In this document: positions 1 through 64,000 of the stretch, piece after piece
How the letters are laid out: each line of letters begins with the position of its first letter
Position numbering within the stretch: the first letter of the stretch is position 1
Origin: Bacteroidota bacterium
GTDB taxonomy: Bacteria; Bacteroidota; Bacteroidia; Bacteroidales; UBA4417
Assembly (NCBI GenBank): GCA_037142075.1
Contig: JBAXBJ010000006.1
Coordinates: forward strand, 25,266-89,265
Direction of reading: 5' to 3'
Length of the DNA stretch: 64,000 bases
Made by a program: the position numbers and the translations under genes
The notes under the pieces: model-generated
Database searches by the model: none
Told to the model about the DNA's origin: nothing
Seen by the model: only the letters and a program-made list of their open reading frames with translations

Positions 1-367
1 CATATAGAATTCCAATGTTAAGATCAGCAATTTGCATCGAAAATTCTCGTCCGCCAATAGTTAAATTTCCACCCCAGGGAATTACAACACCAGTGAGTAA
101 AGCTGTGGTCATAGCTATAGATGGTCCGAGTATAAAGAGTACCCTGTTTGCTGAAAGTGGAATAATTTCTTCTTTCATAAACATTTTAACGCCGTCAGCT
201 AAGGGTTGTAACAATCCGAAAGGTCCGGCCCGGTTAGGTCCGCGGCGGTCCTGCATAAAAGCTGCTACTTTACGTTCGCCATAGGTTGAGTACATGGCAA
301 CCACGAGGGTAACAAGCAGGATTATAAACAGGAATATGGTTTTATATAAGTACAGTGTCCAATCCAT
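1..367 (-). CDS. nuoH: NADH-quinone oxidoreductase subunit H, N-terminal part (gene runs off the left edge)
   Basis: Own translation of the minus strand from ATG at 367 gives MDWTLYLYKTIFLFIILLVTLVVAMYSTYGERKVAAFMQDRRGPNRAGPFGLLQPLADGVKMFMKEE..., the conserved NuoH/ND1 N-terminus. The frame stays open to position 1 and follows nuoG in the same orientation. It is absent from the ORF track because it has no stop in the window. Confidence 0.85.
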   Translation of the reverse strand, partial: MDWTLYLYKTIFLFIILLVTLVVAMYSTYGERKVAAFMQDRRGPNRAGPFGLLQPLADGVKMFMKEEIIPLSANRVLFILGPSIAMTTALLTGVVIPWGGNLTIGGREFSMQIADLNIGILY

Positions 368-423
368 CTTAGCGTATTGCGTTGCAGAATGAGAAATTAA
401 GTTTTACTATTTCTGATAGTGAT

Positions 424-1377
424 TTATTCGCTTTCCTTACCATTTTCAGGTATATCAAGCTGTTCATAGTGATTTTGTGAAATTACGGAATGTCTTTCAA
501 TCTTCCTTGGACCTTCTATTATCCAATCTTTCGTTTCCTTATAGACAAACCGGCAATCGTTGCAGATAAACTCTTCCAGTTCGCCGTATTGATCTTTTCT
601 TCCTGTAACGCGGAGAATTTCCTCGCCTTTCATCCACAAAACAGTTTTACCGCAGCACTTTGAGCATTCGCGATGTGCATCGAATGGCCTCGTAAACCAG
701 ACCCGGCTTTTAAACCGGAAAGTTTTATCTGTTAATGCACCCACAGGACAAACATCAATCATATTTCCTGAAAAATCATTATCAACCGCCTTTTCAATCA
801 ATGTGCTGATTTCCGAATGATCGCCACGGCCCAAAACGCCATGAACACGGTTATCAGTGATTTGATCGGCAACTTTCACACAACGGTAGCATAATATGCA
901 GCGGTTCATGTGAAGTTTAATCAGATCACCTATGTCAATAGGATCAAAGGTTCTGCGGTCTTCTTCAGTGCGGGTTTCTTCCAGTCCATGCTCGTAGGAA
1001 AGGTCCTGCAAGTGACATTCACCTGCCTGGTCGCAAACAGGGCAATCAAGAGGGTGGTTTATCAGAAGGAATTCGGTAATTGCACGGCGGTTATCCATAA
1101 CTTCGGGTGAAGTCCTGTTTTGCACCACCATTCCATCCTGAACAGGTGTTCGGCATGAAGCTACAAGCTTGGGCATAGGTCGATTGTCCTTAAACGAACC
1201 CTGTGATACTTTTACAAGACATGTTCGGCAATAACCTCCGCTGCCTTCCAGTTTCGAATAATAGCACATGGCAGGCGGAACCACGCTGCCGCCAATCTTT
1301 CGGGCAGCATTCATGATGGTTGTTCCGGCTTCGACCTCAACCTCAATATTATCAATGGTTACCTTTAAAAGGGGCAT
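424..1377 (-). CDS. nuoG: NADH-quinone oxidoreductase subunit G, short form (Fe-S domains only)
   Basis: 317 aa. N-terminal 2Fe-2S ferredoxin-type cysteines (CYYSKLEGSGGYCRTCLV...SCRT). HPLDCPVCDQAGECHLQD, CILCYRCVKV and CPVGALT Fe-S motifs of the 75-kDa subunit. No molybdopterin-like C-terminal domain. Overlaps nuoF by 13 nt. Confidence 0.85.
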   Translation of the reverse strand: MPLLKVTIDNIEVEVEAGTTIMNAARKIGGSVVPPAMCYYSKLEGSGGYCRTCLVKVSQGSFKDNRPMPKLVASCRTPVQDGMVVQNRTSPEVMDNRRAITEFLLINHPLDCPVCDQAGECHLQDLSYEHGLEETRTEEDRRTFDPIDIGDLIKLHMNRCILCYRCVKVADQITDNRVHGVLGRGDHSEISTLIEKAVDNDFSGNMIDVCPVGALTDKTFRFKSRVWFTRPFDAHRECSKCCGKTVLWMKGEEILRVTGRKDQYGELEEFICNDCRFVYKETKDWIIEGPRKIERHSVISQNHYEQLDIPENGKESE

Positions 1378-2666
1378 TTCTGGAGTTTTACGTGATCTTC
1401 AAATTCTTCGCGGAAATGACGTATTGCGCTTGCAACCGGCCATGCAGCAGCATCGCCGAGCGGGCAAATTGTATTTCCTTCAATATGTTTTGAGATATTG
1501 ACCAGCAGGTCGATGTCTTTCATTGTTCCGTGACCGGATTCGATTCGGTGCAGTATTTTTTCCATCCAGCCTGTTCCTTCTCTGCACGGACTGCATTGCC
1601 CGCAGGATTCGTGGTGGTAGAATTTGGCAAAAGTCAGCAGGTTTTTGACAATGCAAGTTGTTTCGTCCATTACAATAAACCCGCCAGATCCAAGCATCGT
1701 GCCTGATACAAATCCTCCTTCCGACAAGGATTCATAACTCATCAGCCTCGGTTCGCCAGTTGCAGTTTTTAGTATCAGACTGGCAGGAAGAATCGGAACG
1801 GAAGATCCACCGGCTACAACAGCTTTTAACTTGTAACCATAACGAACGCCTCCGCAAAATTCGTCGCTGTAAATAAATTCTTCAACCGGTAATCCAAGTT
1901 CAATTTCGTAAATGCCTGGTTTGTTGATATGACCACAGGCTGAAATAAGCTTAGTTCCTTTGCTGTTGCCAATTCCGATGGAAGCATAAGCCTCGCCTCC
2001 ATTATTCATAATCCAGGGAAGTGCAGCAATGGTTTCAACATTATTAACAACTGTTGGACAGCCATACAATCCGACCACGGCCGGAAATGGTGGTTTGATC
2101 CTTGGATTACCACGTTTTCCTTCCAGTGATTCAAGCAACGCTGTTTCTTCACCACAAATGTAAGCTCCGGCTCCCGGCTGGCAATACAAATCGAGAGAAT
2201 AACCGCTTCCAAGTATTTTCTCACCCAGGAAACCATTTTTGTATGCTTCAGCAATCGCTTTTTCAATGATTCGGAGGACATAAAATAATTCGCCACGGAT
2301 ATAAATGTAGGATGTACGTGCTCCTAAAGCGTATGAACCAAGTATCATTCCTTCGATCAACTGGTGAGGATTGAGCTGGCCAATATGCCTGTCCTTAAAT
2401 GTTCCGGGTTCACTTTCATCAAAATTGCAGACGAAATACCTGGGATTATTAGTTTTTTTATCAATAAAGCCCCATTTCATTCCTGCAGGGAAACCGGCAC
2501 CGCCACGTCCGCGTAAACCGGATTTTGTCACTTCGCTGGTAACCTGGTCGGGAGTGTAGTTTTTGAGAGCTTTTTCGACAGAGGAATATCCTCCCAACTT
2601 CCTGTAAACCTCGTAACTGGCCAGACCGGGGACATCAATATTTTTTAAAAGTATTTGTTCGGCCAT
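1365..2666 (-). CDS. nuoF: NADH-quinone oxidoreductase subunit F (51 kDa, NADH/FMN-binding)
   Basis: 433 aa. GRGGAGFPAGMKW nucleotide/FMN motif and ESCGQCSPCREG 4Fe-4S motif. Sits between nuoE and nuoG. Confidence 0.95.
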   Translation of the reverse strand: MAEQILLKNIDVPGLASYEVYRKLGGYSSVEKALKNYTPDQVTSEVTKSGLRGRGGAGFPAGMKWGFIDKKTNNPRYFVCNFDESEPGTFKDRHIGQLNPHQLIEGMILGSYALGARTSYIYIRGELFYVLRIIEKAIAEAYKNGFLGEKILGSGYSLDLYCQPGAGAYICGEETALLESLEGKRGNPRIKPPFPAVVGLYGCPTVVNNVETIAALPWIMNNGGEAYASIGIGNSKGTKLISACGHINKPGIYEIELGLPVEEFIYSDEFCGGVRYGYKLKAVVAGGSSVPILPASLILKTATGEPRLMSYESLSEGGFVSGTMLGSGGFIVMDETTCIVKNLLTFAKFYHHESCGQCSPCREGTGWMEKILHRIESGHGTMKDIDLLVNISKHIEGNTICPLGDAAAWPVASAIRHFREEFEDHVKLQKCPF

Positions 2667-2669
2667 GAT

Positions 2670-3200
2670 TTACAGGTAAGGATTTGTATGCGATATTTTA
2701 TTTTCAGCTTTCCATTTATCGAGCAACTCATCAGCTTTCTTAGTGGTAAGATTTTCATGATACTCGGTTCCAACCTGTATTACAGGTGCATTTCCACAAG
2801 CGGCAAGGCATTCAACTGTTTTGATTGTAAATTTTCCGTCAGCAGTAGTTTCGCCAGCTTTGATACCCAATCGATTTTCAAAATGAGCCAGAATTTCTTC
2901 GGAACCTTTTAACCAGCACGGACCGGTCTGGCAAACTTCAATAACACAATTCCCAACAGGTTGCAGGTTGAACATGCTGTAAAAGGAAGCAACCTCATAA
3001 ACTTCGATAGGTTTAATATCAAGTAAGGATGCCACATATTCCATGGTTTCAGAACTAAGCCACCCCTGATTTTCGGCCTGGGCAATATGAAGTAGTGGGA
3101 GTAAGGCTGATTTTTGCCGTCCTTCCGGGTACCGTTTTATGATCTTGTTTACGAGATCAAGCGTTTCGCGGTTAAATTCTATGTTGAGCTTTTCTGGCAT
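2670..3200 (-). CDS. nuoE: NADH-quinone oxidoreductase subunit E (24 kDa, 2Fe-2S)
   Basis: 176 aa. Thioredoxin-like 2Fe-2S cysteines (CQTGPCWLKG ... ECLAACGNAP). 3-nt gap to nuoF. Confidence 0.9.
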   Translation of the reverse strand: MPEKLNIEFNRETLDLVNKIIKRYPEGRQKSALLPLLHIAQAENQGWLSSETMEYVASLLDIKPIEVYEVASFYSMFNLQPVGNCVIEVCQTGPCWLKGSEEILAHFENRLGIKAGETTADGKFTIKTVECLAACGNAPVIQVGTEYHENLTTKKADELLDKWKAENKISHTNPYL

Positions 3201-3236
3201 TTGAGAGTCTCTGGTTTTTTTTGACCCCTCCTAAAT

Positions 3237-3253
3237 CCTCCCCGTTGGGGAGG
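3237..3253 (-). other. GC-rich hairpin (CCTCCCC-GTT-GGGGAGG) in the nuoD-nuoE spacer
   Basis: Perfect 7-bp stem with a 3-nt loop read directly from the sequence, about 35 nt upstream of the nuoE start. Function unknown. Confidence 0.5.
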
Positions 3254-3289
3254 ACTTGAGATGGTTGTGACATTTGGGTTTACGAGCCT

Positions 3290-3316
3290 ATTTTCTATTT
3301 TTCTATTTTCTATTTA
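3290..3316. repeat. Degenerate tandem TTTTCTA(T) word repeat in the nuoD-nuoE spacer
   Basis: The sequence attttctatttttctattttctattta has a period of 7-8 nt. The word ATTTTCTATT recurs at 41813-41822 and 41827-41836. Confidence 0.8.
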
Positions 3317-3349
3317 TCTCTGGTTTCAGTTATCCAACTTACAAAATCT

Positions 3350-4585
3350 TTACGCATCCAACTCCCCTGCAATCACATTCATCGAACTCATTGTAAGAAT
3401 TGCATCGGATAACATGGCTCCTTTTACCATTTCAGGATAAGCCTGGTAATAAATAAAGCATGGGCGGCGAAAATGCAGCCGTGAAGCGGTACGTCCGCCA
3501 TCACTGACAAGGTAAAATCCCAGTTCGCCGTTGGCAGCTTCAATACTATGGTATACTTCACCTGCAGGAATATCTGTTTCACCCATCACAATTTTGAAAT
3601 GCCAGATCAGCGCTTCCATATTGTTGTAAACTTTCTCTTTTGGCGGCAGTACAAATCTGGGGTCAGGTGCAAAATAGGTTTCCTTATCTTCCATTTTATC
3701 AAGTTTGGCAATTGCCTGCTCGATAATGGAGAGACTCTGCCTCATTTCTTCCTGCCTTACCATAAAGCGGTCATACGTATCACCGTTTTGTCCAACAGGA
3801 ATAATAAAATCGAAATCTTCATATGAGCAATATGGATTCATAACCCTGACATCGTAATCAACTCCGCAGGCACGCAGGTTTGGACCTGTAAATCCATAAG
3901 CTAAAGCACGATCAGCAGGGAAAGCACCTACATCAATGGTACGATCCATAAAAATGCGGTTTCTTGCCAGCAATCTTTCAAATTCATTGAGCTTGGCAGG
4001 ATAATCCTTTAGGAAAAACCTGATCTTTTCCCATGCTTTGGCGCTGAAATTACGTTCAAATCCGCCAATCCTGCCCATATTGGTTGTAAGGCGCGATCCA
4101 CAGATTTCCTCATAAATCTCGTAAATAAATTCCCTGTTCTGGAAAATGTAGGTAAAGCCGGTAAGTGCTCCGCTATCCACGCCAATTACACTGTTGCATA
4201 TCAGGTGGTCGGCAATACGGGCAAGTTCCATAACTATGATTCGCAGGTAATCGACACGCTTTGGAGTTTGAATCCCAAGCAGTTTTTCAACCGTCATGTG
4301 CCAGCCCATATTATTAAGAGGAGCTGAACAATAATTCAACCTGTCGGTCAGAGGTGTAACCTGGTAAAAAGGCCTGCGTTCGGCAATTTTTTCGAATGCA
4401 CGGTGAATATATCCAATGGTTTGTTCGGTACTTACAATAAATTCACCATCCATCAGCATAACGTTCTGGAACACGCCATGCGTAGCCGGATGAGTAGGCC
4501 CAACATTCAGAGTGTTGTACTCCTTCGGCTCTTCCGTTTTAACGAAATCTCTTACCCAATAATCCGAATCCAGTTCTTTTGCCAT
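3350..4585 (-). CDS. nuoD: NADH-quinone oxidoreductase subunit D (49 kDa)
   Basis: 411 aa. NVGPTHPATHGV near the N-terminus, RLHFRRPCF and C-terminal ...MNVIAGELDA, typical of NuoD/Nqo4. Confidence 0.95.
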   Translation of the reverse strand: MAKELDSDYWVRDFVKTEEPKEYNTLNVGPTHPATHGVFQNVMLMDGEFIVSTEQTIGYIHRAFEKIAERRPFYQVTPLTDRLNYCSAPLNNMGWHMTVEKLLGIQTPKRVDYLRIIVMELARIADHLICNSVIGVDSGALTGFTYIFQNREFIYEIYEEICGSRLTTNMGRIGGFERNFSAKAWEKIRFFLKDYPAKLNEFERLLARNRIFMDRTIDVGAFPADRALAYGFTGPNLRACGVDYDVRVMNPYCSYEDFDFIIPVGQNGDTYDRFMVRQEEMRQSLSIIEQAIAKLDKMEDKETYFAPDPRFVLPPKEKVYNNMEALIWHFKIVMGETDIPAGEVYHSIEAANGELGFYLVSDGGRTASRLHFRRPCFIYYQAYPEMVKGAMLSDAILTMSSMNVIAGELDA

Positions 4586-4652
4586 GTATTATTTTGTGTT
4601 CTATTCTAATCGTCCAATTTAATGATTCTATTCAGTTATTAGATCTTACGTC

Positions 4653-4723
4653 ACTTGTCTCTGGTTACTTGTTTCTGGTTTCAACTCATATCTCATAACT
4701 TATAACTCATATCTCATATCTCA
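4653..4723. repeat. Tandem word repeats in the nuoC-nuoD spacer (2 x 14-mer, then 5.5 x CTCATAT-type heptamers)
   Basis: acttgtctctggtt (4653-4666) is followed by acttgtttctggtt (4667-4680). Then come ctcatat/ctcataa/cttataa/ctcatat/ctcatat/ctca (4685-4723), running into the nuoC stop codon. Confidence 0.85.
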
Positions 4724-5260
4724 CCTTCCAAACATCCTGTCATCCTTATCTTCCCTGGTCTGATCCTCAAGCGGGAAATCTTTTCGCATAGGGAATCCGA
4801 CAAAATCATCAACATTCAGAATACGTACAAGGTTGGGATGACCTTCGAACTGAATTCCGAAAAATTCAAACGCCTCGCGTTCCATCCAGTTTGCCGAAGA
4901 CCATATGCTTGTAATAGTTGGAATTGTCGGTTTATCAATTTGAGTGGTTGTTTTTATGCGTATTCTTTGGTTGTTAACGAAACTGTGCAAATGATATACT
5001 ACACCAAGTTGTTCCTTTTCAGGGTAATGCATCCCACAAAGCGTAGTCAGGAAATTGAACTGCAGTTCATTGTCATCACGCAGGAACTGAAACACGTTTT
5101 GAATTTCTTCCTTTTTTACATGAATGCAGAGCATATCAGCCTGCAATTCACCCGATAGAATTGCACCGCTGAATTGATCAGTGAGCTTACGTAGAACTAA
5201 CTGGTTTCTTTCTGGATTGATCTGGAACACTAAGCAGTATTTTGTGGAAAAATTAAACAA
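4721..5260 (-). CDS. nuoC: NADH-quinone oxidoreductase subunit C (30 kDa)
   Basis: 179 aa. The ANWMEREAFEFFGIQFEGHPNLVRIL signature is typical of NuoC. Confidence 0.9.
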   Translation of the reverse strand: MFNFSTKYCLVFQINPERNQLVLRKLTDQFSGAILSGELQADMLCIHVKKEEIQNVFQFLRDDNELQFNFLTTLCGMHYPEKEQLGVVYHLHSFVNNQRIRIKTTTQIDKPTIPTITSIWSSANWMEREAFEFFGIQFEGHPNLVRILNVDDFVGFPMRKDFPLEDQTREDKDDRMFGR

Positions 5261-5316
5261 GGAATTCTTTCTTATTCAACCTGTGGTTTTCAAAGGTACC
5301 GAATTCACCTGAAAAT

Positions 5317-5904
5317 CTATTCCATATTATATTTTTTCATTAAATCTTCATATTCTTTGGAACTTCTTCGCCTGAGCGACTCATTACCAACAAGTTCCTG
5401 TATTTTTATGATGCCGTCGATAATTTGCTCGGGCCGCGGAGGGCAACCCGGCACATAAACATCAACAGGAATTATACGGTCAATGCCTTGCAGAACGCTG
5501 TAGGTATCGAATATTCCTCCACTAGAAGCACAGGCGCCCACAGCAATTACCCATTTGGGTTCAGCCATCTGTATATAGATTTCGCGTAAAACAGGTCCCA
5601 TTTTTTTTGCCACGGTTCCCATTACCATCAGCAAGTCGCTCTGGCGTGGTGAAAAGCTTAATCGCTCGGATCCGAACCGTGCCAGGTCGTAATGCGAGGC
5701 CATGGTGGCCATAAATTCAATTCCACAACAGGATGTAGCAAAAGGTAAGGGCCACAAGGAATTTTTACGTGCCAGCCCGATCGCTTTTTCAAGTGAGGTA
5801 GCAAAAAATCCCTGTCCTGAAACACCTTCGGGAGTTTCGGCTACTGTTGGTTTAATTATCTGATTTTGATTTTCTGACATGAACGAGTTATTTACAGCTT
5901 TCAT
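5317..5904 (-). CDS. nuoB: NADH-quinone oxidoreductase subunit B (20 kDa, cluster N2)
   Basis: 195 aa. CCGIEF, GACASSGG and PGCPPRPE cysteine motifs. Start overlaps the nuoA stop by 1 nt. Confidence 0.95.
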   Translation of the reverse strand: MKAVNNSFMSENQNQIIKPTVAETPEGVSGQGFFATSLEKAIGLARKNSLWPLPFATSCCGIEFMATMASHYDLARFGSERLSFSPRQSDLLMVMGTVAKKMGPVLREIYIQMAEPKWVIAVGACASSGGIFDTYSVLQGIDRIIPVDVYVPGCPPRPEQIIDGIIKIQELVGNESLRRRSSKEYEDLMKKYNME

Positions 5905-6266
5905 TATCGTTTATCCCATTTTAATGCACCTTTAAGGATTATGTAAACAAACCCGGCCAACACAAGTGCCATAAACAAGAGCATTTCAGTAAAGCCATCT
6001 TTTCCAAGAGCTCTCAAATTAACAGCCCATGGATACATAAAAATAACTTCCACATCGAAAAGCACAAAGAGTATAGCAATAAGAAAATATTTTACTGAAA
6101 ACGGACTACGCGCGTTTCCCATACCCTCGATGCCACATTCAAAATTCTCAAGTTTGGCTTTCGACGAGCGTTTGGGCCCTAGAAAATGAGTTGCTACCAT
6201 GGTGGTAATCACGAATCCGAGAACAACCAGTGTTTGAAGTAGTATTGGGATATAGTCTTGGGGCAT
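5904..6266 (-). CDS. nuoA: NADH-quinone oxidoreductase subunit A
   Basis: 120 aa with three hydrophobic helices. FECGIEG and FDVEVIFMYPWA motifs. First gene of the nuo cluster. Confidence 0.9.
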   Translation of the reverse strand: MPQDYIPILLQTLVVLGFVITTMVATHFLGPKRSSKAKLENFECGIEGMGNARSPFSVKYFLIAILFVLFDVEVIFMYPWAVNLRALGKDGFTEMLLFMALVLAGFVYIILKGALKWDKR

Positions 6267-6611
6267 TGCTCTATATTTATTGTGAAATCATTAACAATTG
6301 AAATTATTGATTGTTTGTAAAAGTAAAGATTTAATTGAAAAAAAGAGAATTTTTGTTGATCTGCCAAGAAAATATCCTGAATTTAAGCATGATTCCTGAC
6401 GTTCCTTCAAAGTTATAAAATATGATTCTGCCAGGCATAAATGGTCATATTGCTGAATCTTATAAATGCTTCTCAAATCAACACAAAGCTGATGATTAAA
6501 AAGTTAAAAAGTATAGCAATCGCAATTATGCCATCAACCAGAATGCAAATATTTCTGTAACTTCGTGCTTTATTTTACGTCTATACAAATTACATCTTAA
6601 TCATACAAAAA

Positions 6612-8378
6612 ATGAAACAATTCTTTAAGTTTACTTTCGCCTCGATGTTAGGATTCCTGCTTGCCGGATTCCTTGTATTTATTATTGTAGTAGGTATAAT
6701 AGTTTCTGCCGTTTCTATGGGTAACGAAGAAACAGTAGCGGTTCCCGATAAAACAATTCTGCTTCTCACTCTAAATGAGCCGATCAGCGATCGTTCGTCC
6801 GATAATCCTTTTTCCCATATCAATTTCACCAGGCCCGATGTTTCAGCTCAACTTGGTTTAAATGATATCATCAGCAACCTGAAAAAAGCGGCTTCCGACT
6901 CAAAAGTGAAAGGAATTTACCTTGAACTGTCGGATATTCCTTCGGGGCAAGCCACTGTGGAAGAGATCCGGAATGCACTCATTGAGTTTAAGAAATCAGG
7001 GAAATTTATCGTTTCGTACGCCGAAGTTTTCACCCAAAAATCTTATTATCTTGCTTCCGTTTCCGATAAAATATACCTAAACCCGGCCGGTGGCATGGAG
7101 TTTAAAGGCATGGCAGGACAGGTGATGTTTTTTAAAGGATTGTTAGACAAAATAGATGTGGAAGCCCAGGTGATCCGCCATGGCAAATTTAAAAGTGCGA
7201 TTGAGCCATTTACGCTCGATAAAATGAGCGATGCTAATAAAGTTCAAACACTTACATTTATTTCGGGCATGTGGAATCATATGCTTGCGGGCATTTCAGC
7301 CAGCCGTAAGATTCCGGTTGATGATCTGACAGCCATTGCAAACGAGTTTAAAATTAAGTCGCCCGAAGATGCAGTTAACCTGAAAATGGTTGATAACCTT
7401 TTATATAAGGATCAATTGCTCGACGAACTTAAGAACCGCGTGGGTGCTAAATCCTATAAAGACCTGAAATTTATGAAATTAGGTAAATATGCGAAAGCAC
7501 CCGATGGCGAGAAAAAATCAAGTGCCGATAAAATTGCCGTCATTTATGCCAGCGGAACCATTGCGGGCGGCGAAGGAGATGATGAGTCCATAGGTTCGGA
7601 CCGCATTTCGAAAGCCATACGCAAAGCCCGTATGGACGACAAAGTAAAAGCTGTAGTACTCAGGGTAAATTCACCGGGAGGCAGCGCACTGGCTTCGGAT
7701 GTCATCTGGCGCGAGATGGTGATTACACAAAAAGTAAAGCCTGTGGTGGTTTCGATGGGCGATGTGGCAGCTTCGGGCGGGTATTACATATCGTGTGCTG
7801 CCGATAAGATTTTCGCCTATCCCAACACAATCACGGGATCTATCGGTGTATTCGGCATCATTCCCAATATGAAAGAGATGTTTAATAAAAACCTCGGGAT
7901 AACTTTTGACGAAGTGAAGACTAATCCCTATGCAGATTATATTCCTGTGACACGTCCCATGAATACAGCTGAAAAACAGATCATTACCAAAGAAATTGAA
8001 ACTATTTACAGCACATTTATTACTCATGTTTCCGAAGGACGTAAAATGACTGTTGCCCAGGTTGACAGCATTGGACAAGGCCGGGTTTGGAGTGGCGTAG
8101 ATGCAAAACGCATCGGCCTGGTTGACGAATTCGGCGGGTTGAATGATGCCATAAAAGAAGCGGCCAAATTAGCTAAACTTAAGGAATACAGCACGTTGGA
8201 ACTTCCTGAGCAGAAAGACACTTTCGAACAGATTATGGAAGCCTTTTCGGGCGACAATACTTCTGTTTTTCTAAAAAATGAACTCGGAGCAGCCTATCCC
8301 TATTTCCATTACCTCAGCCAGATGAGTCATATGCAAGGGGTTCAGGCACTTATGCCTTACCAGTTCGATATTAAATAA
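6612..8378 (+). CDS. sppA: Signal peptide peptidase SppA, 67K type (two S49 domains)
   Basis: 588 aa with an N-terminal TM helix. Duplicated S49 peptidase architecture with GDVAASGGYYIS and GxxDxxGG-type motifs. Confidence 0.9.
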   Translation: MKQFFKFTFASMLGFLLAGFLVFIIVVGIIVSAVSMGNEETVAVPDKTILLLTLNEPISDRSSDNPFSHINFTRPDVSAQLGLNDIISNLKKAASDSKVKGIYLELSDIPSGQATVEEIRNALIEFKKSGKFIVSYAEVFTQKSYYLASVSDKIYLNPAGGMEFKGMAGQVMFFKGLLDKIDVEAQVIRHGKFKSAIEPFTLDKMSDANKVQTLTFISGMWNHMLAGISASRKIPVDDLTAIANEFKIKSPEDAVNLKMVDNLLYKDQLLDELKNRVGAKSYKDLKFMKLGKYAKAPDGEKKSSADKIAVIYASGTIAGGEGDDESIGSDRISKAIRKARMDDKVKAVVLRVNSPGGSALASDVIWREMVITQKVKPVVVSMGDVAASGGYYISCAADKIFAYPNTITGSIGVFGIIPNMKEMFNKNLGITFDEVKTNPYADYIPVTRPMNTAEKQIITKEIETIYSTFITHVSEGRKMTVAQVDSIGQGRVWSGVDAKRIGLVDEFGGLNDAIKEAAKLAKLKEYSTLELPEQKDTFEQIMEAFSGDNTSVFLKNELGAAYPYFHYLSQMSHMQGVQALMPYQFDIK

Positions 8379-8398
8379 ATGAAGTTGATTCAGTTTGT

Positions 8399-8432
8399 AA
8401 AAAAGGCGGTCCCGGTAGGGATCGCCTTTTTT
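8399..8432 (+). terminator. Rho-independent terminator after sppA
   Basis: aaaaaaggcggtcccggtagggatcgcctttttt: a GC stem flanked by an A-run and a T-run, 21 nt after the stop. Confidence 0.8.
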
Positions 8433-8664
8433 ATGAAAATCCATTTTAATTATGAAATCACCGAATTTGTAAACCCCCGAAACTAAACTTTTACCCGGTA
8501 TCAAATGTTTAATTAATAGTTTTTGCGAAATTAAAACCATTAACAAAGCGGCAAATTATTGTTTTATCTTATGTTTGATAACCGGATTCAGTAATAGCTC
8601 CTTCAGGGTTAATCTTATAAGTTATATCAGGAAATTTGAATGGTTAAAACTATGAAAATCGGGA

Positions 8665-11631
8665 ATGAATAAATTGATTTTTTTGTGCTTTTTTCCCCAT
8701 GTGTGGTTTACCTTAACATTGCATAGTCAGGGTATTGGCCGGTACCAGGCAGAAGAATTTGACTTGGCCCACAAAGCCGGTGTCCCGGCCGTTTACAGCA
8801 TGTTTCAGGATACAACCGGTGTAATTTGGTTTGGCTCAACCAATGGAATATATAGGTACGATGGTTCCCGGATATTTGAGTTTGATGCCGAACAGAAGAA
8901 ATTATTAGGCAAAACAAATTATACTTTTTTAGAGGCAAAAAACGGGGATGTACTGATAGGCAGCGATTTCGGGATTTGCAGGTACAACATACATGAAAAC
9001 ACAGTTAAACTGATTGTCACTATCGATAGGGTGTTTCACAATCGCAGCGGGTTCTCACCAGTTTGTTTTGATGATAAAGGTAATTTGTGGTTCGTGGCTT
9101 CGGGCAAAGGAATCGGATGGTACGATGGTCGAAAAGTTTCATGGTTTGAGAATCCACCCATCATTCATCCAGAATCAATCGACAAACTAAACGACGCATG
9201 CTACGACAGTAAAACTGGCAATGTGTACTTAAGCAATTATTATGGAAATGTATCAGCCATTTTTAACACAAAAATCCGTTCACTAACATTTGATGCATTA
9301 TCCGCTACAGCTACATTCCAACTACTAAACAACGTTTTATACAGAGTCAAACTCGATAGCATTCGTACTTCTAATCTTCTGACAGGAGAGCAAAAAGTGT
9401 TTGGTGCCACAATGAGGAAAGAGTTGGTTAATAATTTTATGTACTCAAAATCCGTCATTATTGATGAAGAATGGCTCTGGATTTCGTTGCGCGACGGGAT
9501 AAGGCCTTTTAACTACCACAGTCAAAAGTTTGGCAACGCGTTCGGTTTCGAAGGCGATACCAAAAGTTCTCTCTTAATGCATATTTCGGAATTATTCAAA
9601 GACAAGGAAGGGAATATCTGGGTTTGCACCGAAACAAACGGGATTAAGATTCTGAACCAGTTTCAATTAAAGCGATTTCAGTATTTAAGAGATTCCGGCA
9701 GTGCAAATAACATTATAATGGACATTGAAACTGTAAACGACAGCCTGTTGTTAGTATGCCCTTTGGTGGAAACACCGCAATTGGTTAAGATTTTTACAAA
9801 CGAATTTACAGATATAATTCCTAAAAATTCTGTAGCGAGCAGTTCGTTTAATACAGTGAGGGTAAACAAGTCATACATTCTGATTGTAAAGCAGAACGGG
9901 GAAGCTTACACCTTCAATTCATCAACTCTAAAGTTGAAACGACTTGTGATGCCTGACGCTTCTATTGGTAAGGTAATAAAAGCATCTCAGCCCAATACCG
10001 TTTTTATCTACAACGGCTCTGATTTAAAACTGTGTAATTTCGAAAATGAAGATTTAAAAGTTTTGAAATCGCTTGCCCTGAATTTTTCTTCCGAAAGTAT
10101 TTTATACAATCCATTCAAAAATGAAATCCACATCAGCAACCAGGAAAAAAGCTGGGTAATTGATGGTGAAACTTTAACTAAAATAAGTGAGCAAAAGCCT
10201 GTTATCGGGGCATTTATGGATAATTTCTGGAATAAGGACAAAACATTATGGCTCGCAACGCGATCAGGCCTTTTGCACTACAACATTAAATATCAGCTTA
10301 TTGAATCGTTCAATACAGGTAACGGGCTAAATAACGACGTGGTTTATGCCATCCAGCCAAATCACGACAGTACAAAGTTATTCCTGAGCACCAACCTGGG
10401 AATCAGTTGCTTTACCATTGCATCAAAAACTTTTCAAAACTACACACCTTCCGATGGCCTTTCGGAATCGGAGCACAACGGGGCAGCTTCGGCTAGCGAT
10501 GGAAAAGGCAACTACTATTTTGGCAACATCAAAGGAATTACAATTTTTAACGAGTCGTTCAATACAACTACAGCTACCAGGCCGTTATTAATTATCCAGG
10601 GAATTTACATTGACGATACTGTTTACAATAAACTTGTAAACGCAGATTTTATCAGGAGCATAGATGTTTTTCCTAAAAATACTGTCTTTGGAATTAACTT
10701 CAGTTTGCTAAGCACATCGGAACCTGAGAAGCTTATTTACAGCTATAAAATTGAAGGTATTGATAATAAGTTCCATCGGTCGAATGCAGCCACTGCAATA
10801 AGAATTTCCAAACCACGACCCGGCACCTATACCATAGTGCTCAGAGGCGAGATAGAAGGAGGCCTTTTTGTTGAAAAGCGCATTAAACTCGTAGTTCATG
10901 CTCCATTTTATTTTAAATGGTGGTTTTTAATTCCGGGCATTCTGCTCTTCCACACATTTGTATTTTTGATTATTCGCCGTATAATTAGGACTCGGTTGAG
11001 GAAAAAACAACAGGAAATGGAGAATGAACGCCGTTACTTTGAGCAGAAATCACAGATAGCCAGGGAGTTGCACGATAATGTGGGCGCCCGCCTCAGTATG
11101 ATGCTCAATACGGTAGATTGGATCGGCAAAAAACCGGTTTTGGAAATTACAGATCTGAATGAAATAAAGGAAAATACCAAAGCTGTTATTCAGGGCCTTC
11201 GCGATGCGATTTGGGTAATGGATAAAACTGAAATCACTGCTGAGGAATTATTTGATAAAATTAAATACTATTCCAACCAGGTCACAAGGAACTATCCTGT
11301 ACATTTGATCTTTAACGAAGTTACACACAAAGCGGTTGTTTTAAATACCACCGAGGCTTTGAACCTTTTTCGTATTGTTCAGGAATCGCTCAACAATGCT
11401 TTAAAATATTCAAATGCTGCGCAAATCGAAATTACGCTTAGTTACGAAGGTGAAAATGGAATTCGTATTGAAATTAAGGATAATGGCTCCGGTTTTGAAA
11501 CTGAAAAAGTAATACATGGGCACGGCCTTAAAAACATGCAGGCCAGGGCCGGCGAGATAAATGCAAATTTAAAATTGCAAAGTATTGTTAATGAGGGTAC
11601 GACAGTTACAATTACACTCTACATCGTTTGA
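8665..11631 (+). CDS. Sensor histidine kinase with large extracytoplasmic two-component-regulator beta-propeller/Y_Y_Y region and HisKA_3 + HATPase core
   Basis: 988 aa. Signal/TM at the N-terminus and propeller-type repeats (GVIWFGSTNGIYRYDG, GNLWFVASGKGIGWYDG, GNIWVCTETNGIKIL, LWLATRSGLLHYN). TM FKWWFLIPGILLFHTFVFLII. H-box ARELHDNVGARLS and G-box GHGLKNMQARA. Confidence 0.85.
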   Translation: MNKLIFLCFFPHVWFTLTLHSQGIGRYQAEEFDLAHKAGVPAVYSMFQDTTGVIWFGSTNGIYRYDGSRIFEFDAEQKKLLGKTNYTFLEAKNGDVLIGSDFGICRYNIHENTVKLIVTIDRVFHNRSGFSPVCFDDKGNLWFVASGKGIGWYDGRKVSWFENPPIIHPESIDKLNDACYDSKTGNVYLSNYYGNVSAIFNTKIRSLTFDALSATATFQLLNNVLYRVKLDSIRTSNLLTGEQKVFGATMRKELVNNFMYSKSVIIDEEWLWISLRDGIRPFNYHSQKFGNAFGFEGDTKSSLLMHISELFKDKEGNIWVCTETNGIKILNQFQLKRFQYLRDSGSANNIIMDIETVNDSLLLVCPLVETPQLVKIFTNEFTDIIPKNSVASSSFNTVRVNKSYILIVKQNGEAYTFNSSTLKLKRLVMPDASIGKVIKASQPNTVFIYNGSDLKLCNFENEDLKVLKSLALNFSSESILYNPFKNEIHISNQEKSWVIDGETLTKISEQKPVIGAFMDNFWNKDKTLWLATRSGLLHYNIKYQLIESFNTGNGLNNDVVYAIQPNHDSTKLFLSTNLGISCFTIASKTFQNYTPSDGLSESEHNGAASASDGKGNYYFGNIKGITIFNESFNTTTATRPLLIIQGIYIDDTVYNKLVNADFIRSIDVFPKNTVFGINFSLLSTSEPEKLIYSYKIEGIDNKFHRSNAATAIRISKPRPGTYTIVLRGEIEGGLFVEKRIKLVVHAPFYFKWWFLIPGILLFHTFVFLIIRRIIRTRLRKKQQEMENERRYFEQKSQIARELHDNVGARLSMMLNTVDWIGKKPVLEITDLNEIKENTKAVIQGLRDAIWVMDKTEITAEELFDKIKYYSNQVTRNYPVHLIFNEVTHKAVVLNTTEALNLFRIVQESLNNALKYSNAAQIEITLSYEGENGIRIEIKDNGSGFETEKVIHGHGLKNMQARAGEINANLKLQSIVNEGTTVTITLYIV

Positions 11632-11635
11632 TGTA
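11620..11635. promoter_or_regulatory. 7-2-7 palindrome TACATCG-TT-TGATGTA (copy 1 of 3), candidate NarL/LuxR-type operator
   Basis: Read directly. It overlaps the kinase stop codon (11629-11631) and lies about 35 nt upstream of the response-regulator ATG. It shares the word CTACATC(A/G)TTTGATGTATT with 14713 and 18178. Confidence 0.5.
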
Positions 11636-11670
11636 TTGCATCATCTTACTTCACTACCGAATTTTGGCCC

Positions 11671-12339
11671 ATGATAAAAATAGCTATTGTTGACGACCGC
11701 GATCACGTGCGCGATACCCTTGAAAACAGGTTGCAGTATACCAATGAGATCAGGGTGATACAGACCTCGTGCAATGGCGAAGAGTTTTTAACTTATATGA
11801 AGTCCACCCAGCCGCTCAGCCAGCCCGAAGTGGTGATTATGGACATTGAAATGCCTGTTCTAAACGGAATTGATACGGTGGCAACAGCCTCAGTTTTGTA
11901 TCCGGATGTAAAATTTATCATGCTTACCGTATTCGATAGCGACGATGCCATTTTTAATGCCATCAAGGCCGGTGCGCATGGCTATTTGTTAAAGGACGAA
12001 GACACCGACACAATTATTGAGCACATAAAACTGGTTGCCGATGGCAAAGGAGCCGTGATGAGCCCGGCTATTGCCCGCAAGGCGCTGGATTTACTGATGG
12101 GAAAGAGTTTCAAAGCCGAAACCACTAATGCAACAATAAAGACGGATACAACCCTTACCGAAAGAGAAATTGCCGTGATGAACTGCCTGGTAAACGGGCT
12201 TGATCATAAAAGCATTTCGCAAAAACTTGATATCAGCCCGGCCACGGTGCGCACTCACCTGGCCAATATTTATAAAAAGTTACACGTTAGTTCCAAATCG
12301 CAGGCGGTGGGTCTTGCGCTTAAGAGGAAATGGTTTTAA
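11671..12339 (+). CDS. Response regulator, NarL/LuxR (GerE HTH) family
   Basis: 222 aa. The receiver domain has IAIVDD...VVIMDIEMPVLNG...MLTVF. The C-terminal LuxR-type HTH reads LTEREIAVMNCLVNGLDHKSISQKLDISPATVRTHLANIYKKL. Confidence 0.9.
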   Translation: MIKIAIVDDRDHVRDTLENRLQYTNEIRVIQTSCNGEEFLTYMKSTQPLSQPEVVIMDIEMPVLNGIDTVATASVLYPDVKFIMLTVFDSDDAIFNAIKAGAHGYLLKDEDTDTIIEHIKLVADGKGAVMSPAIARKALDLLMGKSFKAETTNATIKTDTTLTEREIAVMNCLVNGLDHKSISQKLDISPATVRTHLANIYKKLHVSSKSQAVGLALKRKWF

Positions 12340-12625
12340 GAAGTAGGTTGGTGTTTGTAATGAATATTCTCAGTTTGTTGTTTGTATCGGCACCGATAGC
12401 AAATCAGCGCCAGAGGGAGGGGAAGATATAAATATGCTAATTGCGGCAAGCGCATGAAAATAAAATGCGTGGCAACTAAGATATCTCGTTGAACAAAAAA
12501 CGGGATAAAACCGTACATTTTAAAATCCCATATCCAGATCCCAAGAGAAAACCATGAATAATTAGCACCTTTAAATCAAGTAAAGCAATGATTTACAATG
12601 CTGATTGATGTTGGGGATTTATAAT

Positions 12626-12653
12626 CTGAAACCTTGAGCCTGAAACCTGAAAC
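12626..12653. repeat. Four degenerate tandem heptamers CTGAAAC/CTTGAGC/CTGAAAC/CTGAAAC
   Basis: Read directly in the spacer between the convergent genes ending at 12339 and 12700. Confidence 0.8.
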
Positions 12654-12699
12654 TTAGAATATCACTACCTACCCCGTTCGAAGTATAACTCTTGCCTTT

Positions 12700-13704
12700 C
12701 TAAGGTTTAACAAAAATCGAAAATGCTAACGCATGTGGTTCTACTCCATTCAGATTTGTTACTAACCCGTTTTTCCAATATTTGGCTGTAAAACTGTAAT
12801 TAGGCCAGTTGTCTTCGTATCCTGCAACATAAATATCATTCCCTAAAAGGAACATAGAACTTGCTATGGCAGAATGTAATGGTGAGGAAAGCTTTACCAT
12901 GACGCCATTTTTCCAATAACCTGCATCATTGCCATCATTTCCTGCCACATAAACATCATTGTCTTTGACCAAAATAGTGGTTGCCATGGATGAGGCTGTT
13001 CCATCTGTAAGGTTTACAACAACTCCGTTTTTCCAATACCTGGCCGAATAAGAAAAACTCCAGGTATGATCTTCCCAACCAGCTACATAAACGTCACTTC
13101 CTGAAACACAAATAGAAGTTGCCACTGTTTCGATTAATCCATCGCTTAAAGCAATAGCTTTGCCATTTTTCCAATACATGGCGACTGAACCTTCAAAACC
13201 TGCCACATAAACATCATTCCCCACAACACAAATGGCAGAAGCACCTGCTCCTTTTTTCCCATTTGTGAGGTTAATCCCTGTGCCATTCTTCCAGTATTTG
13301 GCTCTTGTTGACTCGTAATCTGCTAAGACGGTACCTGCAGTATAAACATCTTTCCCCGAAACCCAGATTGAAACTGCAGACCCGGAATGTGGTTCGCCTG
13401 TAAGTTTTGTTACATTGCCATTTTTCCAGAGCGCGGCATATTTAACACCATTCCAGAAGGCCGCACCGGTAAAATACAAATCATTTCCTGAGGCCCAAAC
13501 AGAATGTACATCATAAAAATGATTAATGGTATCATGCAGGATAACAGCCGAATCGTTGACCCAATAGGCATCTTCCAAGTTATTAATATACCCGGCCACA
13601 TAAACCTTTGTACCGGTCGACGGAATTACCTCTGTTTTTTCATCTTTCCTGCAACTTAATACGCAGAATAGCAATAGCGATAATGGAAACAAAAACTTTT
13701 TCAT
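12700..13704 (-). CDS. Lipoprotein built from about 7 YWKNG repeats (probable beta-propeller), function unknown
   Basis: 334 aa. Lipobox LSC at MKKFLFPLSLLLFCVLSC. Repeating unit ...D(V/I)YVAG...(A/K/R)YWKNG....L about every 40-45 aa (AYWVND, ALWKNG, KYWKNG, MYWKNG, RYWKNG, GYWKNG, KYWKNG). Confidence 0.75.
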   Translation of the reverse strand: MKKFLFPLSLLLFCVLSCRKDEKTEVIPSTGTKVYVAGYINNLEDAYWVNDSAVILHDTINHFYDVHSVWASGNDLYFTGAAFWNGVKYAALWKNGNVTKLTGEPHSGSAVSIWVSGKDVYTAGTVLADYESTRAKYWKNGTGINLTNGKKGAGASAICVVGNDVYVAGFEGSVAMYWKNGKAIALSDGLIETVATSICVSGSDVYVAGWEDHTWSFSYSARYWKNGVVVNLTDGTASSMATTILVKDNDVYVAGNDGNDAGYWKNGVMVKLSSPLHSAIASSMFLLGNDIYVAGYEDNWPNYSFTAKYWKNGLVTNLNGVEPHALAFSIFVKP

Positions 13705-13809
13705 ATCTTAAAACTAAATTTGCAGTTTGATTGATAGTAATATACCAATTCGAACTCTGGTGTCTTTTTCCCTGATGCGTGAAGAAAAGGCGGCCAAAAT
13801 TTCTAAAAA

Positions 13810-14124
13810 TTATATTTTCAACTCTATTCCGCTGCGTAAAATTTCAACCATAAATGGATTATCCGAAATGAAATCCTGTTTTGAGATTGGATGTGGTTCA
13901 ATACGGTTATCAATCTGAGAAGCTAACAGCATTAACCGAACTTGTGTATCAAACCTATCGCTATCGGTTAAATTATCTATAACCAAGGCAACATCAATAT
14001 CACTATCGGTATGTTGCTTGTTTTTGGCGTAAGAACCAAAAATAAATGCAGAAATTAAGCCAGGTTGCTGCTCGGCAGCCATATCAACAAATTTCCTTAC
14101 TGTGTGATTAATCCCTTTATCCAT
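13810..14124 (-). CDS. Nucleotidyltransferase (MNT-type) component of a HEPN/MNT toxin-antitoxin pair
   Basis: 104 aa. Minimal NTase motif FGSYAKNKQHTDSDIDVALV (G-S ... D-x-D). Overlaps the upstream HEPN gene by 28 nt. Confidence 0.8.
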   Translation of the reverse strand: MDKGINHTVRKFVDMAAEQQPGLISAFIFGSYAKNKQHTDSDIDVALVIDNLTDSDRFDTQVRLMLLASQIDNRIEPHPISKQDFISDNPFMVEILRSGIELKI

Positions 14125-14540
14125 AGTCTATACGATTTAAGTTCTTCAATCCAATGAGCGCAAAATTCAGGTGTACATGTCTTTTGAAAACTCAATTTAT
14201 AGTCATCATACCTTGCATTGATATTAAAAGCGGTAACTGTGGCAAAAAACAAACGTTGATCATCGTTTAATTCCAGGTTACATTTTTCAGCTAACCGAAG
14301 CAAATTGTGAATATAAGGTGGATAATCATTGATTGTTTTGACTACTAAAGCTTTTAGGAGTTTTTCGATCATTAAATGGCCAACAAACATGCTCCAACTG
14401 TATCTTCGAGTATCATACATGGCAACCATAGTTTTAAAATCATCATCTGAACTATCAATCCAGTATGTTAAAATTTTATCCCTATCGAATCCAGCATTTC
14501 CCATATCACAAAGGTATGGAATAAGTAACGATTGTATCAA
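14097..14540 (-). CDS. HEPN domain protein (partner of the MNT nucleotidyltransferase)
   Basis: 147 aa, all-helical sequence with the ...FNINARYDDY... segment typical of HEPN (PF05168-like) proteins. Paired with an NTase. The true start may be the internal MGNAGF at 14504. Confidence 0.7.
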   Translation of the reverse strand: MIQSLLIPYLCDMGNAGFDRDKILTYWIDSSDDDFKTMVAMYDTRRYSWSMFVGHLMIEKLLKALVVKTINDYPPYIHNLLRLAEKCNLELNDDQRLFFATVTAFNINARYDDYKLSFQKTCTPEFCAHWIEELKSYRLWIKGLITQ

Positions 14541-14712
14541 TGATTACCTTTTGCATTTTTAATGGTTTTAACTTCTCGAGGATAAATGAAGATTTCGCAT
14601 TTCAATGCGAGACATTTGCCGGACAGTATTCCCACATTACTGGATTGCTTCATGGTAGTTATTTTTTCAGAAAAGTATCATTCAGCTCATGCCTTTATCC
14701 CCTTCAACAATC

Positions 14713-14728
14713 TACATCATTTGATGTA
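14713..14728. promoter_or_regulatory. 7-2-7 palindrome TACATCA-TT-TGATGTA (copy 2 of 3)
   Basis: Perfect inverted heptamers with a 2-nt spacer, about 145 nt upstream of the ATG at 14874. Confidence 0.5.
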
Positions 14729-14873
14729 TTACACAGGAAATTTATCTCGTCTACTTTTGTCAAGAGTAAACGGACAAACGGTTATGAAGAATTAATAAAA
14801 TTCAGAACCCGGTTTTGTCAATTAAGAATTTAAAATAAATTTATTTCTGTCTTCATAGCCGCAACTTACTGAT

Positions 14874-16349
14874 ATGAAATTATTTACAACATTTATATTC
14901 CTCGTATTAACGATCTCGCTCTACGCCCAGCAGAAACCTGAGCCAATTACTTTACCCGGCGTTGCTTACCCGATACTGAGCATGAAGAAAAGCCCTTCTT
15001 CCAAATATCTCTTTCTTTCCCTGGCCGGTGGTCGCTTTTTGCTCTACGATATCAGCAAGGGGAATCTGAACGAAAACTCCACGCCATTATGGAAAAACTT
15101 TGATAGTAAGGGTTTTGCCATTGGCGGTGATGCTGAATTTTCGGATAACGAGAAGTACATCCTGGTAGTTGAACAAAATGCAATGTATGCCCGCGATAAA
15201 GCCAAAATCGAACCTTTCAGTATAAATGTGCTTGATGTTGCTACCGGGCAGGTAGTTTACGAAACAGAGGGAGTAAACAGTGCCCAGTTTTTAATCGACA
15301 ATTCAACCATTCTGCTTGCTGATGATGAGGGAGTTGCAACCTACAACTTGATAACCAAAACCAAAGGCGAAAAGAAAAAAATTGAGGCTTGCGAAATCGC
15401 CTGCCTCAACCATGCAGGAAATTTACTTTCCGCTTCGTATGATGCCGAAAGGAGCGAATTTAAAGATGAAGACGGAGCCGGGTTGAACAAAAAAGAGTTG
15501 AAAAATGCTGCAAAAAATAAAAAGCTGATCCGGTTTTATGAATATCCATCAATGAAAAATGCAGGAATCATAAATGAAGAAGTTGATGTGGTTTTCAGGA
15601 TGCAATATACCGCTGATGATAAATACCTCTTGTTTTTCAGCCGGACAAGGCAGGCGGAACATACGCATGTCAGTTTGCTTAATGGGCTCGATAAAGCAAA
15701 TGATCTCAACCAGTTTCAGCGTATCGACATCGGTGATTTCAGGGTAGATAATGCAAACTTCATCTATCAGACCAGCGAGCAAATGGCCAATTTTGATATC
15801 ACGCCATCATCAACTTTATTTTCGTACAACGACAACCGGGGACTTTTTGCCGGCAAACGAGAGGTGTATATTACCAATTTTGCTGAGCAACAGGTAATTG
15901 TCGGGAAATTTACTTTCCAGGGACGAGCAAAAACACGAAACCTGCACCAGGCCGCTTTTGCTTTTATTGATGATTCCATTTTGCTGGTTGCCAATGGTCT
16001 AAAGCTTACTTACTGGAATTTTGCGAAACTCCCTGATTATGTAGAGTATATTGAACCTGTGAACGAAAATGCCATACTCGACAATGCAATCGGGCAGCTG
16101 GACGACGACCTGCAAGACCCTGAAAGTTCGTTATCAAAATCAATTTCGAAACGCGCGATTACAGGCCTTTACCTGATGAATATAACCATTCAGAAAAGCG
16201 GTGAAGTGGTATCCATCTTTGCCCAATCGGACGATAAAACCAATATATCTATGCAAAATATGTTGAAAGATATAATTCTTAAATACAAGTTTGATGTTAC
16301 CGTACCCAAAAACGAACGATTAAAATTCACCTACACCTTTATCCTTTAA
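14874..16349 (+). CDS. Secreted hypothetical protein (signal peptide; probable beta-propeller N-terminal part)
   Basis: 491 aa. Signal peptide MKLFTTFIFLVLTISLYAQQ. No catalytic motif recognised. 19-nt gap to the next gene, so likely an operon. Confidence 0.6.
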   Translation: MKLFTTFIFLVLTISLYAQQKPEPITLPGVAYPILSMKKSPSSKYLFLSLAGGRFLLYDISKGNLNENSTPLWKNFDSKGFAIGGDAEFSDNEKYILVVEQNAMYARDKAKIEPFSINVLDVATGQVVYETEGVNSAQFLIDNSTILLADDEGVATYNLITKTKGEKKKIEACEIACLNHAGNLLSASYDAERSEFKDEDGAGLNKKELKNAAKNKKLIRFYEYPSMKNAGIINEEVDVVFRMQYTADDKYLLFFSRTRQAEHTHVSLLNGLDKANDLNQFQRIDIGDFRVDNANFIYQTSEQMANFDITPSSTLFSYNDNRGLFAGKREVYITNFAEQQVIVGKFTFQGRAKTRNLHQAAFAFIDDSILLVANGLKLTYWNFAKLPDYVEYIEPVNENAILDNAIGQLDDDLQDPESSLSKSISKRAITGLYLMNITIQKSGEVVSIFAQSDDKTNISMQNMLKDIILKYKFDVTVPKNERLKFTYTFIL

Positions 16350-16368
16350 ACCATTAAATCAAAAACTT

Positions 16369-18060
16369 ATGAAAAAGAAAACTCTGGCAATTGGTCTGTT
16401 TTTAACTCTTTCGGCATCCGTATTTGCTCAAAAAAATGAAGAAATGAAAACAGTTTGGGAAACCAAACTGAATTACGAATATGACCTTACCGGCCTGGAT
16501 GAAAACCTGAAAATAATCCACGGCAGCAACGACAAAAATTTCGGCGTGTTAAATGCCGAAGACGGAAGCAAGAAATGGGTAAGCAAATTCTCCGAAATTA
16601 GCGAAAACATCAAAAAAGTGGATCTTCAAATCCCGATGTACGAATCAAAGGCCATCTTCCTTTTCGACAAGAAAATGGGTAAAGACTTTATGGTAGTTGT
16701 GGATATCGAAACTGGCAAAATGCTTTGGAGTACCAGCAAATACCAAGGCATAGAAGACCAGGACGAAATTGTATATATCCCCGAAATGGATGCTTATGCG
16801 GTTGTTACAAAAGACGCGCTCACTATGGTGAAAGCACGCACCGGCGAAGAACTCTGGAGCACCAAAACCATGAATACACCTGTGGGAAGATATATTTACG
16901 ATAATGATGAGAAAACTATCACCATGGTAAACATGCCACGTACTTTTCTGGGAGCAATGTTAAAAGGATTTAAAAATCAAATTCTTAAAATAAATGTTAA
17001 AAATGGTGACGTAATCTGGGAACAAACCTACCGCGGGATGATAGAGAAAAAGGTAGTTAGCAGGGAACCTGTTGCAAAATTTATATTAGCCGAAGGAAAT
17101 AAGTTAATGTTACAACTTAATGGTTTACAGGTATTCGACTATAAAACAGGAAAACCACTTTGGAGTGCTACTTATGATGTAACTTTTGAGGAATTTGCCA
17201 GAGTAAAAACCCCTGGTCGGGTTAAAGCAAAAGGAGTTTATGGTGCCGTTGCAGATCCACTTTACGATGGCGAGTTTGTATATATCCTCGATTTTAAAGG
17301 CAAATCGTCACAATACCTTAAAAAATACGAAGTAAATTCAGGTAAACTCGTGTGGACTTCACCTGAGATAAAGGATGCAAGGGCAATTCCGGGTTTGTTT
17401 ATGGTTGATGGTGTTTTGCTTATGCAGGTTGGAGGTGCTGTTGAAGTGCAGGGAATAACGGTTCAAACAACATCAAACTCAAGTGGTACAACTACCACAA
17501 CCTACAAATCAATCAGTTATCAGAATGTAAAGCCCTACAATGTACAGGCATTTAATGTTGCTGATGGCAAGCAAATATGGGAAAGCGACCGCTTTAAGAA
17601 AGGCATTTCAAATATGTTCCTCAACGAGAAAGACCTTATAGTTTGCAGTGGTAAAGCATTGTACAACGTAGATTATAAAACCGGAGCCGAGAAATACGAG
17701 GTTTCGCTGGACAAGGACGATATTTCGCTGGCTGAAAAAATTATTGACCCGATTTCTCTGGGTGAAGACGTGAATAAAGACAATGTCATTATAGTGGGTT
17801 CAAAAGGAGTTAGTGCACACAATATGAAAACCGGGGCAAAAGTGTGGGCAAACAGGACCAAAACCGGCGATTTCAACGGCATTTACGGAACCACTGCATT
17901 TTACCAGACTGAAAGCGACGATCAGTTTGCCATTGATGTGAACTCAGGCAAAGGCACCTATTACAACGCACGGAAAGATTCGAAATCGGAATATTCGTCA
18001 GATGGCAATTACCTGTATGCATTCGAAAAGAAAGTCATAACCAAATTAGCAACGAAATAG
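16369..18060 (+). CDS. Secreted PQQ-like/BamB-like beta-propeller repeat protein
   Basis: 563 aa. Signal peptide ...SASVFAQ. A recurring G(K/E)x(L/I/V)W(S/E)... blade motif: GKMLWSTSKY, GEELWSTKT, GDVIWEQTY, GKPLWSATY, GKLVWTSPE, GKQIWESDR, GAKVWANRT. Confidence 0.75.
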   Translation: MKKKTLAIGLFLTLSASVFAQKNEEMKTVWETKLNYEYDLTGLDENLKIIHGSNDKNFGVLNAEDGSKKWVSKFSEISENIKKVDLQIPMYESKAIFLFDKKMGKDFMVVVDIETGKMLWSTSKYQGIEDQDEIVYIPEMDAYAVVTKDALTMVKARTGEELWSTKTMNTPVGRYIYDNDEKTITMVNMPRTFLGAMLKGFKNQILKINVKNGDVIWEQTYRGMIEKKVVSREPVAKFILAEGNKLMLQLNGLQVFDYKTGKPLWSATYDVTFEEFARVKTPGRVKAKGVYGAVADPLYDGEFVYILDFKGKSSQYLKKYEVNSGKLVWTSPEIKDARAIPGLFMVDGVLLMQVGGAVEVQGITVQTTSNSSGTTTTTYKSISYQNVKPYNVQAFNVADGKQIWESDRFKKGISNMFLNEKDLIVCSGKALYNVDYKTGAEKYEVSLDKDDISLAEKIIDPISLGEDVNKDNVIIVGSKGVSAHNMKTGAKVWANRTKTGDFNGIYGTTAFYQTESDDQFAIDVNSGKGTYYNARKDSKSEYSSDGNYLYAFEKKVITKLATK

Positions 18061-18080
18061 AAATATATTTAAAAAACGCG

Positions 18081-18108
18081 GGGTGAAGCCACAAGCTTCA
18101 CCCTTTTT
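18081..18108 (+). terminator. Rho-independent terminator after the 16369..18060 gene
   Basis: gggtgaagc-cacaa-gcttcaccc: 9-bp stem and 5-nt loop followed by ttttt. Confidence 0.85.
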
Positions 18109-18177
18109 CTTATAAAAAAAAGGATTGGCTTATCTGCTAAAAACAAGGAATACCCTTAGGATCATCTGCTTTTTAAC

Positions 18178-18193
18178 TACATCATTTGATGTA
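18178..18193. promoter_or_regulatory. 7-2-7 palindrome TACATCA-TT-TGATGTA (copy 3 of 3)
   Basis: Perfect copy located right after the terminator at 18081-18108 and upstream of the propeller fragment. Confidence 0.5.
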
Positions 18194-18379
18194 TTTAATG
18201 TTCAATTCCGCAGCAGTATCTTTGTGCCTGAAAAATTTCCGATACTGAAATTTTTTCTTCAGTTTTGAATATCATTCGTTTTTTATCCCAGGAAACTGCA
18301 TCAAAGGTGTAGTTTCCTTTTCTTTTGTCTGGATAGATTTTTCTTGCTTAAAAATTTCCAACAAAGATACAAGAAGTAA

Positions 18380-19021
18380 AAAACTAACTGGACAACTTAT
18401 ACGACTCAGAACCCTGGTATCCTTCATGGTAATATCAGCGCAATTGCCATAGATGAAAAGGGAACAAAATGGATCGGGTATATCTGGGATGATGGAGTCT
18501 CGGAATTTGACAGTGCCACCTGGACAGACTATATGCATACTGAGGGTATATCTTATAGACTCAGCAGTCAGCTGATAGACGTAGATCGACAGGGTAATAA
18601 ATGGTTTGCAGGTCGTGGTTATGGAATATGGAAATTTGATGGTATTAATTTCTTTTCATATAATACCGTAAATAAAGGTTCTCCATACGACCAAATAAAC
18701 GCATTATTTATCAATAGTATGGGAATTAAATGGTTTGGCGTTCAAAGTGGAGTTTTAAAACTGGAAGATACAACCTGTACCGCCTACAGCACCAGTAAAT
18801 TGGTTAATGATTATGTTTATGAAAAAACTGAAGATGCAAATGGTTATAAATGGTTTGCCACATTGGGTGGGGTATCAAGGTTTGATGTCACTAATTGGAT
18901 AAAATACACTAATTCAAATAGCGGATTAGTAAACAATAACGTTATCTCAATGGCCATTGATAAGAAGGGGTATAAATGGATGGGAACGCTAAATAGTGGT
19001 ATTTCAGAGTTTCAGAAATAA
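18380..19021 (+). pseudogene. Start-less fragment of a two-component-regulator-propeller protein (or a 162-aa product from the ATG at 18533)
   Basis: The frame is open from 18380, just after a TAA at 18377-18379. It already encodes propeller repeats (NISAIAIDEKGTKWIGYIWDDGVSEFD) before the first ATG/GTG/TTG at 18533. Later blades are GNKWFAGRGYGIWKFDG, GIKWFGVQSGVLKLED, GYKWFATLGGVSRFD and GYKWMGTLNSGISEF. I found no signal peptide or start upstream in any frame. Confidence 0.55.
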
Positions 19022-19036
19022 AGTTTAAAAACAGAG

Positions 19037-19059
19037 CCATACATAAGGCTAATGTATGG
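19037..19059. terminator. Hairpin between convergent genes (CCATACAT-N7-ATGTATGG)
   Basis: Perfect 8-bp inverted repeat read directly. There is no clear T-tract, so the terminator role is tentative. Confidence 0.4.
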
Positions 19060-19111
19060 ACATAAAAATGAATTAAAATAATTGCAGTCCATAATCGGCC
19101 ATCATTTCTCT

Positions 19112-19807
19112 TTAGCCTCTCTTACTAATCTCCTTCAGAGCATCTCTCTTAAGCACTTCAATATCTTTATCCACAAGCCTGATCAGTCCATCCTGCTCAA
19201 ATCCTTTGAGCAGTTTCACAGTGCTTTCGGTGGATAAGCCAGCAAAATCGGCTATTTCCTTGCGCGTAAGAAAGCTGAAAACGCTTTCGTTATTGTATTG
19301 CACGGTATCGAGGTAAAGCAACACATCGGCTAGCCTGCCATGCATTTGCTTATACATCATACTGCGGATAGTGCCGTAAAGAGAACTGTCGTTTTCATAA
19401 TACCGGTTTATCAGGCCATAGGCGAAGCTGCCATTACTTTTTATCAGACCGGCGATAGCATCTTTTTCTATCAGGCAGGCCAATGTTTCTTTTACAGCGA
19501 TTGTCGAATAATCATATGTGTGCTTGCTGAAAGCAGCTGAAAGCCCAATAAATTCACCACCTCGGATCATACGCAGGTTGAAATCACGGTTCGAATCCCC
19601 GATAATGTACTGCCGCACCAGGCCTTCAACAACAAATAAAACGCTCGAAGCAAATGCTCCTTGTTTTGTGAGGCTTTCGCCTTTGCGGAACAGCACCTGA
19701 ATTTTGCTATCCTTCACCAGGTCAATCTCTTCGGGCAATAAATTTGCAAAACAGGGAGCTTTAAGCCCGCCAAGCACACAATCGTCAATTGCAGAATACG
19801 TTTTCAT
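19112..19807 (-). CDS. Crp/Fnr family transcriptional regulator (paralogue 1)
   Basis: 231 aa. cNMP-binding-like beta-barrel plus C-terminal HTH (TRKEIADFAGLSTESTVKLLKGFEQDGLI). Alignable end to end with 50108..50800. Confidence 0.85.
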   Translation of the reverse strand: MKTYSAIDDCVLGGLKAPCFANLLPEEIDLVKDSKIQVLFRKGESLTKQGAFASSVLFVVEGLVRQYIIGDSNRDFNLRMIRGGEFIGLSAAFSKHTYDYSTIAVKETLACLIEKDAIAGLIKSNGSFAYGLINRYYENDSSLYGTIRSMMYKQMHGRLADVLLYLDTVQYNNESVFSFLTRKEIADFAGLSTESTVKLLKGFEQDGLIRLVDKDIEVLKRDALKEISKRG

Positions 19808-19932
19808 TTATTTTAAGTCTATGTGCAAAAGTAAGAACTATAATAACAACAAACCTGAGGAATCACAACGAATGGAATATTCACACGTCCAACAGAAGTT
19901 TTACCTTTGCCGGTAAGTTAGTGTAATTTTGC

Positions 19933-19940
19933 ATTGAAAT
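19933..19940 (+). promoter_or_regulatory. Possible Bacteroidota -7 box TAATTTTG upstream of the OsmC-family gene
   Basis: Matches the TAnnTTTG consensus, 18 nt upstream of the ATG at 19958. A TTTG lies at 19915-19918 but closer than the usual -33 spacing. Confidence 0.3.
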
Positions 19941-19957
19941 AAAAACCGATATTTATC

Positions 19958-20371
19958 ATGAAACATACAGTAGATACTTCGTGGCAGGGCAATATGAAAT
20001 TTGATGCCGTCGTAAGCGGTCATCACGTTATTATGGATGCTTTACCTGCAATGGGTGGCAATGATGAGGGCGCACGTCCCAAAGAACTGATGCTGGCCGC
20101 TTTAGCCGGTTGTACCGGAATGGATGTGGTAGCCATTCTGAAAAAGATGCGAATCGAACCAGCATACTTCAATGTGAGGGTGGAAGCTGAAATGACAGAA
20201 GAGCATCCCAAGCATTATACCGCCATGCACATTATTTATGAGTTCAAAGGTGAAGGCCTGGAAAAGGAAAAATTACAGAAAGCCGTTGACCTTTCGCAGG
20301 AACGCTATTGCGGTGTCTCGACTGCTTATCGCAAGGCTATGGAAATTACACATGAGATTGTTATCCTATAA
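19958..20371 (+). CDS. OsmC/Ohr family peroxiredoxin-like protein
   Basis: 137 aa with the two conserved Cys contexts LAALAGCTGMDV and ERYCGVS. Confidence 0.85.
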   Translation: MKHTVDTSWQGNMKFDAVVSGHHVIMDALPAMGGNDEGARPKELMLAALAGCTGMDVVAILKKMRIEPAYFNVRVEAEMTEEHPKHYTAMHIIYEFKGEGLEKEKLQKAVDLSQERYCGVSTAYRKAMEITHEIVIL

Positions 20372-20427
20372 ACGAATACTGAATTTCGAAAGGCAGAAGC
20401 AAATGTAATGAAATGTATGGCTTCGGG

Positions 20428-21072
20428 CTAACACCCGCCTCCTGATGAAGCTGCTTTTTTAACGGGTGTAACTGTCTTTTTTTCGGATTTAACAGCTTTT
20501 ACAACTTCTTTTGCATCAGCGGCCGGTGAAGAGATCATTTTTAATGCAACTGTATCAATAAGAGGTATTTCACATAATTGAGGCAACAGTCTTGTAAGTG
20601 AATCAGAGTTTGCAATATCCAGTTGTGCATAGCTTCCTGTAAAAAGCAAAACGTTTTTAAATCCGGTTTGCCTGAGCATAAGCCAGGGGCCATTGGCCTG
20701 TTGCTGGGTTTCACCGTATATAACAGCAGTTTGTCCGGCTTTTTCGATATCACGAAAAGTGGCTTTGCTTTTTTTTGCAAACAATTCACGAACCGGTATA
20801 TTAACCGCGTTTTTAATATGTCCGCGATCAAAAGCTATTGAATTACGGACATCGATAAAAACATATTTGCCGTCACTTTTCTTTAATAAATCAGCTGCTT
20901 GTTCAGGAGTAATAACCGAAGCCGTTTCCTTCAGTAAAGCCAGGCTTTCAGTCAGCGAAAGCTTATATTTAACCTCAGGCCTGCGGAATGTGATCAAACC
21001 TGTAACAATTACCAGCACAATAATAACTACTGTTATTGTAAGCCTGTTTGTCTTATTAAGTTCTTCCATCAT
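20428..21072 (-). CDS. Membrane-anchored rhodanese-homology protein lacking the catalytic Cys, with C-terminal ...KKAASSGGGC
   Basis: Start trimmed to MMEELNK (21072) because the upstream gene ends at 21098. TM TITVVIIVLVIVTGLITF. Rhodanese fold YVFIDVRNSIAFDRGHIKNAVNIP...TAVIYGETQQQA, with Gly at the Cys position. The spacing to the distal motif is the same as in GlpE-type domains. Lys-rich tail ending GGGC then stop. Confidence 0.8.
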   Translation of the reverse strand: MMEELNKTNRLTITVVIIVLVIVTGLITFRRPEVKYKLSLTESLALLKETASVITPEQAADLLKKSDGKYVFIDVRNSIAFDRGHIKNAVNIPVRELFAKKSKATFRDIEKAGQTAVIYGETQQQANGPWLMLRQTGFKNVLLFTGSYAQLDIANSDSLTRLLPQLCEIPLIDTVALKMISSPAADAKEVVKAVKSEKKTVTPVKKAASSGGGC

Positions 21073-21097
21073 AATATTCTGTGTTTTGAAAGTACAA

Positions 21098-21721
21098 TTA
21101 ACAACCGCCACCCGATGAAGCCCCGGATGCTTTTTTAACAACGTTTACCTTTTTCTTGACTGTTTCAGCTTTTGGAACTGCAGCCATCTCATGACTGCCA
21201 TAGAAATACTGGCAAGCCGCTATCCTGAACTGGTAAAGCGCCAAAGCTTTAGCTGTGGCAGTTTCGGCAGGTTTTTCAGCTTTAACAATGGTGTTGAACC
21301 ATGCATTAACGCCGCCCTGCATCACATAAATCCGTTGTAGTTTCATGCGTTTACAGATGATCCATGCCTGGTCGGAGGTGACATCCGCGTTGGAATAAAA
21401 AACTTTATCCATCGCTTTTTGATTCAGAATTTCCTGTGCTGAAGCTGAAAGCAGGGAATCTGAAGGAATATTGATGGCTCCGGGAATAGAAAAAGCTCTG
21501 AACTGGGATCCAGGTCTCACGTCAATCAATATCAAAGCCGGATCTTTTTTTACAAGCCTGTCGGTGATATCATCAGTGGTTAGAAACCTTGATGGATCAT
21601 CGATTGCCGCAAGTAACAGTTCGGGTTGAGTTTGTTTGGCAGTATCTTTTGCAGGCATAAAGAGTATTCCAACTCCCAGCGCAATTATAATTCCTGCCAG
21701 TAACAGGTATCTTTTGTTCAT
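21098..21721 (-). CDS. Membrane-anchored/secreted rhodanese-homology protein lacking the catalytic Cys, with C-terminal ...KKASGASSGGGC
   Basis: 207 aa. N-terminal hydrophobic helix MNKRYLLLAGIIIALGVGILF. Rhodanese fold LILIDVRPGSQFRAFSIPGAINIP...KVFYSNADVTS, with Ser at the Cys position, then ...YVMQGGVNAW. Lys-rich tail ending GGGC then stop. Confidence 0.8.
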   Translation of the reverse strand: MNKRYLLLAGIIIALGVGILFMPAKDTAKQTQPELLLAAIDDPSRFLTTDDITDRLVKKDPALILIDVRPGSQFRAFSIPGAINIPSDSLLSASAQEILNQKAMDKVFYSNADVTSDQAWIICKRMKLQRIYVMQGGVNAWFNTIVKAEKPAETATAKALALYQFRIAACQYFYGSHEMAAVPKAETVKKKVNVVKKASGASSGGGC

Positions 21722-21732
21722 AGTCTTAACTC

Positions 21733-22326
21733 TTAGTACTCAACTTTATTTACCTTCTTTTCAACAAATGCAGCTCCATAAAACATCCCAACGGCTGCAA
21801 CTATCAGAAGGAAAGCAAAAACAGTGTCGCGCATGCCAAGGAGATCGTAAATCTTAGCTCCTCCCAGGTTATGGCTGTTGTACAAGCCCTGAAACAGAGG
21901 GTAAAGTTCCGAGAAAATAAATACCCCGATAAATAATCCGCCACTGAAAAACATGGCATCAATTTTCCCTATGGCCACGCCTGTAAAACTGGTGCCAGGG
22001 CAAAAGCCTCCCAGCGCAAAGCCAAATCCCATTATGATACCACCAATAATAGCCGACATCACATAATACGGATTGATATAAAGCATGGACATATCCATCC
22101 AGCCCATATAATCGAAATAAAATATTCCGGTCATGGCTGTGATGGCAGCCGTAAAAAACACGCGTAAAACCACAAAATCATATCCGAAAAAGGTCCCCAT
22201 GATTTTGCGTGATGAAGAAAAACCGGAGGCTTCGAGAGAAAATCCGAAGCCGACTCCCAGTAACAACGCAATTACATTGTTCCAGGTTTCGGGTATAACA
22301 CCCATGGGAATAAGAGGTCCTACCAT
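21733..22326 (-). CDS. YeeE/YedE family (sulfur-transport domain) membrane protein, half-size
   Basis: 197 aa, polytopic and Gly-rich, with the conserved motif LGGFCPGTSF. Confidence 0.8.
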   Translation of the reverse strand: MVGPLIPMGVIPETWNNVIALLLGVGFGFSLEASGFSSSRKIMGTFFGYDFVVLRVFFTAAITAMTGIFYFDYMGWMDMSMLYINPYYVMSAIIGGIIMGFGFALGGFCPGTSFTGVAIGKIDAMFFSGGLFIGVFIFSELYPLFQGLYNSHNLGGAKIYDLLGMRDTVFAFLLIVAAVGMFYGAAFVEKKVNKVEY

Positions 22327-22379
22327 ATATTTTTGAGTTTAATGCGTTTAATAATATTATTTTTTTGATTTAAGAATAT

Positions 22380-22447
22380 CGATTTACGATTTTTAAATTG
22401 TGATTTCTCCTCTGATTTAGTTTTCTTCTAAAATCTAAAATCGTTAA
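22380..22447. repeat. Heptamer stutters in the spacer between the two YeeE/YedE halves
   Basis: cgattta/cgatttt (22380-22393) and tctaaaa/tctaaaa/tcgttaa (22427-22447), read directly within a 206-nt AT-rich spacer. Confidence 0.75.
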
Positions 22448-22532
22448 TCTTTGTTCTTAAATCCTTAATTGTATTTTTTGACACTTGTCAATAGGATTAG
22501 TTCTAAAATATTCAGCCAGAGATTCATCTTCA

Positions 22533-23060
22533 CTAAATCCATAATTTCTTAAAAATCCATGAAAACAGGTAAGCAGAGCCGAATATAGCCATCATGGTAA
22601 TTATCCCAGAAGCCGAAAGCACAGCCATACCGCTTAAAGCAGCGCCGCTGGTACATCCGCGGGCAAACTGGGAGCCCACTCCGAAAAGGATGCCACCGGC
22701 CAGAGCTGCTATAAGCCTGGTTTTGCCGGTAATTTTAGGTGAGTGTTCTACTTTGAACTTCAACCTTCCGTAAAGTGTTCCCGAAAGAAATCCTCCGACA
22801 ATTACACCTATAACTTCAAATACCAGCCAGTTACTCATCGGGCTGGCATCGTCGCTCAGGAATTTGCTGTAGTATTTGTTTGTTTCCGCATGAACCGGAG
22901 CTACTGTATGAACTGCTGATACTACAGAGCTTTTTACCGCACCACTTGCACCAAGTCCGCGGCCGGTGATATAATAAGTGCTGAAGAGCACCAAGCCCAA
23001 TAATACACCACCCAAATAGGGATTGATGTAAAAGGAGCCATCTCGTGTATTCTTTGCCAT
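22533..23060 (-). CDS. YeeE/YedE family (sulfur-transport domain) membrane protein, half-size
   Basis: 175 aa, polytopic, with the conserved motif FARGCTSGAALSG. Confidence 0.8.
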   Translation of the reverse strand: MAKNTRDGSFYINPYLGGVLLGLVLFSTYYITGRGLGASGAVKSSVVSAVHTVAPVHAETNKYYSKFLSDDASPMSNWLVFEVIGVIVGGFLSGTLYGRLKFKVEHSPKITGKTRLIAALAGGILFGVGSQFARGCTSGAALSGMAVLSASGIITMMAIFGSAYLFSWIFKKLWI

Positions 23061-23153
23061 GATTAACTATTTTTTGTGTTGAACTTGTTTTGTGTTAAAC
23101 GCATTTAAAGTTTTGGAAGTCGGGGGTCAGAAGCCGAAAGTTAAAAGTCAAAT

Positions 23154-23250
23154 TTGTTGCCCTTTCTCCTTGTCGCCCCTCACCTTGTCGCCCCTCGCCC
23201 TGTCTCCCCACTCACAACCCCCCAAACCCTAATCCCCAAATCCTAACCCC
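23154..23250. repeat. C-rich (G-rich on the transcribed minus strand) mosaic repeat between psrC-like gene and YeeE/YedE
   Basis: The element reads ttgttgccctttctccttgtcgcccctcaccttgtcgcccctcgccctgtctccccactcacaaccccccaaaccctaatccccaaatcctaacccc. It contains a near-duplicated 15-mer, ccttgtcgcccctca then ccttgtcgcccctcg. Its ends resemble the element at 50922-50972. Confidence 0.85.
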
Positions 23251-24191
23251 TAATACAAATACCGTGTAATCTGCCCAGCTTCAACCATGATAAACCTGAA
23301 TATCAGTCCCCCGAGAAGAACCAATATAGCCGGGATCATAATAGGCACTTTGAAGCCGACAAGTTCGAGAACTTCCAGTACTGCAGGTAACAAAAGTCCC
23401 AAAAGGATTACAAATACAAAGAATGGAACTGTAAATTGCCCGCCCAGGAACAAGTTGGCTGCGTCGATCTGTACCTGTGATCCTGCCAGGAATCCCATAA
23501 TCATATGGACGATGAAGAACAATTCCACCGCTATAAACAACAGGTCGAGGCGGCCGATAAGCCGGCGTTCTTCATGGTTTTTGCTCATCAGTATAATGCT
23601 TGCTGCACCCGTCGACATACCGGATACCAGGAACAGAGGTCCGAGAATGGTCGTATTCCACAAAGGCCGCGCGTTAAATGCTGAAAGTAAAATCCCGGTA
23701 TAAATCCCAAGGATAACGGCATAAATGGCCATCGGCCAGGCAATAAACCATCGGTTTTTAATTACCCAGGCTTCGAAGGTATAAAGGAATTTAAATTTCC
23801 AATCCCAGTTTGGAAATACTTCCCTCACATAACTGGCTGACCATATGATCGAAATCGGAGTCATGATCATCAATACCCATGCGCCCCAGCCCATTGGCGA
23901 TTCAAGACGAATGGTGGTGTAAAGTTGCCAGAAATAGAGTTTGTGCTTTAAGTCGAGGAAAAGCATAAACAAACCGATAATCAGCGCAAAAGGCACAATA
24001 AAGGGTGCCCATTTTACGGTAGCCTGCATTTCTTTCTCCTTGCCTATAATGGTATAAACAGCAGCCAGGAACAATATACCGGCTGCCAGGCCTCCCAGGA
24101 AAAGATAGATCGGGATTTGCCAGTGCCAGATATGCAGATAAGGGTCAATATTAGGAATATTGCGACCACTTACAAATAATTCTTCTTTCAT
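23250..24191 (-). CDS. NrfD/PsrC-type polytopic membrane quinol-interacting subunit
   Basis: 313 aa, about 8 TM helices, immediately downstream of the Fe-S and molybdopterin subunits. Confidence 0.85.
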   Translation of the reverse strand: MKEELFVSGRNIPNIDPYLHIWHWQIPIYLFLGGLAAGILFLAAVYTIIGKEKEMQATVKWAPFIVPFALIIGLFMLFLDLKHKLYFWQLYTTIRLESPMGWGAWVLMIMTPISIIWSASYVREVFPNWDWKFKFLYTFEAWVIKNRWFIAWPMAIYAVILGIYTGILLSAFNARPLWNTTILGPLFLVSGMSTGAASIILMSKNHEERRLIGRLDLLFIAVELFFIVHMIMGFLAGSQVQIDAANLFLGGQFTVPFFVFVILLGLLLPAVLEVLELVGFKVPIMIPAILVLLGGLIFRFIMVEAGQITRYLY

Positions 24192-24215
24192 ATTAAATCG
24201 AATATTTTTGATTTA

Positions 24216-24749
24216 TCAGGTCAGGTAAAAGATATTGGGTTTAGTTCCTGCTTCGGGTGCCAATGCCTTGAATTTTCGGTTCTTAAGAACGTTCACAATT
24301 TCTGAATTAGGATCATCAAGATCACCGAAATACATGCAACTGGTTGGGCAAACGCTCACGCAGGCCGGATTTTCACCTTTTCGAACCCTGTGAATACAGA
24401 AAGTACATTTATCCACATACCCGTCAGGATGCGAATACCTAGCTTCGTAAGGACAGGATTCGATACACGCACCACAACCAATGCATTTATTGTGAGTTAC
24501 AAGCACAATTCCACCATCTTCGAAGTGACTTGCACCGGTAGGACAGCAACGTACACAAGGCGAGTTATCGCAGTGGTTGCAACGTTCCGAACGCAGTTCA
24601 ATGCTTACGTTGGGATAGGTTCCGTCAACGGTCTCGGTTACCCAGTCGCGGCAGAAACCAATGGGAACCTTATTTTCGGTCTGGCAGGCAACTACACAGT
24701 CGCTGCAGCCAACACATTTTTTGGTGTCGATAGCCATCGCGTACCTCAT
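24216..24749 (-). CDS. 4Fe-4S ferredoxin-type electron-transfer subunit (PsrB/PhsB/NrfC-like)
   Basis: 177 aa with four Cys clusters (CVGCSDCVVAC, CNHCDNSPCVRCCP, CIGCGACIESCP, CTFC...CVSVCP). 4-nt overlap with the catalytic subunit gene. Confidence 0.9.
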   Translation of the reverse strand: MRYAMAIDTKKCVGCSDCVVACQTENKVPIGFCRDWVTETVDGTYPNVSIELRSERCNHCDNSPCVRCCPTGASHFEDGGIVLVTHNKCIGCGACIESCPYEARYSHPDGYVDKCTFCIHRVRKGENPACVSVCPTSCMYFGDLDDPNSEIVNVLKNRKFKALAPEAGTKPNIFYLT

Positions 24750-26983
24750 GCTTCAGCCTCCTTTCCTGGATCTTTAGTTAAAAATGTCACAAAATTACCC
24801 CTCATGCCGGTTCCGCCCATTGTGGGATCCATCATTACGTTTGTAATAAGTTCAGTGTCGTTAACACCGCGGCCATTGGCAAGATGCAAAGGTTCATGAT
24901 GATGCCCGAAACCATGCACTATATATACCGAATCCCAGCGTATGCGTTCGGTGAGCCTCACTTTTACAGGAAATTTCGAAACAACTCCGTCCTGGTTTTT
25001 AAGCCACACATACTGGTCTTTCCTGATTCCCCATATTCCTGCAACCTGTGGACTAATCCAAACAGAGTTTTCGGGCATAAGCGCGACCAGGTTCGGGTTA
25101 TTGGCCGTGCGGCTGAATGTATGCATGGGAGCACGGCCATAGATCAGCCTGTAAAATCCTTCCTGTGGTTCGGGATGCTGAGTGAAAACAGGCATGGGAT
25201 CAAATCCCGCAGCTTCCATTTCGTGCGAATACAATTGTATTTTGCCAGAAGTAGTTTTGAACGTATGAATTGTACCTGTTTCGAAATAAGGAGAACTCTT
25301 GCGTGGTATTTTTTTAACACCAATCCGCTTCATCTCGTCGAGTGACGAACCAACCTGTTTCAACTGCCAGTCAAGAACTTCAGAGAAATCTTTATAATTG
25401 TAAAAAGCACCTAAGCCCAGGCGTTCGCCCAGTTGTTTTGTTATCCACCATGCAGGTTTTGTTTGATTTTTCGGCTCGGCCGCAGGCATACGCAAGGCAA
25501 GCGTAGGCTCACGATGGGCGGTGGCGCGGATATCATCATACCTTTCGAGGTATGTGCATTCGGGTAATACAACATCGGCAAAACCTGTAATTTCCATCGG
25601 CATTGTATCAACAACAACCAATAATTCAAGCGAATCCATGGCTTTAAGGAGTTGTTCCTTCATTGGAACAGATGCAATCAGGTTGGTACCTGCAACAATC
25701 CATCCTTTTATTTTTGCTTCCTTTCCGTCGGCAGGAATAGATGATTCAATAACCAGGTTGGTAGGGGCTTCGTTAGCCAAAGGGTATTTGCCATTGAGTA
25801 GATCTTTCCACGTCCAGGCTGGTTTCGGGTATTCGGCATGTGGAAATTCAGGTATCTTAATTCCTTCTTTCAGGAAAAGACCACCCCTGTTACCCCAAGA
25901 ACCGAGCAATGCATTCAGTATTGCGATAGCCCTGGATCGCTGTACATCGTCGCCGTACCAGGCAGCATGACGTCCGGGGTGAATAATTACCGAAGGAGCT
26001 GCATTTGCCATTTCACGGGCAGTAGTGCGAATCAGATCGGGTTTCAGCGTGGTAATTCCATAGGCCCATTCGGGAGTAAAAGATTTAACATGAGCTTTTA
26101 ACTCTTCAAATCCTTCAGCATAGGTTTCTACATAGTCCTTATTATACAGTTCGTCATAAATCAGAACATGTATCCATGACAATAATAAAGCTATATCCGT
26201 TGAAGGTTTTATCGGCAGCCAGAATTTTGATTTTGAAGCCGCTGTCGAAAGGCGTGGATCGACAGTTATAATGACAGCGCCATTGTCAATGGCCTGGCTC
26301 ATTTCCTGTACCTGTCCGTTATGCATGTTTTCACCAATGTGCGAACCGATAAGCACAAGGCATTTTGCGTCGCGGATATCGGTCACTTCGGGACTGCTGA
26401 CTGACTCGCCAAATGTAGCCTCGAAACCAACATCGCGGGCTCCGCGGCATTGCGCAAATGAAGGAGCAGCAAGATTGGCAGTGCCATAGGCTTTCATCAG
26501 GTGCGAGAAATGGGGAGCTGGTCCGCCATGCATGAACAATGCCATGCTTTCAGGACCATATTTGGCTTTGAGATCCGACATTTTTGCGGCTATAAAACCG
26601 AGTGCTTCATCCCAGCTTGCTTCGCGATAGGTTTGTTTGCCATCTTTAGTAACACGTATCAGTGGAGTTTTGAGCCTGTCAGGATCGCTGAACATGCCAA
26701 CACCACCGGTGCCACGCGGGCAAAGCCTGCCGTTGCATTGCGGGTCATCATCATTCCCGGTGATCTTTTTTATATTTCCATCTTTGGTGACGTGAGCCCA
26801 GGCAGCGCATTTCCAGAAACATACTTCGCAATAGGTCGGAATTCTGCGCAGGGTCTCTGTTTCATTTTCGCTGTCGTCACCAAACAAAGATGAACCCAGC
26901 ACAGCTTTGGCAGCACCAGCCGTCACGGCAGTGGCTCCGAGGCCTAACGCTGAAATTTTAATAAAATCTCTCCTTGTCTTCAT
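24746..26983 (-). CDS. Tat-exported molybdopterin oxidoreductase catalytic subunit, PsrA/PhsA (polysulfide/thiosulfate reductase) type
   Basis: 745 aa. Twin-arginine signal MKTRRDFIKISALGLGATAVTAGAAKA. N-terminal Fe-S motif CEVCFWKC...CPRG. A/B/C operon architecture. Substrate not determinable from sequence alone. Confidence 0.8.
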   Translation of the reverse strand: MKTRRDFIKISALGLGATAVTAGAAKAVLGSSLFGDDSENETETLRRIPTYCEVCFWKCAAWAHVTKDGNIKKITGNDDDPQCNGRLCPRGTGGVGMFSDPDRLKTPLIRVTKDGKQTYREASWDEALGFIAAKMSDLKAKYGPESMALFMHGGPAPHFSHLMKAYGTANLAAPSFAQCRGARDVGFEATFGESVSSPEVTDIRDAKCLVLIGSHIGENMHNGQVQEMSQAIDNGAVIITVDPRLSTAASKSKFWLPIKPSTDIALLLSWIHVLIYDELYNKDYVETYAEGFEELKAHVKSFTPEWAYGITTLKPDLIRTTAREMANAAPSVIIHPGRHAAWYGDDVQRSRAIAILNALLGSWGNRGGLFLKEGIKIPEFPHAEYPKPAWTWKDLLNGKYPLANEAPTNLVIESSIPADGKEAKIKGWIVAGTNLIASVPMKEQLLKAMDSLELLVVVDTMPMEITGFADVVLPECTYLERYDDIRATAHREPTLALRMPAAEPKNQTKPAWWITKQLGERLGLGAFYNYKDFSEVLDWQLKQVGSSLDEMKRIGVKKIPRKSSPYFETGTIHTFKTTSGKIQLYSHEMEAAGFDPMPVFTQHPEPQEGFYRLIYGRAPMHTFSRTANNPNLVALMPENSVWISPQVAGIWGIRKDQYVWLKNQDGVVSKFPVKVRLTERIRWDSVYIVHGFGHHHEPLHLANGRGVNDTELITNVMMDPTMGGTGMRGNFVTFLTKDPGKEAEA

Positions 26984-27007
26984 GTGATTTTATTCTTTTA
27001 ACAATCA

Positions 27008-27030
27008 GTCATTTAGAGCATTCAAATGAC
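27008..27030. promoter_or_regulatory. Inverted repeat GTCATTT-N9-AAATGAC just upstream of the psrA-like start
   Basis: Perfect 7-bp arms read directly, 25-47 nt upstream of the start at 26983. Confidence 0.3.
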
Positions 27031-27427
27031 TTTCTATTGTTTATTGAATAACAAAGGTATTGTAATCTTAATCACTTACGAAAAATGTTAAACATATAAC
27101 TATATACGTATCATACTGATATTGTGCTAGTTAAAATTGTATTTAAATCGAAGACAATATTGAAATATATACATAATGCACAGTATCAGGCAAATACGCT
27201 CTTCTTTAGAATCCTTATAAATTCAATACATAAAATCTATGTATCAGAATATGAGGGCATTACGATTAAATATAACTACTCAAAGTATAAACTGTCACAG
27301 AACATAAAAAAAAATGATATATAGCAACTGCGTACAAATGCCTCCATGCTAATATCATGCACTATTCAATTTGAAGATAGGACATTTCTATGTATCTTTA
27401 CAAAATAATCTCATTTCCGATAACTCT

Positions 27428-30235
27428 ATGAGAGTAACCTGTATCATAATCTTCCTGGTGTTCTTGTGTACCGATTCAGCATTTTCACAAACAAAAAACG
27501 ATCCCGGGAATGGGAAATTTCTAATCGGTTTCTCCCAATGCACAACAGGCGATGCCTGGCGTAGGTCAATGGACCAGGAAATGCAAAATGAGCTACTTTA
27601 TTATCCTAACTTACAACTTCTTATTAAAGATGCTGAAAACAGCAGTAAAAAACAGGTGAATGATATCCGGGAATTACTAGCTGCAGGGATTGACTTGCTC
27701 ATTATTTCGCCGAATGAATCACAACCACTTACTGGTATTGTAAGTGAAGTATACAAAAAAGGCATTCCGGTAATTCTTATCGATCGTAAAATCGAATCGG
27801 GCGATTACTCTGCATTTATTGGCGGAAACAGTTACCAGATTGGGAAAGAAGCCGGAATTTATGCCGTGAAGTTGTTGAAAGGGAAAGGGCGTATTGTTGA
27901 AATTTCAGGTCTTGAGGGTTCATCGCCTGCCAAAGAACGGCACAAAGGTTTTGTTGAGGAAATTTCTAAGGCACCAGGAGTTACAATTACCAAATCATTA
28001 TCCGGGGAATGGGAAGTAGCTGTCAGCGGGAAGGTCATGAAGAACTATCTTGAGACGAACGAGCCTTTTGATCTTGTTTTTGCCCACAACGATGTTATGG
28101 CGCTTGGCGCTTATAATGTGTATTTTCAGAAGTACGGGAAGAAAAATGCTTTCTTTATCGGAGTTGATGGTTTACCTGGAACAGGATGTGGTATTGAGGC
28201 GGTAATGGACAGGAAACTTAATGCGACATTGCTTTATCCAACTGGTGGCAGCCTGGCTATTTCGCTGGCCTGGGATTTGCTGAACAATTTACCGGTAGAA
28301 AAAGAGAATATACTGAATACGCTGGTTATTGATTCGACTAATGTGCGGGCTTTGAAATTCCAGACCGATGAGATACTGAATCTTCACAACAGAATTGTTA
28401 ATTCCCGGAAAATCCTGGATGAACAGGTTAAAAAATACCTGAGCCAGCGGTTCTGGTTAATTGTGGCGCTCAGTTCGCTGTTCCTGGTGATTGTTCTGAT
28501 TGTTTTACTTTTCAGGGGATTCAGAAATAAAGCTAAAGCCAATCTTAAACTCGAAGTTCAGAAACAAGCCATCACCCGGCAAAACGAGGAACTGCGTAAT
28601 ATTTCACTCGAGCTGGAAGAAGCCACAAAGGCCAAGCTGGTTTTTTTTACAAATATCTCACACGAATTCCGCACACCGCTTACCTTAATGATAGGGCCCC
28701 TGGAAAATATTCTCTCGGATAGCAAACTTTCAATTTCATTCCGAAGCCAGTTGCAGATGATGCTGCGCAATGCCACACGATTGCTCAGGATGATAAACCA
28801 ATTGATGGATTTGAGGAAGGTTGAAGATGAAAAGATGAAAATCAAGGCCGGTGAATACGACATTGTCAGTTTTACAACTGGAATTAAGGAAGCTTATGAT
28901 GAACTGGCGGCCAGAAAAAATATCTGTTTCAAACTCAATACCGCGCAAAACAGACAACTTGTCTATTTTGACAGGGATAAGGTTGATAAGATCCTTTTTA
29001 ACCTGCTTTCGAATGCTTTTAAATTTACTTCCGAGTCGGGAAGTATTGATATTAATATCAACAAGGTGCAGCACAACTTTACTGGCGTTGAGAAAGAAGC
29101 TGTTGAAATTGAAATCCGGGATAATGGAATTGGAATAGCAGAGGATAGCCTGAATAAGATTTTTGAACGGTTTTACCAGGTTGAACAGAACAAAGGAAAT
29201 ATTGTGGCTGGCACAGGAATTGGTTTGCCCCTGTCGAAAGGTTTTGTCGATCTGCATCATGGTGATATTACTGTAAAAAGCAAAAAAGGCAAAGGATCCA
29301 TTTTTACTGTCTATTTCCAGTTAGGGAAAGCTCACTTTACAGAAGAAGAAATAAGTAATGAAGATCTTGAATTTACCAGGATTGACAAACAGATATTCCC
29401 TGAATTAAACCAGGAAGATGCGGATGTTGAAAACATGAATCAAACGCATATTACGAACGACTATGAGAACATGCCGCTTTTATTGATCGTTGAGGATAAC
29501 GCAGATGTAAGTAAATTCATCAAATCATGCTTGGTTGACAATTACAGGATAATGACAGCCTCAAATGGAATAGAAGCCTTTGAGAAGATTTACATTGACC
29601 AGCCCGACCTGATAATAAGCGATGTGATGATGCCGGAAATGGATGGCCTGGAGTTCACTAAAAAGCTGAAGTCCGATATCCGCACCAGCCATATTCCGGT
29701 AATATTGCTCACAGCTTTATCATCACATGAAAGTAAAATTGAAGGCCTCGAAACGGGAGCGGATTCTTATATAGCTAAGCCTTTCAATAAAAAACACCTA
29801 CAGGTACGTGTAAAACAACTTATTGAGAACCGGCAGAAAATCCGGAAACATTACCAGCAGGATGTGATAACCCAGTTTGTGAAGGAAAATAAAATATCGC
29901 AACTGGATAGCAGTTTCCTGAAAAAGTGCAATGCCATCATTGAAAAGCATTTAACGGATAATGAATACGGCGTGGAACAGATGAGCGTAGAGATGAGCCT
30001 ATCGAGAGTGCATGTTTACCGGAAAATTAAACACCTTACCGGCCTGACAGTTAGTGAGTTTATACGTAATATCAAACTAAAAAAAGCAGCGGTTATGTTG
30101 CAGGAAAGTGGGAAAAACATCGCCGAAGTCGCCTATGAAACCGGGTTTTCAAGCCCTTCGTATTTTTCAAAATGTTTTAAAGATTTATATAATATATCTC
30201 CTACTGAGTTTGTTCAGAATAATATTTCTGAGTAA
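27428..30235 (+). CDS. Hybrid two-component system (HTCS) sensor/regulator with periplasmic sugar-binding (PBP-type) domain; BT1754-like fructose sensor
   Basis: Start trimmed to MRVTCIIIFLVFLCTDSAFSQ. Periplasmic-binding-protein-like domain, then TM FWLIVALSSLFLVIVLIVLLF. H-box FTNISHEFRTPL, an HATPase domain and a receiver (LLLIVEDN...ISDVMMPEMDG). C-terminal AraC HTH. Divergent from a GH32-containing PUL, as in the B. thetaiotaomicron fructan locus. Confidence 0.85.
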   Translation: MRVTCIIIFLVFLCTDSAFSQTKNDPGNGKFLIGFSQCTTGDAWRRSMDQEMQNELLYYPNLQLLIKDAENSSKKQVNDIRELLAAGIDLLIISPNESQPLTGIVSEVYKKGIPVILIDRKIESGDYSAFIGGNSYQIGKEAGIYAVKLLKGKGRIVEISGLEGSSPAKERHKGFVEEISKAPGVTITKSLSGEWEVAVSGKVMKNYLETNEPFDLVFAHNDVMALGAYNVYFQKYGKKNAFFIGVDGLPGTGCGIEAVMDRKLNATLLYPTGGSLAISLAWDLLNNLPVEKENILNTLVIDSTNVRALKFQTDEILNLHNRIVNSRKILDEQVKKYLSQRFWLIVALSSLFLVIVLIVLLFRGFRNKAKANLKLEVQKQAITRQNEELRNISLELEEATKAKLVFFTNISHEFRTPLTLMIGPLENILSDSKLSISFRSQLQMMLRNATRLLRMINQLMDLRKVEDEKMKIKAGEYDIVSFTTGIKEAYDELAARKNICFKLNTAQNRQLVYFDRDKVDKILFNLLSNAFKFTSESGSIDININKVQHNFTGVEKEAVEIEIRDNGIGIAEDSLNKIFERFYQVEQNKGNIVAGTGIGLPLSKGFVDLHHGDITVKSKKGKGSIFTVYFQLGKAHFTEEEISNEDLEFTRIDKQIFPELNQEDADVENMNQTHITNDYENMPLLLIVEDNADVSKFIKSCLVDNYRIMTASNGIEAFEKIYIDQPDLIISDVMMPEMDGLEFTKKLKSDIRTSHIPVILLTALSSHESKIEGLETGADSYIAKPFNKKHLQVRVKQLIENRQKIRKHYQQDVITQFVKENKISQLDSSFLKKCNAIIEKHLTDNEYGVEQMSVEMSLSRVHVYRKIKHLTGLTVSEFIRNIKLKKAAVMLQESGKNIAEVAYETGFSSPSYFSKCFKDLYNISPTEFVQNNISE

Positions 30236-30389
30236 GATGGCAGGGGCAAAGAATATAATAAGATTTCGACCTATAAAAAACAACCTGGAACCTCAATACT
30301 CTTGTTAAAGAAGCATCTTAGTGCCAGGTTGCAACCCAACCTCAATCAATCAACCAATCTTGTTTTAATTTAATATTAAGTAACACCGC

Positions 30390-31973
30390 TTATTTTTTCC
30401 AGATAGAATTCAATTTATAAATAGAACCTGAATCAAGTTGTGCTTTTCCATTTTTACTGTACAAACGGATGCCTGAGAATTCTTCGGTCGGGAAGAAAAT
30501 TTCTGTCATAACCACTTTTCCACTCATGGCAAACAGTTCGACCGAAGCGGCATCAATGATTAAATGCAGATCAACTGAAGAATCATTTAATATGAAAGGT
30601 GCAACGTGAATTCCGCTGAAATCTTTCGAGAAATCGCTATTGCCGGCATTAGTCCTGTTAACATAAAATTCACCTTTGGATTTATCATAGCCAATCAGCA
30701 GGTTTTCGCCTTTTGAATTGTAGAGTTCCAACCCAAAATCTGTTGCAGTTTCGTTTGCAGGAAAAGAAAGCTTCAAGCTAATCTCTATGGGAGATGCAGG
30801 TTGGGAAAGATTTTGTCCCAATTCAAGTATACTTGATATAAGGGCAGGCTTTAATTCTTCCTTGCGCTCATGTAGTTGTTGAATTTCCTGCACAGGAGTT
30901 GAAATCAGGCTGTAATTGTTATTTTCGAAAATTAATTTAAGCTCTCGAGGAAATGTCATGGCACTACGCCATTTTACAGTCGGAACAACCTGTGCATATT
31001 GCCAGTTGCTCATCCAGCCTATTAAAATTCTACGCCCATCAGATTCAGGTATGTTGGAAAATGTAACCCCTGCATAATTATCCTTACCAAAGTCCATCCA
31101 GTGTGTACCAGTTGATTCGTTTGTGAATTTATGTCCATCAAATTGCCCCACAAAATATTGTGTTGCTGATCCTTCGTTGGGTCCTCCGGGATTAATACTT
31201 ACGAGTAAAATCCATTTCTTTTCACTTTTTGAGCTGCCAACAGGTAACTCAAATAAATCGGGGCATTCCCAAACACCGCCATGTGCGCCGATGCCTTTGC
31301 CAAACTCACTTTCCAAAGACCAGTCCTTTAGATTTGGAGACGAGTAAAAACAAACATGGTCGCCTGAAGCCAAAGTCATGATCCACTTTTTAGTTTCGGT
31401 ATTCCACGAAACTTTCGGATCTCGGAAATCGCGCTGCCCGGGGTTCTTCAGTACGGGATTCTTTTCGTATTTGGTCCAGGTTCGGCCTTTGTCGTTACTG
31501 TAAGCGATTCCCTGAGTTTGATAATCATTTCTGCCGGATTTTTCTCCAGCCATATTATGGTACGTATAAATAGCTACCATTGCCGGGTTGTTTGTCTTCC
31601 CAAATCCACTGGTATTATTAATATCTATAACAGCACTTCCTGAAAAAATATAACCAAGACTATCAGGATATAATGCTATTGGGAGATGTTTCCAATATAC
31701 AAGATCGGTGCTTATCGCATGCCCCCAATGCATAGGACCCCAAACCGTGGAATCGGGATAATACTGATAGAATAAATGGTACTCTCCTTCATAATAAACC
31801 ATTCCATTGGGATCGTTCATCCACATAGAATCGGGTGTAAAATGGAAATATGGCCTATATTGTTCCTTAGTAAATATTGCAGTATTATCAGCCTGGGTTG
31901 ACGTAGTACAACTCTCAACAGTAGTCATTAAAACAGAAGCAATAAGAATTGTAAAAAAAGTACTAAATTTCAT
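30390..31973 (-). CDS. Glycoside hydrolase family 32 (exo-fructanase/levanase-like), secreted
   Basis: 527 aa. WMNDPNGMVYYEGEYHLFYQ, FRDPKV and WECPDL catalytic motifs, plus an N-terminal signal/lipobox (VESC). Confidence 0.9.
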   Translation of the reverse strand: MKFSTFFTILIASVLMTTVESCTTSTQADNTAIFTKEQYRPYFHFTPDSMWMNDPNGMVYYEGEYHLFYQYYPDSTVWGPMHWGHAISTDLVYWKHLPIALYPDSLGYIFSGSAVIDINNTSGFGKTNNPAMVAIYTYHNMAGEKSGRNDYQTQGIAYSNDKGRTWTKYEKNPVLKNPGQRDFRDPKVSWNTETKKWIMTLASGDHVCFYSSPNLKDWSLESEFGKGIGAHGGVWECPDLFELPVGSSKSEKKWILLVSINPGGPNEGSATQYFVGQFDGHKFTNESTGTHWMDFGKDNYAGVTFSNIPESDGRRILIGWMSNWQYAQVVPTVKWRSAMTFPRELKLIFENNNYSLISTPVQEIQQLHERKEELKPALISSILELGQNLSQPASPIEISLKLSFPANETATDFGLELYNSKGENLLIGYDKSKGEFYVNRTNAGNSDFSKDFSGIHVAPFILNDSSVDLHLIIDAASVELFAMSGKVVMTEIFFPTEEFSGIRLYSKNGKAQLDSGSIYKLNSIWKK

Positions 31974-32091
31974 TTCGGCATTATTTTAAAATATTTTTAA
32001 TGTATTGCATGTCTATTTTTTTATTCAACCGGACTCAATAGAACTTCTAGTAGATGCAAGTGTAGGAAGTTATTAAGCAAACAACTATACT

Positions 32092-34365
32092 TTATTGAAT
32101 GATAATCTTTCTGGACCTGTTGAAGGAATCGCTTTGCAATTGAAGTATGTATTGACCTTTTGCAAGTTTTGCAGGAAGGCCTTTTATCTGGATTTCTGAA
32201 AGATACTTTTTATTTATAACCTGGTTAAAAACAACTCTGCCATACAAATCTGTTAATTTTATGAGGCCATGATCTATCAACTGAGGACTTTCAGTTTTAA
32301 AAGTAAGTACATCACCCTCCTTTAGCGGATTTGGGTAAACGAAATAGCCTTGCCCTCCGGTTTCTGATTCAGGAACTGCATTTGGTAACTGATCAGGTGT
32401 TATCCCCCAAATGGAATTCATTTTCCATATTTCGAGATTGAGTAAAGTTGCATCATCTTTATCGGAAAATAGCGAAATACCTGTTGTTGTAGGTTTTGTA
32501 TATACCAATGCGGTCAGCACAGTCTGGTAATTATTGGCGAATACTTCGACTGAAGATTGATCCATATAAATATGGAAGTCAATTATGCTATCTGCCGGTA
32601 TCGGTGTGGGTGCATACATTATAGTAGGAAAAGCCTGATTGAAATTTACTAATCCAGCTTTTCTACGATCGATGTATATTTGAGATGTTCCTGCATCATA
32701 CCCAATTATAAGCTTTTGACCAGATGAATCGTTTACTGCCAGATTGATTCCAAAAACCTGGTTTTTCGAATCAATTTTAAAAGATGCTTTAAGTTCAAAA
32801 ACATTCCATTTTGGTTGAATTCCATCTAAAGGTTTATTGCCGCTTACCAATGTATTTCCGATAGAATAATGTTCATTCCTCAGTGTGTTTAGTTCTTCAA
32901 TTGGATGTTGAATTAGCTGATAACCCTCACCTTGATTAATGAGTTGCATAGTCCTGGGAATTGATTCACTTCCTTGCCAGGGATTTGTAGGTACGCTTCG
33001 AGCATACGTCCAATTGCCTAGCCATGCAATCCAGACAGTTCGATCTTTATTATTAATTGAATAATTTCTATAAGCCCTCGCAGCATAGAAATCTCTGCCC
33101 CAATCCACCCAGTTAGCATGTTCAATGTGGCTATCATATAAAACATCAGAAAACATTAATTGATCTACAAGAATATGGCCCCAACCCCCGGTTGCATCAT
33201 CTACAATCTCAATATGTGCAGTTTTGCCTTTCCACTGTGAAACATTCCAACCATTCCAGCGTAAAGTTTCCTGGTTTTGTTGTGAAGTACTCGATGCCAC
33301 AATTATTCCATCTACATAAAGGCTAATTTTAAGAAGACTATTGCTTCCACCACCTATCAGAAAATTTATATGTCTCTTCTGAATTTGGAAATCAGGAGAA
33401 ATCATTTTCCCGGTCGAAATATCCCCATTGTGGTATGAATTGACAAAAGACTTGCCCAAGTAACTATTCACCTGCTGCTGATTTGGCAAAGTTCCACTTG
33501 CCGGACCGCTGCCAAAGGCGTCACCGGTAATTTGCCAATTTCCAAAATTACCACTTTCAAAACCTTCAAACAGTTCGCCTGGTACCTGGTTACCAGTGTA
33601 TAGGTTATCAAGAGTGTCTAACTGGAAAGAAGTTCCATCAAAGTTACCAACCCAATATTGCATTTTATTTGGCCCCATTCCACAAGTCATTACCCATTTC
33701 TTATTCAATGGATCATTATTAAGAGGTAGTTCTATCAAATCGGGAGTTTCCCATACCTGATCTTTTGCTCCACGGTTATTGAAAGAGCTAAGAAACTGCC
33801 ATGTCTTCAGATCCAGAGAACTATAAAGTTCGATTTTTCGATCTACTGCCTTGGCTATAACCATAATCCAACGTTTGGTAGGCTCATACCAAAACACCGA
33901 AGGGTCGCGGAAGTCTTTTTGATCGGCATTAATAACCGGATTTCCGGCATAATAGTCAAATCCAATATGGTTGAGACTACTTGAAATTCCTACTTTTTCA
34001 TAAGCAGTAGCATCGTAATGCATGGTATAAATTGCAACCAAGGCAGTGTCTTGAATTGTATTAAACCCTGCTGAATTATTGATATCAGCTACCACTGAAC
34101 CTGACCAATAGCCAAATCCACCTGGACCACCTTTCATGGCAAAATTGCTATACTCCACCCAATGAACAAGATCATCAGATAAAGCATGGCCCCACCACAT
34201 GAGATGATATTTCCCATCGAAATAAATCATTCCGTTGGGATCGCCCATCCCTCCCCATTGGGGGCTCAAATGATATTGCGGACGGTAATATTCAGCATAA
34301 GTAGTTTGTGCTTCGATATGTGAAACAAAACAAAATGCCAGGATAATCAACAGGGATTTAATCAT
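32092..34365 (-). CDS. Glycoside hydrolase family 32 with an inserted ~145-aa module and a T9SS C-terminal sorting domain
   Basis: 757 aa. MGDPNGMIYFDGKYHLMWW, FRDPSVFW and WETPDL motifs. An insertion at aa ~262-408 lies between QYWVGNFDG and DWGRDFYAA. The last ~85 aa (YFVYPNPLKEGDVLTF...GQYILQLQSD...KIIIQ) look like a Por/T9SS type-A CTD. Confidence 0.85.
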   Translation of the reverse strand: MIKSLLIILAFCFVSHIEAQTTYAEYYRPQYHLSPQWGGMGDPNGMIYFDGKYHLMWWGHALSDDLVHWVEYSNFAMKGGPGGFGYWSGSVVADINNSAGFNTIQDTALVAIYTMHYDATAYEKVGISSSLNHIGFDYYAGNPVINADQKDFRDPSVFWYEPTKRWIMVIAKAVDRKIELYSSLDLKTWQFLSSFNNRGAKDQVWETPDLIELPLNNDPLNKKWVMTCGMGPNKMQYWVGNFDGTSFQLDTLDNLYTGNQVPGELFEGFESGNFGNWQITGDAFGSGPASGTLPNQQQVNSYLGKSFVNSYHNGDISTGKMISPDFQIQKRHINFLIGGGSNSLLKISLYVDGIIVASSTSQQNQETLRWNGWNVSQWKGKTAHIEIVDDATGGWGHILVDQLMFSDVLYDSHIEHANWVDWGRDFYAARAYRNYSINNKDRTVWIAWLGNWTYARSVPTNPWQGSESIPRTMQLINQGEGYQLIQHPIEELNTLRNEHYSIGNTLVSGNKPLDGIQPKWNVFELKASFKIDSKNQVFGINLAVNDSSGQKLIIGYDAGTSQIYIDRRKAGLVNFNQAFPTIMYAPTPIPADSIIDFHIYMDQSSVEVFANNYQTVLTALVYTKPTTTGISLFSDKDDATLLNLEIWKMNSIWGITPDQLPNAVPESETGGQGYFVYPNPLKEGDVLTFKTESPQLIDHGLIKLTDLYGRVVFNQVINKKYLSEIQIKGLPAKLAKGQYILQLQSDSFNRSRKIIIQ

Positions 34366-34382
34366 TTTCAGGTATTAGTTTT

Positions 34383-34424
34383 AAACAGTTGGTATTTCAA
34401 AGAAAACTGAAATACCAACTGTTT
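34383..34424 (-). promoter_or_regulatory. Perfect 17-bp stem hairpin between the surface lipoprotein gene and GH32 (intra-operon RNA structure)
   Basis: aaacagttggtatttca-aagaaaac-tgaaataccaactgttt read directly. No U-tract follows on the transcribed strand, so it is not a classical terminator. Confidence 0.7.
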
Positions 34425-34444
34425 GATGACTCCAAATTATTGAT

Positions 34445-35725
34445 CTATTTTTTAGCAAGAGCTAAGTCAACCAAGTAATTAAGTGAGTTTTTTGTCAGAG
34501 TTTTAAGATTTCTGTCACCATTGGTAATAGGATTACCAACGTACCAGTCTATAGTTCCACCAAGAGCGGCTATAACTGCTCCTTTTGTTCCTTTAGCATC
34601 CCACATTACCATCTGTCCTTCATTCTGTCCACCATTTTCAACAAGAATTTTAGCTCCGGTCAATGTTAAAAAACTAGCTTTTCTGGTTGCTAATGGATCT
34701 GTGTCTCCGTTAGGAGCCCAAGGGCCAAAGTTCAGACTGTACTGGTTTGACCTGTTCTTTTTTAAACCTCCTGCTTCAATCAAAATAAAAGCAGGAGCCT
34801 GTATGCCAGGATCAGTGCTAAGGGATATTCCAGAAAACAGAGGACTTGTCGGATCACCTGCCCATCTTACCATCCAGGCACTGGCAGTAGCACCATCATC
34901 TACAGTTGGACCACCCCATGAATTGTTAGGAGCGTATTCTGGCTTTGAAACAACTCCAATTTCATCAACAATAGAACCAGCATAATTCCCAAGGAACAGA
35001 TTGCCCCCTGCTTCGTAATAGGCTTTTATTTTTGTAATGAAATTGCCTGCTAACGTTCCACAAGGCACGTCATATCCAATGCCGGTATTACTTAATAAGC
35101 AATGTTTTGAATTGCTAGGGAATTGGGCAACTTCGCCACCCCACCATCCACCATCAAACTGAATCCAGATTGCGTGGTATTTGCTAAGATCAGTTGCAGC
35201 GGCAGCATCCTCAAATGAGAGATAAGTAACTTGAGTTGTGCTTGAAGCCATAGATGTTAAACACCAATTAGCTGCTGTTTTATCATCCATAATATCAAAA
35301 TCTGTTCCGTTCAGTTTTGTCCATGCTGCATCCGTGTTCGTTGCAGCCTGGCCTATAAAAGCAATTTTGCGTAACTCAACTGATTTAAGTGTTACAGTAT
35401 AAGTATTGGTTACAGTACCGGATTTATCTTTAACAGTATAAGTGGCCGGATTTGTAAAATCAACAGTAGCACCCGAAACTGGAGTTATTGTTGCTTCTGC
35501 AGAAATAACAATTACTGGCTGCAAAGCAGCGAGGTTAGTACCAGGAGCCAAATCAGCAGTTATAGTCTTGGCCCCTTCGTTTATTGTGGCTGTAACATCA
35601 CCAATCTTGAAGCTGATAATGGATGCTTCGCCAGGTTGAACTTCATCTTTTTTACACGCGGTGAATAATGAAACTGCAAAAAGTATCATTATAACCCAAT
35701 TTAGTTGTTTTCTCATTTTGTTCAT
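34445..35725 (-). CDS. PUL-encoded surface lipoprotein, probable fructan-binding SGBP (SusE/F position; possibly DUF4960-like)
   Basis: 426 aa. Lipobox LFTAC and N-terminal Ig-like segment. It sits immediately downstream of SusD, as BT1761 does. The family name is from memory only. Confidence 0.6.
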   Translation of the reverse strand: MNKMRKQLNWVIMILFAVSLFTACKKDEVQPGEASIISFKIGDVTATINEGAKTITADLAPGTNLAALQPVIVISAEATITPVSGATVDFTNPATYTVKDKSGTVTNTYTVTLKSVELRKIAFIGQAATNTDAAWTKLNGTDFDIMDDKTAANWCLTSMASSTTQVTYLSFEDAAAATDLSKYHAIWIQFDGGWWGGEVAQFPSNSKHCLLSNTGIGYDVPCGTLAGNFITKIKAYYEAGGNLFLGNYAGSIVDEIGVVSKPEYAPNNSWGGPTVDDGATASAWMVRWAGDPTSPLFSGISLSTDPGIQAPAFILIEAGGLKKNRSNQYSLNFGPWAPNGDTDPLATRKASFLTLTGAKILVENGGQNEGQMVMWDAKGTKGAVIAALGGTIDWYVGNPITNGDRNLKTLTKNSLNYLVDLALAKK

Positions 35726-35786
35726 TGTTTCTGATTTTTAAAGGTTAGGTAGTTATGGTTTATTAATTGTGACTTTGATGTTTAGT

Positions 35787-37514
35787 TTAATATCCTTTAT
35801 TCTGTTTGTATAAGTCTTTACTTAGTATTATCTGTTGTTGGGGGATTGGTAAATATTCATTCTTGCTTTTAGTAAATGCTCCATCAACCAGGTACGTTCT
35901 TTTAGTTTTTTCTGTTGCAAAATAGTTGTCTAAGGTTTCTTTGGCAATGCCCCATCGCACCAGATCAAAGAAACGAATCCCTTCTTCAGCAAATTCCAGT
36001 CTCCGTTCCCACCTTAATGCTTTCCTTGCAAAATCCTTGTCAGGGAAGCTGGTGTATAGCCCGACCTTATAATTTGCTAGGGGATTACCGTTCTTATTAT
36101 ATAATCGACTGGTACTGTTAGCAGCTCTTTGCCTGATATCATTAATTATTGTGAGGGCTTCATCCAGTTGATTAAGTTCTATTAAAGCCTCTGCTTTCCA
36201 CAAAAGGACATCAGAAAACCTCATCAGAATTGTATTTTTGGAACTGGACATAAAGGGTGCTATGCGTTCAAAACATTCGCAATTAGGCGATACATTTTCC
36301 TTTAGTGAAGAGAAATTTCCATAAATATCGGGACGACGGGTCCAATCTGCGACAGTGTAAATTAAATTTGGTTCATACTTCCAGGGCTGATTAGGCATTG
36401 CAACTGTGTGACTCAATCTTGGATCAACAGTGTTAGAGGTTAGATTAAGATCTGAGTTATTAAATGTATCAAACAATGGAAGACCTATAGCATCAGTTTT
36501 AAATGAATTTACCAGGTTCTGACTTGGTATATGAAACCAGCAGCAGCCATATTCATTACTCATAGGAGCATTGAGCATTGCGGAATAATCAACGTTTCCT
36601 GTAAGTGTGCCATCATTATGTGAGCGCTGAATTGCCCACACAGTTTCTAATCCATTTTCGTAATCGGGAAGGAAGTTTTCTGCAAAATCATTTGACAACT
36701 TGTATTTGCCTGAAGTAATTACCTCGTTCACAAGTGATACGACTTCCTGCAATTTGGCAGTATTGATATTTGTTACATTATAATTTTCGTCCTGTTCGTA
36801 TGCTTGAAATAAAAGGACTTTTGCCAGGTAAGCTTTTGCAGTGAATTTATTAGGCCTGCCTTTATCAGCCTGCGTTTCTGGTAAATTATCAACTGCAAAA
36901 CGGAAATCATCCGCTATTTTATCCCACAACTCATTGCTTGTATAAGCTGTATTAGAGATTGCCTCAATATCAGATGCTGAAGCGTTTTCATCAAACCAAG
37001 GCACGCGATTATAAAGTATTTTTAAATCAAAGAAGTAATGTCCTCGTAAAAACTTCATTTCAGCTTCCCGGGTTGTTTTTGAAGGATATTGCTCAGTTGT
37101 AAGGGCTTTGAGACGAGCCAAAGCCAGGTTTGCACGTGAAATACCTACATATTGGCGTTCCCATTTTTTATTATTAATATCTCCGATTGCAGATGGAGCA
37201 TAAGCACTCATATCAGCCTGTATGGTTGAAAATACCTCAAATGCATGAAAAATTGAAATGTCGGCAGGTCCATCTCCTCCTTTGTAAGAATCACCTGCCC
37301 TTAAATCACCATATGGCCACAATAAATTGGGTACAGTGTAATGGTCGTTAGCCATTTGTGCATATGTTGCAATAACAAAGCCATCAATATTTTTAGGCGT
37401 ACTTAGTGCATCATCACCTACTATTCCTTGCGGCTTTACATCCAGATAATCTTTGCAGCCAAAGAATGCAGCACTGGTTAATATTACTGTAAGAATTATT
37501 TTTATCTTTTTCAT
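35787..37514 (-). CDS. SusD/RagB family nutrient-binding outer-membrane lipoprotein
   Basis: 575 aa. Lipobox FFGC, TPR-like helical sequence, directly downstream of the SusC-like gene (13-nt gap). Confidence 0.9.
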   Translation of the reverse strand: MKKIKIILTVILTSAAFFGCKDYLDVKPQGIVGDDALSTPKNIDGFVIATYAQMANDHYTVPNLLWPYGDLRAGDSYKGGDGPADISIFHAFEVFSTIQADMSAYAPSAIGDINNKKWERQYVGISRANLALARLKALTTEQYPSKTTREAEMKFLRGHYFFDLKILYNRVPWFDENASASDIEAISNTAYTSNELWDKIADDFRFAVDNLPETQADKGRPNKFTAKAYLAKVLLFQAYEQDENYNVTNINTAKLQEVVSLVNEVITSGKYKLSNDFAENFLPDYENGLETVWAIQRSHNDGTLTGNVDYSAMLNAPMSNEYGCCWFHIPSQNLVNSFKTDAIGLPLFDTFNNSDLNLTSNTVDPRLSHTVAMPNQPWKYEPNLIYTVADWTRRPDIYGNFSSLKENVSPNCECFERIAPFMSSSKNTILMRFSDVLLWKAEALIELNQLDEALTIINDIRQRAANSTSRLYNKNGNPLANYKVGLYTSFPDKDFARKALRWERRLEFAEEGIRFFDLVRWGIAKETLDNYFATEKTKRTYLVDGAFTKSKNEYLPIPQQQIILSKDLYKQNKGY

Positions 37515-37527
37515 GGTTTATAAGTTG

Positions 37528-40500
37528 TTAGAGTGATAAATCCAATCCTATAGAATAAGATGCCGGAATTGGGAAGGCATAATTGGGGTTTTCGGGGTCT
37601 GTACCAGTAAAACTTTTACTCTTAATGGTTAACATGTTTTGACCCTGAAAATAGATACGTACTCTTTGCATTTTGAGTTTTTGAACTATTTTCTCAGGCA
37701 ACTTGTATCCTAATGTGAAATTTCTGAGTTTGAGGTAAGAGCCAGACTCAATAAAGTAAGTAGATAATCTGCCCTCGTTATTCCTGTCGATTATAGTTAA
37801 TTGTGGAATTGTAGAACCAGTATTAGTAGGACTCCATGCATCCAGCGTTCTGGCTCCCCAGTTTGTTCCCGGCCAAAGAGAAGCGAAATCAGTATACGTT
37901 TTATATGAATTGTAGACATCAATTCCTGATACACCCTGTAAGAAGAAAGAAAGGTCAAATTGCTTATAGTCGACTGCTATGTTGAGGCCGTAGGTAATTT
38001 TTGGATCAACAGTACCGATAAACTGCTGATCTTTTTCATTAATGATTCCGTCGTCATTAAGGTCTTTATACCTAATTCTACCAATCCCTTTACCTGTCTG
38101 TTCTGCATGTGCGTCAACCTCGGTCTGATTCTGGAATAATCCATCTGCAACATATCCGTAAATAGAATTAACTGAATGGCCTACAATCAAATCACGTCCT
38201 AATTCTGTTTTTGCTTCGTTAGGTACAATAGGGCTAAGTGGCGCATTTATTAATAATTCGTCAGGAATATCAACTACAGTGTTTTTTAATGTGGCCATGT
38301 TACCAGAAATATCCACAAAGAATTCGTGAACTTGTTTGCGATAGTTCAGTAAGAACTCAAAACCTTTATTCTGTATATCTCCTCCATTCACCATCTGTTT
38401 GTTACCTTCTCCAACTGCACTTATGAGCGTACGGTAGTATAATATATCATTTGAGTTTTTAATAAAGTAATCAACCGAACCACTCCAATCATCAAAAAGA
38501 GTAAAGTCAATCCCCAAATTTGTTTGAGCTGTTGACTCCCATTTGAGGTTATCGTTAGCCATTTGAGAATAAATAAATCCTGATGGCAACTGTCCTTGAT
38601 CAATGCCGGCTATATCATAGGCAGTTCCTAAACGAGGCAAATATGTTGGGGTTGGATTATCCCATATCGGATCTTCTTTGCCATAAACAGCCTGATAAAT
38701 ATTGTATATAGCAAGGTCATTGATTTCCTGGTTACCATTTACACCCCAGCTAGCACGAATTTTAAGGAAGAATGGAAATGAGATATTATCCTTAAAGAAT
38801 TTTTCTTCTGAAATTTTCCATCCGCCAGAGACTGATGGGAAGTTACCATATCTGTTATTTTTGCCGAATCGGGATGATCCATCGCGACGAATTGTAAAAG
38901 ACAGAAGGTATTTATCATCAAATGAGTAGTTTAATTTTCCAAACAGCGATGCAAGTGTTGAAATTCTTCCTCCACCAGCATTTAATTGGTTTTTTGATCC
39001 GGTGCTCAAGTAGCCAAAATCCAGGTTTTCGCTTACCAATCCTTGCCTTGAAGCGTTGAACCAGTCTTCTTTATACTTAATATGTTCAGTGCCAAGCAAA
39101 AAATCAGCATTATGACGGCCTTGACTAAGCTTGTAAGTGAGAGTATTTGACCAAACATAATTGCCTTTGATATTGGTGGAATTACTTATTGTATTATCAT
39201 CTTCAACTAAAAATCCTGAAACATAACTTTTCTGAAGCGTACGTGCATAATAAATACTGTAATCAATTCCAAAACTCGATTTAAAACTAAGGTTTTTAAT
39301 CGGATCAATTTGTAAATACACATTTCCAAATGGGCGTGAATACCGATAAAAATTTTGTTTGTTATCTTCAATCAATCGAACCGGATTCTGCCTGTCAGTC
39401 ATACCAGGTGCAGGACCTCCCCATCCACCATCAATAGTATGGACTGGAACTATAGGTTGCTGTACAAGAGAAGTAAACAACACATCACCTGAGTTTATCA
39501 TACTTTCTTGCTGGTATGAGATTGTGAAGTTCTCACCAATTGTAAGTTTGTTGTTAAAAAGGTTATAACTGGAATTGAAACGAGCATTATAACGTGTAAA
39601 GTTGGTTTCTTTAATAATCCCATTATTATCATATACGCCCAACGAAAACAAGCTCCTGCTTTTTTCACCTCCCTTTGATACAGTAAGGTTATAGTTTTGT
39701 TGTAATGAGGTATTTGAAACTTCATCATACCATCTGGTATCGGCGGCTCGCATAGTATGGTCAGGGTCAATATATTCAGGGAGAATAATATCACCTAGAA
39801 TGGGATTGTTGTAGTCACCATTCCAAACGTATGTATAAATAGGATTTGCCGGAGAGAGTTTGTCGTTAACACAAGCTTTCCAATAAACCAGGCCTCTATC
39901 ATATGTATTAAGCGGATCTAACTTGGTTGTATAATGTTGTGACGACAAGTTTGAAGTGAACTCTATCTTTGGTTTTTCATTTTTTGCACTTTTTGTTGTA
40001 ATTACAATAACGCCATTGGCAGCCCTTGAACCATAGATGCTAGCTGAAGCCGCGTCTTTCAATACCTGCATTGATTCAATATCATTAGAATTTAATTCAT
40101 GCATGCCTGATTTTGTTGGCACACCATCGATTACATAGAGTGGATCATTATTATTAAGTGTACTACTTCCCCGTATACTAATTCTTGCACCTGCACCCGG
40201 TGATCCGTCGGTTGTGACAAATACACCAGGAACACGGCCCTGGATATTTTTAATGATATTTCCAGAAGGAAGACGTTTTATTTGGTTTAAGTCAACAACA
40301 GAAACAGAACCTGTGAGATCTTTTTTCTTCTCGCTGGTATATCCAACAACTACTAATGCATCAAGTTGGGTTACTGCTGGTGCCAGAGTGATATTCTGTG
40401 TTTTGGTTTGGTTAACTTCTACTTCTTGTGGCTCGTAGCCTACAAAAGAAAATACTAACGTGGCTATTTTCGAAGGAATATTTACAGTGTAATTACCATT

Positions 40501-40692
40501 GATATCAGTTACAGTACCGGTAGTAGTGCCTTTAACAACAATATTGACACCTGGTATCGTTGATTGGTTAGTTGCATCTGAAACCGTGCCTGTGATTTTA
40601 ATTTGCGCAAAAGCACTGGCTGCTGACATTCCAAAGAATATCACCAAAGTCAAATATCTGATAATTAATTTTTTAGGGGTTGTATTTCTCAT
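37528..40692 (-). CDS. SusC/RagA family TonB-dependent outer-membrane transporter
   Basis: 1054 aa. Signal peptide, a carboxypeptidase-regulatory-like domain (IKITGTVSDATNQSTIPGVNIVVKG...NGNYTV), plug and barrel. The C-terminus ends ...GLDLSL. Confidence 0.9.
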   Translation of the reverse strand: MRNTTPKKLIIRYLTLVIFFGMSAASAFAQIKITGTVSDATNQSTIPGVNIVVKGTTTGTVTDINGNYTVNIPSKIATLVFSFVGYEPQEVEVNQTKTQNITLAPAVTQLDALVVVGYTSEKKKDLTGSVSVVDLNQIKRLPSGNIIKNIQGRVPGVFVTTDGSPGAGARISIRGSSTLNNNDPLYVIDGVPTKSGMHELNSNDIESMQVLKDAASASIYGSRAANGVIVITTKSAKNEKPKIEFTSNLSSQHYTTKLDPLNTYDRGLVYWKACVNDKLSPANPIYTYVWNGDYNNPILGDIILPEYIDPDHTMRAADTRWYDEVSNTSLQQNYNLTVSKGGEKSRSLFSLGVYDNNGIIKETNFTRYNARFNSSYNLFNNKLTIGENFTISYQQESMINSGDVLFTSLVQQPIVPVHTIDGGWGGPAPGMTDRQNPVRLIEDNKQNFYRYSRPFGNVYLQIDPIKNLSFKSSFGIDYSIYYARTLQKSYVSGFLVEDDNTISNSTNIKGNYVWSNTLTYKLSQGRHNADFLLGTEHIKYKEDWFNASRQGLVSENLDFGYLSTGSKNQLNAGGGRISTLASLFGKLNYSFDDKYLLSFTIRRDGSSRFGKNNRYGNFPSVSGGWKISEEKFFKDNISFPFFLKIRASWGVNGNQEINDLAIYNIYQAVYGKEDPIWDNPTPTYLPRLGTAYDIAGIDQGQLPSGFIYSQMANDNLKWESTAQTNLGIDFTLFDDWSGSVDYFIKNSNDILYYRTLISAVGEGNKQMVNGGDIQNKGFEFLLNYRKQVHEFFVDISGNMATLKNTVVDIPDELLINAPLSPIVPNEAKTELGRDLIVGHSVNSIYGYVADGLFQNQTEVDAHAEQTGKGIGRIRYKDLNDDGIINEKDQQFIGTVDPKITYGLNIAVDYKQFDLSFFLQGVSGIDVYNSYKTYTDFASLWPGTNWGARTLDAWSPTNTGSTIPQLTIIDRNNEGRLSTYFIESGSYLKLRNFTLGYKLPEKIVQKLKMQRVRIYFQGQNMLTIKSKSFTGTDPENPNYAFPIPASYSIGLDLSL

Positions 40693-40736
40693 GGTTTTAT
40701 TATTTGAGAATAGTTTTAGGTATGTTTGTTTGAAAT

Positions 40737-41666
40737 CTATGTAGTTTCAACTTTTGATGTCGTTATGAAATCCAAAACTACTTCTTTTTTATAGTCAGGT
40801 GTTGCACCCGGTTGTGATGCAACAAAAGCACCAATAGCAGAAGCTTCGGTAAGTGCGGTTCCCATGTCTTTTCCTTCAAAAAAGGCTGCCAGAAAACCTG
40901 CCAGGAAAGCATCGCCAGCTCCTACTGAATCCTCTGTGGCTACTTTAAATCCTTTGTGATGGTAGAGTTTATTTTTGTGAAGAATATAAGCTCCGTTTTT
41001 ACCCATAGTAACGATCAGGGTCTCCAGGTTCAATAAAGTACCGAAAGATATGATCCTTTCTTCAAGTGTACCGGATAAATCGTACCAAACGGAAATTTTC
41101 ATCAGTTCATCATCATTTAGCTTAACTATGTCAGCTTTTTCCAGCAGCGGTTTAACATTTGCCTCTGTATCGTAAGGTGGCCTGAGATTAACATCCATGA
41201 TTTTCAGGATGTTATTTTCCATAAGCTTGATGAGTGTATTCCTTGTAGTGGTATTGCGTGATGCCAGCGAGCCAAAGACAATGGCGCTGGATACTTTCAC
41301 TTCGGCCAACAATTCAGGGGTAAGAGTTATTCCATCCCATGCAACTGGCTCACAGATCTCGTATGAAGCCGTGTTATGCTCATCCAGAAAAACAAGCACT
41401 TCGCTTGTTGGTAAAGATTCGTGGACCTGGATCAAGTCGGTTCTTAAACCGGATTGTTTAAGGAAATCAACCAGGTCAGTTCCCTTTTTATCGTTTCCTA
41501 TACTGCTGGCCACCGATGAACTGATGCCAAAACGTGATAAATGCAGCGCAACATTCATAGGAGCTCCTCCTGGCACTGGTCCGCTGGGAAGATTATCCCA
41601 TAATATTTCGCCGAAGCAGAGAATCTGGTTATTATTGTTCATTGTTTTGGTTTTAATTTTATTCAA
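40737..41666 (-). CDS. PfkB-family sugar kinase, fructokinase-like
   Basis: 309 aa. N-terminal ILCFGEILWD and C-terminal VGAGDAFLAGF motifs. PUL context matches BT1757. The true start may be the internal MNNNNQ. Confidence 0.85.
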   Translation of the reverse strand: MNKIKTKTMNNNNQILCFGEILWDNLPSGPVPGGAPMNVALHLSRFGISSSVASSIGNDKKGTDLVDFLKQSGLRTDLIQVHESLPTSEVLVFLDEHNTASYEICEPVAWDGITLTPELLAEVKVSSAIVFGSLASRNTTTRNTLIKLMENNILKIMDVNLRPPYDTEANVKPLLEKADIVKLNDDELMKISVWYDLSGTLEERIISFGTLLNLETLIVTMGKNGAYILHKNKLYHHKGFKVATEDSVGAGDAFLAGFLAAFFEGKDMGTALTEASAIGAFVASQPGATPDYKKEVVLDFITTSKVETT

Positions 41667-41675
41667 TTTGGGCTT

Positions 41676-41836
41676 GAAGTCAGAAGTCGGGAGACCGAAG
41701 TCCTATTCTTCAAGTTTATTTTAATTCGTCAAAATCTTTTCTTGCCGTATTTCTTCCCTCCGCCCTTCGACATCCAACTTCCGACATCCGTCTTCCAGCC
41801 TCTCTCCCCACTATTTTCTATTCCCCATTTTCTATT
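41676..41836. repeat. Mosaic word-repeat spacer between the MFS transporter and fructokinase genes
   Basis: Contains gaagtcagaagtcgggagaccgaagtc (41676-41702), catccaacttccgacatccg, tctccccact (41803-41812) and attttctatt x2 (41813-41822, 41827-41836). These words are shared with 23116-23140, 23203-23212 and 3290-3314. Confidence 0.8.
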
Positions 41837-41838
41837 AA

Positions 41839-43182
41839 CTAATTCTTCCCCAGCAATTCAGCATGTATAACCTCGAGCGCTTTTCCCTTGGTTTCGGGGA
41901 TCCAGATCTTTACAAAAATCCAGGCCACTACACTGAAGAATCCGAATATGCCAAACAGATATTGTAAACCCAATGTTCCGTGTATTACCGGAGCAAAATA
42001 AACGGTAAGGAAAGTGCATAACCAACTTACAGCCGTTGAAAACGACATGGCAACACCTTTGATCCGGTTTGGATAAATTTCGGAAATGATCACCCACATT
42101 ACCGGGGCAAACGAGGCTGCAAAAAATGCTATGTAAACCAGCATGGCTATTAAAACGCCGGTTCCGTTTTGCTCTGCTTTTGCGAATTCAATTGTGAGGT
42201 ATGCAAGCGAAGCAGTCATTCCAACGGCTCCCCACAGCAATAAAGTTTTGCGTCCGCTCTTATCAACCAGCCACAAAGCAAGTATGGTCGCCAGGAAGTT
42301 TACTGTACCTACAATCATTGCCAGCATTAACGAATCAACCTTAGCTGCACCTGCTGCCTGGAAAATATCAGGAGCAAACATGATTACGGCATTTATACCT
42401 GTCACCTGCTGAAAGGCTGCAATCAGGGTTCCGATCAGAACAATTTTCCCTGTTTTTCCTTTAAACAGTTCGCTTACCGACATTTTCTCCTTCTTCTGTT
42501 CTGCTGCCAGTGCAATTTTCATTTCCGGCAATTCTTCATCCACCAGTTTTTGGCCTCCCAGTTTGATCAAAACTTTTTCAGCTTCCTCTTTATGTCCGTG
42601 TGCAAAAAGCCAGCGGGGACTTTCCGGAAAATCGAGAAGAAGAAATATAAGGTAAAATACCCCGAAAATGGCTGGAACGGCAAGCATGTAACGCCAGCTG
42701 TTCTCACCGGAATTCACCAGGAGATAATCGAATATGTATGCTACAACAATTCCGATTGTAATAGCAAACTGGTTGAATGAAACCAGTCGTCCGCGTTTTT
42801 TGGCGGGAGCAATTTCAGAAATATACATGGGAGCAACCACCGAAGTAGCACCTACAGCCAGGCCTGATAACAGGCGAAATGCAATAAGTATTAATGAAGA
42901 ACCGGCAACTGCACAGCCCAAAGCTGATATAATATAAAGTACAGCGGTTGCTATCATCACTTTTTTTCGCCCGTACTTCTCAGTGAAGTTGCCTGTAAAT
43001 AAGGCGCCTACTAAGCACCCGATTGTGAGTAAGGCAGCAACAGTGCCCAGACCGCTGTCAGTCAGCGAGAAATCTCCTTTAATTCCATCAACGGCACCTG
43101 AAATTCCTGCCATGTTTAATCCAAACAGTAGCCCGCCCATTACGGCTACAAAAGTCACCCAGATTAAGAATCGTGTATTCAT
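41839..43182 (-). CDS. MFS sugar porter family transporter (fructose/monosaccharide importer)
   Basis: 447 aa, 12 TM. GRKK, FPESPRWL and IPETKGK sugar-porter signatures. Confidence 0.9.
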   Translation of the reverse strand: MNTRFLIWVTFVAVMGGLLFGLNMAGISGAVDGIKGDFSLTDSGLGTVAALLTIGCLVGALFTGNFTEKYGRKKVMIATAVLYIISALGCAVAGSSLILIAFRLLSGLAVGATSVVAPMYISEIAPAKKRGRLVSFNQFAITIGIVVAYIFDYLLVNSGENSWRYMLAVPAIFGVFYLIFLLLDFPESPRWLFAHGHKEEAEKVLIKLGGQKLVDEELPEMKIALAAEQKKEKMSVSELFKGKTGKIVLIGTLIAAFQQVTGINAVIMFAPDIFQAAGAAKVDSLMLAMIVGTVNFLATILALWLVDKSGRKTLLLWGAVGMTASLAYLTIEFAKAEQNGTGVLIAMLVYIAFFAASFAPVMWVIISEIYPNRIKGVAMSFSTAVSWLCTFLTVYFAPVIHGTLGLQYLFGIFGFFSVVAWIFVKIWIPETKGKALEVIHAELLGKN

Positions 43183-43328
43183 CTTTTTAAAATTTAAGTT
43201 TCTACTATTTAGATTAGGTGTTCGGATGGTTGGTTACCCCTTTAGAAATCCCGCCAGTAACAATTTAGGAAGGGTTGTGCTGATTTTTTTTCGCGGTGGA
43301 GCAATGAATTTTTGTGATTGTTCTGAAG

Positions 43329-43336
43329 CAAATTTA
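43329..43336 (-). promoter_or_regulatory. Possible -7 box (TAAATTTG on the minus strand) for the PUL operon
   Basis: The plus strand reads caaattta, which matches TAnnTTTG on the transcribed strand, about 147 nt upstream of the MFS start. Confidence 0.25.
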
Positions 43337-43439
43337 ATAATGTCTCCAGCCGGGGGCATTAAAAATTGATACAAGTGCCACGACTGATGTTACATTTTTG
43401 CCGATTTTAATGGCTATTATCAATTATGTTACACGAGTG

Positions 43440-43474
43440 TCAAATTTTGAAAAATAGCTTTGAAAGATTTTCAA
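43440..43474. promoter_or_regulatory. Two palindromes (TCAAATTTTGA; TTGAAA-GAT-TTTCAA) upstream of the Rieske gene
   Basis: Read directly at 43440-43450 and 43460-43474, 60-95 nt upstream of 43536. Confidence 0.3.
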
Positions 43475-43535
43475 GCTCAGCTTCAAACATTTCATTTTAG
43501 TATAATACAGTCATTGATGAAAAATCTTTATAGTT

Positions 43536-43967
43536 TTGACGAATATTAAAAATGAATTGGATAAAGGCAGATATATAAACCGTAAAACATTCCTGAGGCT
43601 GGCAACTTTCGGTGTAGCTGCGACATTTGTTGCGCTATGGAGTATTCTGGCAGGGAAAAACAAACAGTTATCGGAGCGAACTTCTGTTAGCCGGATCAAT
43701 GCTGCTAAACTGGGAACCGGAATTTTCCTGTTCGACAAATACATTCTTGTAAAATCTGCTGCTTCTTTAAAGGTTTTTTCGAATAAATGTACCCATGCCG
43801 GTTGCCGCATCAACCAGGAAATCGACGGTCAGTTGGTTTGCCCGTGCCATGGTTCAAGATATGATTCATCAATAGGCAAAGTATTGCAGGGACCGGCAGG
43901 ACTTCCATTATCAACAATTCCTTTCAGCACGGATGCAAAAACCGGCGAAATCACAATAAAAATCTGA
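43536..43967 (+). CDS. Rieske 2Fe-2S protein (Rieske/cytochrome b complex subunit)
   Basis: 143 aa with a TTG start as listed. N-terminal Tat-like/anchor segment [26 protein letters not shown]. Canonical cluster boxes CTHAGC and CPCHGS. Confidence 0.85.
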
Positions 43968-43970
43968 GGT

Positions 43971-46688
43971 TTGAAGATTCCAGAAAAGATACGCAGGTAC
44001 ATTCCTTTCGACACATATGGATGGGTTGCTGCGGCATCCATTATTCTATGTGCCGTTTCGGGTGCGTTGCTTGCTGTGCCTTATGATGTTGCTTCACCAT
44101 ACCTTTCGGTTACCAAACTGGTGACTATCAATCCGGCTGCGTCCTTACTCAGGAATATACATTACTGGAGCGCACAGTTATTTCTGATACTGACACTTAT
44201 TCATATTTTCGATCATCTCTGGAAAGGCACAGAAGTCAACATTAAAAAGAAAAGTGCCTGGTTCAGGCTTACACTTTCGTTAGTTTTTACAGTTTATGTG
44301 ATGCTTTCAGGATTTATATTGAAAGCAGATGGCGACAGTTTGCAGGCGCACCGGATACTTTCGTCACTGGTAAGCAGCCTTCCATGGATTGGATCCATGT
44401 TGCAGCAAACCCTGATTGGGTCTGAAGGGAATTTCCAGGTTTTATACATTCAGCATGCAGCAACGGCAACAGTGATTCTTTTTGTGATCATAATGGAACA
44501 TGCCCGGGGTTTAAAAGTAAACATCGTAACACTCCTGGCTACGGCTGGAATAATAACACTTCTCAGTTTCCTTTTCAGGGCGCCAATCAATGGATTGAAC
44601 GATGCAGTAATGAAAGGCCCCTGGTATTTTGTCGGATTGCAGGAAACACTGCACTGGGTTTCCAATCCGCTTTTTATAACCATTGGACTGATTATTTTTC
44701 TCGTATTAATTTATCTGATCCCCTGGGTAAAGCCTGTCTATTCAAAAATCATCAAACAATTTTTTGTTGTGATGATCATTGTCTATGCCTTGCTGACATT
44801 AACCGGGTTTTTCTTCCGCGGGCCCATGTGGCAATGGCAATGGCCCTGGGATACAAATTACAAAATGCAGCCTTTGCTGAATTCTGAAAAAATCAGTTTT
44901 TCAGTTTCTGATACTGCCCAACTCGTTATAATTCAAGGGCATGCCGAAGGCTGTGTTTCCTGCCACAAAGGCATGAGTGGTTTTTCGGATGCGCACAAAC
45001 CCGAATATATAGGATGTTATTCGTGCCATGGCGGAGATCCCTTAACACTCGATAAAGCCAAAGCTCACAGCAAAATGTTTCCTGTACCAGGGAATTTAAC
45101 CAATGCCTCTGAAACATGCGGAAATGTGGGTTGCCATCCGGGAATCGTAAACCGGGTCGATGTTTCTCTTATGACATCTTTAAGTGGAATAATCAGTGTG
45201 GATAACTGGGTTTTTGGCGAAACGGATGATCTGAATCTGGCTTCACATATCAAGGATATAGGTTACACCGCTTCCGGACAGCACCTGAGAAATTTATGTG
45301 CCGGTTGTCATTTGGGAAACGAAAAAATAAAAACCGGTCCGGCTGAATGGCTCGAACGAGGCGGCGGGTGCCTGGCTTGTCATCTTACTTATGATGTGAA
45401 AGCTTTATCCACGCTGGAACAATTGAAGAGAAGGCAAAAATCGGATACAGCACTTCCTATGTTTCATCCTGCACTGGATTTGAATGTTACGAATGACAAA
45501 TGCAAGAGTTGTCACAGCCGGTCGGGGCGTATTTCGATGAATTACGAAGGCTGGCACGAAACTGAACTGAAACCGGAAACTGTTAAAGCCGGGAACAATT
45601 ACCAGGTTTTGCCCGATAAACGTGTTTTTGTAAAAATGCCTGCCGATATCCACCATGAAAATGGAATGCTCTGTGTGGATTGCCACGGATCGTATGAATT
45701 AATGGGAGATGGAAAGCATTATGCTCACAAGGAAGATGCTGTAAAAATTCAATGCAGCGATTGTCATGCAGTGAAAGCGTTTAATCAGAAGCTTCTTGCA
45801 GAAACAGATCAGGAAACTCAACTTATTTCCTGGTCGCGAAAGTTTAAAACCGAAGGCGTACGGGTAATCCTCACTCAAAAAGGTGACTTACCACTTGTTA
45901 ATACGTTAGTAGAACAAGAAGGCACACGCTTGAGCATGATAAAAAAAGCGGGCACCGGAACGATAATTATGAAACCACCAGCTAAAGCCTGTTCTGAAGG
46001 TAAAGCTCATGCGAGGTTAAGTTGTGATGCCTGCCATACAGCCTGGGCACCGCAATGTATCGGATGTCACAATAGTTACGATAAAGAAACAAAAGGCTTT
46101 GATATGCTGAAAAACACCACTATCGAGGGTACCTGGATTGAATATTCCACCGAAGGAATGGCAGAATTACCGGTTCTGGGGATAAATGCTTCAGATCAAA
46201 CAAAGAAAAACGGGCAGGTCAGTACTTTTACTCCCGGTATGATCATGACCATTGACAAAGGCTCATTCAAAAAAGAAGATAAAACAGTATTTCATCGCTT
46301 ATTTGCCCCCGCTTCGGCACATACAACAGTGCGCGTTGGAAGAAGCTGCAAATCATGCCATAACGACCCTCTTGCTTTGGGTTATGGAAGGGGAAATTTG
46401 ACATTTTCAAAAAATGGCAAATGGTCATTCGAAGCCCTTTATGAAAATAGCAAGTACGATGGTTTGCCGCAGGATGCCTGGACTGGTTTTTTAAAAGAAC
46501 GCGGGGATCAGGCTGTTACACGTAAAAATATGAGGCCTTTTAATCTGGAAGAGCAGAAAAGGATTTTACAAGCGGGTGCATGTTTAACCTGCCACGATGC
46601 AGCTTCTTCGGTTATGAAACGAGGCCTGGCAGATTTTGAAAAAGTGATTAGTGAAAGGAGCAAGCGTTGTATAATGCCTGTTTGGTGA
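43971..46688 (+). CDS. Fusion protein: cytochrome b (b6 + subunit IV-like, ~290 aa) fused to a ~12-haem cytochrome c domain
   Basis: 905 aa, TTG start 3 nt after the Rieske stop. Bis-His pairs H64-x13-H78 (RNIHYWSAQLFLILTLIH) and H162-x14-H177 (QHAATATVILFVIIMEH). GPWYF (aa 216-220) sits in the PEWY position, followed by more TM helices. 11 CxxCH motifs have their first Cys at aa 328, 349, 443, 467, 511, 568, 595, 685, 696, 793 and 871. One CxxxxCH starts at aa 383. Confidence 0.85.
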   Translation: MKIPEKIRRYIPFDTYGWVAAASIILCAVSGALLAVPYDVASPYLSVTKLVTINPAASLLRNIHYWSAQLFLILTLIHIFDHLWKGTEVNIKKKSAWFRLTLSLVFTVYVMLSGFILKADGDSLQAHRILSSLVSSLPWIGSMLQQTLIGSEGNFQVLYIQHAATATVILFVIIMEHARGLKVNIVTLLATAGIITLLSFLFRAPINGLNDAVMKGPWYFVGLQETLHWVSNPLFITIGLIIFLVLIYLIPWVKPVYSKIIKQFFVVMIIVYALLTLTGFFFRGPMWQWQWPWDTNYKMQPLLNSEKISFSVSDTAQLVIIQGHAEGCVSCHKGMSGFSDAHKPEYIGCYSCHGGDPLTLDKAKAHSKMFPVPGNLTNASETCGNVGCHPGIVNRVDVSLMTSLSGIISVDNWVFGETDDLNLASHIKDIGYTASGQHLRNLCAGCHLGNEKIKTGPAEWLERGGGCLACHLTYDVKALSTLEQLKRRQKSDTALPMFHPALDLNVTNDKCKSCHSRSGRISMNYEGWHETELKPETVKAGNNYQVLPDKRVFVKMPADIHHENGMLCVDCHGSYELMGDGKHYAHKEDAVKIQCSDCHAVKAFNQKLLAETDQETQLISWSRKFKTEGVRVILTQKGDLPLVNTLVEQEGTRLSMIKKAGTGTIIMKPPAKACSEGKAHARLSCDACHTAWAPQCIGCHNSYDKETKGFDMLKNTTIEGTWIEYSTEGMAELPVLGINASDQTKKNGQVSTFTPGMIMTIDKGSFKKEDKTVFHRLFAPASAHTTVRVGRSCKSCHNDPLALGYGRGNLTFSKNGKWSFEALYENSKYDGLPQDAWTGFLKERGDQAVTRKNMRPFNLEEQKRILQAGACLTCHDAASSVMKRGLADFEKVISERSKRCIMPVW

Positions 46689-46712
46689 GACAGGAAACAC
46701 TATATAGAACAC

Positions 46713-46743
46713 AAAAAAAGCTGCCCTTTTCGGGCAGCTTTTA
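46713..46743. terminator. Bidirectional rho-independent terminator between convergent operons
   Basis: aaaaaaagctgccc-ttttc-gggcagctttt: an 8-9 bp GC stem with an A-run upstream and a T-run downstream. Confidence 0.85.
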
Positions 46744-46767
46744 ACCAAAATAATCACCAACCCACTT

Positions 46768-47622
46768 TTATTTTTCAATTTTATTTTCAGGAAAAGAAGC
46801 CCATTCGGCATAAGCACCGGCGTAGAGTTTTACGTTCGGGAAACCGGCGATTTCTTTTAATGCGATATACATAACAGCAGCTTTTATGCCCGTTTGACAA
46901 TAAACAACAATTTCCTTTTCGGGAGTTGCGCCAAATTTAGCAGCGGTTGCTATAATTTCTTCTTTCGTTTTATAAGCCCCATTGGCTGTCAGCACTTCTT
47001 TATAATTCATTAAAACTGCTCCTGGCAGATGGCCCTGGCTCTTTTTATCCTTATCAATTCCGTTATATTCATCCGGCTCGCGAACATCAAGCAAGAGCGC
47101 ATTCGTATTAGCACCCAGGGCCTTTACAGATGCCATATCAATGTTCATTGACAGATTGACTGTTGGAGTAAATGTAGTTGCTTTCAGAGTAACGGAAGTT
47201 GCCGTCATTGGTACACGCGCGGCTTCCATTTGCCCTGCTTCTTTATGAAGCAAAGAAACATCCGTTGCTCCAAGGTATTTAAGCACCCACCAAACGCGGC
47301 TGTTGTATTTTTGCGAACCATCGTCATAAACTATGATTTTCGAAGTGTTACTCACACCTTTTTTACCGAAAATAGAAGCTAATTCGTCGGTCGATAAAAA
47401 CTGTCCTTCTACCGGACCGGTTTTATAAAGACTTTTGTGCGGGATATTAATGGCTCCCTGTATATGTTGTTTTGCATACACATCTGCAGCTTGCACATCG
47501 ATAACCACCATTGCTTTATTGGTTTTAAGCTCCGATACGAAGTCCTTTGCAGATATGGAAACCTGAGCACCAGCGCATAGGCATGTAAACAATACTACCA
47601 GGCTTAATACTATTCTTCTCAT
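46768..47622 (-). CDS. Secreted tandem-rhodanese sulfurtransferase (inactive N-domain + active C-domain)
   Basis: 284 aa. Signal peptide MRRIVLSLVVLFTCLCAGAQV. First domain has IIVYDDGS with no Cys. Second domain has the catalytic loop VVYCQTGIKA. Confidence 0.85.
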   Translation of the reverse strand: MRRIVLSLVVLFTCLCAGAQVSISAKDFVSELKTNKAMVVIDVQAADVYAKQHIQGAINIPHKSLYKTGPVEGQFLSTDELASIFGKKGVSNTSKIIVYDDGSQKYNSRVWWVLKYLGATDVSLLHKEAGQMEAARVPMTATSVTLKATTFTPTVNLSMNIDMASVKALGANTNALLLDVREPDEYNGIDKDKKSQGHLPGAVLMNYKEVLTANGAYKTKEEIIATAAKFGATPEKEIVVYCQTGIKAAVMYIALKEIAGFPNVKLYAGAYAEWASFPENKIEK

Positions 47623-47674
47623 TTTTTTTTGTTTTTGCTTTTTATTTATAAAAGTTAACCGTAATGACTCCGCC

Positions 47675-48802
47675 TTAATTCAGTTTAACCTGTATTTGCA
47701 TTAGGAACATGTCGTTAGGAACTTCGTTGTAGTTTACAATGTCAGTCGAAGAACTGCTTTCGATGTTTGACAGATAGTTTAGCTGGAAACGAACCCAGTC
47801 ATTTGGATAGTAATTTAAACCGAAAGTCAGGGTCGATTTACGGTAGGCACTATGGTCGTAATCTTCTTTATCCATATCGGGATCGTATGTTTCGTATTTT
47901 ACAAGCGGCATGAGCTTCCATTTGGTGTTGTACATAAGCTGTGCAAAGTAACCATTACTTTTAAAGTTACCTGCCACAAGTTCGGGGGTAGCACCGCATC
48001 CACCGCCAATAAGCTTAGATCCGTTATCGCCGCCATAAATATACTCGGCTTGCAGTATGAAATTATATTTCTTCAGGGTAATATCTCCGCCATACCGCAT
48101 GCGTTCGTCCATTTTTGTGATAGTCGGATCTGCATTTTTCTGTTTGCCAAATTGGTAGCTTCCACCAACGCTGATCCAGTCAAAGGGAGCTATTACCAGC
48201 CGGCCGATAAAATCTTTGGCACGATCGATATCATATACATTCTTTCCGGTTCCGTTGGTAACCGATAAGGTATAGGATAAAATATTCTCCTTTTCGAGAC
48301 CGAAAAATTTCTTTGTCCCTGTACTTCCACTCAGCATTATTCCCAGGTCCCGGTCAGGAGAAGTGAGTTCGTTCACCACTTTCGAACGGTTAATGGTGTA
48401 TAAATCCTGGCAACCTGTCGCTCCAAGCTCAAGACCGAAAGGTTTTTTAAATTGTCCCATCGAAACTTTAAACCAGGGTTTAAAACGATTGTAGGTCACA
48501 AAAGCGTCTAGCAGGTAAGGTCCGTTCTGGAATGAACTGAATTCAGCCATAACATAATACGAGAAATCGTAAGGAATGTTTCCGGTAACGCCCAAACGGG
48601 CCCTGCGGAAATAAAACCCATTTTCGTTTTTTGAGCTGCCATCAGCATTTTCCCCGTTAAAGGCGATTTTATATTCAGGCTGAATGTAACCTATTACGGA
48701 AACCCCGCCTGAAGCCGATGTAGGCTCCATACAACCTTGTGCATTTGTTCGTACAAATGAAAACAAGGTGAAAATTATAAGTATTGAAAAAGCTTTATTC
48801 AT
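47675..48802 (-). CDS. Outer-membrane anion porin, phosphate-selective porin O/P-like
   Basis: 375 aa. Signal peptide, then GYIQPEYK...FYFRRARLGVTGN. Alternating beta-strand pattern and an aromatic C-terminal region. Confidence 0.7.
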   Translation of the reverse strand: MNKAFSILIIFTLFSFVRTNAQGCMEPTSASGGVSVIGYIQPEYKIAFNGENADGSSKNENGFYFRRARLGVTGNIPYDFSYYVMAEFSSFQNGPYLLDAFVTYNRFKPWFKVSMGQFKKPFGLELGATGCQDLYTINRSKVVNELTSPDRDLGIMLSGSTGTKKFFGLEKENILSYTLSVTNGTGKNVYDIDRAKDFIGRLVIAPFDWISVGGSYQFGKQKNADPTITKMDERMRYGGDITLKKYNFILQAEYIYGGDNGSKLIGGGCGATPELVAGNFKSNGYFAQLMYNTKWKLMPLVKYETYDPDMDKEDYDHSAYRKSTLTFGLNYYPNDWVRFQLNYLSNIESSSSTDIVNYNEVPNDMFLMQIQVKLN

Positions 48803-48871
48803 CCGATAGGTTTTTATAAAGGGGAAGAATCCACAGATCCTTCCCCTCCTGGTAAGAAATAAGAGATCCGA

Positions 48872-49885
48872 TTAGTTAGGCACAACGGCCCAGTTTTTAG
48901 CTCCTGGGTAAACAGATTTTTTCGCAGCTTTCATAGCAGTGTAAACCATGTGGTTAGCTCCGAAAGAAATGCCTTTTGTGCTGTAGCCCAATACGTTAAG
49001 CCAGAATGTTGCAATACTTGAGGTTTGACCGGTATAGCAATACACAAGTTCTGTTGATGCAGGATCGAAGGCTTTAACCAGGTCGCCGGCCAGGGCAATA
49101 GTTGGAACATTAAAAGCTCCTGAATAATGTCCCAAAGCTAAATAATCAGCATTGCTCCAGTAGTTAACAATCTTATAAGTTGCAGGATTTGCCAGAACAT
49201 CGTCACCAGTAGCAGGTGTAAACCCGGCATTAAGAACTGCCTGAACACGCTCGGCAAGTATGGTGGCACCATCAGTAGAAGTGGATGTCCAGACGGGTTC
49301 GTCAAAAACACCGTTAGCCGGAGCTGCTGTTGTTACCCAATTCGGGCTGCCGACTGCTTTGTCGCCGTTGGCGGCAACTTCAACTCCGGAGTTAGATACC
49401 CAAGGTCCTTTGTATGTAGCATTCCATCCGGCCATGCCCCATTTGAGTACAACTGCTTTACTCCAGCCCAGAAGGCGTAAAGCCATTACAGCCTGCCCTG
49501 CAGTTTGACCTGTATAACAAACTACCAGAATTTTGGCATCTTTTGCTACTGCGGTTGTGGTAACTTTAGTAATAATGTCTTTCAATACGACGTTGGTTGC
49601 ATTCTTTATATGACCGGCAGCAAAATCAGATGCTGAACGAAGGTCGAAAATAGTGTAGCCCGGAACGGTTCCATTAACCGAGTCAACAATACCGCCCATA
49701 CCGGTCGATTTTGGGTCAACGATCCAGTTTGTAGCCAATGCCGGCAAATCGAGGTTATTGGTAACCATGTAGGATTTTAAAGTAACATACGCATTTACTG
49801 CGTCGGGTGCATCTTCCTTACATGAAGATAAAAACAACACGGGCACGAATGCGAGGGCGATTGCAAATCTGATCAGCTTTTTCAT
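48872..49885 (-). CDS. Lipoprotein with two active rhodanese domains
   Basis: Start trimmed to MKKLIRFAIALAFVPVLFLSSC (lipobox). Catalytic loops VVCYTGQTAG and VYCYTGQTSS. Confidence 0.8.
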   Translation of the reverse strand: MKKLIRFAIALAFVPVLFLSSCKEDAPDAVNAYVTLKSYMVTNNLDLPALATNWIVDPKSTGMGGIVDSVNGTVPGYTIFDLRSASDFAAGHIKNATNVVLKDIITKVTTTAVAKDAKILVVCYTGQTAGQAVMALRLLGWSKAVVLKWGMAGWNATYKGPWVSNSGVEVAANGDKAVGSPNWVTTAAPANGVFDEPVWTSTSTDGATILAERVQAVLNAGFTPATGDDVLANPATYKIVNYWSNADYLALGHYSGAFNVPTIALAGDLVKAFDPASTELVYCYTGQTSSIATFWLNVLGYSTKGISFGANHMVYTAMKAAKKSVYPGAKNWAVVPN

Positions 49886-50107
49886 AATTTTTTTTGATTT
49901 TTTAGTTTGTGAATTTGTTATAGGTTGATTAAGTGATTTTTGCATTGTTATTCAGTTCACAAAACTATTCCCAATCCGGTACGATAATTAAAACTTTTAT
50001 ATTGGTTTCAATGGTAAAAAAACTGAGTTTCATCAATAAAAACATGACGCAAATCATAAAAATATGAATTTAAAGTGTACTTTTATCCCGAAATAAAATC
50101 TGCTCTT

Positions 50108-50800
50108 ATGCCTTATACCGGCCTCGATACTTGTGTGTCATTTGTTTACGAACTTTCGTGCTTCGACCTGTTAACCGGAGAAGAAAGGGAGTTGGTTAAC
50201 ACCCAATCGGTGCTGGTTAATTATAAGAAAGGTGAGATGGTTTGCAAACAGGGTTCGTTTGCATCGCACATTATGTACCTCGAAAAAGGCCTGGTTAAAG
50301 TTTACCTGGAAGGTAATCCTAAAGACCTGATTCTGACTATTACCCCGCAGAGAAACCTTATGGGTCTGCAGTCGCTGTACGAAGGCAATAATACCTTTCT
50401 ATACAGCATTTCCACTTATACCGAAACTGTGGTTCGTTTAATTGATATTCAGATATTTAAGCAGCTGCTAAAGCAAAACCCCCAGTTTGCTTACAGGATA
50501 ATTAACATACTGAATGAGAGCACATCGCAGTCGTATGGTCGCTTCTTCAGCCTCACACAAAAACAATTGCATGGCCGTTTAGCCGATATTTTACTTTGTC
50601 TATCACGCAAGATTTTTAAGTCCGAAACTTTCGATTTACCCCTTACCCGCAGCGATCTGAGCGAACTAACCAGCATGTCGACAGAAAGTGTTATCCGGAT
50701 ATTGAAGGATTTTAAGGACGACGGAATTATTGATATCAGCAACAAATCCATATCACTTCTCGATTTACCAAGGCTTGATACTATAAGTAAGAAAGGTTAG
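50108..50800 (+). CDS. Crp/Fnr family transcriptional regulator (paralogue 2)
   Basis: Start set to the ATG at 50108 (MPYTGLDTCVSF...) by alignment with paralogue 1. Shared blocks are KQGSFASHIMYLEKGLVKVY, KQLHGRLADILL and STESVIRILKDFKDDGII, and both end ISKKG or ISKRG. Confidence 0.85.
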   Translation: MPYTGLDTCVSFVYELSCFDLLTGEERELVNTQSVLVNYKKGEMVCKQGSFASHIMYLEKGLVKVYLEGNPKDLILTITPQRNLMGLQSLYEGNNTFLYSISTYTETVVRLIDIQIFKQLLKQNPQFAYRIINILNESTSQSYGRFFSLTQKQLHGRLADILLCLSRKIFKSETFDLPLTRSDLSELTSMSTESVIRILKDFKDDGIIDISNKSISLLDLPRLDTISKKG

Positions 50801-50816
50801 GAGGAAGAATTGATGT

Positions 50817-50872
50817 GGAATGTGGGATGTGGAAAGTGGAATGTAGGATGTGGAATGTGTGATGTGTGATGT
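50817..50872. repeat. Eight tandem degenerate heptamers (GGAATGT/GGGATGT/GGAAAGT/GGAATGT/AGGATGT/GGAATGT/GTGATGT/GTGATGT)
   Basis: Read directly, starting 17 nt after the Crp paralogue 2 stop. Confidence 0.9.
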
Positions 50873-50921
50873 TTACTGGAATGTCGATTTAATTTAAAAA
50901 CCAGAATGAAAATCTTTTCAC

Positions 50922-50972
50922 TTGTTGCCTTTCGCCCTGTCACCCCTTCACCCCTTCACCCCTCGCCCCGTC
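50922..50972. repeat. C-rich mosaic repeat related to 23154-23208
   Basis: The element reads ttgttgcctttcgccctgtcaccccttcaccccttcacccctcgccccgtc. It has the same TTGTTGCC(C)TTTC start and CCCCTCGCCC(Y)GTC end as the 23.2-kb element. It is G-rich on the strand of the adjacent minus-strand ORF. Confidence 0.8.
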
Positions 50973-50988
50973 TTTTCTGAAAAACACC

Positions 50989-51255
50989 CTATTCTTTTAC
51001 CCCAATACTTCCGCTGATATCACTCAGTCCTATCTGGTTAGCATAAATATCGAGCACATCTGTTAATTCAAGCAGAATAACCCGTTCAATTTTATTATCG
51101 GCCTGCCTGTACCATATTTCGGCATAAAAGTCCGAAAGGGTAAAAAGGTGTATGGTATAGAAAAGGTAAATACGGCTCATCACATGATTGCCACCTGCTA
51201 AAAGCAGTTCTACCTGCCTGAAAATTGTGAGTTTTCGAAAATCGTCGCTTTTCAC
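50989..51255 (-). CDS. Hypothetical small protein
   Basis: 88-aa ORF with no recognisable motif. It does not overlap other genes. Coding status uncertain. Confidence 0.35.
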   Translation of the reverse strand: MKSDDFRKLTIFRQVELLLAGGNHVMSRIYLFYTIHLFTLSDFYAEIWYRQADNKIERVILLELTDVLDIYANQIGLSDISGSIGVKE

Positions 51256-51914
51256 CTCGTTTGATATTTGATTTCAAGCAAAAAATGGTATTGCAAACTA
51301 AAGGCTCTCGGGAAGCATTTTAAGATTCACAAGCTCCGGAACCAGAAAACACAGCAACAAGCATTCAACATATTTCCCTGAAATTGAATGCTTTCTGACA
51401 AAGTCAAAAGGCAGTATTGTTGTCATTTGGCTTTAAAAAGTGCCGGTGCTACCAGATTGTAAATATTTCACTGCTTGTAAACTAACAGATACTATTCCGA
51501 TCAAAGCCCGATTAACAAAAATATAGATTTTTTCCAAAAAAAGCAAACGTCAAAGCGAAATTCTTCTGCTTTTTTAATATAATAATGGGAGAGCCTTGAC
51601 TGGACTTAATCACCAATCGGAGTTGATAATATTCAATCTGGCGTCTTTCATCCGCCCAGAAAAAACAAATAACAACAGCTGAAAGAAAGGTCATATCGAT
51701 AGCATAACGGGTAGATTAAAAATGAAGCAAGAAAGGGAAAGAAGGTGATAAGTTACCCGGTATTTTTTTTGCCCGATACATTTGCATCTTGTACTATTGA
51801 ATAACTACTTGTCTTACAATTATTTTCAATGTTGCCAGTGTAAAACTCCAGGTTGTCGGTTCCATTCGTTTCCTGGCTTCAGCCCTGTGCCCTTTCCCAG
51901 AAAACCAATTCCTC

Positions 51915-53123
51915 TTATTTATGTGGCCAAAAAGCTGGTTTTGTAGTATCGCCCCCTGACATAAGACAATCGTAGCAATAACTATCAAGAATTATCATCG
52001 CGAAATAATTAGGTGTTGCATACAGGTAAGCAGGGTAAAACGTAAAAGGAATTCCTTTCAACCCGGTTCTCCTGGGTTCTTCAGATTCGATCCCGCAACC
52101 CGGATCATATTCGGAGGCCAGATTTTCAACCTGATTGATATAAATACGTTTTGATGTAACTGTGGCAGCACCGAAGAAACCCAGAATTTCCTGTCCCGGG
52201 TTGGTAACATTGTGCATATTTCCTCTGATTACCAAAGGTTGTTTTTCGTATAAACCTCCTTGTTCGTTGCTGTTGACGCGTAGCTTTTCCCAGTAATCGA
52301 AAGCTGCTTCACTTATGGCATATTGCCTGAGTAGCACGCTGTATCCATAAACCAGGCGGGAGGACGAAACGTTATCGACAAAATGGAGCGGGAAAAAGTT
52401 ATACTTGTTCTGCGACAGATTTTTTGTAGTCAGGGTGAAAACATTATTCACCAAAGCCGTTTTCCAGCATACCTGACGCGAATGATCGGGAGGCAATACA
52501 TGGTGTAGGGTGCCATCATACCACCATTCGATAGGATAAACTGCATGATATTCCCACGATTCGGTTGCTTCCCACCTAAAATATCGGCTATCAACGTTTT
52601 GTGCATCCAGGTCGGTATAAAACTGTATCCCCCTGGTGGCAATATACGGGTTGTTGGAGGGTATAGTATCCAATAAATAATAAACCGAATCCACCTTAGG
52701 GCAATCGTGGATCTGATCGAAACCGGAAACTATATTTATGCCTCCCGGCAACTGAATATCAACTTTAAACGAGGTTCCGATTGTAAGGTTGGTTTGCGGG
52801 ATTGCCACTTCGTAATTTCCATCCTGTTTATCAGTTGCAGGATATGAATTACCCTCGTCATCCATTATTTTAACAGTGCAACCTGTAACAGGGATGTATC
52901 TCGACATACTTACAGGGGATGTAGTTGATACGTTAACACGCTGAATATCATCACCCCTGTTAACCTGCCCGGTTACAACAAACTTTACAGCATCCTTACT
53001 TTCTATTTCAGGATCGTAACGTTTAATGCAGGAAGCAAGCACAACTGACAGCAGCGTAATTAGGAATAAGATTTTTTTTAGATGCTTCAATTTAAAACAA
53101 TTTATGTACTTGTATGATGGCAA
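51915..53123 (-). CDS. DUF4249-like lipoprotein (paralogue B), TonB-receptor associated
   Basis: 402 aa. Lipobox LASC followed by IKRYDPEI. Shares DAVKFVVTGQVN, RYFRWEATESWEY, EQGGLYEKQPL and the C-terminal CYDCLMSGGDTTKPAFWP with the upstream paralogue. The family name is from memory. Confidence 0.65.
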   Translation of the reverse strand: MPSYKYINCFKLKHLKKILFLITLLSVVLASCIKRYDPEIESKDAVKFVVTGQVNRGDDIQRVNVSTTSPVSMSRYIPVTGCTVKIMDDEGNSYPATDKQDGNYEVAIPQTNLTIGTSFKVDIQLPGGINIVSGFDQIHDCPKVDSVYYLLDTIPSNNPYIATRGIQFYTDLDAQNVDSRYFRWEATESWEYHAVYPIEWWYDGTLHHVLPPDHSRQVCWKTALVNNVFTLTTKNLSQNKYNFFPLHFVDNVSSSRLVYGYSVLLRQYAISEAAFDYWEKLRVNSNEQGGLYEKQPLVIRGNMHNVTNPGQEILGFFGAATVTSKRIYINQVENLASEYDPGCGIESEEPRRTGLKGIPFTFYPAYLYATPNYFAMIILDSYCYDCLMSGGDTTKPAFWPHK

Positions 53124-53174
53124 CTGAAGTAGTTCTAATTTAGAGACATGCAGCCTTGTATGTATTTTTTCATT

Positions 53175-54224
53175 TCAAAAAGGCCAAAATGAAGGCTTGA
53201 TGTTGGTTCCACCTGATAACAAGCAATTGAAACACCTTGGGTCGGGTTTAACCATTGGATCAGCTTCGGGCTCACAATCAACATACAGAACAGGAAGTCC
53301 TTTAACATTTTGCACAAATATGCGTTTCGATTTTACCGTATTTGCACTAAAATACCCGAGAACGATCTGATTGGGGTCAGAAATATTGTGAATATTTCCT
53401 TTGATTGCAAGTGGTTGTTTTTCGTATAAACCGCCTTGTTCGGTACTGTTCTCCTGTATTTTTTGCCAGTAGGTATAGGATGCTTCGCTCATTGCATACT
53501 GTCGCACCAGAAGACTATATCCAAAAGATAATCTTGGTGAAGATATATTGTCGATAAAGTGTAGCGGAAAATGATAGTATTTGTTTTGTGTAAGATTTTT
53601 GGTTGACACTAAGTAAATGCTTTTTATCGGGACGGTCGACCAGCAGATCTTTTTTGCTGAACCGGAAGTGGCGAGTTTTGCTTTATATTCCCAGGTTTCG
53701 GTCGCTTCCCACCTGAAATATCGGGTAGAAAATGTTTCGGCATTCAGATCAAGATAAAAACGTATGCCATCAATCTCGGGTGTATATTTTTCGGCTGGCA
53801 ATTGCTCCAATTGATAGTAAACAGTATCTATTTCGGGGCCATCGTGTATCTGATCGAAATCGGAAACCAGATTTACGCCACCAGGTACAACAATATCCAC
53901 TTTAAATGACGATCCGACCGAAATTTCACTCTGAGGTATGTAAACTTCGTAATTTCCATTCTGTACATCGATAGCCATATAGGAATTGCCTTTGTAGTCA
54001 ATAATTTTCACGCTGCAACCTGCAACAGGAAAAAGTCTCGGATTGCTCACCTGCGATGAAGTGGATATGTTAACACGTTGAACATCATCTCCTTTATTCA
54101 CTTGTCCGGTAACCACAAACTTTACCGCATCCGTATTCTGAATTTCAGGATCAAACCGCTTGATACAGGAAGTTTGAATAAATAAAAGCAAAACACACAA
54201 AAATGAGAATTTATTCCGATGCAT
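53175..54224 (-). CDS. DUF4249-like lipoprotein (paralogue A), TonB-receptor associated
   Basis: Start trimmed to MHRNKFSFLCVLLLFIQTSC (lipobox). Overlaps the receptor gene stop by 14 nt. Has the same conserved blocks as paralogue B (CFNCLLSGGTNIKPSFWP). Confidence 0.65.
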   Translation of the reverse strand: MHRNKFSFLCVLLLFIQTSCIKRFDPEIQNTDAVKFVVTGQVNKGDDVQRVNISTSSQVSNPRLFPVAGCSVKIIDYKGNSYMAIDVQNGNYEVYIPQSEISVGSSFKVDIVVPGGVNLVSDFDQIHDGPEIDTVYYQLEQLPAEKYTPEIDGIRFYLDLNAETFSTRYFRWEATETWEYKAKLATSGSAKKICWSTVPIKSIYLVSTKNLTQNKYYHFPLHFIDNISSPRLSFGYSLLVRQYAMSEASYTYWQKIQENSTEQGGLYEKQPLAIKGNIHNISDPNQIVLGYFSANTVKSKRIFVQNVKGLPVLYVDCEPEADPMVKPDPRCFNCLLSGGTNIKPSFWPF

Positions 54225-56988
54225 AATTCCCGAGTTTGAATAACCATGTTGCCATAAAAACAGGCACTGCAATAACCGAATACTGGTAACTGCGAATAAC
54301 GCCATCTTCCGTTTTGTAATAAACCGAATAAGGATTGTCCCTTCCCGTGGCGTTATACAGGCTAAAAATATAGGAACTGTGCATGAATTTCTGCTTTTTC
54401 AGGTTTCCCTCAATTGTAACGGAGAAGTCAGTCCTGAAATAGTCGGGGATGCGGTAGGCATTGCGCTTGGAATAATCGAGTACCGGTAAGCCGTTAACAT
54501 AATATACTGACACAGGGTAGGTAACCGGTTTGCCGGTTTGATAGGTGACAATGGTTGCGAAGGTGATTCTTCGGGTAATGTGGTAATTAAGCACTACATT
54601 GGCTACGTGCGGTATATCGAAGTTGGCAGGATAAGTTTCGCCTCCGTTTATCTGGTTCCAGGCCTCACCTCCATCCACTTTTATCATCGAGCGGGAATAT
54701 GTGTAGGCGATCCAACCTTCGATCTTACGGGCAGAGCGTTTGATGAATAACTCGATACCCCAGGCTTTTTGGTTTCCTTGCAAAACGGAGGTTTCCACCA
54801 GGGGATTGTTCAGAAAATCGGCTCCATCCTTAAACTCCGGAAAATTGCGGGTTTGCTTGTAAAACAGCTCTGCTGATGTTTCCAATCCCCATTCGGCCAG
54901 TGTGCGGAACACACCTGCTGACCACTGACTGCTTTTTGATGGAAGCAGGTGATAATCAGCAAGCTTCCATTGTGTATTAGGTGCAATGGCAGCCGTAGTA
55001 CTGAGCATAAATAAATTCTGGTGCATTTGATTAAATGCAAGTTTAACGGAGCCGGCAACATCTGTTGTAATATTTACGGCTACCCTGAAATCAGGCTCGT
55101 GGTACCAGCAGATTGGCTGATTGGAATTAAACGTAAGTGTATCTTCGATATTCCTGATGTCTTTAGGTTGATTCTCAGTATAAGTGTACACAGTCTTCGG
55201 CCCGGTTGGCACATACAATGCATACCGCATTCCTGTCGTAAGTTTCAGCCATGGCAAAACATCGCATGTCTCCGAAAGATAAATGGCATTTTCGAATCCT
55301 TGTTCCCTTCCAAGGTCAACCGGTTTACGGTAAGATTCATCTCCGTAAGGAAGCACTTTTCCCCTGTCGAGTTTATAAAGAATTATGCCTAAACCATATT
55401 CGAGAGAATTCCTCTCGTTGAGCACCTGTTTAAAATCGCTTCTGAACTCGTAATGCTCCATTTTGTAGGCATGCTGATATGAGTTCGATTCCTGCTGCTT
55501 ATCGATGGTGGAGAAAGTATATTGCGAACCGATCAATGAAAATTCAGCACGCAGAGAGTTGCTGAAGTTGTGGTTTACAGAAGCAGATAATCCATTGTTT
55601 GCGTATTCGTAGCTGCTCAGTTCGGCCAGATCGAAACGATCGAAACTATGATAAGCCAGAACTGAAAGTTGTGATTTTCGGAAATCATAGTTCAACCCGG
55701 CTGAAAAATCGTTAAACAAGGCACTGCTGTTCTGAATATCAGGACTTTTAATCTTTGTCAGTATCCAGTCGGAATAGGATGAACGGGCACTGAGAATGAA
55801 CGAACTGTTGTCTTTTGTTATCGGGCCTTCGACCACCAGGTTACCAGTAATCGGGCTTATTCCGCCTCGGGCTGTTATATGTTTTCGATTGCCCTGGCGC
55901 GTAATAATATTGAAGACTGACGAAAGATGTCCACCGTACTGTGCCGGGATGAAACCCTTGTAAATTGAAAAATCTTTGATAATATCGGCATTGAAGGCAG
56001 GGAAAAAACCGAATAAGTGGGAAGTATTGTAAATGGGTATTTTGTTGAGATAGAATGCGTTTTGGTCGGAACCACCACCACGCACGTTAATACCTGCCGA
56101 ACCTTCGCCTACACTGACAATACCCGGCAAAGTACCCGAAACTTTCAAAATATCGCGCTCGCCCATCATCATCGGTAATTCCTTGATTGATTTTATCGAC
56201 AATTTAACCAATCCTGCATCCTTGGTCTTGAAAGCCATTTGCCGGTCGCCGTATACCACAACTTCCTTCATCTGTATCATGGTCTTGACCATTTTAATTG
56301 TAAACTCCCCGTCAGAAAGCACTTCGAGTTGATATTTCTGCTTAGCATAGCCCAGGTATTCGAAATTGGCGGTATATTTTCCGGGCAAGAGTGATAACGA
56401 CACAAAACCATTAATATCCGATACTGCACCGTTTTTGGTTTCAGCAATATACATGATGGCCGAAAAAATGGGCTCACCGGTTTCCTCATCCAGGATACGA
56501 CCCAATAATTTAGCTTTTACTCCCGCAGCAATTGCATTTTTTTGGCCAACACGCAATATCTGAACCACATCAGCCTTGCGTCCCGTAATATACTTTTCTT
56601 CACTTTCGGTTATTGACTGTGCCGCCGAATCTTTCACAATGACTTTTTCTTCCAGACCTGCATATGACGGCAACTCAGAGATGAGCTTTTCGCCAGGCAA
56701 AATAATGAGATTGTCGTGCCAGGCCGACACTTCGAATCCTGAGCCGTTCAAAGCCCCCGATACAGCATCATATGCTGAGGAAGAATCTGTATCCATGGTG
56801 ACTTTAATATTCTTAACCCAGCTTTCCTGGTAAAAAACTCTGATTGAAGATTGTTGAAATACCAGGTTGCAAAAATCGCTGAATGGGACGTCTTTAACAT
56901 GGCAAGCCACCGCATGCTTGGGTTGTTGGGCAGTTGCGACTACGGTGTACAAAATAAAAAATGTAAATATAAGTAACTTGTTCATCAT
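54211..56988 (-). CDS. TonB-dependent outer-membrane receptor with N-terminal extension and carboxypeptidase-regulatory-like domain
   Basis: 925 aa. Signal peptide ...VVATAQQ. CarboxypepD_reg-like LLGRILDEETGEPIFSAIMYI...NGFVSLSLLPGKY. Plug region (DILKVSGTLPGIVSVGEGSAGINVRGG), a long barrel and an aromatic-rich C-terminus. Confidence 0.8.
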   Translation of the reverse strand: MMNKLLIFTFFILYTVVATAQQPKHAVACHVKDVPFSDFCNLVFQQSSIRVFYQESWVKNIKVTMDTDSSSAYDAVSGALNGSGFEVSAWHDNLIILPGEKLISELPSYAGLEEKVIVKDSAAQSITESEEKYITGRKADVVQILRVGQKNAIAAGVKAKLLGRILDEETGEPIFSAIMYIAETKNGAVSDINGFVSLSLLPGKYTANFEYLGYAKQKYQLEVLSDGEFTIKMVKTMIQMKEVVVYGDRQMAFKTKDAGLVKLSIKSIKELPMMMGERDILKVSGTLPGIVSVGEGSAGINVRGGGSDQNAFYLNKIPIYNTSHLFGFFPAFNADIIKDFSIYKGFIPAQYGGHLSSVFNIITRQGNRKHITARGGISPITGNLVVEGPITKDNSSFILSARSSYSDWILTKIKSPDIQNSSALFNDFSAGLNYDFRKSQLSVLAYHSFDRFDLAELSSYEYANNGLSASVNHNFSNSLRAEFSLIGSQYTFSTIDKQQESNSYQHAYKMEHYEFRSDFKQVLNERNSLEYGLGIILYKLDRGKVLPYGDESYRKPVDLGREQGFENAIYLSETCDVLPWLKLTTGMRYALYVPTGPKTVYTYTENQPKDIRNIEDTLTFNSNQPICWYHEPDFRVAVNITTDVAGSVKLAFNQMHQNLFMLSTTAAIAPNTQWKLADYHLLPSKSSQWSAGVFRTLAEWGLETSAELFYKQTRNFPEFKDGADFLNNPLVETSVLQGNQKAWGIELFIKRSARKIEGWIAYTYSRSMIKVDGGEAWNQINGGETYPANFDIPHVANVVLNYHITRRITFATIVTYQTGKPVTYPVSVYYVNGLPVLDYSKRNAYRIPDYFRTDFSVTIEGNLKKQKFMHSSYIFSLYNATGRDNPYSVYYKTEDGVIRSYQYSVIAVPVFMATWLFKLGNYASE

Positions 56989-57680
56989 CGTTTTATTATG
57001 CTATAATAATCAACTAATTCACGCATCTGACCGTCGCTTGCATTCTTTACGCTTATTTTATTCAAACGGATAAATTTCTTAATCAAATCCTGGTCTTCAG
57101 GAGGAAAAGCTTTAATGAATCCACGGTTGTTTTTGAATGGTATCATTTTATCAGTGAGAAGCAGGAACATTTCCTTTTTAACTTCCGAAAAGTAGTGACT
57201 TCCGGAAGATTTAAAACTGTCCAGCATCAATTCCTTGCTGAAGCGGTATACTATTTTTTCGCGGTTGCTGCCTAGAACCTGGTAAATACGCTTTGTCGAA
57301 TCTAACCCTGCGAAGGTTTCAAAATGGCGGCTTCCGAGTTCAAATGCCTCGAGCCAGGCTTCCGAAATCGAAATCATATTGGTCGAACCGGCAGCATTAA
57401 CATATTTAAAAACAAGCAGTTGGTTATAAATATCATAGCTGATATTTTGATTCAAATAGTTGACTCCCCGCAATGTAATTACCCCTTTAGAATCAAAATC
57501 CTTGTCCAGGTACTGCGAACCTTTGGTTCCTGGTTTCGGGAAAAAGTAATAAATCCTTCCGTTGTACAACAAAGGATCAAAACCATACACAGAATTTTGA
57601 TTATCAGCTGATTGCGCACAGGCTGATGATAAGCAAAAAGCCGCAATAATCAGGGTGAAAAAATACCGGAATGCCTTCAA
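56985..57680 (-). CDS. Secreted hypothetical protein, first gene of the TonB-receptor operon
   Basis: The listed ORF extends to 57935. A TTG at 57680 instead gives a clean signal peptide, (M)KAFRYFFTLIIAAFCLSSACAQS. 4-nt overlap with the receptor start. No known motif recognised. Confidence 0.55.
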   Translation of the reverse strand: MKAFRYFFTLIIAAFCLSSACAQSADNQNSVYGFDPLLYNGRIYYFFPKPGTKGSQYLDKDFDSKGVITLRGVNYLNQNISYDIYNQLLVFKYVNAAGSTNMISISEAWLEAFELGSRHFETFAGLDSTKRIYQVLGSNREKIVYRFSKELMLDSFKSSGSHYFSEVKKEMFLLLTDKMIPFKNNRGFIKAFPPEDQDLIKKFIRLNKISVKNASDGQMRELVDYYSIIKR

Positions 57681-58175
57681 TTGACTTAAAATTATTTGGT
57701 TTGAGCAACTCGCAGGTTTTATTCTGAAAAACCGAAAGTTTAAAATTGTAATCGGCAATGTTTTTTTTAAAGGCTTAGACTCAAGTGAACAGTTAGCAAA
57801 CTCTCCGTGCAAATCTATGAAAAAAATACACTGTTGCAGGAGTAAATAATATGAATAAATTATCGATATAAACTTCGGGCAATAGACACTGAACAGAGTG
57901 CACACGTGAATTGTGAGCTTTGGAATAAAAATCAATGCAGTTTGATAAAGAAAAAGCAGTTTAATGTCTGTTTGAACAGATATATTGTTTGTTTTTACCT
58001 TTGAATGCCAGTGATGAAACAGTTTACTCCCTCCTATTAATTAAGGATGGCATATAATTCGGGTTGCTAAACGAAGCAAACACATATAAACCAAATATTT
58101 CGGTATTAACCGTTTACACTAAATATTCATATCGATTTTTTTATTCAAATAGCTTGAAAGGTACCAACACTTTTA

Positions 58176-58183
58176 TACTTTTG
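58176..58183 (+). promoter_or_regulatory. Possible Bacteroidota -7 box TACTTTTG upstream of the AOR gene
   Basis: Matches TAnnTTTG, 36 nt upstream of the ATG at 58219. A TTG lies about 19 nt further upstream (58154-58156). Confidence 0.35.
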
Positions 58184-58218
58184 TGAATTGATTAACAGAC
58201 AGAATTAAAACCTGAAAT

Positions 58219-60372
58219 ATGAGCTTAGAAAATTTTCAAAGCACCCACAAACTCTTGTTTTCTTACAAGTACACATGGGTCCCGATCGAAAAAGGGTACA
58301 ACAACCGTACGCTTTATGTAAATGTTGGTACCGGTGAAATCAAGGAGCGACTGGTTTCGGCACAGATGAAGGAAAAGTTCACCGGGGGCAAAGGCTTTGG
58401 TCTGAAACTGCTATGGGATGCTACAAAACCTACCACCAGGTGGAACGATCCCGAAAACGAAATCGTAATTAACACAGGTCCTATCTGCGGAATTACCCAG
58501 TATTCGGGTACAGGTAAATCGTTGGTAGTCACTATTTCGCCTCAAACCGACATTCCGGTTGATAGCAATGTTGGCGGTTTCTTCGGTCCGTTTATGAAAT
58601 TTGCCGGTTTCGATTCACTGGAATTGCAGGGAAAATCGGACAAAGATGTCATTGTCTTAATTGACGAAACCCGCGAATTGATTGAAATTTACGAAGCCGG
58701 CGACGAAAGCGCCGACAGTCACCTGATGGCCGAATACCTCACCGAAACACTGGCTACAACCGAAAAAGACCGCTTGAATGTATCAGTAGTTTCGGCTGGT
58801 ACAGCAGCTGATAACTCACTTATTGGCATGTTGAATTTCAGTTTCTTTGATTCCAAGCGCAAGCTGGTTCGATTGAAACAGGCCGGCCGTGGTGGAATCG
58901 GAACTGTTTTGCGCGACAAAAAAATCAGGGCAGTTGTGGCACATTCCAAAGGTGTTACAGGCAATCGTAACGGAGTTATCGACCTCCAGGCAATAATGGA
59001 AAGAGGGAAGATATTTAACAAAGAAATGCGCGAACTTGATGACAAGCAATGCGAGATGCGCAGCAAAGGCACGGCCCACCTTACCCTGGTGATGAACGAC
59101 TATGACCTTTTACCTGTAAATAACTTTAAATTCGGGAGCCATCCCGATGCCGTGAAAATATCGGGTGATGTATGGAAATCCTATTTCACGCAAGGCGTAC
59201 CCGATGGCTGCTGGATTGGATGCAATATGGCCTGTGCCAAAGGTGTTGATAATTACGAACTCCGCTCAGGACCATACAAAGGCTCAAAAGTAATCGTCGA
59301 CGGACCCGAATATGAATCCACTTCTTCATTGGGATCAATCGCTGGCATTTTTAATCCTGATTTTACAATTGAGTCAAATTTCTATTGCGACACTTACGGC
59401 ATCTGCACCATTTCGTGGGGGACCATTCTTGGATTCGTGATGGAATGTTACGAAAACGGAATCCTGAATGAGGAACGTACCGGTGGCATGAAAATGAATT
59501 TTGGCAATGCCGACACTGCAATGGAACTGCTTCACATGGTTTCGCGTGGCGAAGGTTTTGGCAAAATTGCCGGGCAGGGTGTTCATAAAATGAAAGAACT
59601 GTTTGCCAAAAATGGCTGGGGCGATGCAGGCTTCATGCAGGATATAGGCATGGAAAACAAAGGACTGGAATATTCGCAATATGTGTCGAAAGAATCATTG
59701 GCACAGCAGGGCGGATATGCCATGACCAACAAAGGACCGCAGCACGATGAAGCATGGCTTATATTTATGGATATGGTTAACAACCAGATACCTACCTTTG
59801 AGAAGAAAGCCGAAGCTTTGCACTATTTCCCTATGTTCCGTACCTGGTTCGGATTGCAGGGACTTTGCAAACTGCCGTGGAACGATGTGGAGCCCGAAGA
59901 TAACCACACCCATGCCGAGCCGGGAAAGGTTCCCGGGCATGTTGATAATTATATTGCTATTTATAAAGCAGTTACCGGCAACGATTTCAGCAAGGAAGAG
60001 TTGATACGGCAGAGCGAGAAAGTGTATAATTTCCAGCGTATTTTCGATATACGTTGCGGAAAAGGACTTCGTAAACATGATGCACAACCCTACCGTGCTG
60101 CAGGGCCTGTTACCGAAGAAGAATACCTTAGCCGCCAGGAAAGGTACGACGGCCAACTCGTTGACCTGATCGGAATGGATCCATCGAAAATGACCTTGCA
60201 GGAAAAGATGGTTGCAACCCGTGCCTATCGCGAAAACCGTTACGAACAACTGCTCGATGCCGTGTATGCCCGTCGTGGCTGGAATAAAAACGGAGTTCCA
60301 ACCCTCGCACACCTCAAGGAATTAGGCATGGACCTGCCCGAAGTTGTTGAAGTAGTTACGCCATTGCAATAA
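58219..60372 (+). CDS. Aldehyde:ferredoxin oxidoreductase family (tungsto/molybdopterin) enzyme, long YdhV-like form
   Basis: 717 aa. N-terminal AOR domain (NRTLYVNVGTGEI...GGKGFGLKLLWD), then GRGGIGTVLRDKKIRAVV, and Cys-rich CWIGCNMAC / YCDTYGIC segments. Confidence 0.85.
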   Translation: MSLENFQSTHKLLFSYKYTWVPIEKGYNNRTLYVNVGTGEIKERLVSAQMKEKFTGGKGFGLKLLWDATKPTTRWNDPENEIVINTGPICGITQYSGTGKSLVVTISPQTDIPVDSNVGGFFGPFMKFAGFDSLELQGKSDKDVIVLIDETRELIEIYEAGDESADSHLMAEYLTETLATTEKDRLNVSVVSAGTAADNSLIGMLNFSFFDSKRKLVRLKQAGRGGIGTVLRDKKIRAVVAHSKGVTGNRNGVIDLQAIMERGKIFNKEMRELDDKQCEMRSKGTAHLTLVMNDYDLLPVNNFKFGSHPDAVKISGDVWKSYFTQGVPDGCWIGCNMACAKGVDNYELRSGPYKGSKVIVDGPEYESTSSLGSIAGIFNPDFTIESNFYCDTYGICTISWGTILGFVMECYENGILNEERTGGMKMNFGNADTAMELLHMVSRGEGFGKIAGQGVHKMKELFAKNGWGDAGFMQDIGMENKGLEYSQYVSKESLAQQGGYAMTNKGPQHDEAWLIFMDMVNNQIPTFEKKAEALHYFPMFRTWFGLQGLCKLPWNDVEPEDNHTHAEPGKVPGHVDNYIAIYKAVTGNDFSKEELIRQSEKVYNFQRIFDIRCGKGLRKHDAQPYRAAGPVTEEEYLSRQERYDGQLVDLIGMDPSKMTLQEKMVATRAYRENRYEQLLDAVYARRGWNKNGVPTLAHLKELGMDLPEVVEVVTPLQ

Positions 60373-60389
60373 AGTTTATTTTAGAATGC

Positions 60390-60431
60390 AAAATCCTCAT
60401 CACCAAGTAAATATGGTGGTGAGGATTTTTT
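60390..60431 (+). terminator. Rho-independent terminator after the AOR gene
   Basis: aaaatcctcatcacc-aagtaaata-tggtggtgaggatttttt: a 13-bp stem with one G-T pair, then a T-run. Confidence 0.8.
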
Positions 60432-60487
60432 ATTTGTGCTCTTGTTTAACTTAGCCGTAGCTGGAAAGTATTCTTTAGCATAGTTCT

Positions 60488-60509
60488 GATTGCTAATCCG
60501 CGCCAACGG
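60488..60509. repeat. 22-nt motif GATTGCTAATCCGCGCCAACGG (copy A) flanking the RelE/ParE cassette
   Basis: 19/22 identical by my own count, and in the same orientation, to 61203-61224. Confidence 0.7.
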
Positions 60510-60523
60510 AAGAACAACAGCGG

Positions 60524-60820
60524 CTAAATATTTTTCTTTTGCGGGTTCTGCCGGTTGTCAAAAAAATCAAGTAAAATGATCTTGCCATCACGAACCAAAT
60601 AAAACACATTAATTTGTTTTGCGATAGTAAAACCACTGATTCCCTTTTCCTGATTTTCAATTGTTCCAATCTCGGGAAATTCTGAAAGGACTTCGAGGAA
60701 ACTGTAAACTTTTTTGATAAATGTTCCAGTAACTTGTTCATTCCAGTGAAGCGACAAATATTCTATGATTTTATCAAACTTCCTGTCTGCCTGCTTAGTC
60801 CAGAATATCTCTAAAGCCAT
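60524..60820 (-). CDS. RelE/ParE family type II toxin
   Basis: 98 aa. MALEIFWTKQADRKFDKIIEYL... is typical of Bacteroidota ParE/RelE-like plasmid-stabilisation toxins. Overlaps the upstream small gene by 10 nt. Confidence 0.7.
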   Translation of the reverse strand: MALEIFWTKQADRKFDKIIEYLSLHWNEQVTGTFIKKVYSFLEVLSEFPEIGTIENQEKGISGFTIAKQINVFYLVRDGKIILLDFFDNRQNPQKKNI

Positions 60821-61053
60821 TTCTTATGTTTCTTTTTCAATTCATCGCTGCTGATAAGGTTTTTCTCGCTTTTGCTTTCTTCTACCGCATTCAAAAGCTC
60901 CTTCTGCTCTTCATAATCCAGCTTGTCCCACAACCGGCCATCTTTTACTTTCGTCCGCCGTTTCAATAAATCATAAAAATCCAGTAAGAGGTTCTCATTG
61001 TCAATGCTGTCGATAAGGAGGTGAAAACTCTTTTTTAGTTCTGTTGTGTCCAT
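60811..61053 (-). CDS. Putative antitoxin partner of the RelE/ParE toxin
   Basis: Start trimmed to MDTTELKK. About 80 aa, helical and charged, translationally coupled to the toxin. Assigned by position only. Confidence 0.55.
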   Translation of the reverse strand: MDTTELKKSFHLLIDSIDNENLLLDFYDLLKRRTKVKDGRLWDKLDYEEQKELLNAVEESKSEKNLISSDELKKKHKKWL

Positions 61054-61202
61054 AATTATTCCTTTTAGTATTGCAAAGTTAACAATCATTATAAGTTATT
61101 GTCTAATCCGGCTTGCATTTCGTCTGTTGTTAATTTACCAGGAAAAGGATTCACTTGGCTTCGGGTAAAAATATTTGATATTTCATTATTTATTCCGGCA
61201 CG

Positions 61203-61224
61203 GATTGCAATTCCGCACCAACGG
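61203..61224. repeat. 22-nt motif GATTGCAATTCCGCACCAACGG (copy B) flanking the RelE/ParE cassette
   Basis: Direct repeat of 60488-60509, followed by ggttgtttttttt. Confidence 0.7.
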
Positions 61225-61460
61225 GGTTGTTTTTTTTATAATCCCACATAACGCTATGCAGCAATGTTGCTTAACCGAACGCATCTGAAAGAAGATGGGC
61301 ATGAACGGGGGGGAGCACTGAATCCTGACTACCGTTTTCACTCCCCAAAACCTTTAAACCGCCGAAAGGCAGATAGTAATCCCTGGGATGCAGTTCAACC
61401 GGGAATAATCGCTGGGCGCTCCGCACCGCTCGTATTCCTATTTAGTACCATGCATTATAT

Positions 61461-62579
61461 TTATTGAGTTGTAAGGCACTTATCTTGTCCATCAGTTAAC
61501 CATTCTAAAGTAAATTTAACAAAAACATTATCCTTATAATTATCTTTTTCGAATAACAAACCAATATCTCCGTTTGCAAGTATACAAATTGAGGAGTATG
61601 CCGAACTTGCAGCATATATAGTTCTCCCGGCAGACCAAGACTCCCCCTCATCATAACTTATTCTTACAGTCATATTAAACCTGTCATCTTTCATTTTCGC
61701 ATTTGAAAAAATAAGTCTGTTCTTATCAGCACCATCTTTAGTAGATGTATATCTAATAATACCAGCGTTACAGCCTGGATCAATAAGTGAAGAATCAGGC
61801 CTGGATAACCAAGTCTTTCCCTTATCTGTTGATGTATGAATAAACCTCATTCCTTTATCTGTACGGCTATTTATCATCCAGGTGCCATCAACAAGTTCAA
61901 CTATCTTAGATTCATCTCCCGGAACAATTGGTGTGTCATTTAGATACCAAGTTCTACCATGGTCGTCACTGCCAAAAACAAAAAGTCCTTTTTGAAGGTT
62001 TACTATGGTATTTAATATTTGACCTGAGTTGGTTTGGATGCCAGTTCCGGATGTAATAAACTTAAAATTGCGATGCCATTCCGGTTTTGTAATTTGTGAC
62101 GTAATATCTACAGGAGATTACCAGGTTTTCCCATTGTCACTGCTCCTTATAACTTTAAAATAGTAAACATCTTTTTCCAGATTCAGATCCATGAAATTGA
62201 AGAATAGGAAAATTTCTCCAGTGATCCTATCCACTATCATCGAAGGGTCGGATGCTGATTTACCAAAAGGATAATCAACTAACGTTTCTATCTCAGACCA
62301 GGAATTACCATTGTCCGTGCTTCGACGAATAACAATATTTATATCTTTATTCCATTTTAAGTCTCCACATGATGGCACTCTCTCATCTATTGCAGCAATT
62401 AAATCACCGTTTGGAGCTTTAACAATAGCAGGTATTCTATAACAAGATATGCTATCTCGTATTTTATTATTGAATAAACTCTTGAATTCTAATGAATCAT
62501 GATCGTTCTTGATAACCTCGCTCTGTGAATAGCTGTTAAAAAAGATTGATACAAAAAATATTAATAATAGGTTTTTCAT
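61461..62579 (-). pseudogene. GH33 sialidase (BNR/Asp-box exo-alpha-sialidase) interrupted by a single in-frame TAA at 62118-62120
   Basis: Signal peptide MKNLLLIFFVSIFFNSYSQ and the YRIP motif (CYRIPAIV). Asp boxes are STDNGNSW, SSDNGKTW, GSDDHGRTW, STDKGKTW and SYDEGESW. My translation reads ...SSDNGKTW-stop-SPVDITSQITKPEWHRNFKF...VDGTWMINSRTDKG in one continuous frame. The two listed ORFs are therefore halves of one gene. Confidence 0.8.
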
Positions 62580-62864
62580 TCTTGTAAGTGGTTTTTCATA
62601 ATGCATGGTAACAGCTGACGCTATGTCAAGTGCGGGATTAAATTGTTGTTCAACTGTCTGCCAGCACAAATATATATAAAGATTTCAAATGTTTCAACGA
62701 ACGCGTGTACCCGCATTTGCTACAGTGTTTGTTGAACTAAATCCCTGCGGAATAACTCTTTCTAAATTCATATCGGTCGGCTGACCCAAGCTTTTGTTAC
62801 TTTTGCGCATTGTAAATATATGTGTTTAATTCTACATTACTAAAATAAACCTGACAAACATTTT

Positions 62865-63019
62865 GAACCACATAGTCACAGTAGAGCACATAGATATAGA
62901 TAAGGACATAATAGAGTTCAGGATAATATAAAATTTTCAAAATAAGGTAACTGCCAGTAGAATTAACAGCTTACCTATGTGGTTTTCTAATGTGTCCGAT
63001 TGTGACTATTGTGGTTTTC
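62865..63019. repeat. Imperfect ~31-nt inverted repeat with nested stem (AACCACA(A)TAG words x3) in the sialidase-mntH intergenic region
   Basis: Arm 1 is gaaccacatagtcacagtagagcacatagat (62865-62895). The reverse complement of 62974-63019 contains aaaccacaatagtcacaatcggacacattaga, about 24/31 matches by eye. An inner aggtaa...ttacct pair lies in the loop. Confidence 0.55.
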
Positions 63020-63249
63020 TTTTAATCTGGCAAAGTAGAATTAATTTAAAGTAAATCATCAAACGGGCTTTTTATATTTTGCAACTTTTTGTGATTACAT
63101 GCGTGTATATTTCAGTGGCTTTTCAGCTTTCATGCCCCAATAAAACTTCTATATTCCATTAATCGGTTGTGGTTTCCACTCATAAGGGGCATCTATCGTG
63201 TGATTAATGCGATAAATCCCTAACTTTGCGCAACACAAGCAGCCTGAAC

Positions 63250-64000
63250 GTGAAATTTTCTCCCCTCGGTATTATAAAAGATCTTCGTCGCCGCGACCAT
63301 AAACCGGCGCTGGGAGGGCTCGAAATTTTCAAATATATAGGTCCCGGGTTACTGGTTACCGTTGGCTTTATCGATCCGGGCAACTGGGCATCGAACCTGG
63401 CTGCCGGTGCCGATTACGGGTACGAGCTCCTGTGGATGGTTACCCTTTCGACCATCATGCTTATTGTGCTTCAGCACAATGTGGCACATCTCGGTATCGC
63501 AACGGGTCTGTGTTTATCCGAAGCTACTACCATGCATACCCCGCGATGGGTGTCGCGATCGGTATTATCGTCGGCTATAGTTGCTTCGGTATCAACCTCC
63601 CTGGCCGAATTACTGGGCGGGGCGATAGCACTGCATATGCTTTTCGCGATACCCATCCGGATAGGTGCCATAATCACACTCATCACCATAGTTATCCTTT
63701 TATTTTCTAACTCATACCGCAAACTCGAAAAATGGATCATCGGCTTTGTGAGTCTCATAGGACTTTCGTTTATTTACGAACTGACGCTTGCCGATATTGC
63801 CTGGAGCGAAGCCGTGATAGGATGGATAAAACCTTCATTTCCTGACGGATCCATGATAGTTATCATGAGTGTACTGGGCGCGGTGGTAATGCCTCACAAC
63901 CTTTTTCTGCACTCCGAAATCATACAGAGCCGGCAATGGAACCTTACCGATGAGAAAATCAAAAACAAGCAACTGAGGTACGAATTCCTCGACACACTTT
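63250..64000 (+). CDS. mntH: Nramp-family divalent metal (Mn2+/Fe2+) transporter, N-terminal part (runs off the right edge)
   Basis: Own translation from GTG at 63250 gives (M)KFSPLGIIKDLRRRDHKPALGGLEIFKYIGPGLLVTVGFIDPGNWASNLAAGADYGYELLWMV...VMPHNLFLHSEIIQSR. The DPGN and MPHNLFLHS Nramp signatures are present and the frame is open to 64000. The three listed ORFs in 63362-63758 are off-frame shadows. Confidence 0.85.
   Translation, partial: MKFSPLGIIKDLRRRDHKPALGGLEIFKYIGPGLLVTVGFIDPGNWASNLAAGADYGYELLWMVTLSTIMLIVLQHNVAHLGIATGLCLSEATTMHTPRWVSRSVLSSAIVASVSTSLAELLGGAIALHMLFAIPIRIGAIITLITIVILLFSNSYRKLEKWIIGFVSLIGLSFIYELTLADIAWSEAVIGWIKPSFPDGSMIVIMSVLGAVVMPHNLFLHSEIIQSRQWNLTDEKIKNKQLRYEFLDTL

Follow-up and report, generated by a model that had tools for sequence, protein, structure and literature searches.

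In class II activation by LuxR and TraR, a GerE-type dimer occupies a lux or tra box centred near -42. VraR/LiaR and DesR, NarL-family regulators of the Firmicutes, belong to autoregulated envelope-related systems, and we know of no leaderless internal promoter in any of them. The heptamer recognized by Escherichia coli NarL reportedly has the consensus TACYYMT, which is attributed to Darwin et al. 1997. NarL and NarP, which have REC and GerE domains and are served by HisKA_3 kinases, bind inverted TAC-initiated heptamers placed 2 bp apart (the 7-2-7 geometry). A single site of this kind is sufficient for activation by NarL, the sites being centred at -44.5 in ogt1052 (32 bp upstream of the -10 element), at about -44.5 in napF and at about -42.5 in yeaR (PMC9314961, PMC4549865). 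In the Bacteroidota the sigma-A promoter comprises a -7 box spanning -12 to -5 (PMC9723704) and, about 19-21 nt upstream of it, a -33 element of the form TTTG or TTG. In BguR, from marine Bacteroidota, a C-terminal GerE domain goes together with a predicted conserved motif before the target locus (bioRxiv 10.64898/2026.01.10.698779).

The window analysed here, a 64-kb stretch of DNA, contains a kinase gene followed by a response regulator gene (Table 1) which, judged by their domains, are a NarL/FixJ (LuxR-type) regulator and its cognate HisKA_3 kinase. The kinase, 100 % identical to a protein labelled 'MAG: Bacteroidota bacterium', has one transmembrane helix at residues 752-774 according to hydropathy, with the propellers and the Y_Y_Y domain on the extracytoplasmic side; its transmitter matches the NarQ, UhpB and LiaS types of NCBIfam, all below the equivalog cut-offs. 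The LuxR/GerE class that the first-pass annotation had assigned to the regulator was borne out by Pfam (GerE, 6.6e-19, residues 161-215). Its receiver (Response_reg, 1e-20) carries D8, D9 and D58 aligned with those of NarL, D58 corresponding to NarL D59. The protein aligned over its full length with the structures of NarL, VraR, DesR and DevR (PDB matches), the best being VraR/LiaR and DesR (E 4e-23 to 2e-20), and its NCBIfam matches were NarL-, MctR- and MadR-like, below the cut-offs. The recognition helix SPATVRTHLANIYKKLHV, near-invariant among regulator orthologs of 63-97 % identity, is of the same type in VraR/LiaR and DesR (TVKTHVSNI or TVRNYISMI versus TVRTHLANI here); those systems differ in their intramembrane-sensing kinases and operator sequences.

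With the Bacteroides hybrid two-component systems and BguR the kinase shares extracytoplasmic tandem beta-propellers, a Y_Y_Y domain and one transmembrane helix. However, a hybrid system combines kinase, receiver and AraC-type domain in a single protein and BguR works without a phosphorelay, whereas here HisKA_3 kinase and NarL-type regulator are two proteins between which the signal would pass, and no polysaccharide utilisation locus is among the targets. Assignment to the hybrid class was ruled out, as Pfam shows the kinase to lack both receiver and AraC domain and the GerE-type regulator to be a protein of its own.

Table 1. Positions of the two-component system, the palindromes and the neighbouring features in the window.
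Feature	Position	Strand	Description
Sensor histidine kinase, 988 aa	8665-11631	+	signal peptide, Reg_prop propellers, Y_Y_Y, HisKA_3, HATPase_c (Pfam)
Site 1	11620-11635	+	TACATCGTTTGATGTA, TACATCG-TT-TGATGTA; one arm mismatch (exact search)
-7 box, site 1	11659-11666	+	GAATTTTG, 1 mismatch to TAnnTTTG (GA for TA)
Response regulator, 222 aa	11671-12339	+	REC and GerE/LuxR helix-turn-helix (Pfam)
Insert outside motif control	12700-14540	-	334-aa repeat protein 12700-13704; nucleotidyltransferase/HEPN pair 13810-14124, 14097-14540
Site 2	14713-14728	+	TACATCATTTGATGTA, TACATCA-TT-TGATGTA; both arms perfect (exact search)
-7 box, site 2	14752-14759	+	TACTTTTG, perfect TAnnTTTG
Target gene 1, secreted 491-aa protein	14874-16349	+	no Pfam family
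Target gene 2, secreted 563-aa PQQ_2/BamB-like beta-propeller	16369-18060	+	Pfam PQQ_2 1.9e-23
Intrinsic terminator of two-gene operon	18080-18104	+	10-bp stem, 6 G-C pairs, T tract; conserved in L136
Site 3	18178-18193	+	TACATCATTTGATGTA, both arms perfect; putative relic promoter operator
-7 box, site 3	18217-18224	+	TATCTTTG, perfect TAnnTTTG
Terminator hairpin	18290-18318	+	13-bp stem and T tract; -24.5 kcal/mol, z -3.9
Reg_prop-like reading frame	18386-19021	+	no start codon or signal peptide; first ATG 18533

Exact search confirmed the three copies of a 16-base palindrome that had been noticed around this pair, and no further copy with two or fewer mismatches was found in the 64-kb window. 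By chance 0.09 matches with up to two mismatches would be expected, and 0 of 100 shuffles reached 5. The conserved word extends over 20 nt, C-TACATC(G/A)TTTGATGTA-TT, outside which the flanks of the copies share no homology. At all three sites two inverted heptamers stand exactly 2 bp apart, and position 7 of the palindrome is invariably G at site 1. The likeness to a NarL site that had been proposed holds for the 7-2-7 geometry but only in part for the letters, as TACATCA fits TACYYMT at 5 of 7 positions (the exceptions being A for Y at position 4 and A for T at position 7). As the NarL contact residues K188, V189 and K192 are R, T and A in this regulator, both features point to a NarL-family site and not to a NarL site. 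The regulator is not NarL proper either (119.6 bits against an equivalog cut-off of 250, besides the R, T and A contacts). Moreover, unlike in the NarL systems, the sensor consists of propellers and Y_Y_Y instead of a nitrate-binding four-helix bundle, and nothing connects the locus with nitrate respiration genes.

Downstream of each palindrome, at a gap of exactly 23 nt, we found a match to the Bacteroidota sigma-A -7 box; the pattern nAnnTTTG has a background of 0.0019 per position and strand in the window and was seen behind all three sites. With the box at -12 to -5, this gap places the palindrome at -51 to -36 relative to the predicted transcript starts. Its centre, 31.5 bp upstream of the box, thus falls at -43.5, within the range of the single NarL sites (-42.5 to -44.5), although the promoter here is of the -33/-7 kind read by sigma-A(Bfr) and not of the -35/-10 kind. 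The TT(G) that follows the palindrome at -35 to -33 coincides with the place of the -33 element, so that each operator would abut a weak version of it; at -36 to -33 only ATTG, ATTT or ATTA occur, and the -33 motif itself is inconsistent between species. A distance so strictly fixed suggests class-II-type activation, in which the regulator would touch RNA polymerase stereospecifically. LuxR and TraR offer a parallel, as the 16-20 bp palindrome occupied by their GerE-type helix-turn-helix dimer likewise lies at a fixed distance and overlaps the upstream promoter element; they differ in being ligand-binding one-component regulators with other box sequences, whereas a phosphorylated response regulator would act here.

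The arrangement is conserved. We compared orthologous kinase-regulator loci (L001-L008, L136 and 10 public MAG contigs), in which the kinase is 40-89 % and the regulator 63-97 % identical; the pair with its 39-nt gap is kept in most of them. The combination of motif and box recurs in every locus examined, the motif standing before the regulator, and nearly all loci also have the motif before neighbouring genes. TTTG stands at +27 to +30 in 44 of the 47 distinct sites, the same 44 having the exact 23-nt gap, a count in which some loci had been retrieved with a pattern already containing the -7 box. The spacers between motif and box are fully diverged (about 0.1 bit of information per position). 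In an independent count, a scan of public genomes with the motif alone found the box in 20 of the 20 ortholog-adjoining copies among the matches listed, and in only 3 of the 106 listed copies away from orthologs; one of these 3 belongs to the orthologous target operon. In the family sequence compared, no copy is more than a few kb away from the two-component system, and the motif travels with this system and not with the target operon, as the operon lacks it when found away from the system, even about 610 kb off on a motif-bearing system's own contig.

This comparative evidence strongly supports the proposal that the palindromes are operators through which the adjacent NarL/LuxR-type regulator controls itself and the propeller operon. 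Very probably the neighbouring response regulator docks on the palindrome, which is held at a fixed position before Bacteroidota-type promoters. In the mechanism that we propose, the propeller-sensor HisKA_3 kinase would phosphorylate the NarL/FixJ-family regulator, a dimer of which would dock on each 7-2-7 repeat. The palindrome, the gap that separates it from the box, their conservation and the linkage to the regulator are observed in the sequences; from sequence comparison we infer the binding by the regulator, activation as against repression, the transcript starts and the leaderless translation discussed below. This explanation, with the three palindromes as operators bound by the regulator dimer and acting by class-II-type activation, seems to us likely. 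The fixed orientation of the TT spacer counts against the operator reading, being unexpected with a symmetric dimer, and the imperfect box of site 1 counts against an operator-promoter at that position.

Site 1 takes in the TGA stop codon of the kinase (11629-11631), and 35 nt separate the end of the site from the regulator ATG, as had been noted. In one orthologous locus, L007, it is intergenic, outside the kinase reading frame, and this ties the site to the start of the regulator gene and not to the kinase coding sequence. The distance between box and ATG is 4 nt in the orthologs and 5 nt in L007, while L008 has a GTG start. The predicted transcript start, 11671, falls on the A of the regulator ATG, which suggests an autoregulated, leaderless regulator mRNA; site 1 would serve as a promoter inside the kinase gene, near its end, giving positive autoregulation through a transcript of the regulator alone. 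Leaderless mRNAs are uncommon in the Bacteroidota, however, amounting to 5.5 % of those of F. psychrophilum, and in B. thetaiotaomicron only about 3.7 % of 5' UTRs are shorter than 10 nt. The more specific version, in which a NarL-family dimer at -43.5 replaces the weak -33 element in class-II-type activation and the site 1 promoter, set within the final codons of the kinase gene, fires exactly on the regulator AUG, is put forward tentatively, as somewhat less than an even chance.

From the end of site 2 to the ATG of the first gene of the two-gene operon there are 145 nt, in agreement with the earlier placement; the transcript start predicted for this site, at about 14764, would leave a 5' UTR of about 110 nt, and from here the regulator would turn on the two secreted beta-propeller proteins. 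The 491-aa protein, whose approximately 50 homologs are all labelled hypothetical, was modelled as a WD40-like beta-propeller with a small C-terminal alpha/beta domain (AlphaFold2, pLDDT 85.8, pTM 0.84), and the top Foldseek matches of the model are WD40 propellers (E about 1e-12). The 563-aa gene accompanies it in every locus examined. The idea that these targets resemble the sensor domain of the kinase stands at the level of the fold only, as they are WD40-like and PQQ/BamB-like and not Reg_prop. Site 2 is kept before the orthologous operon in L038, L081 and L136/L131, where the surroundings have diverged and only motif and box are conserved upstream of the operon. The insert at 12700-14540 is missing in L136, whose target operon stands directly behind the regulator.

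Site 3 does lie just past the operon terminator (74 nt after its hairpin), but the further claim that it serves the downstream propeller fragment was not upheld. Its aligned counterpart in L136 stands before a gene of 166 aa. The transcript start predicted for site 3 is at about 18229, and some 60 nt beyond stands the hairpin 18290-18318, homologous to the terminator behind that 166-aa gene, which implies that this conserved target gene has been deleted here. On these alignments, site 3 is the leftover promoter of the deleted gene, now predicted to run into the terminator of that gene. The reading frame at 18386-19021 (Reg_prop E 0.0018, below the cut-off; similar to the kinase at the level of repeats only) is probably a gene fragment and, lying beyond the terminator, probably not a target.

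The regulator could instead repress from the same sites by blocking sigma-A RNA polymerase at or near the -33 element; at site 1 it might in addition stop polymerases coming through from the kinase gene, with negative autoregulation as the result. The palindrome ends at -36, with the conserved TT(G) at the place of the -33 element, an operator beside this element could equally occlude RNA polymerase, and NarL represses at frdA from a 7-2-7 site (PMC4549865). However, the frdA site is at -4/+6 and not at about -44, where NarL sites activate; and a repressor would tolerate variable placement, yet the gap is exact before different genes and in different genomes, in the 44 of 47 sites counted with the retrieval bias given above. 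The -33-like elements are also weak (ATTG or ATTT), fitting activator-dependent promoters, and we consider repression unlikely. Binding by another factor that is linked to the system by chance, a Crp/Fnr-type protein or an alternative sigma factor, appears very improbable: a Crp/Fnr-family gene (19112-19807) is found about 1 kb from site 3, and in L003 a gene for an ECF-type sigma factor precedes that of the kinase, but both are missing from the other orthologous loci, where the kinase-regulator pair is always present. The motif, moreover, is not of the TGTGA-N6-TCACA or TTGAT-N4-ATCAA type, and the downstream box has the sigma-A consensus and not that of an ECF-type -10.

The operon, 3.4 kb long, stands between the identical, directly oriented 20-mers of sites 2 and 3 and occurs in different genomic contexts in other genomes, as might be expected of a dispersed repeat, a mobile-element end or a recombination (att or inversion) site. 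Against such an origin, which we regard as highly improbable, homology stops at 20 nt, no recombinase is conserved nearby, the operon occurs elsewhere without such repeats, and sites in other loci flank unrelated genes with the -7 box at 23 nt; the copies from other phyla among the matches listed in the motif-alone scan are single and without the box. A dispersed repeat, MITE or recombination site was rejected as a class on the lack of homology past the core and, in the family sequence compared, the confinement of the copies to the vicinity of the two-component system. Equally improbable is an RNA hairpin that would, for instance, terminate the kinase mRNA or mark its end for processing. The 16-mer can fold into a 6-bp stem with a 4-nt loop, and site 1 is at the 3' end of the kinase gene, but the fold yields only -5.3 kcal/mol with no U tract behind, the sequence is invariant and not covarying, and no Rfam family matched. 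Sites 2 and 3 stand upstream of the predicted starts and so would be left out of the transcripts that begin there.

In summary, regulator-bound operators acting in a class-II manner would constitute a gene switch of an ordinary kind, yet one unusually cleanly defined for an uncultured bacterium. If the more specific version given under site 1 is also true, nature would here provide a clear-cut case of class-II-type activation at the unusual Bacteroidota -33/-7 promoter, and the regulator alone could be amplified as a leaderless mRNA, independently of the kinase.

An exact search of the 64-kb window found TACATCGTTTGATGTA at site 1 and TACATCATTTGATGTA at sites 2 and 3, all on the + strand, bearing out the three copies that the first-pass annotation had noted at 11620, 14713 and 18178; it had also placed them correctly relative to the kinase stop codon, the propeller operon and the terminator. 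The putative operator motif can be written as the pattern TACATCNTTTGATGTA. By chance, only 0.09 matches are expected in the 64-kb window when two mismatches are allowed. The word common to the three sites comprises 20 nt, C-TACATC(G/A)TTTGATGTA-TT. No weak copies or half sites with a correctly spaced -7 box (up to 4 mismatches) were detected in the window, and a literature search for the motif string matched only unrelated primer sequences.

Coordinates of the two-component genes, the motif sites with their -7 boxes, and neighboring features
Feature	Position	Strand	Remarks
Sensor kinase, 988 aa	8665-11631		signal peptide, Reg_prop repeats, Y_Y_Y, HisKA_3, HATPase_c
Site 1	11620-11635	+	overlaps kinase stop codon TGA 11629-11631; ends 35 nt before regulator ATG
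-7 box of site 1	11659-11666	+	GAATTTTG
Regulator, 222 aa	11671-12339		REC + GerE, NarL/FixJ family
Repeat protein, 334 aa	12700-13704	-	between regulator and site 2
Nucleotidyltransferase (Polbeta/NTP_transf_2)	13810-14124	-	overlaps HEPN gene
HEPN protein	14097-14540	-	pairs with nucleotidyltransferase
Site 2	14713-14728	+	ends 145 nt before ATG at 14874
-7 box of site 2	14752-14759	+	TACTTTTG
Target gene 1, 491 aa	14874-16349		signal peptide; no Pfam family
Target gene 2, 563 aa	16369-18060		signal peptide; PQQ_2/BamB-like propeller
Site 3	18178-18193	+	just past terminator 18080-18104
-7 box of site 3	18217-18224	+	TATCTTTG
Shared terminator hairpin	18290-18318		in other genomes: L136, about 18118-18150; L004, about 15500-15530

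At all three sites the motif is followed, after a gap of exactly 23 nt, by a Bacteroidota sigma-A -7 box (TAnnTTTG); the background of nAnnTTTG in the window is 0.0019 per position and strand. The Bacteroidota promoter consensus has TAnnTTTG at -7 and TTTG near -33 (PMC7366714), and in Flavobacterium psychrophilum the -7 box occupies positions -12 to -5 (PMC9723704). With the box so placed, the palindrome is predicted to span -51 to -36, centered at -43.5, and the conserved TT(G) that follows it would fall at -35 to -33, the place of the -33 element. A scan for sigma-70-type promoters returned 17 sites in the window against 22.9 expected; the -35/-10 consensus is not used by Bacteroidota, whose primary sigma factor recognizes -33/-7 promoters.

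When motif sites were compared across loci, 44 of 47 distinct sites had TTTG at +27 to +30, while the 23-nt spacers carried about 0.1 bit per position. Because some of these loci had been fetched with a pattern already containing the -7 box, an independent count was obtained with the motif alone. This pattern search, which the first-pass annotation had proposed, was run on public genomes (one per species; at least 118 stretches, none of them from the source genome): among the matches listed, the box accompanied 20 of 20 copies beside a regulator or kinase ortholog, versus 3 of 106 copies elsewhere, one of the three being L081, which is orthologous to the target operon of the window and shares its MAG with locus L016. 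Metagenomes, scanned to completion for the motif together with its box, yielded no more than 9 stretches, of which 7 lie in recognizable family loci; the system is rare.

Some matches fell outside this family. In L130, a 13.8-kb contig without a two-component ortholog, motif and box (10448-10494) fall within an opposite-strand ORF of 3690 aa, the only such match within a coding region. A perfect copy in the Bacteroidia MAG SJ304 (L035, 2294-2311) stands beside a kinase paralog only 33 % identical, so the operator may be common to a wider paralogous group. The identical 18-mer TACATC(A/G)TTTGATGTATT was also present, without the Bacteroidota -7 box, in unrelated Firmicutes MAGs (Oscillospiraceae L017, L048, L052, L095, L110 and L116; Bacilli L034, L073, L099, L103 and L122). 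These copies have conserved flanks of their own, either 'acaaaa…ttgtcaa' with downstream ATGATGTA or 'aaaaaa…tttatttttttaaatcatcta', and probably belong to other systems, as operators or as repeats.

The loci of kinase orthologs, a clean group at 40-89 % identity, all had the motif directly before the regulator wherever they were fetched, and nearly all had one to two extra copies before neighboring genes, some on the opposite strand and facing a divergent gene. Regulator orthologs are 63-97 % identical, far above the conservation of the kinase, and their recognition helix (SPATVRTH(L/M/I)…) is nearly invariant. A phylogenetic footprint upstream of the target operon in three genomes showed conservation limited to motif and box. 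In more distant genomes the 491-aa/563-aa gene pair is found away from the two-component system and lacks the motif. One such copy sits on a 1.68-Mb contig that also carries, about 610 kb away, a two-component system with the motif; therefore, the motif travels with the regulator and not with the target, and the operon is ruled out as an obligate regulon member. Together, these results support the core of the earlier reading, that the copies are predicted operators of the adjacent regulator, with three of its details corrected.

The kinase, which has a single transmembrane helix (residues 752-774), matches a protein of a 'MAG: Bacteroidota bacterium' at 100 % identity; relatives carry the labels Bacteroidales, Paludibacter and Lentimicrobiaceae. 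The regulator's best relatives of solved structure are VraR, NarL, DesR and DevR, and it scored below every equivalog cut-off, that of NarL included; with its HisKA_3 partner it is a genuine member of the NarL/FixJ family, but not NarL itself. The proposed likeness to NarL held for the 7-2-7 geometry but not for the heptamer, which agrees with the NarL consensus TACYYMT at only 5 of 7 positions, nor for the contact residues, which are R/T/A in place of K188/V189/K192. In E. coli a single 7-2-7 site at -44.5 suffices for NarL activation at ogt1052 (32 bp upstream of the -10), and napF and yeaR have such sites at about -44.5 and -42.5 (PMC9314961, PMC4549865). The predicted center at -43.5 matches these activator sites, and by analogy the window motif would work like one of them. 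Bacteroides hybrid two-component systems share the sensor type of the kinase, although the window system is not hybrid, and in BguR of marine Bacteroidota the same sensor type is fused directly to a GerE domain (bioRxiv 10.64898/2026.01.10.698779), making the window system its phosphorelay counterpart.

We propose that a dimer of the phosphorylated regulator would bind the 7-2-7 site at -43.5 and bring sigma-A RNA polymerase to promoters whose -33 element is weak. The main rival is that the same sites serve repression. E. coli NarL does repress at frdA, but from a site at -4/+6, not from one at about -44 (PMC9314961, PMC4549865). The invariant 23-nt spacing before unrelated genes and in diverged genomes argues for a stereospecific contact with polymerase, i.e. 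activation, over simple occlusion. In nearly all sites the TT spacer points the same way with respect to the promoter, a bias that a symmetric dimer would not account for.

The copies might in principle also reflect some other factor, an RNA hairpin, or an element of mobility or recombination; each of these readings has poor support. An extended repeat or mobile element was rejected, since a ±90-nt flank alignment and a repeat search found no alignable homology beyond the 20 nt. The palindrome can fold, but at only -5.3 kcal/mol, without a U tract, covariation or an Rfam match, and a hairpin or terminator was rejected.

Site 1 is a putative autoregulated internal promoter. In every ortholog its box reads GAAnTTTG, or GAGTTTTG in one, and 4 nt separate it from the start codon of the regulator, except in L007 (5 nt); L008 uses GTG as the start. 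If the box occupies -12 to -5, the predicted transcript starts on the A of the regulator ATG, which would give a leaderless, regulator-only mRNA; this step is an inference, because leaderless mRNAs are a small minority in Bacteroidota (PMC7366714, PMC9723704). In orthologous locus L007 the kinase gene stops 54 nt short of the palindrome, whose distance to the regulator start is kept; site 1 is therefore anchored to that start and is no by-product of the kinase's last codons (…YIV*), a coding constraint thereby ruled out. A G at position 7 and a box beginning GA are conserved peculiarities of site 1. The kinase's own upstream region in the window has no motif.

Site 2 is a straightforward predicted promoter of the two propeller genes, with a start at about 14764 and a leader of about 110 nt. 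An AlphaFold2 model of target gene 1 (pLDDT 85.8, pTM 0.84) gave a WD40-like propeller with a small C-terminal domain. The repeat protein and the toxin-antitoxin-like nucleotidyltransferase/HEPN pair form an insert between regulator and target operon that L136, a related locus of another genome, lacks. A Crp/Fnr-family regulator (cNMP_binding + HTH_Crp_2; 19112-19807, - strand) just downstream of the cluster is not conserved in orthologous loci.

Site 3 appears to be a relic. Window 18081-18196 aligns with L136 17244-17356, a terminator and then the site, and window 18263-18326, including a 13-bp hairpin, aligns with the terminator directly behind a 166-aa gene of L136; L004 has a similar element. 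The same hairpin (CAGGAAACTGCATC..GGTGCAGTTTCC) stands behind different regulon genes in three genomes. The 166-aa gene, with a weak Riean_0653/DUF6252-like match, is the most widely conserved target among relatives; there the next genes are usually one for Peptidase_C1–DUF4384 and one for WD40–caspase/CHAT. The alignments indicate that it was deleted in the window, the hairpin marking the deletion, and that a transcript from the predicted promoter of site 3 would meet the old terminator after about 60 nt. The Reg_prop-like frame beyond it (18386-19021) is similar to the kinase at repeat level only. It lacks a signal peptide, its earliest start codon is at 18533, and it is unlikely to be a target. 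Site 3 does lie upstream of this propeller fragment, as annotated; as its promoter it was ruled out, because the conserved terminator intervenes and the homologous L136 site precedes the 166-aa gene.

The local regulon comprises secreted β-propeller proteins in the window, and peptidases (C1 with DUF4384, caspase/CHAT-like) and type-IX-secreted proteins in relatives; the cargo is highly variable between lineages. In L003, L006, L007, L004 and L008, Peptidase_C1-DUF4384, WD40-caspase (Peptidase_C14)/CHAT-TPR and Por_Secre_tail (type IX secretion) genes sit downstream or upstream of the two-component genes; the window has none of these.

Autoregulated two-component regulators with palindromic sites near their own gene are textbook biology, and the system changes no concept; the predicted leaderless, regulator-only autoregulatory transcript is an oddity. 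To our knowledge, Bacteroidota have few defined transcription-factor operators and almost no defined activator geometries. With a sequence-exact predicted operator, a fixed 23-nt spacing rule and a compact local regulon, the system is well suited to studying how Bacteroidota RNA polymerase is recruited by a regulator of the NarL type. When the kinase signal is known, it could also supply a portable inducible promoter.

Follow-up and report, generated by a model that had tools for sequence, protein, structure and literature searches.

Among the short repetitive sequences of bacterial noncoding DNA, the REP/BIME elements of enterobacteria and the REPINs of Pseudomonas are interspersed imperfect palindromes that are mobilised by RAYT transposases. 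The REP/BIME unit is a conserved imperfect palindrome of ~20-40 nt, BIMEs alternate orientations with defined linkers, and RAYT is a Y1 transposase. The cyanobacterial STRRs (short tandemly repeated repetitive heptamers) were reportedly introduced by Mazel et al. in 1990; they comprise three specific units in heterocystous cyanobacteria. Heptanucleotide repeats of bacteria are not known to have a function, nor does the preference for 7 nt have a known cause.

Among long SSRs, those with heptanucleotide units form the most common class, and slippage of the polymerase was given as their origin (Mrazek, Guo and Shah 2007, as summarised in PMC4679880); earlier authors proposed that the 7-nt preference is a property of the replication machinery. 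As far as that survey is relayed in later papers, the ten genomes richest in 5-11 nt repeats were from Burkholderia, cyanobacteria, actinobacteria and Xanthomonas, with no Bacteroidota among them (Mrazek 2007, in PMC4679880, PMC4692102). The heptamer repeats of Xanthomonas (GGGAATC) and Nostoc (GGGGA(C/T)T), a G-rich unit class that we also write as GGGNATC/GGGGAYT, lie either on the coding strand, within 50 nt after a stop codon, or on the opposite strand, within 50 nt before an ORF (Rehm et al. 2015, PMC4692102); they sometimes overlap the stop codon, occur as convergent inverted pairs and fold into G4 in vitro (PMC4692102). Moreover, Beggiatoaceae, cyanobacteria and five Bacteroidetes carry direct repeats of TAACTGA, frequently placed immediately before start codons (MacGregor 2015, PMC4679880), and other heptamer repeats fill spacers of Gramella and Aequorivita, whose close relatives have shorter, repeat-free spacers (PMC4679880).

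Here we analysed a window, i.e. one whole 64-kb stretch of a Bacteroidota genome (AT-rich, GC ~40%) whose NuoD is 99% identical to that of a MAG (OY762227.1) labelled 'Bacteroidales bacterium'. Seven intergenic spacers (A to G) had been predicted to consist of degenerate repeats with a mostly 7-nt period; all the quoted words and arrays were found in place, and tandem arrays were present in all seven spacers, with periods (mainly 7, 14 and 21 nt) above those of shuffled sequence. We consider it likely that these are heptanucleotide SSR arrays (long-SSR/STRR-like), some of them G4-capable, that expanded in the transcribed noncoding spacers of a Prolixibacteraceae-like Bacteroidota genome. They are thus a known kind of repeat (cyanobacteria, Xanthomonas, a few Bacteroidetes), and the rule that governs their polarity is the interesting residue.

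Spacer E (23061-23250), between psrC and a yeeE-like gene, comprises the following parts:

23219 to 23252, minus strand: G-rich heptamer array (TRF period 14, 2.3 copies, score 50)
23168 to 23209, minus strand: array of the 15-nt unit TGAGGGGCGACAAGG, 2.8 copies (TRF score 63)
23154 to 23166, minus strand: end motif GAAAGGGCAACAA that closes the G-rich block, also at 50922-50934
23107 to 23140, minus strand: C-rich (sense) start-proximal block with remnants of CGACTTC-type heptamers (composition profile, alignment)
23061 to 23099, minus strand: A-rich leader just upstream of the yeeE-like start codon (alignment, BLAST segments)

The first array, with GGGGATT and TTAGGGG among its units, reads T-TAG-GGG TTAGGAT TTGGGGA TTAGGGT TTGGGGGG on the sense strand; it starts within the psrC/nrfD stop codon (TAG, 23250-23252) and hence overlaps it. 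Together with the 15-nt unit array, which is G-rich and almost C-free on the sense strand (G 0.50-0.60, C 0.10 by composition profile), it gives a G-quadruplex-type motif (regex match 23191-23250, minus strand). The 13-mer at 23154-23166 and 50922-50934 had no other intergenic site in 1.94 Mb of sampled sequence. The C-rich block (sense ...CTTTCGGCTTCTGACCCCCGACTTCC..., plus strand GGAAGTCGGGGGTCAGAAGCCGAAAG; sense purine fraction 0.37-0.43, C > G) aligns with spacer F and with a (CGACTCC)x5 array at the related locus L083, CGACTYC units being common to all three. The leader is the sole part of spacer E that is conserved in relatives: its last 25 nt are identical in the related locus L085 and nearly identical in L083.

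The arrays of the other spacers are as follows:

3288 to 3319, minus strand: spacer A (nuoD-nuoE) array with sense unit AAAATAG/AATAGAA (TRF)
4653 to 4723, minus strand: spacer B (nuoC-nuoD) arrays (TRF)
12626 to 12653, no strand assigned: degenerate (CTGAAAC)x4 array in a convergent gap (TRF 71% matches, score 35)
22327 to 22532, minus strand: spacer D, between two YeeE/YedE half-genes, with CGATTTA and TCTAAAA heptamers
41667 to 41838, minus strand: spacer F, between an MFS transporter gene and pfkB in a fructan utilisation locus
50812 to 50872, plus strand: (GGAATGT/GGGATGT)x8.7 array with a 21-nt super-period (TRF scores 66 for period 7 and 81 for period 21)
50922 to 50975, minus strand: G-rich array (GTGAAGGG)x3.5 with a canonical G4 motif (TRF, G4 regex)

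The repeats are head-to-tail with periods of 7, 14 or 21 nt, and adjoin ORF ends directly. In spacer B, (ATATGAG/TTATGAG)x5.6 adjoins and overlaps the nuoC stop codon and is followed by (AACCAGAGACAAGT)x2; the array at 50812 starts 12 nt past the stop of a Crp-like gene, and that at 50922, a paralogue of the spacer E core, lies ~19 nt past the stop of ORF 50989-51255. The stop codon of the minus-strand ORF 12700-13704 is 47 nt away from the array at 12626, whose polarity is weak. Spacer F reads (AATAGAAAAT-N4)x2 on the sense strand, then GGAAGAC/GGATGTC/GGAAGTT/GGATGTC at 41768-41796, and on its start-codon side (41676-41703) carries complementary-type units, GGACTTC..CGACTTCTGACTTC. The spacer A array was resolved by TRF either as period 7 (3.9 copies) or as period 15 (2.1 copies). 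Over the window, the intergenic arrays placed by TRF had period 7 at 3288, 4685, 12626, 22427 and 50812; a 14-nt period was seen at 4653 and 23219, one of 15 nt at 23168 and again at 3288, one of 21 nt at 50815 and one of 8 nt at 50935, so that at least ten distinct units coexist within 64 kb. The spacers are also unusually long, as had been predicted: nuoC-nuoD and nuoD-nuoE measure 135 and 149 nt, versus medians of 15 and 34 nt in 68 Bacteroidota nuo operons.

These arrays are beyond what base composition produces. In the intergenic DNA of the window, seven arrays scored at least 36 versus 1.1 in dinucleotide shuffles, four of which repeat at a multiple of 7 nt (versus 0.1), and autocorrelation at lag 7 was 0.314 against a background of ~0.283. 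Furthermore, the seven spacers share 26 same-strand 9-mers versus 6.9 +/- 3.5 in shuffles (maximum 19), so the shared vocabulary of the original prediction holds and is not explained by composition. The repeats are thus non-random, with a vocabulary partly common to the genome, as seen in the CGACTYC units and in a core of ~55 nt that spacers E and G share and that faces the same way in both with respect to the gene upstream; this core is the best similarity between any two spacers (56 of 96 alignment columns identical).

The same periodicity was found well outside the window. A survey of 1.94 Mb from 161 sources, in which the related-locus sample is biased to nuo and psr neighbourhoods, gave 169 intergenic arrays, 82 of them with a period divisible by 7. 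The intergenic periods were 7 (38 arrays), 14 (35), 21 (6), 13 (3) and 15 (9), while coding arrays had mostly periods of 9, 12 and 15. Over all loci, 160 intergenic arrays were observed versus 24 in shuffles; for multiples of 7 the counts were 79 versus 2.6 in shuffled intergenic regions. Lag-7 autocorrelation was seen in the intergenic DNA of the window and of loci L002, L003 and L006, and was absent from L004/L005 and from the E. coli control. Both the periodicity and the polarity recur across 160 other Bacteroidota loci, with units that are lineage-specific.

The polarity itself differs from the one first proposed, in which the transcribed strand was always purine-rich. That description suits arrays just after stop codons and fails for arrays just before start codons, which, 23107-23159 included, are C-rich on the sense strand. 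In spacer E the sense purine fraction is 0.67-0.87 over 23249-23160 and 0.37-0.43 over 23159-23100, and in spacer F it falls to 0.45-0.50 beside the pfkB start; the predicted flip of polarity at the 12.6-kb convergent junction is present in the composition profile, although weak. The accurate rule is that the sense strand is G/purine-rich and C-poor past stops, and C-rich and G-poor ahead of starts; in other words, whatever the unit, the 5' to 3' direction of the G-rich strand leads outward from the closest end of an ORF.

Several lines of evidence from the surveyed loci carry this rule: i) arrays within 50 nt after a stop had G > C in 67 versus 40 cases and were purine-rich in 80 versus 30 (p = 1.6e-6); ii) arrays within 50 nt before a start had C > G in 58 versus 30; iii) the position of an array correlated with its G-minus-C (Spearman -0.60, p = 5e-18), in all four gene configurations and in single-array intergenic regions alike; iv) the mean G-minus-C of arrays was +0.167 in the left half and -0.131 in the right half of the intergenic region, versus +0.005 and -0.011, i.e. 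almost no polarity, in array-free intergenic regions. When all co-directional arrays were pooled, on the other hand, the purine bias (61 versus 42) equalled the intergenic background, so the strand bias emerged only on splitting by distance to stop and start. Thus the arrays, though unrelated in sequence, all obey one constraint on how they are oriented with respect to the neighbouring genes.

Other sources of the bias were rejected. Longest-ORF start calling could absorb G-rich start-proximal arrays into ORFs; however, the absorbed arrays split 16 versus 17, and this ORF-extension artefact is therefore not the cause of the C-rich bias. Back-up stop codons in three frames were more frequent on the sense than on the antisense strand (44 to 19), but unit shuffles attributed this to composition (ratio 1.11, not significant). 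Nor did start-proximal arrays significantly avoid spurious start codons (p = 0.15).

Comparison with relatives revealed rapid change at the orthologous sites. In a sister species (L002), GTTATGA, AACGATTAACAAAT, GGATGTC and AGAAACA replace the window units at nuoC-nuoD and nuoD-nuoE, where (GTTATGA)x4.1 starts 8 nt past the nuoC stop. The psrC-yeeE spacers of L083, L085 and L086 carry G-rich heptamers in differing unit numbers, while that of L082 is 46 nt long and repeat-free, with 86.5% identity in the flanking DNA; the gap orthologous to spacer D is ~32 nt in L082 and L085. Units thus differ at orthologous sites, and in one sister species the arrays are absent altogether. The spacers of a sister species at array sites of the window are 28-46 nt and lack repeats, suggesting that arrays are dispensable and turn over fast. 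Since the individual arrays compared (spacers A, B, D and E) are unconserved in close relatives, they are probably not required by their operons, as judged from these alignments. The sole second strain (L163) is identical, with equal length, across spacer D and a portion of E. Pairs of near-identical loci had almost no arrays, too few for comparing copy numbers within species, and exact-protein look-ups of NuoC and the Crp-like protein for further strains gave no matches.

The original prediction had held slippage debris to be the less likely origin. On the contrary, the arrays act as classical tandem SSRs, with unit number and sequence drifting at orthologous sites and absence in a sister species. 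Yet slippage alone predicts neither a strict polarity nor non-trivial words common to unlinked spacers, and selection or directed copying is therefore needed in addition. Array growth by slippage with orientation-dependent selective filtering is probably the process at work. Slipped-strand mispairing or unequal unit exchange would give birth to arrays and change their length, and persistence may be restricted to orientations that are harmless or mildly useful in mRNA. For example, Rho would load poorly on C-poor, G-rich RNA past the point of ribosome release, and leaders low in G would fit initiation independent of Shine-Dalgarno sequences. The G4-capable arrays (23191-23250 and 50935-50969) may also fold, either in RNA or in the non-template DNA strand.

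A stronger role in RNA would make the arrays functional modules in a 7-nt register, serving as binding platforms of Csp/S1/RRM type or as anti-Rho insulators after stops that tune cistron expression. Consistent with it, the strong polarity with respect to stop and start codons is a property of arrays that array-free intergenic regions almost lack; the stop-proximal blocks of the window are nearly C-free (C 0.00-0.10) and poorly structured (e.g., spacer B, MFE -11 kcal/mol over 135 nt); and binding by Csp, S1 or CsrA was suggested for TAACTGA repeats (PMC4679880). However, the ten or more units within 64 kb argue against one sequence-specific binder, the same operons lack arrays in a sister species, and the polarity is mirror-symmetric, so by itself it does not separate DNA-level effects from effects on sense RNA. 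We regard such modules as unlikely. Also unlikely is a dedicated cross-phylum mechanism in place of filtered slippage behind the polarity and the 7-nt register, e.g. a protein that binds single strands with a footprint of 7 nt per monomer, or an anti-Rho, leader-shaping code by which the relative expression of cistrons is set.

The G-rich arrays that trail stop codons might instead act by folding into G4, either towards the 3' end of the mRNA or within the non-template strand, regulating transcription, decay or translation. The pattern of at least four G-tracts was matched at 23191-23250 and 50935-50969, both on the minus (sense) strand, and is retained in the psrC-yeeE orthologues L083 and L086; moreover, the units resemble the Nostoc GGGGATT repeat, which forms G4 in vitro (PMC4692102). 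But these are two of ~11 window arrays, and most arrays of the window (ATATGAG, AATAGAA, CTGAAAC, TTTTAGA) are G4-incapable; just 12 intergenic motifs occur in 151 kb, with a strand split of 7 versus 5 and no clear rule, and L085 has three G-tracts and L082 none. As a general explanation, G4 folding is therefore quite improbable.

Inverted arrays that form hairpins could terminate or attenuate transcription, or be processed by RNase III. Among the related loci, 33 intergenic regions (e.g., in L034 and L032) pair an array with an inverted partner, as where GGAATTA x4 is paired with CCTAATT x6 in L006, and the G-rich arm comes first in 25 versus 6 of them. The inverted-repeat scan of the seven spacers matched in A (3226-3264, a separate small hairpin CCTCCCC-GTT-GGGGAGG) and in D (an imperfect repeat with 27-nt arms, 22367-22393 with 22437-22463), and gave nothing in C (12340-12700), E, F or G. 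Sense-RNA folding of each spacer was no better than shuffles (z -1.8 to +1.1), leaving a structured RNA element unsupported; a hairpin followed by a T-run was found in none of the seven spacers, although canonical terminators are present elsewhere in the window; and the polarity is kept in single-array intergenic regions. A hairpin function is thus very improbable. Over the whole window, Rfam at gathering thresholds returned no family and a tRNA scan returned nothing, and the count of sigma-70 promoter matches equalled the shuffle expectation in a scan that is ill-suited to Bacteroidota promoters.

The arrays had been attributed to a REP/BIME-like family of mosaic mobile elements, i.e. a short palindromic family with a dedicated transposase and an RNA-stabilising or protein-binding role. 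The recurrence of words in unlinked spacers beyond the shuffle expectation, and the core shared by E and G in one orientation, are what would be expected of such a family. This view is already contradicted on its defining feature, however, for the spacers have no common palindromic unit, the inverted repeats of A and D being unrelated in sequence. Furthermore, the content is tandem rather than interspersed, units vary by locus and species, terminator-like hairpins and significant folding are lacking, and a scan of 50 ORFs from the window, which covers 64 kb of the genome, detected no transposase domain. We therefore consider it extremely improbable. Finally, chance low-complexity sequence, for which the AT-richness of the genome and the two to three copies of several arrays might speak, is virtually dismissed by the shuffles of the window and of all loci and by the negative E. 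coli control.

Heptamer periodicity pervades Bacteroidota spacers, and unrelated arrays obey one orientation rule, which turns what was formerly anecdote into a testable regularity. Arrays can swell operon-internal gaps from ~30 to ~200 nt without being conserved, and annotators should avoid labelling spacers of this kind as REP elements, terminators or small RNAs.

Compared with the known systems, the window resembles REP/BIME and REPINs in having short repetitive DNA in transcribed spacers, operon interiors included, but its elements are tandem and non-palindromic with variable units. With the STRRs it shares tandem heptanucleotides in noncoding DNA, again including operon interiors; however, it is from Bacteroidota, and its units are other than the STRR units, save one GGGGATT, which places its arrays outside the STRRs. 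The form of an intergenic heptamer array is also that of the TAACTGA repeats, while the window contains just seven isolated TAACTGA/TCAGTTA words and no tandem of at least two units; among the related loci, a TAACTGA-type array occurs only in the metagenome locus L092. The likeness to the repeats of Rehm et al. extends to heptamers built of a G-tract plus AT, overlap with the stop codon, convergent inverted pairs, G4 capability (by regex) and the same polarity of placement; in those genomes one unit dominates, whereas here, in another phylum, many unrelated and mostly G4-incapable units share the polarity. The long heptanucleotide SSRs are matched in tandem 7-nt units, intergenic enrichment, sporadic occurrence across lineages and attribution to slippage, and the arrays show the hallmarks of that class: head-to-tail repetition beyond chance, predominance of 7 nt in intergenic DNA, multiples of 3 in coding DNA and variation of unit number between relatives. 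Relative to the SSR survey of Mrazek 2007, as summarised in the later papers, the present analysis differs in its ~150 Bacteroidota loci, the 14- and 21-nt super-periods and an explicit polarity rule.

According to Pfam assignments of the window ORFs, the flagged spacers sit within apparent operons, spacers C and G being at convergent junctions:

A: 3201-3349, nuoD-nuoE gap, within nuoA-G
B: 4586-4723, nuoC-nuoD gap, within nuoA-G
C: convergent gap at 12.6 kb
D: 22327-22532, between two YeeE/YedE half-genes (minus strand), in the psrA-B-C cluster (molybdopterin, 4Fe-4S and NrfD subunits, the two half-genes and two rhodaneses)
E: 23061-23250, psrC-yeeE gap of the same cluster
F: 41667-41838, between the MFS sugar transporter and fructokinase (pfkB) genes, at the end of a fructan utilisation locus
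G: 50801-50988, convergent junction

TRF detected intergenic arrays of period 7 (CTATTTT x3.9, CTCATAT x5.6, CTGAAAC x4, TCTAAAA x2.3 and GATGTGG x8.7), 14 (at 4653 and 23219), 15 (23168 and 3288), 21 (50815) and 8 (50935), and all arrays and words quoted in the original prediction were found in place. The period-7 excess that it proposed was confirmed: seven intergenic arrays of the window scored at least 36 versus 1.1 in dinucleotide-preserving shuffles, four had a period that was a multiple of 7 (0.1 in shuffles), and autocorrelation of intergenic DNA at lag 7 was 0.314 versus ~0.283 at adjacent lags, while coding DNA carried a period-3 signal only. Moreover, the vocabulary common to the spacers exceeded what composition provides, with 26 same-strand 9-mers in the seven spacers versus 6.9 +/- 3.5 expected (maximum 19 in 300 shuffles). 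Spacer E and the minus-strand array of G had in common a ~55-nt core, GACRGGGCGAGGGGYGA...GGTGARGGG...GAAAGG(G)CAACAA, whose terminal 13-mer did not occur again in the 1.94 Mb sampled, and GGATGTC-type, AATAGAAAAT and GAAACCAGA words were repeated in unlinked spacers of both the window and the sister species (L002). The spacers were also unusually long, as proposed: the nuoC-nuoD and nuoD-nuoE gaps were 135 and 149 nt, versus medians of 15 and 34 nt in 68 Bacteroidota nuo operons.

Metagenome contig ERZ4223250 (ENA) was 100% identical to window 13250-24699, and the nearest genome was the MAG chromosome OY762227.1 ("Bacteroidales bacterium"; NuoD 99% protein identity, DNA ~88%), followed by Prolixibacteraceae and Mariniphaga MAGs at ~89-90%. 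The fructan utilisation locus around spacer F was complete (27371-43182), with a hybrid two-component sensor bearing a periplasmic sugar-binding domain, two GH32 genes, DUF4960, SusD, SusC, fructokinase and the MFS transporter. On the minus strand, the YeeE/YedE family (PF04143) was divided over two ORFs, 21733-22326 and 22533-23060, covering profile halves 10-150 and 178-308 and separated by the 206-nt spacer D; within this spacer a possibly meaningless ~20-codon ORF (ATGAATCTCTGG...TAA; 22487-22524, minus) was seen by eye a few bases past the yeeE2 stop. A second-sample contig (L163, ENA ERZ4224321) aligned to window 21788-23179 with 0-1 mismatches over 22335-23179 (spacer D, yeeE2 and part of E), and its yeeE1 was 11.3% divergent (61/539 positions, mostly third codon positions); this switch at the edge of spacer D is a recombination or assembly-chimera breakpoint. 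Elsewhere, a BNR_2 sialidase-like profile was split over adjacent minus-strand ORFs 61461-61877 (177-276) and 62118-62669 (15-94), which look like a fragmented gene or pseudogene; two small toxin-antitoxin-like pairs were present at 13810-14540 and 60524-61089 (HEPN plus nucleotidyltransferase (MNT); ParE toxin plus a 92-aa upstream partner); and at 43536-46688 (plus strand) a Rieske protein gene preceded one for a 905-aa protein in which a cytochrome b N-terminal domain is fused to multihaem cytochrome c motifs, next to rhodanese and porin genes.

The periodicity was then compared over 80 nuoD-centred genome loci, 80 nrfD-centred metagenome loci and the window (1.94 Mb, ~151 kb non-coding). 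Intergenic DNA held 169 arrays (~1.1 per kb) versus 245 in coding DNA (~0.14 per kb); intergenic periods were 7 (38 arrays), 14 (35) and 21 (6) versus 13 (3) and 15 (9), and coding arrays preferred periods 9, 12 and 15. Intergenic shuffles of all loci yielded 24 arrays versus 160 observed, and 2.6 versus 79 with a period that was a multiple of 7, while the E. coli nuo region, under the same pipeline, gave neither a lag-7 signal nor a multi-copy heptamer array. Thus heptamer periodicity in intergenic tandem repeats is widespread among Bacteroidota. The array density of the window (~0.9 per kb) was typical for the sample; the close relatives L004 and L005 had zero arrays. Other Bacteroidota spacers (L073 3752-3794, L073 6480-6555 and L086 4950-5017) held long, perfect arrays of 8-nt G-tract units, (GGGTTATT)x5, (GGGGTTAC)x9 and (GGGAGAAT)x4, all of them G4-capable.

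At orthologous sites the arrays were not conserved. Eight nt past its nuoC stop, the sister species carried (GTTATGA)x4.1, the window site reading ATATGAG/TTATGAG, and it also held an unrelated (AACGATTAACAAAT)x2.7 array; its nuoD-nuoE gap was 61 nt, with (GGATGTC)x2.6 and (AGAAACA)x3.7 replacing the AATAGAA array and hairpin of the window. Downstream of psrC, three relatives with 93-96% protein identity (L083, L085 and L086) carried G-rich GGGTTAG, GGGATTT and GGGGTTA units in differing numbers, followed in L083 by (CGACTCC)x5, the window counterpart being a CGACTTC remnant. In L082 (99% protein and 86.5% DNA identity) the psrC-yeeE gap was 46 nt and free of repeats, and the gap at spacer D was ~32 nt in L082 and L085 versus 206 nt in the window. 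In a further related metagenome contig, L092, the 157-nt psrC-yeeE spacer (~4943-5099) was nearly all a heptamer gradient, from CAGATCA via CAGATTA and CTGATTA to CTGATAA, ending at the start codon. Since conservation of the psrC-yeeE spacer was limited to a ~25-nt A-rich leader 5' of the yeeE start while arrays differed or were missing in relatives, these comparisons suggest that the arrays are probably dispensable for their host operons, enlarge pre-existing short gaps and change by gain or loss of units.

The claim that the spacers are always purine-rich on the transcribed strand stood for only part of spacer E: in a 30-nt sense profile the purine fraction was 0.67-0.87 from the psrC stop to 23160, and over 23159-23100, inside the flagged interval (23101-23250), it fell to 0.37-0.43 and C outnumbered G. 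Spacer F likewise flipped beside the pfkB start. Pooled arrays between co-directional genes had a purine bias that was weak (61 versus 42) and equal to the intergenic background; polarity became visible once arrays were split by position relative to stop and start. On the sense strand, arrays within 50 nt past a stop were G > C (67 versus 40) and purine-rich (80 versus 30; p = 1.6e-6), and those within 50 nt ahead of a start were C > G (58 versus 30). On the plus strand, left-half arrays of intergenic regions were G > C (64 versus 15) and right-half arrays C > G (60 versus 19), with a Spearman correlation of -0.60 (p = 5e-18) between array position and G-minus-C. This polarity was kept in each of the four gene configurations, as well as where an intergenic region had a single array (36:12 versus 9:31; Fisher p = 1.4e-6). 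Mean G-minus-C was +0.167 and -0.131 in left- and right-half arrays, versus +0.005 and -0.011 in array-free intergenic regions, where polarity was almost absent.

Nearly every window array followed the rule, which thereby explains the proposed flip of polarity in the middle of convergent junctions; the flip was as described at G and weak at C. In 33 intergenic regions with an array and an inverted partner, the G-rich arm led in 25 versus 6. Some nuo-operon spacers of other Bacteroidota consisted of a heptamer array followed by its reverse-complement array (e.g. GGAATTA x4 and CCTAATT x6), the G-rich arm being first in each (L006 8393-8500; L034 20226-20290; L032 15231-15287 and 17351-17418); by their sequence, these spacers could form long hairpins.

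Several explanations were weighed. REP/BIME identity, suggested originally, was rejected: the defining shared imperfect palindrome was absent from the seven spacers, inverted repeats being confined to two unrelated cases, a small CCTCCCC/GGGGAGG hairpin in A and one with 27-nt arms in D, with none in E, F or G, and Pfam found no transposase domain among the 50 window ORFs scanned. No Rfam family or tRNA was matched in the window, sense-strand folding of the spacers was no better than that of shuffles (z-scores -1.8 to +1.1), and none of the seven held a hairpin with a T-run. Array-free gaps at operon ends (8394-8437, 18080-18104 and 46716-46742) did contain clean intrinsic terminators, of which one is bidirectional; thus canonical terminators operate in this organism, and by sequence the repeat spacers do not stand in for them. 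Of the possible sources of the polarity, a longest-ORF start-calling artefact did not produce the bias, the supply of back-up stop codons was no greater than composition gives, and upstream start codons were not significantly avoided. Because the rule is mirror-symmetric, it does not by itself separate an RNA-level from a DNA-level cause.

The feature is real and its description sound except for "always purine-rich": the arrays are tandem, in a 7-nt register, of fast turnover and constrained in orientation, and they lie flush with ORF ends (median 25 nt to the stop, lower quartile at most 3 nt). Unit gradients (CAGATCA to CTGATAA in L092; 14- and 21-nt super-periods in G) support a model in which arrays would originate and resize via slipped-strand mispairing or unequal exchange, and selection may purge harmful orientations. 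Rho would be expected to act poorly on G-rich, C-poor RNA past ribosome release, and leaders poor in G would fit the Shine-Dalgarno-independent initiation of this phylum.

Heptanucleotide units have been described, by Mrazek et al. 2007 as cited in PMC4679880 and PMC4692102, as the most frequent class of long SSR in most genomes, with a polymerase-contact explanation proposed for slippage. TAACTGA arrays are known from Beggiatoaceae, cyanobacteria and five Bacteroidetes, and Gramella and Aequorivita spacers hold other heptamer repeats, the gaps of close relatives being shorter and repeat-free (MacGregor 2015; PMC4679880); the final unit of the L092 spacer, CTGATAA, is a rotation of TAACTGA. 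GGGAATC repeats in Xanthomonas and GGGGA(C/T)T repeats in Nostoc are intergenic, chiefly between aligned ORFs, on the coding strand up to 50 nt past a stop or on the opposite strand up to 50 nt ahead of an ORF, frequently in convergent inverted pairs, transcribed and G4-forming in vitro, their function being given as unknown (Rehm et al. 2015; PMC4692102). The window array 23219-23252, which runs into the psrC stop codon, has units (TTAGGGG, TTGGGGA etc.) that nearly copy the Nostoc type; on the sense strand, it and 50935-50969 both fitted a G4 pattern, G4-forming capacity being absent from most other window arrays. The window arrays are thus a new phylum-level case of the known heptanucleotide SSR class; their G/C polarity agrees with the one that Xanthomonas and Nostoc were reported to show for single units, and extends it to arbitrary units.
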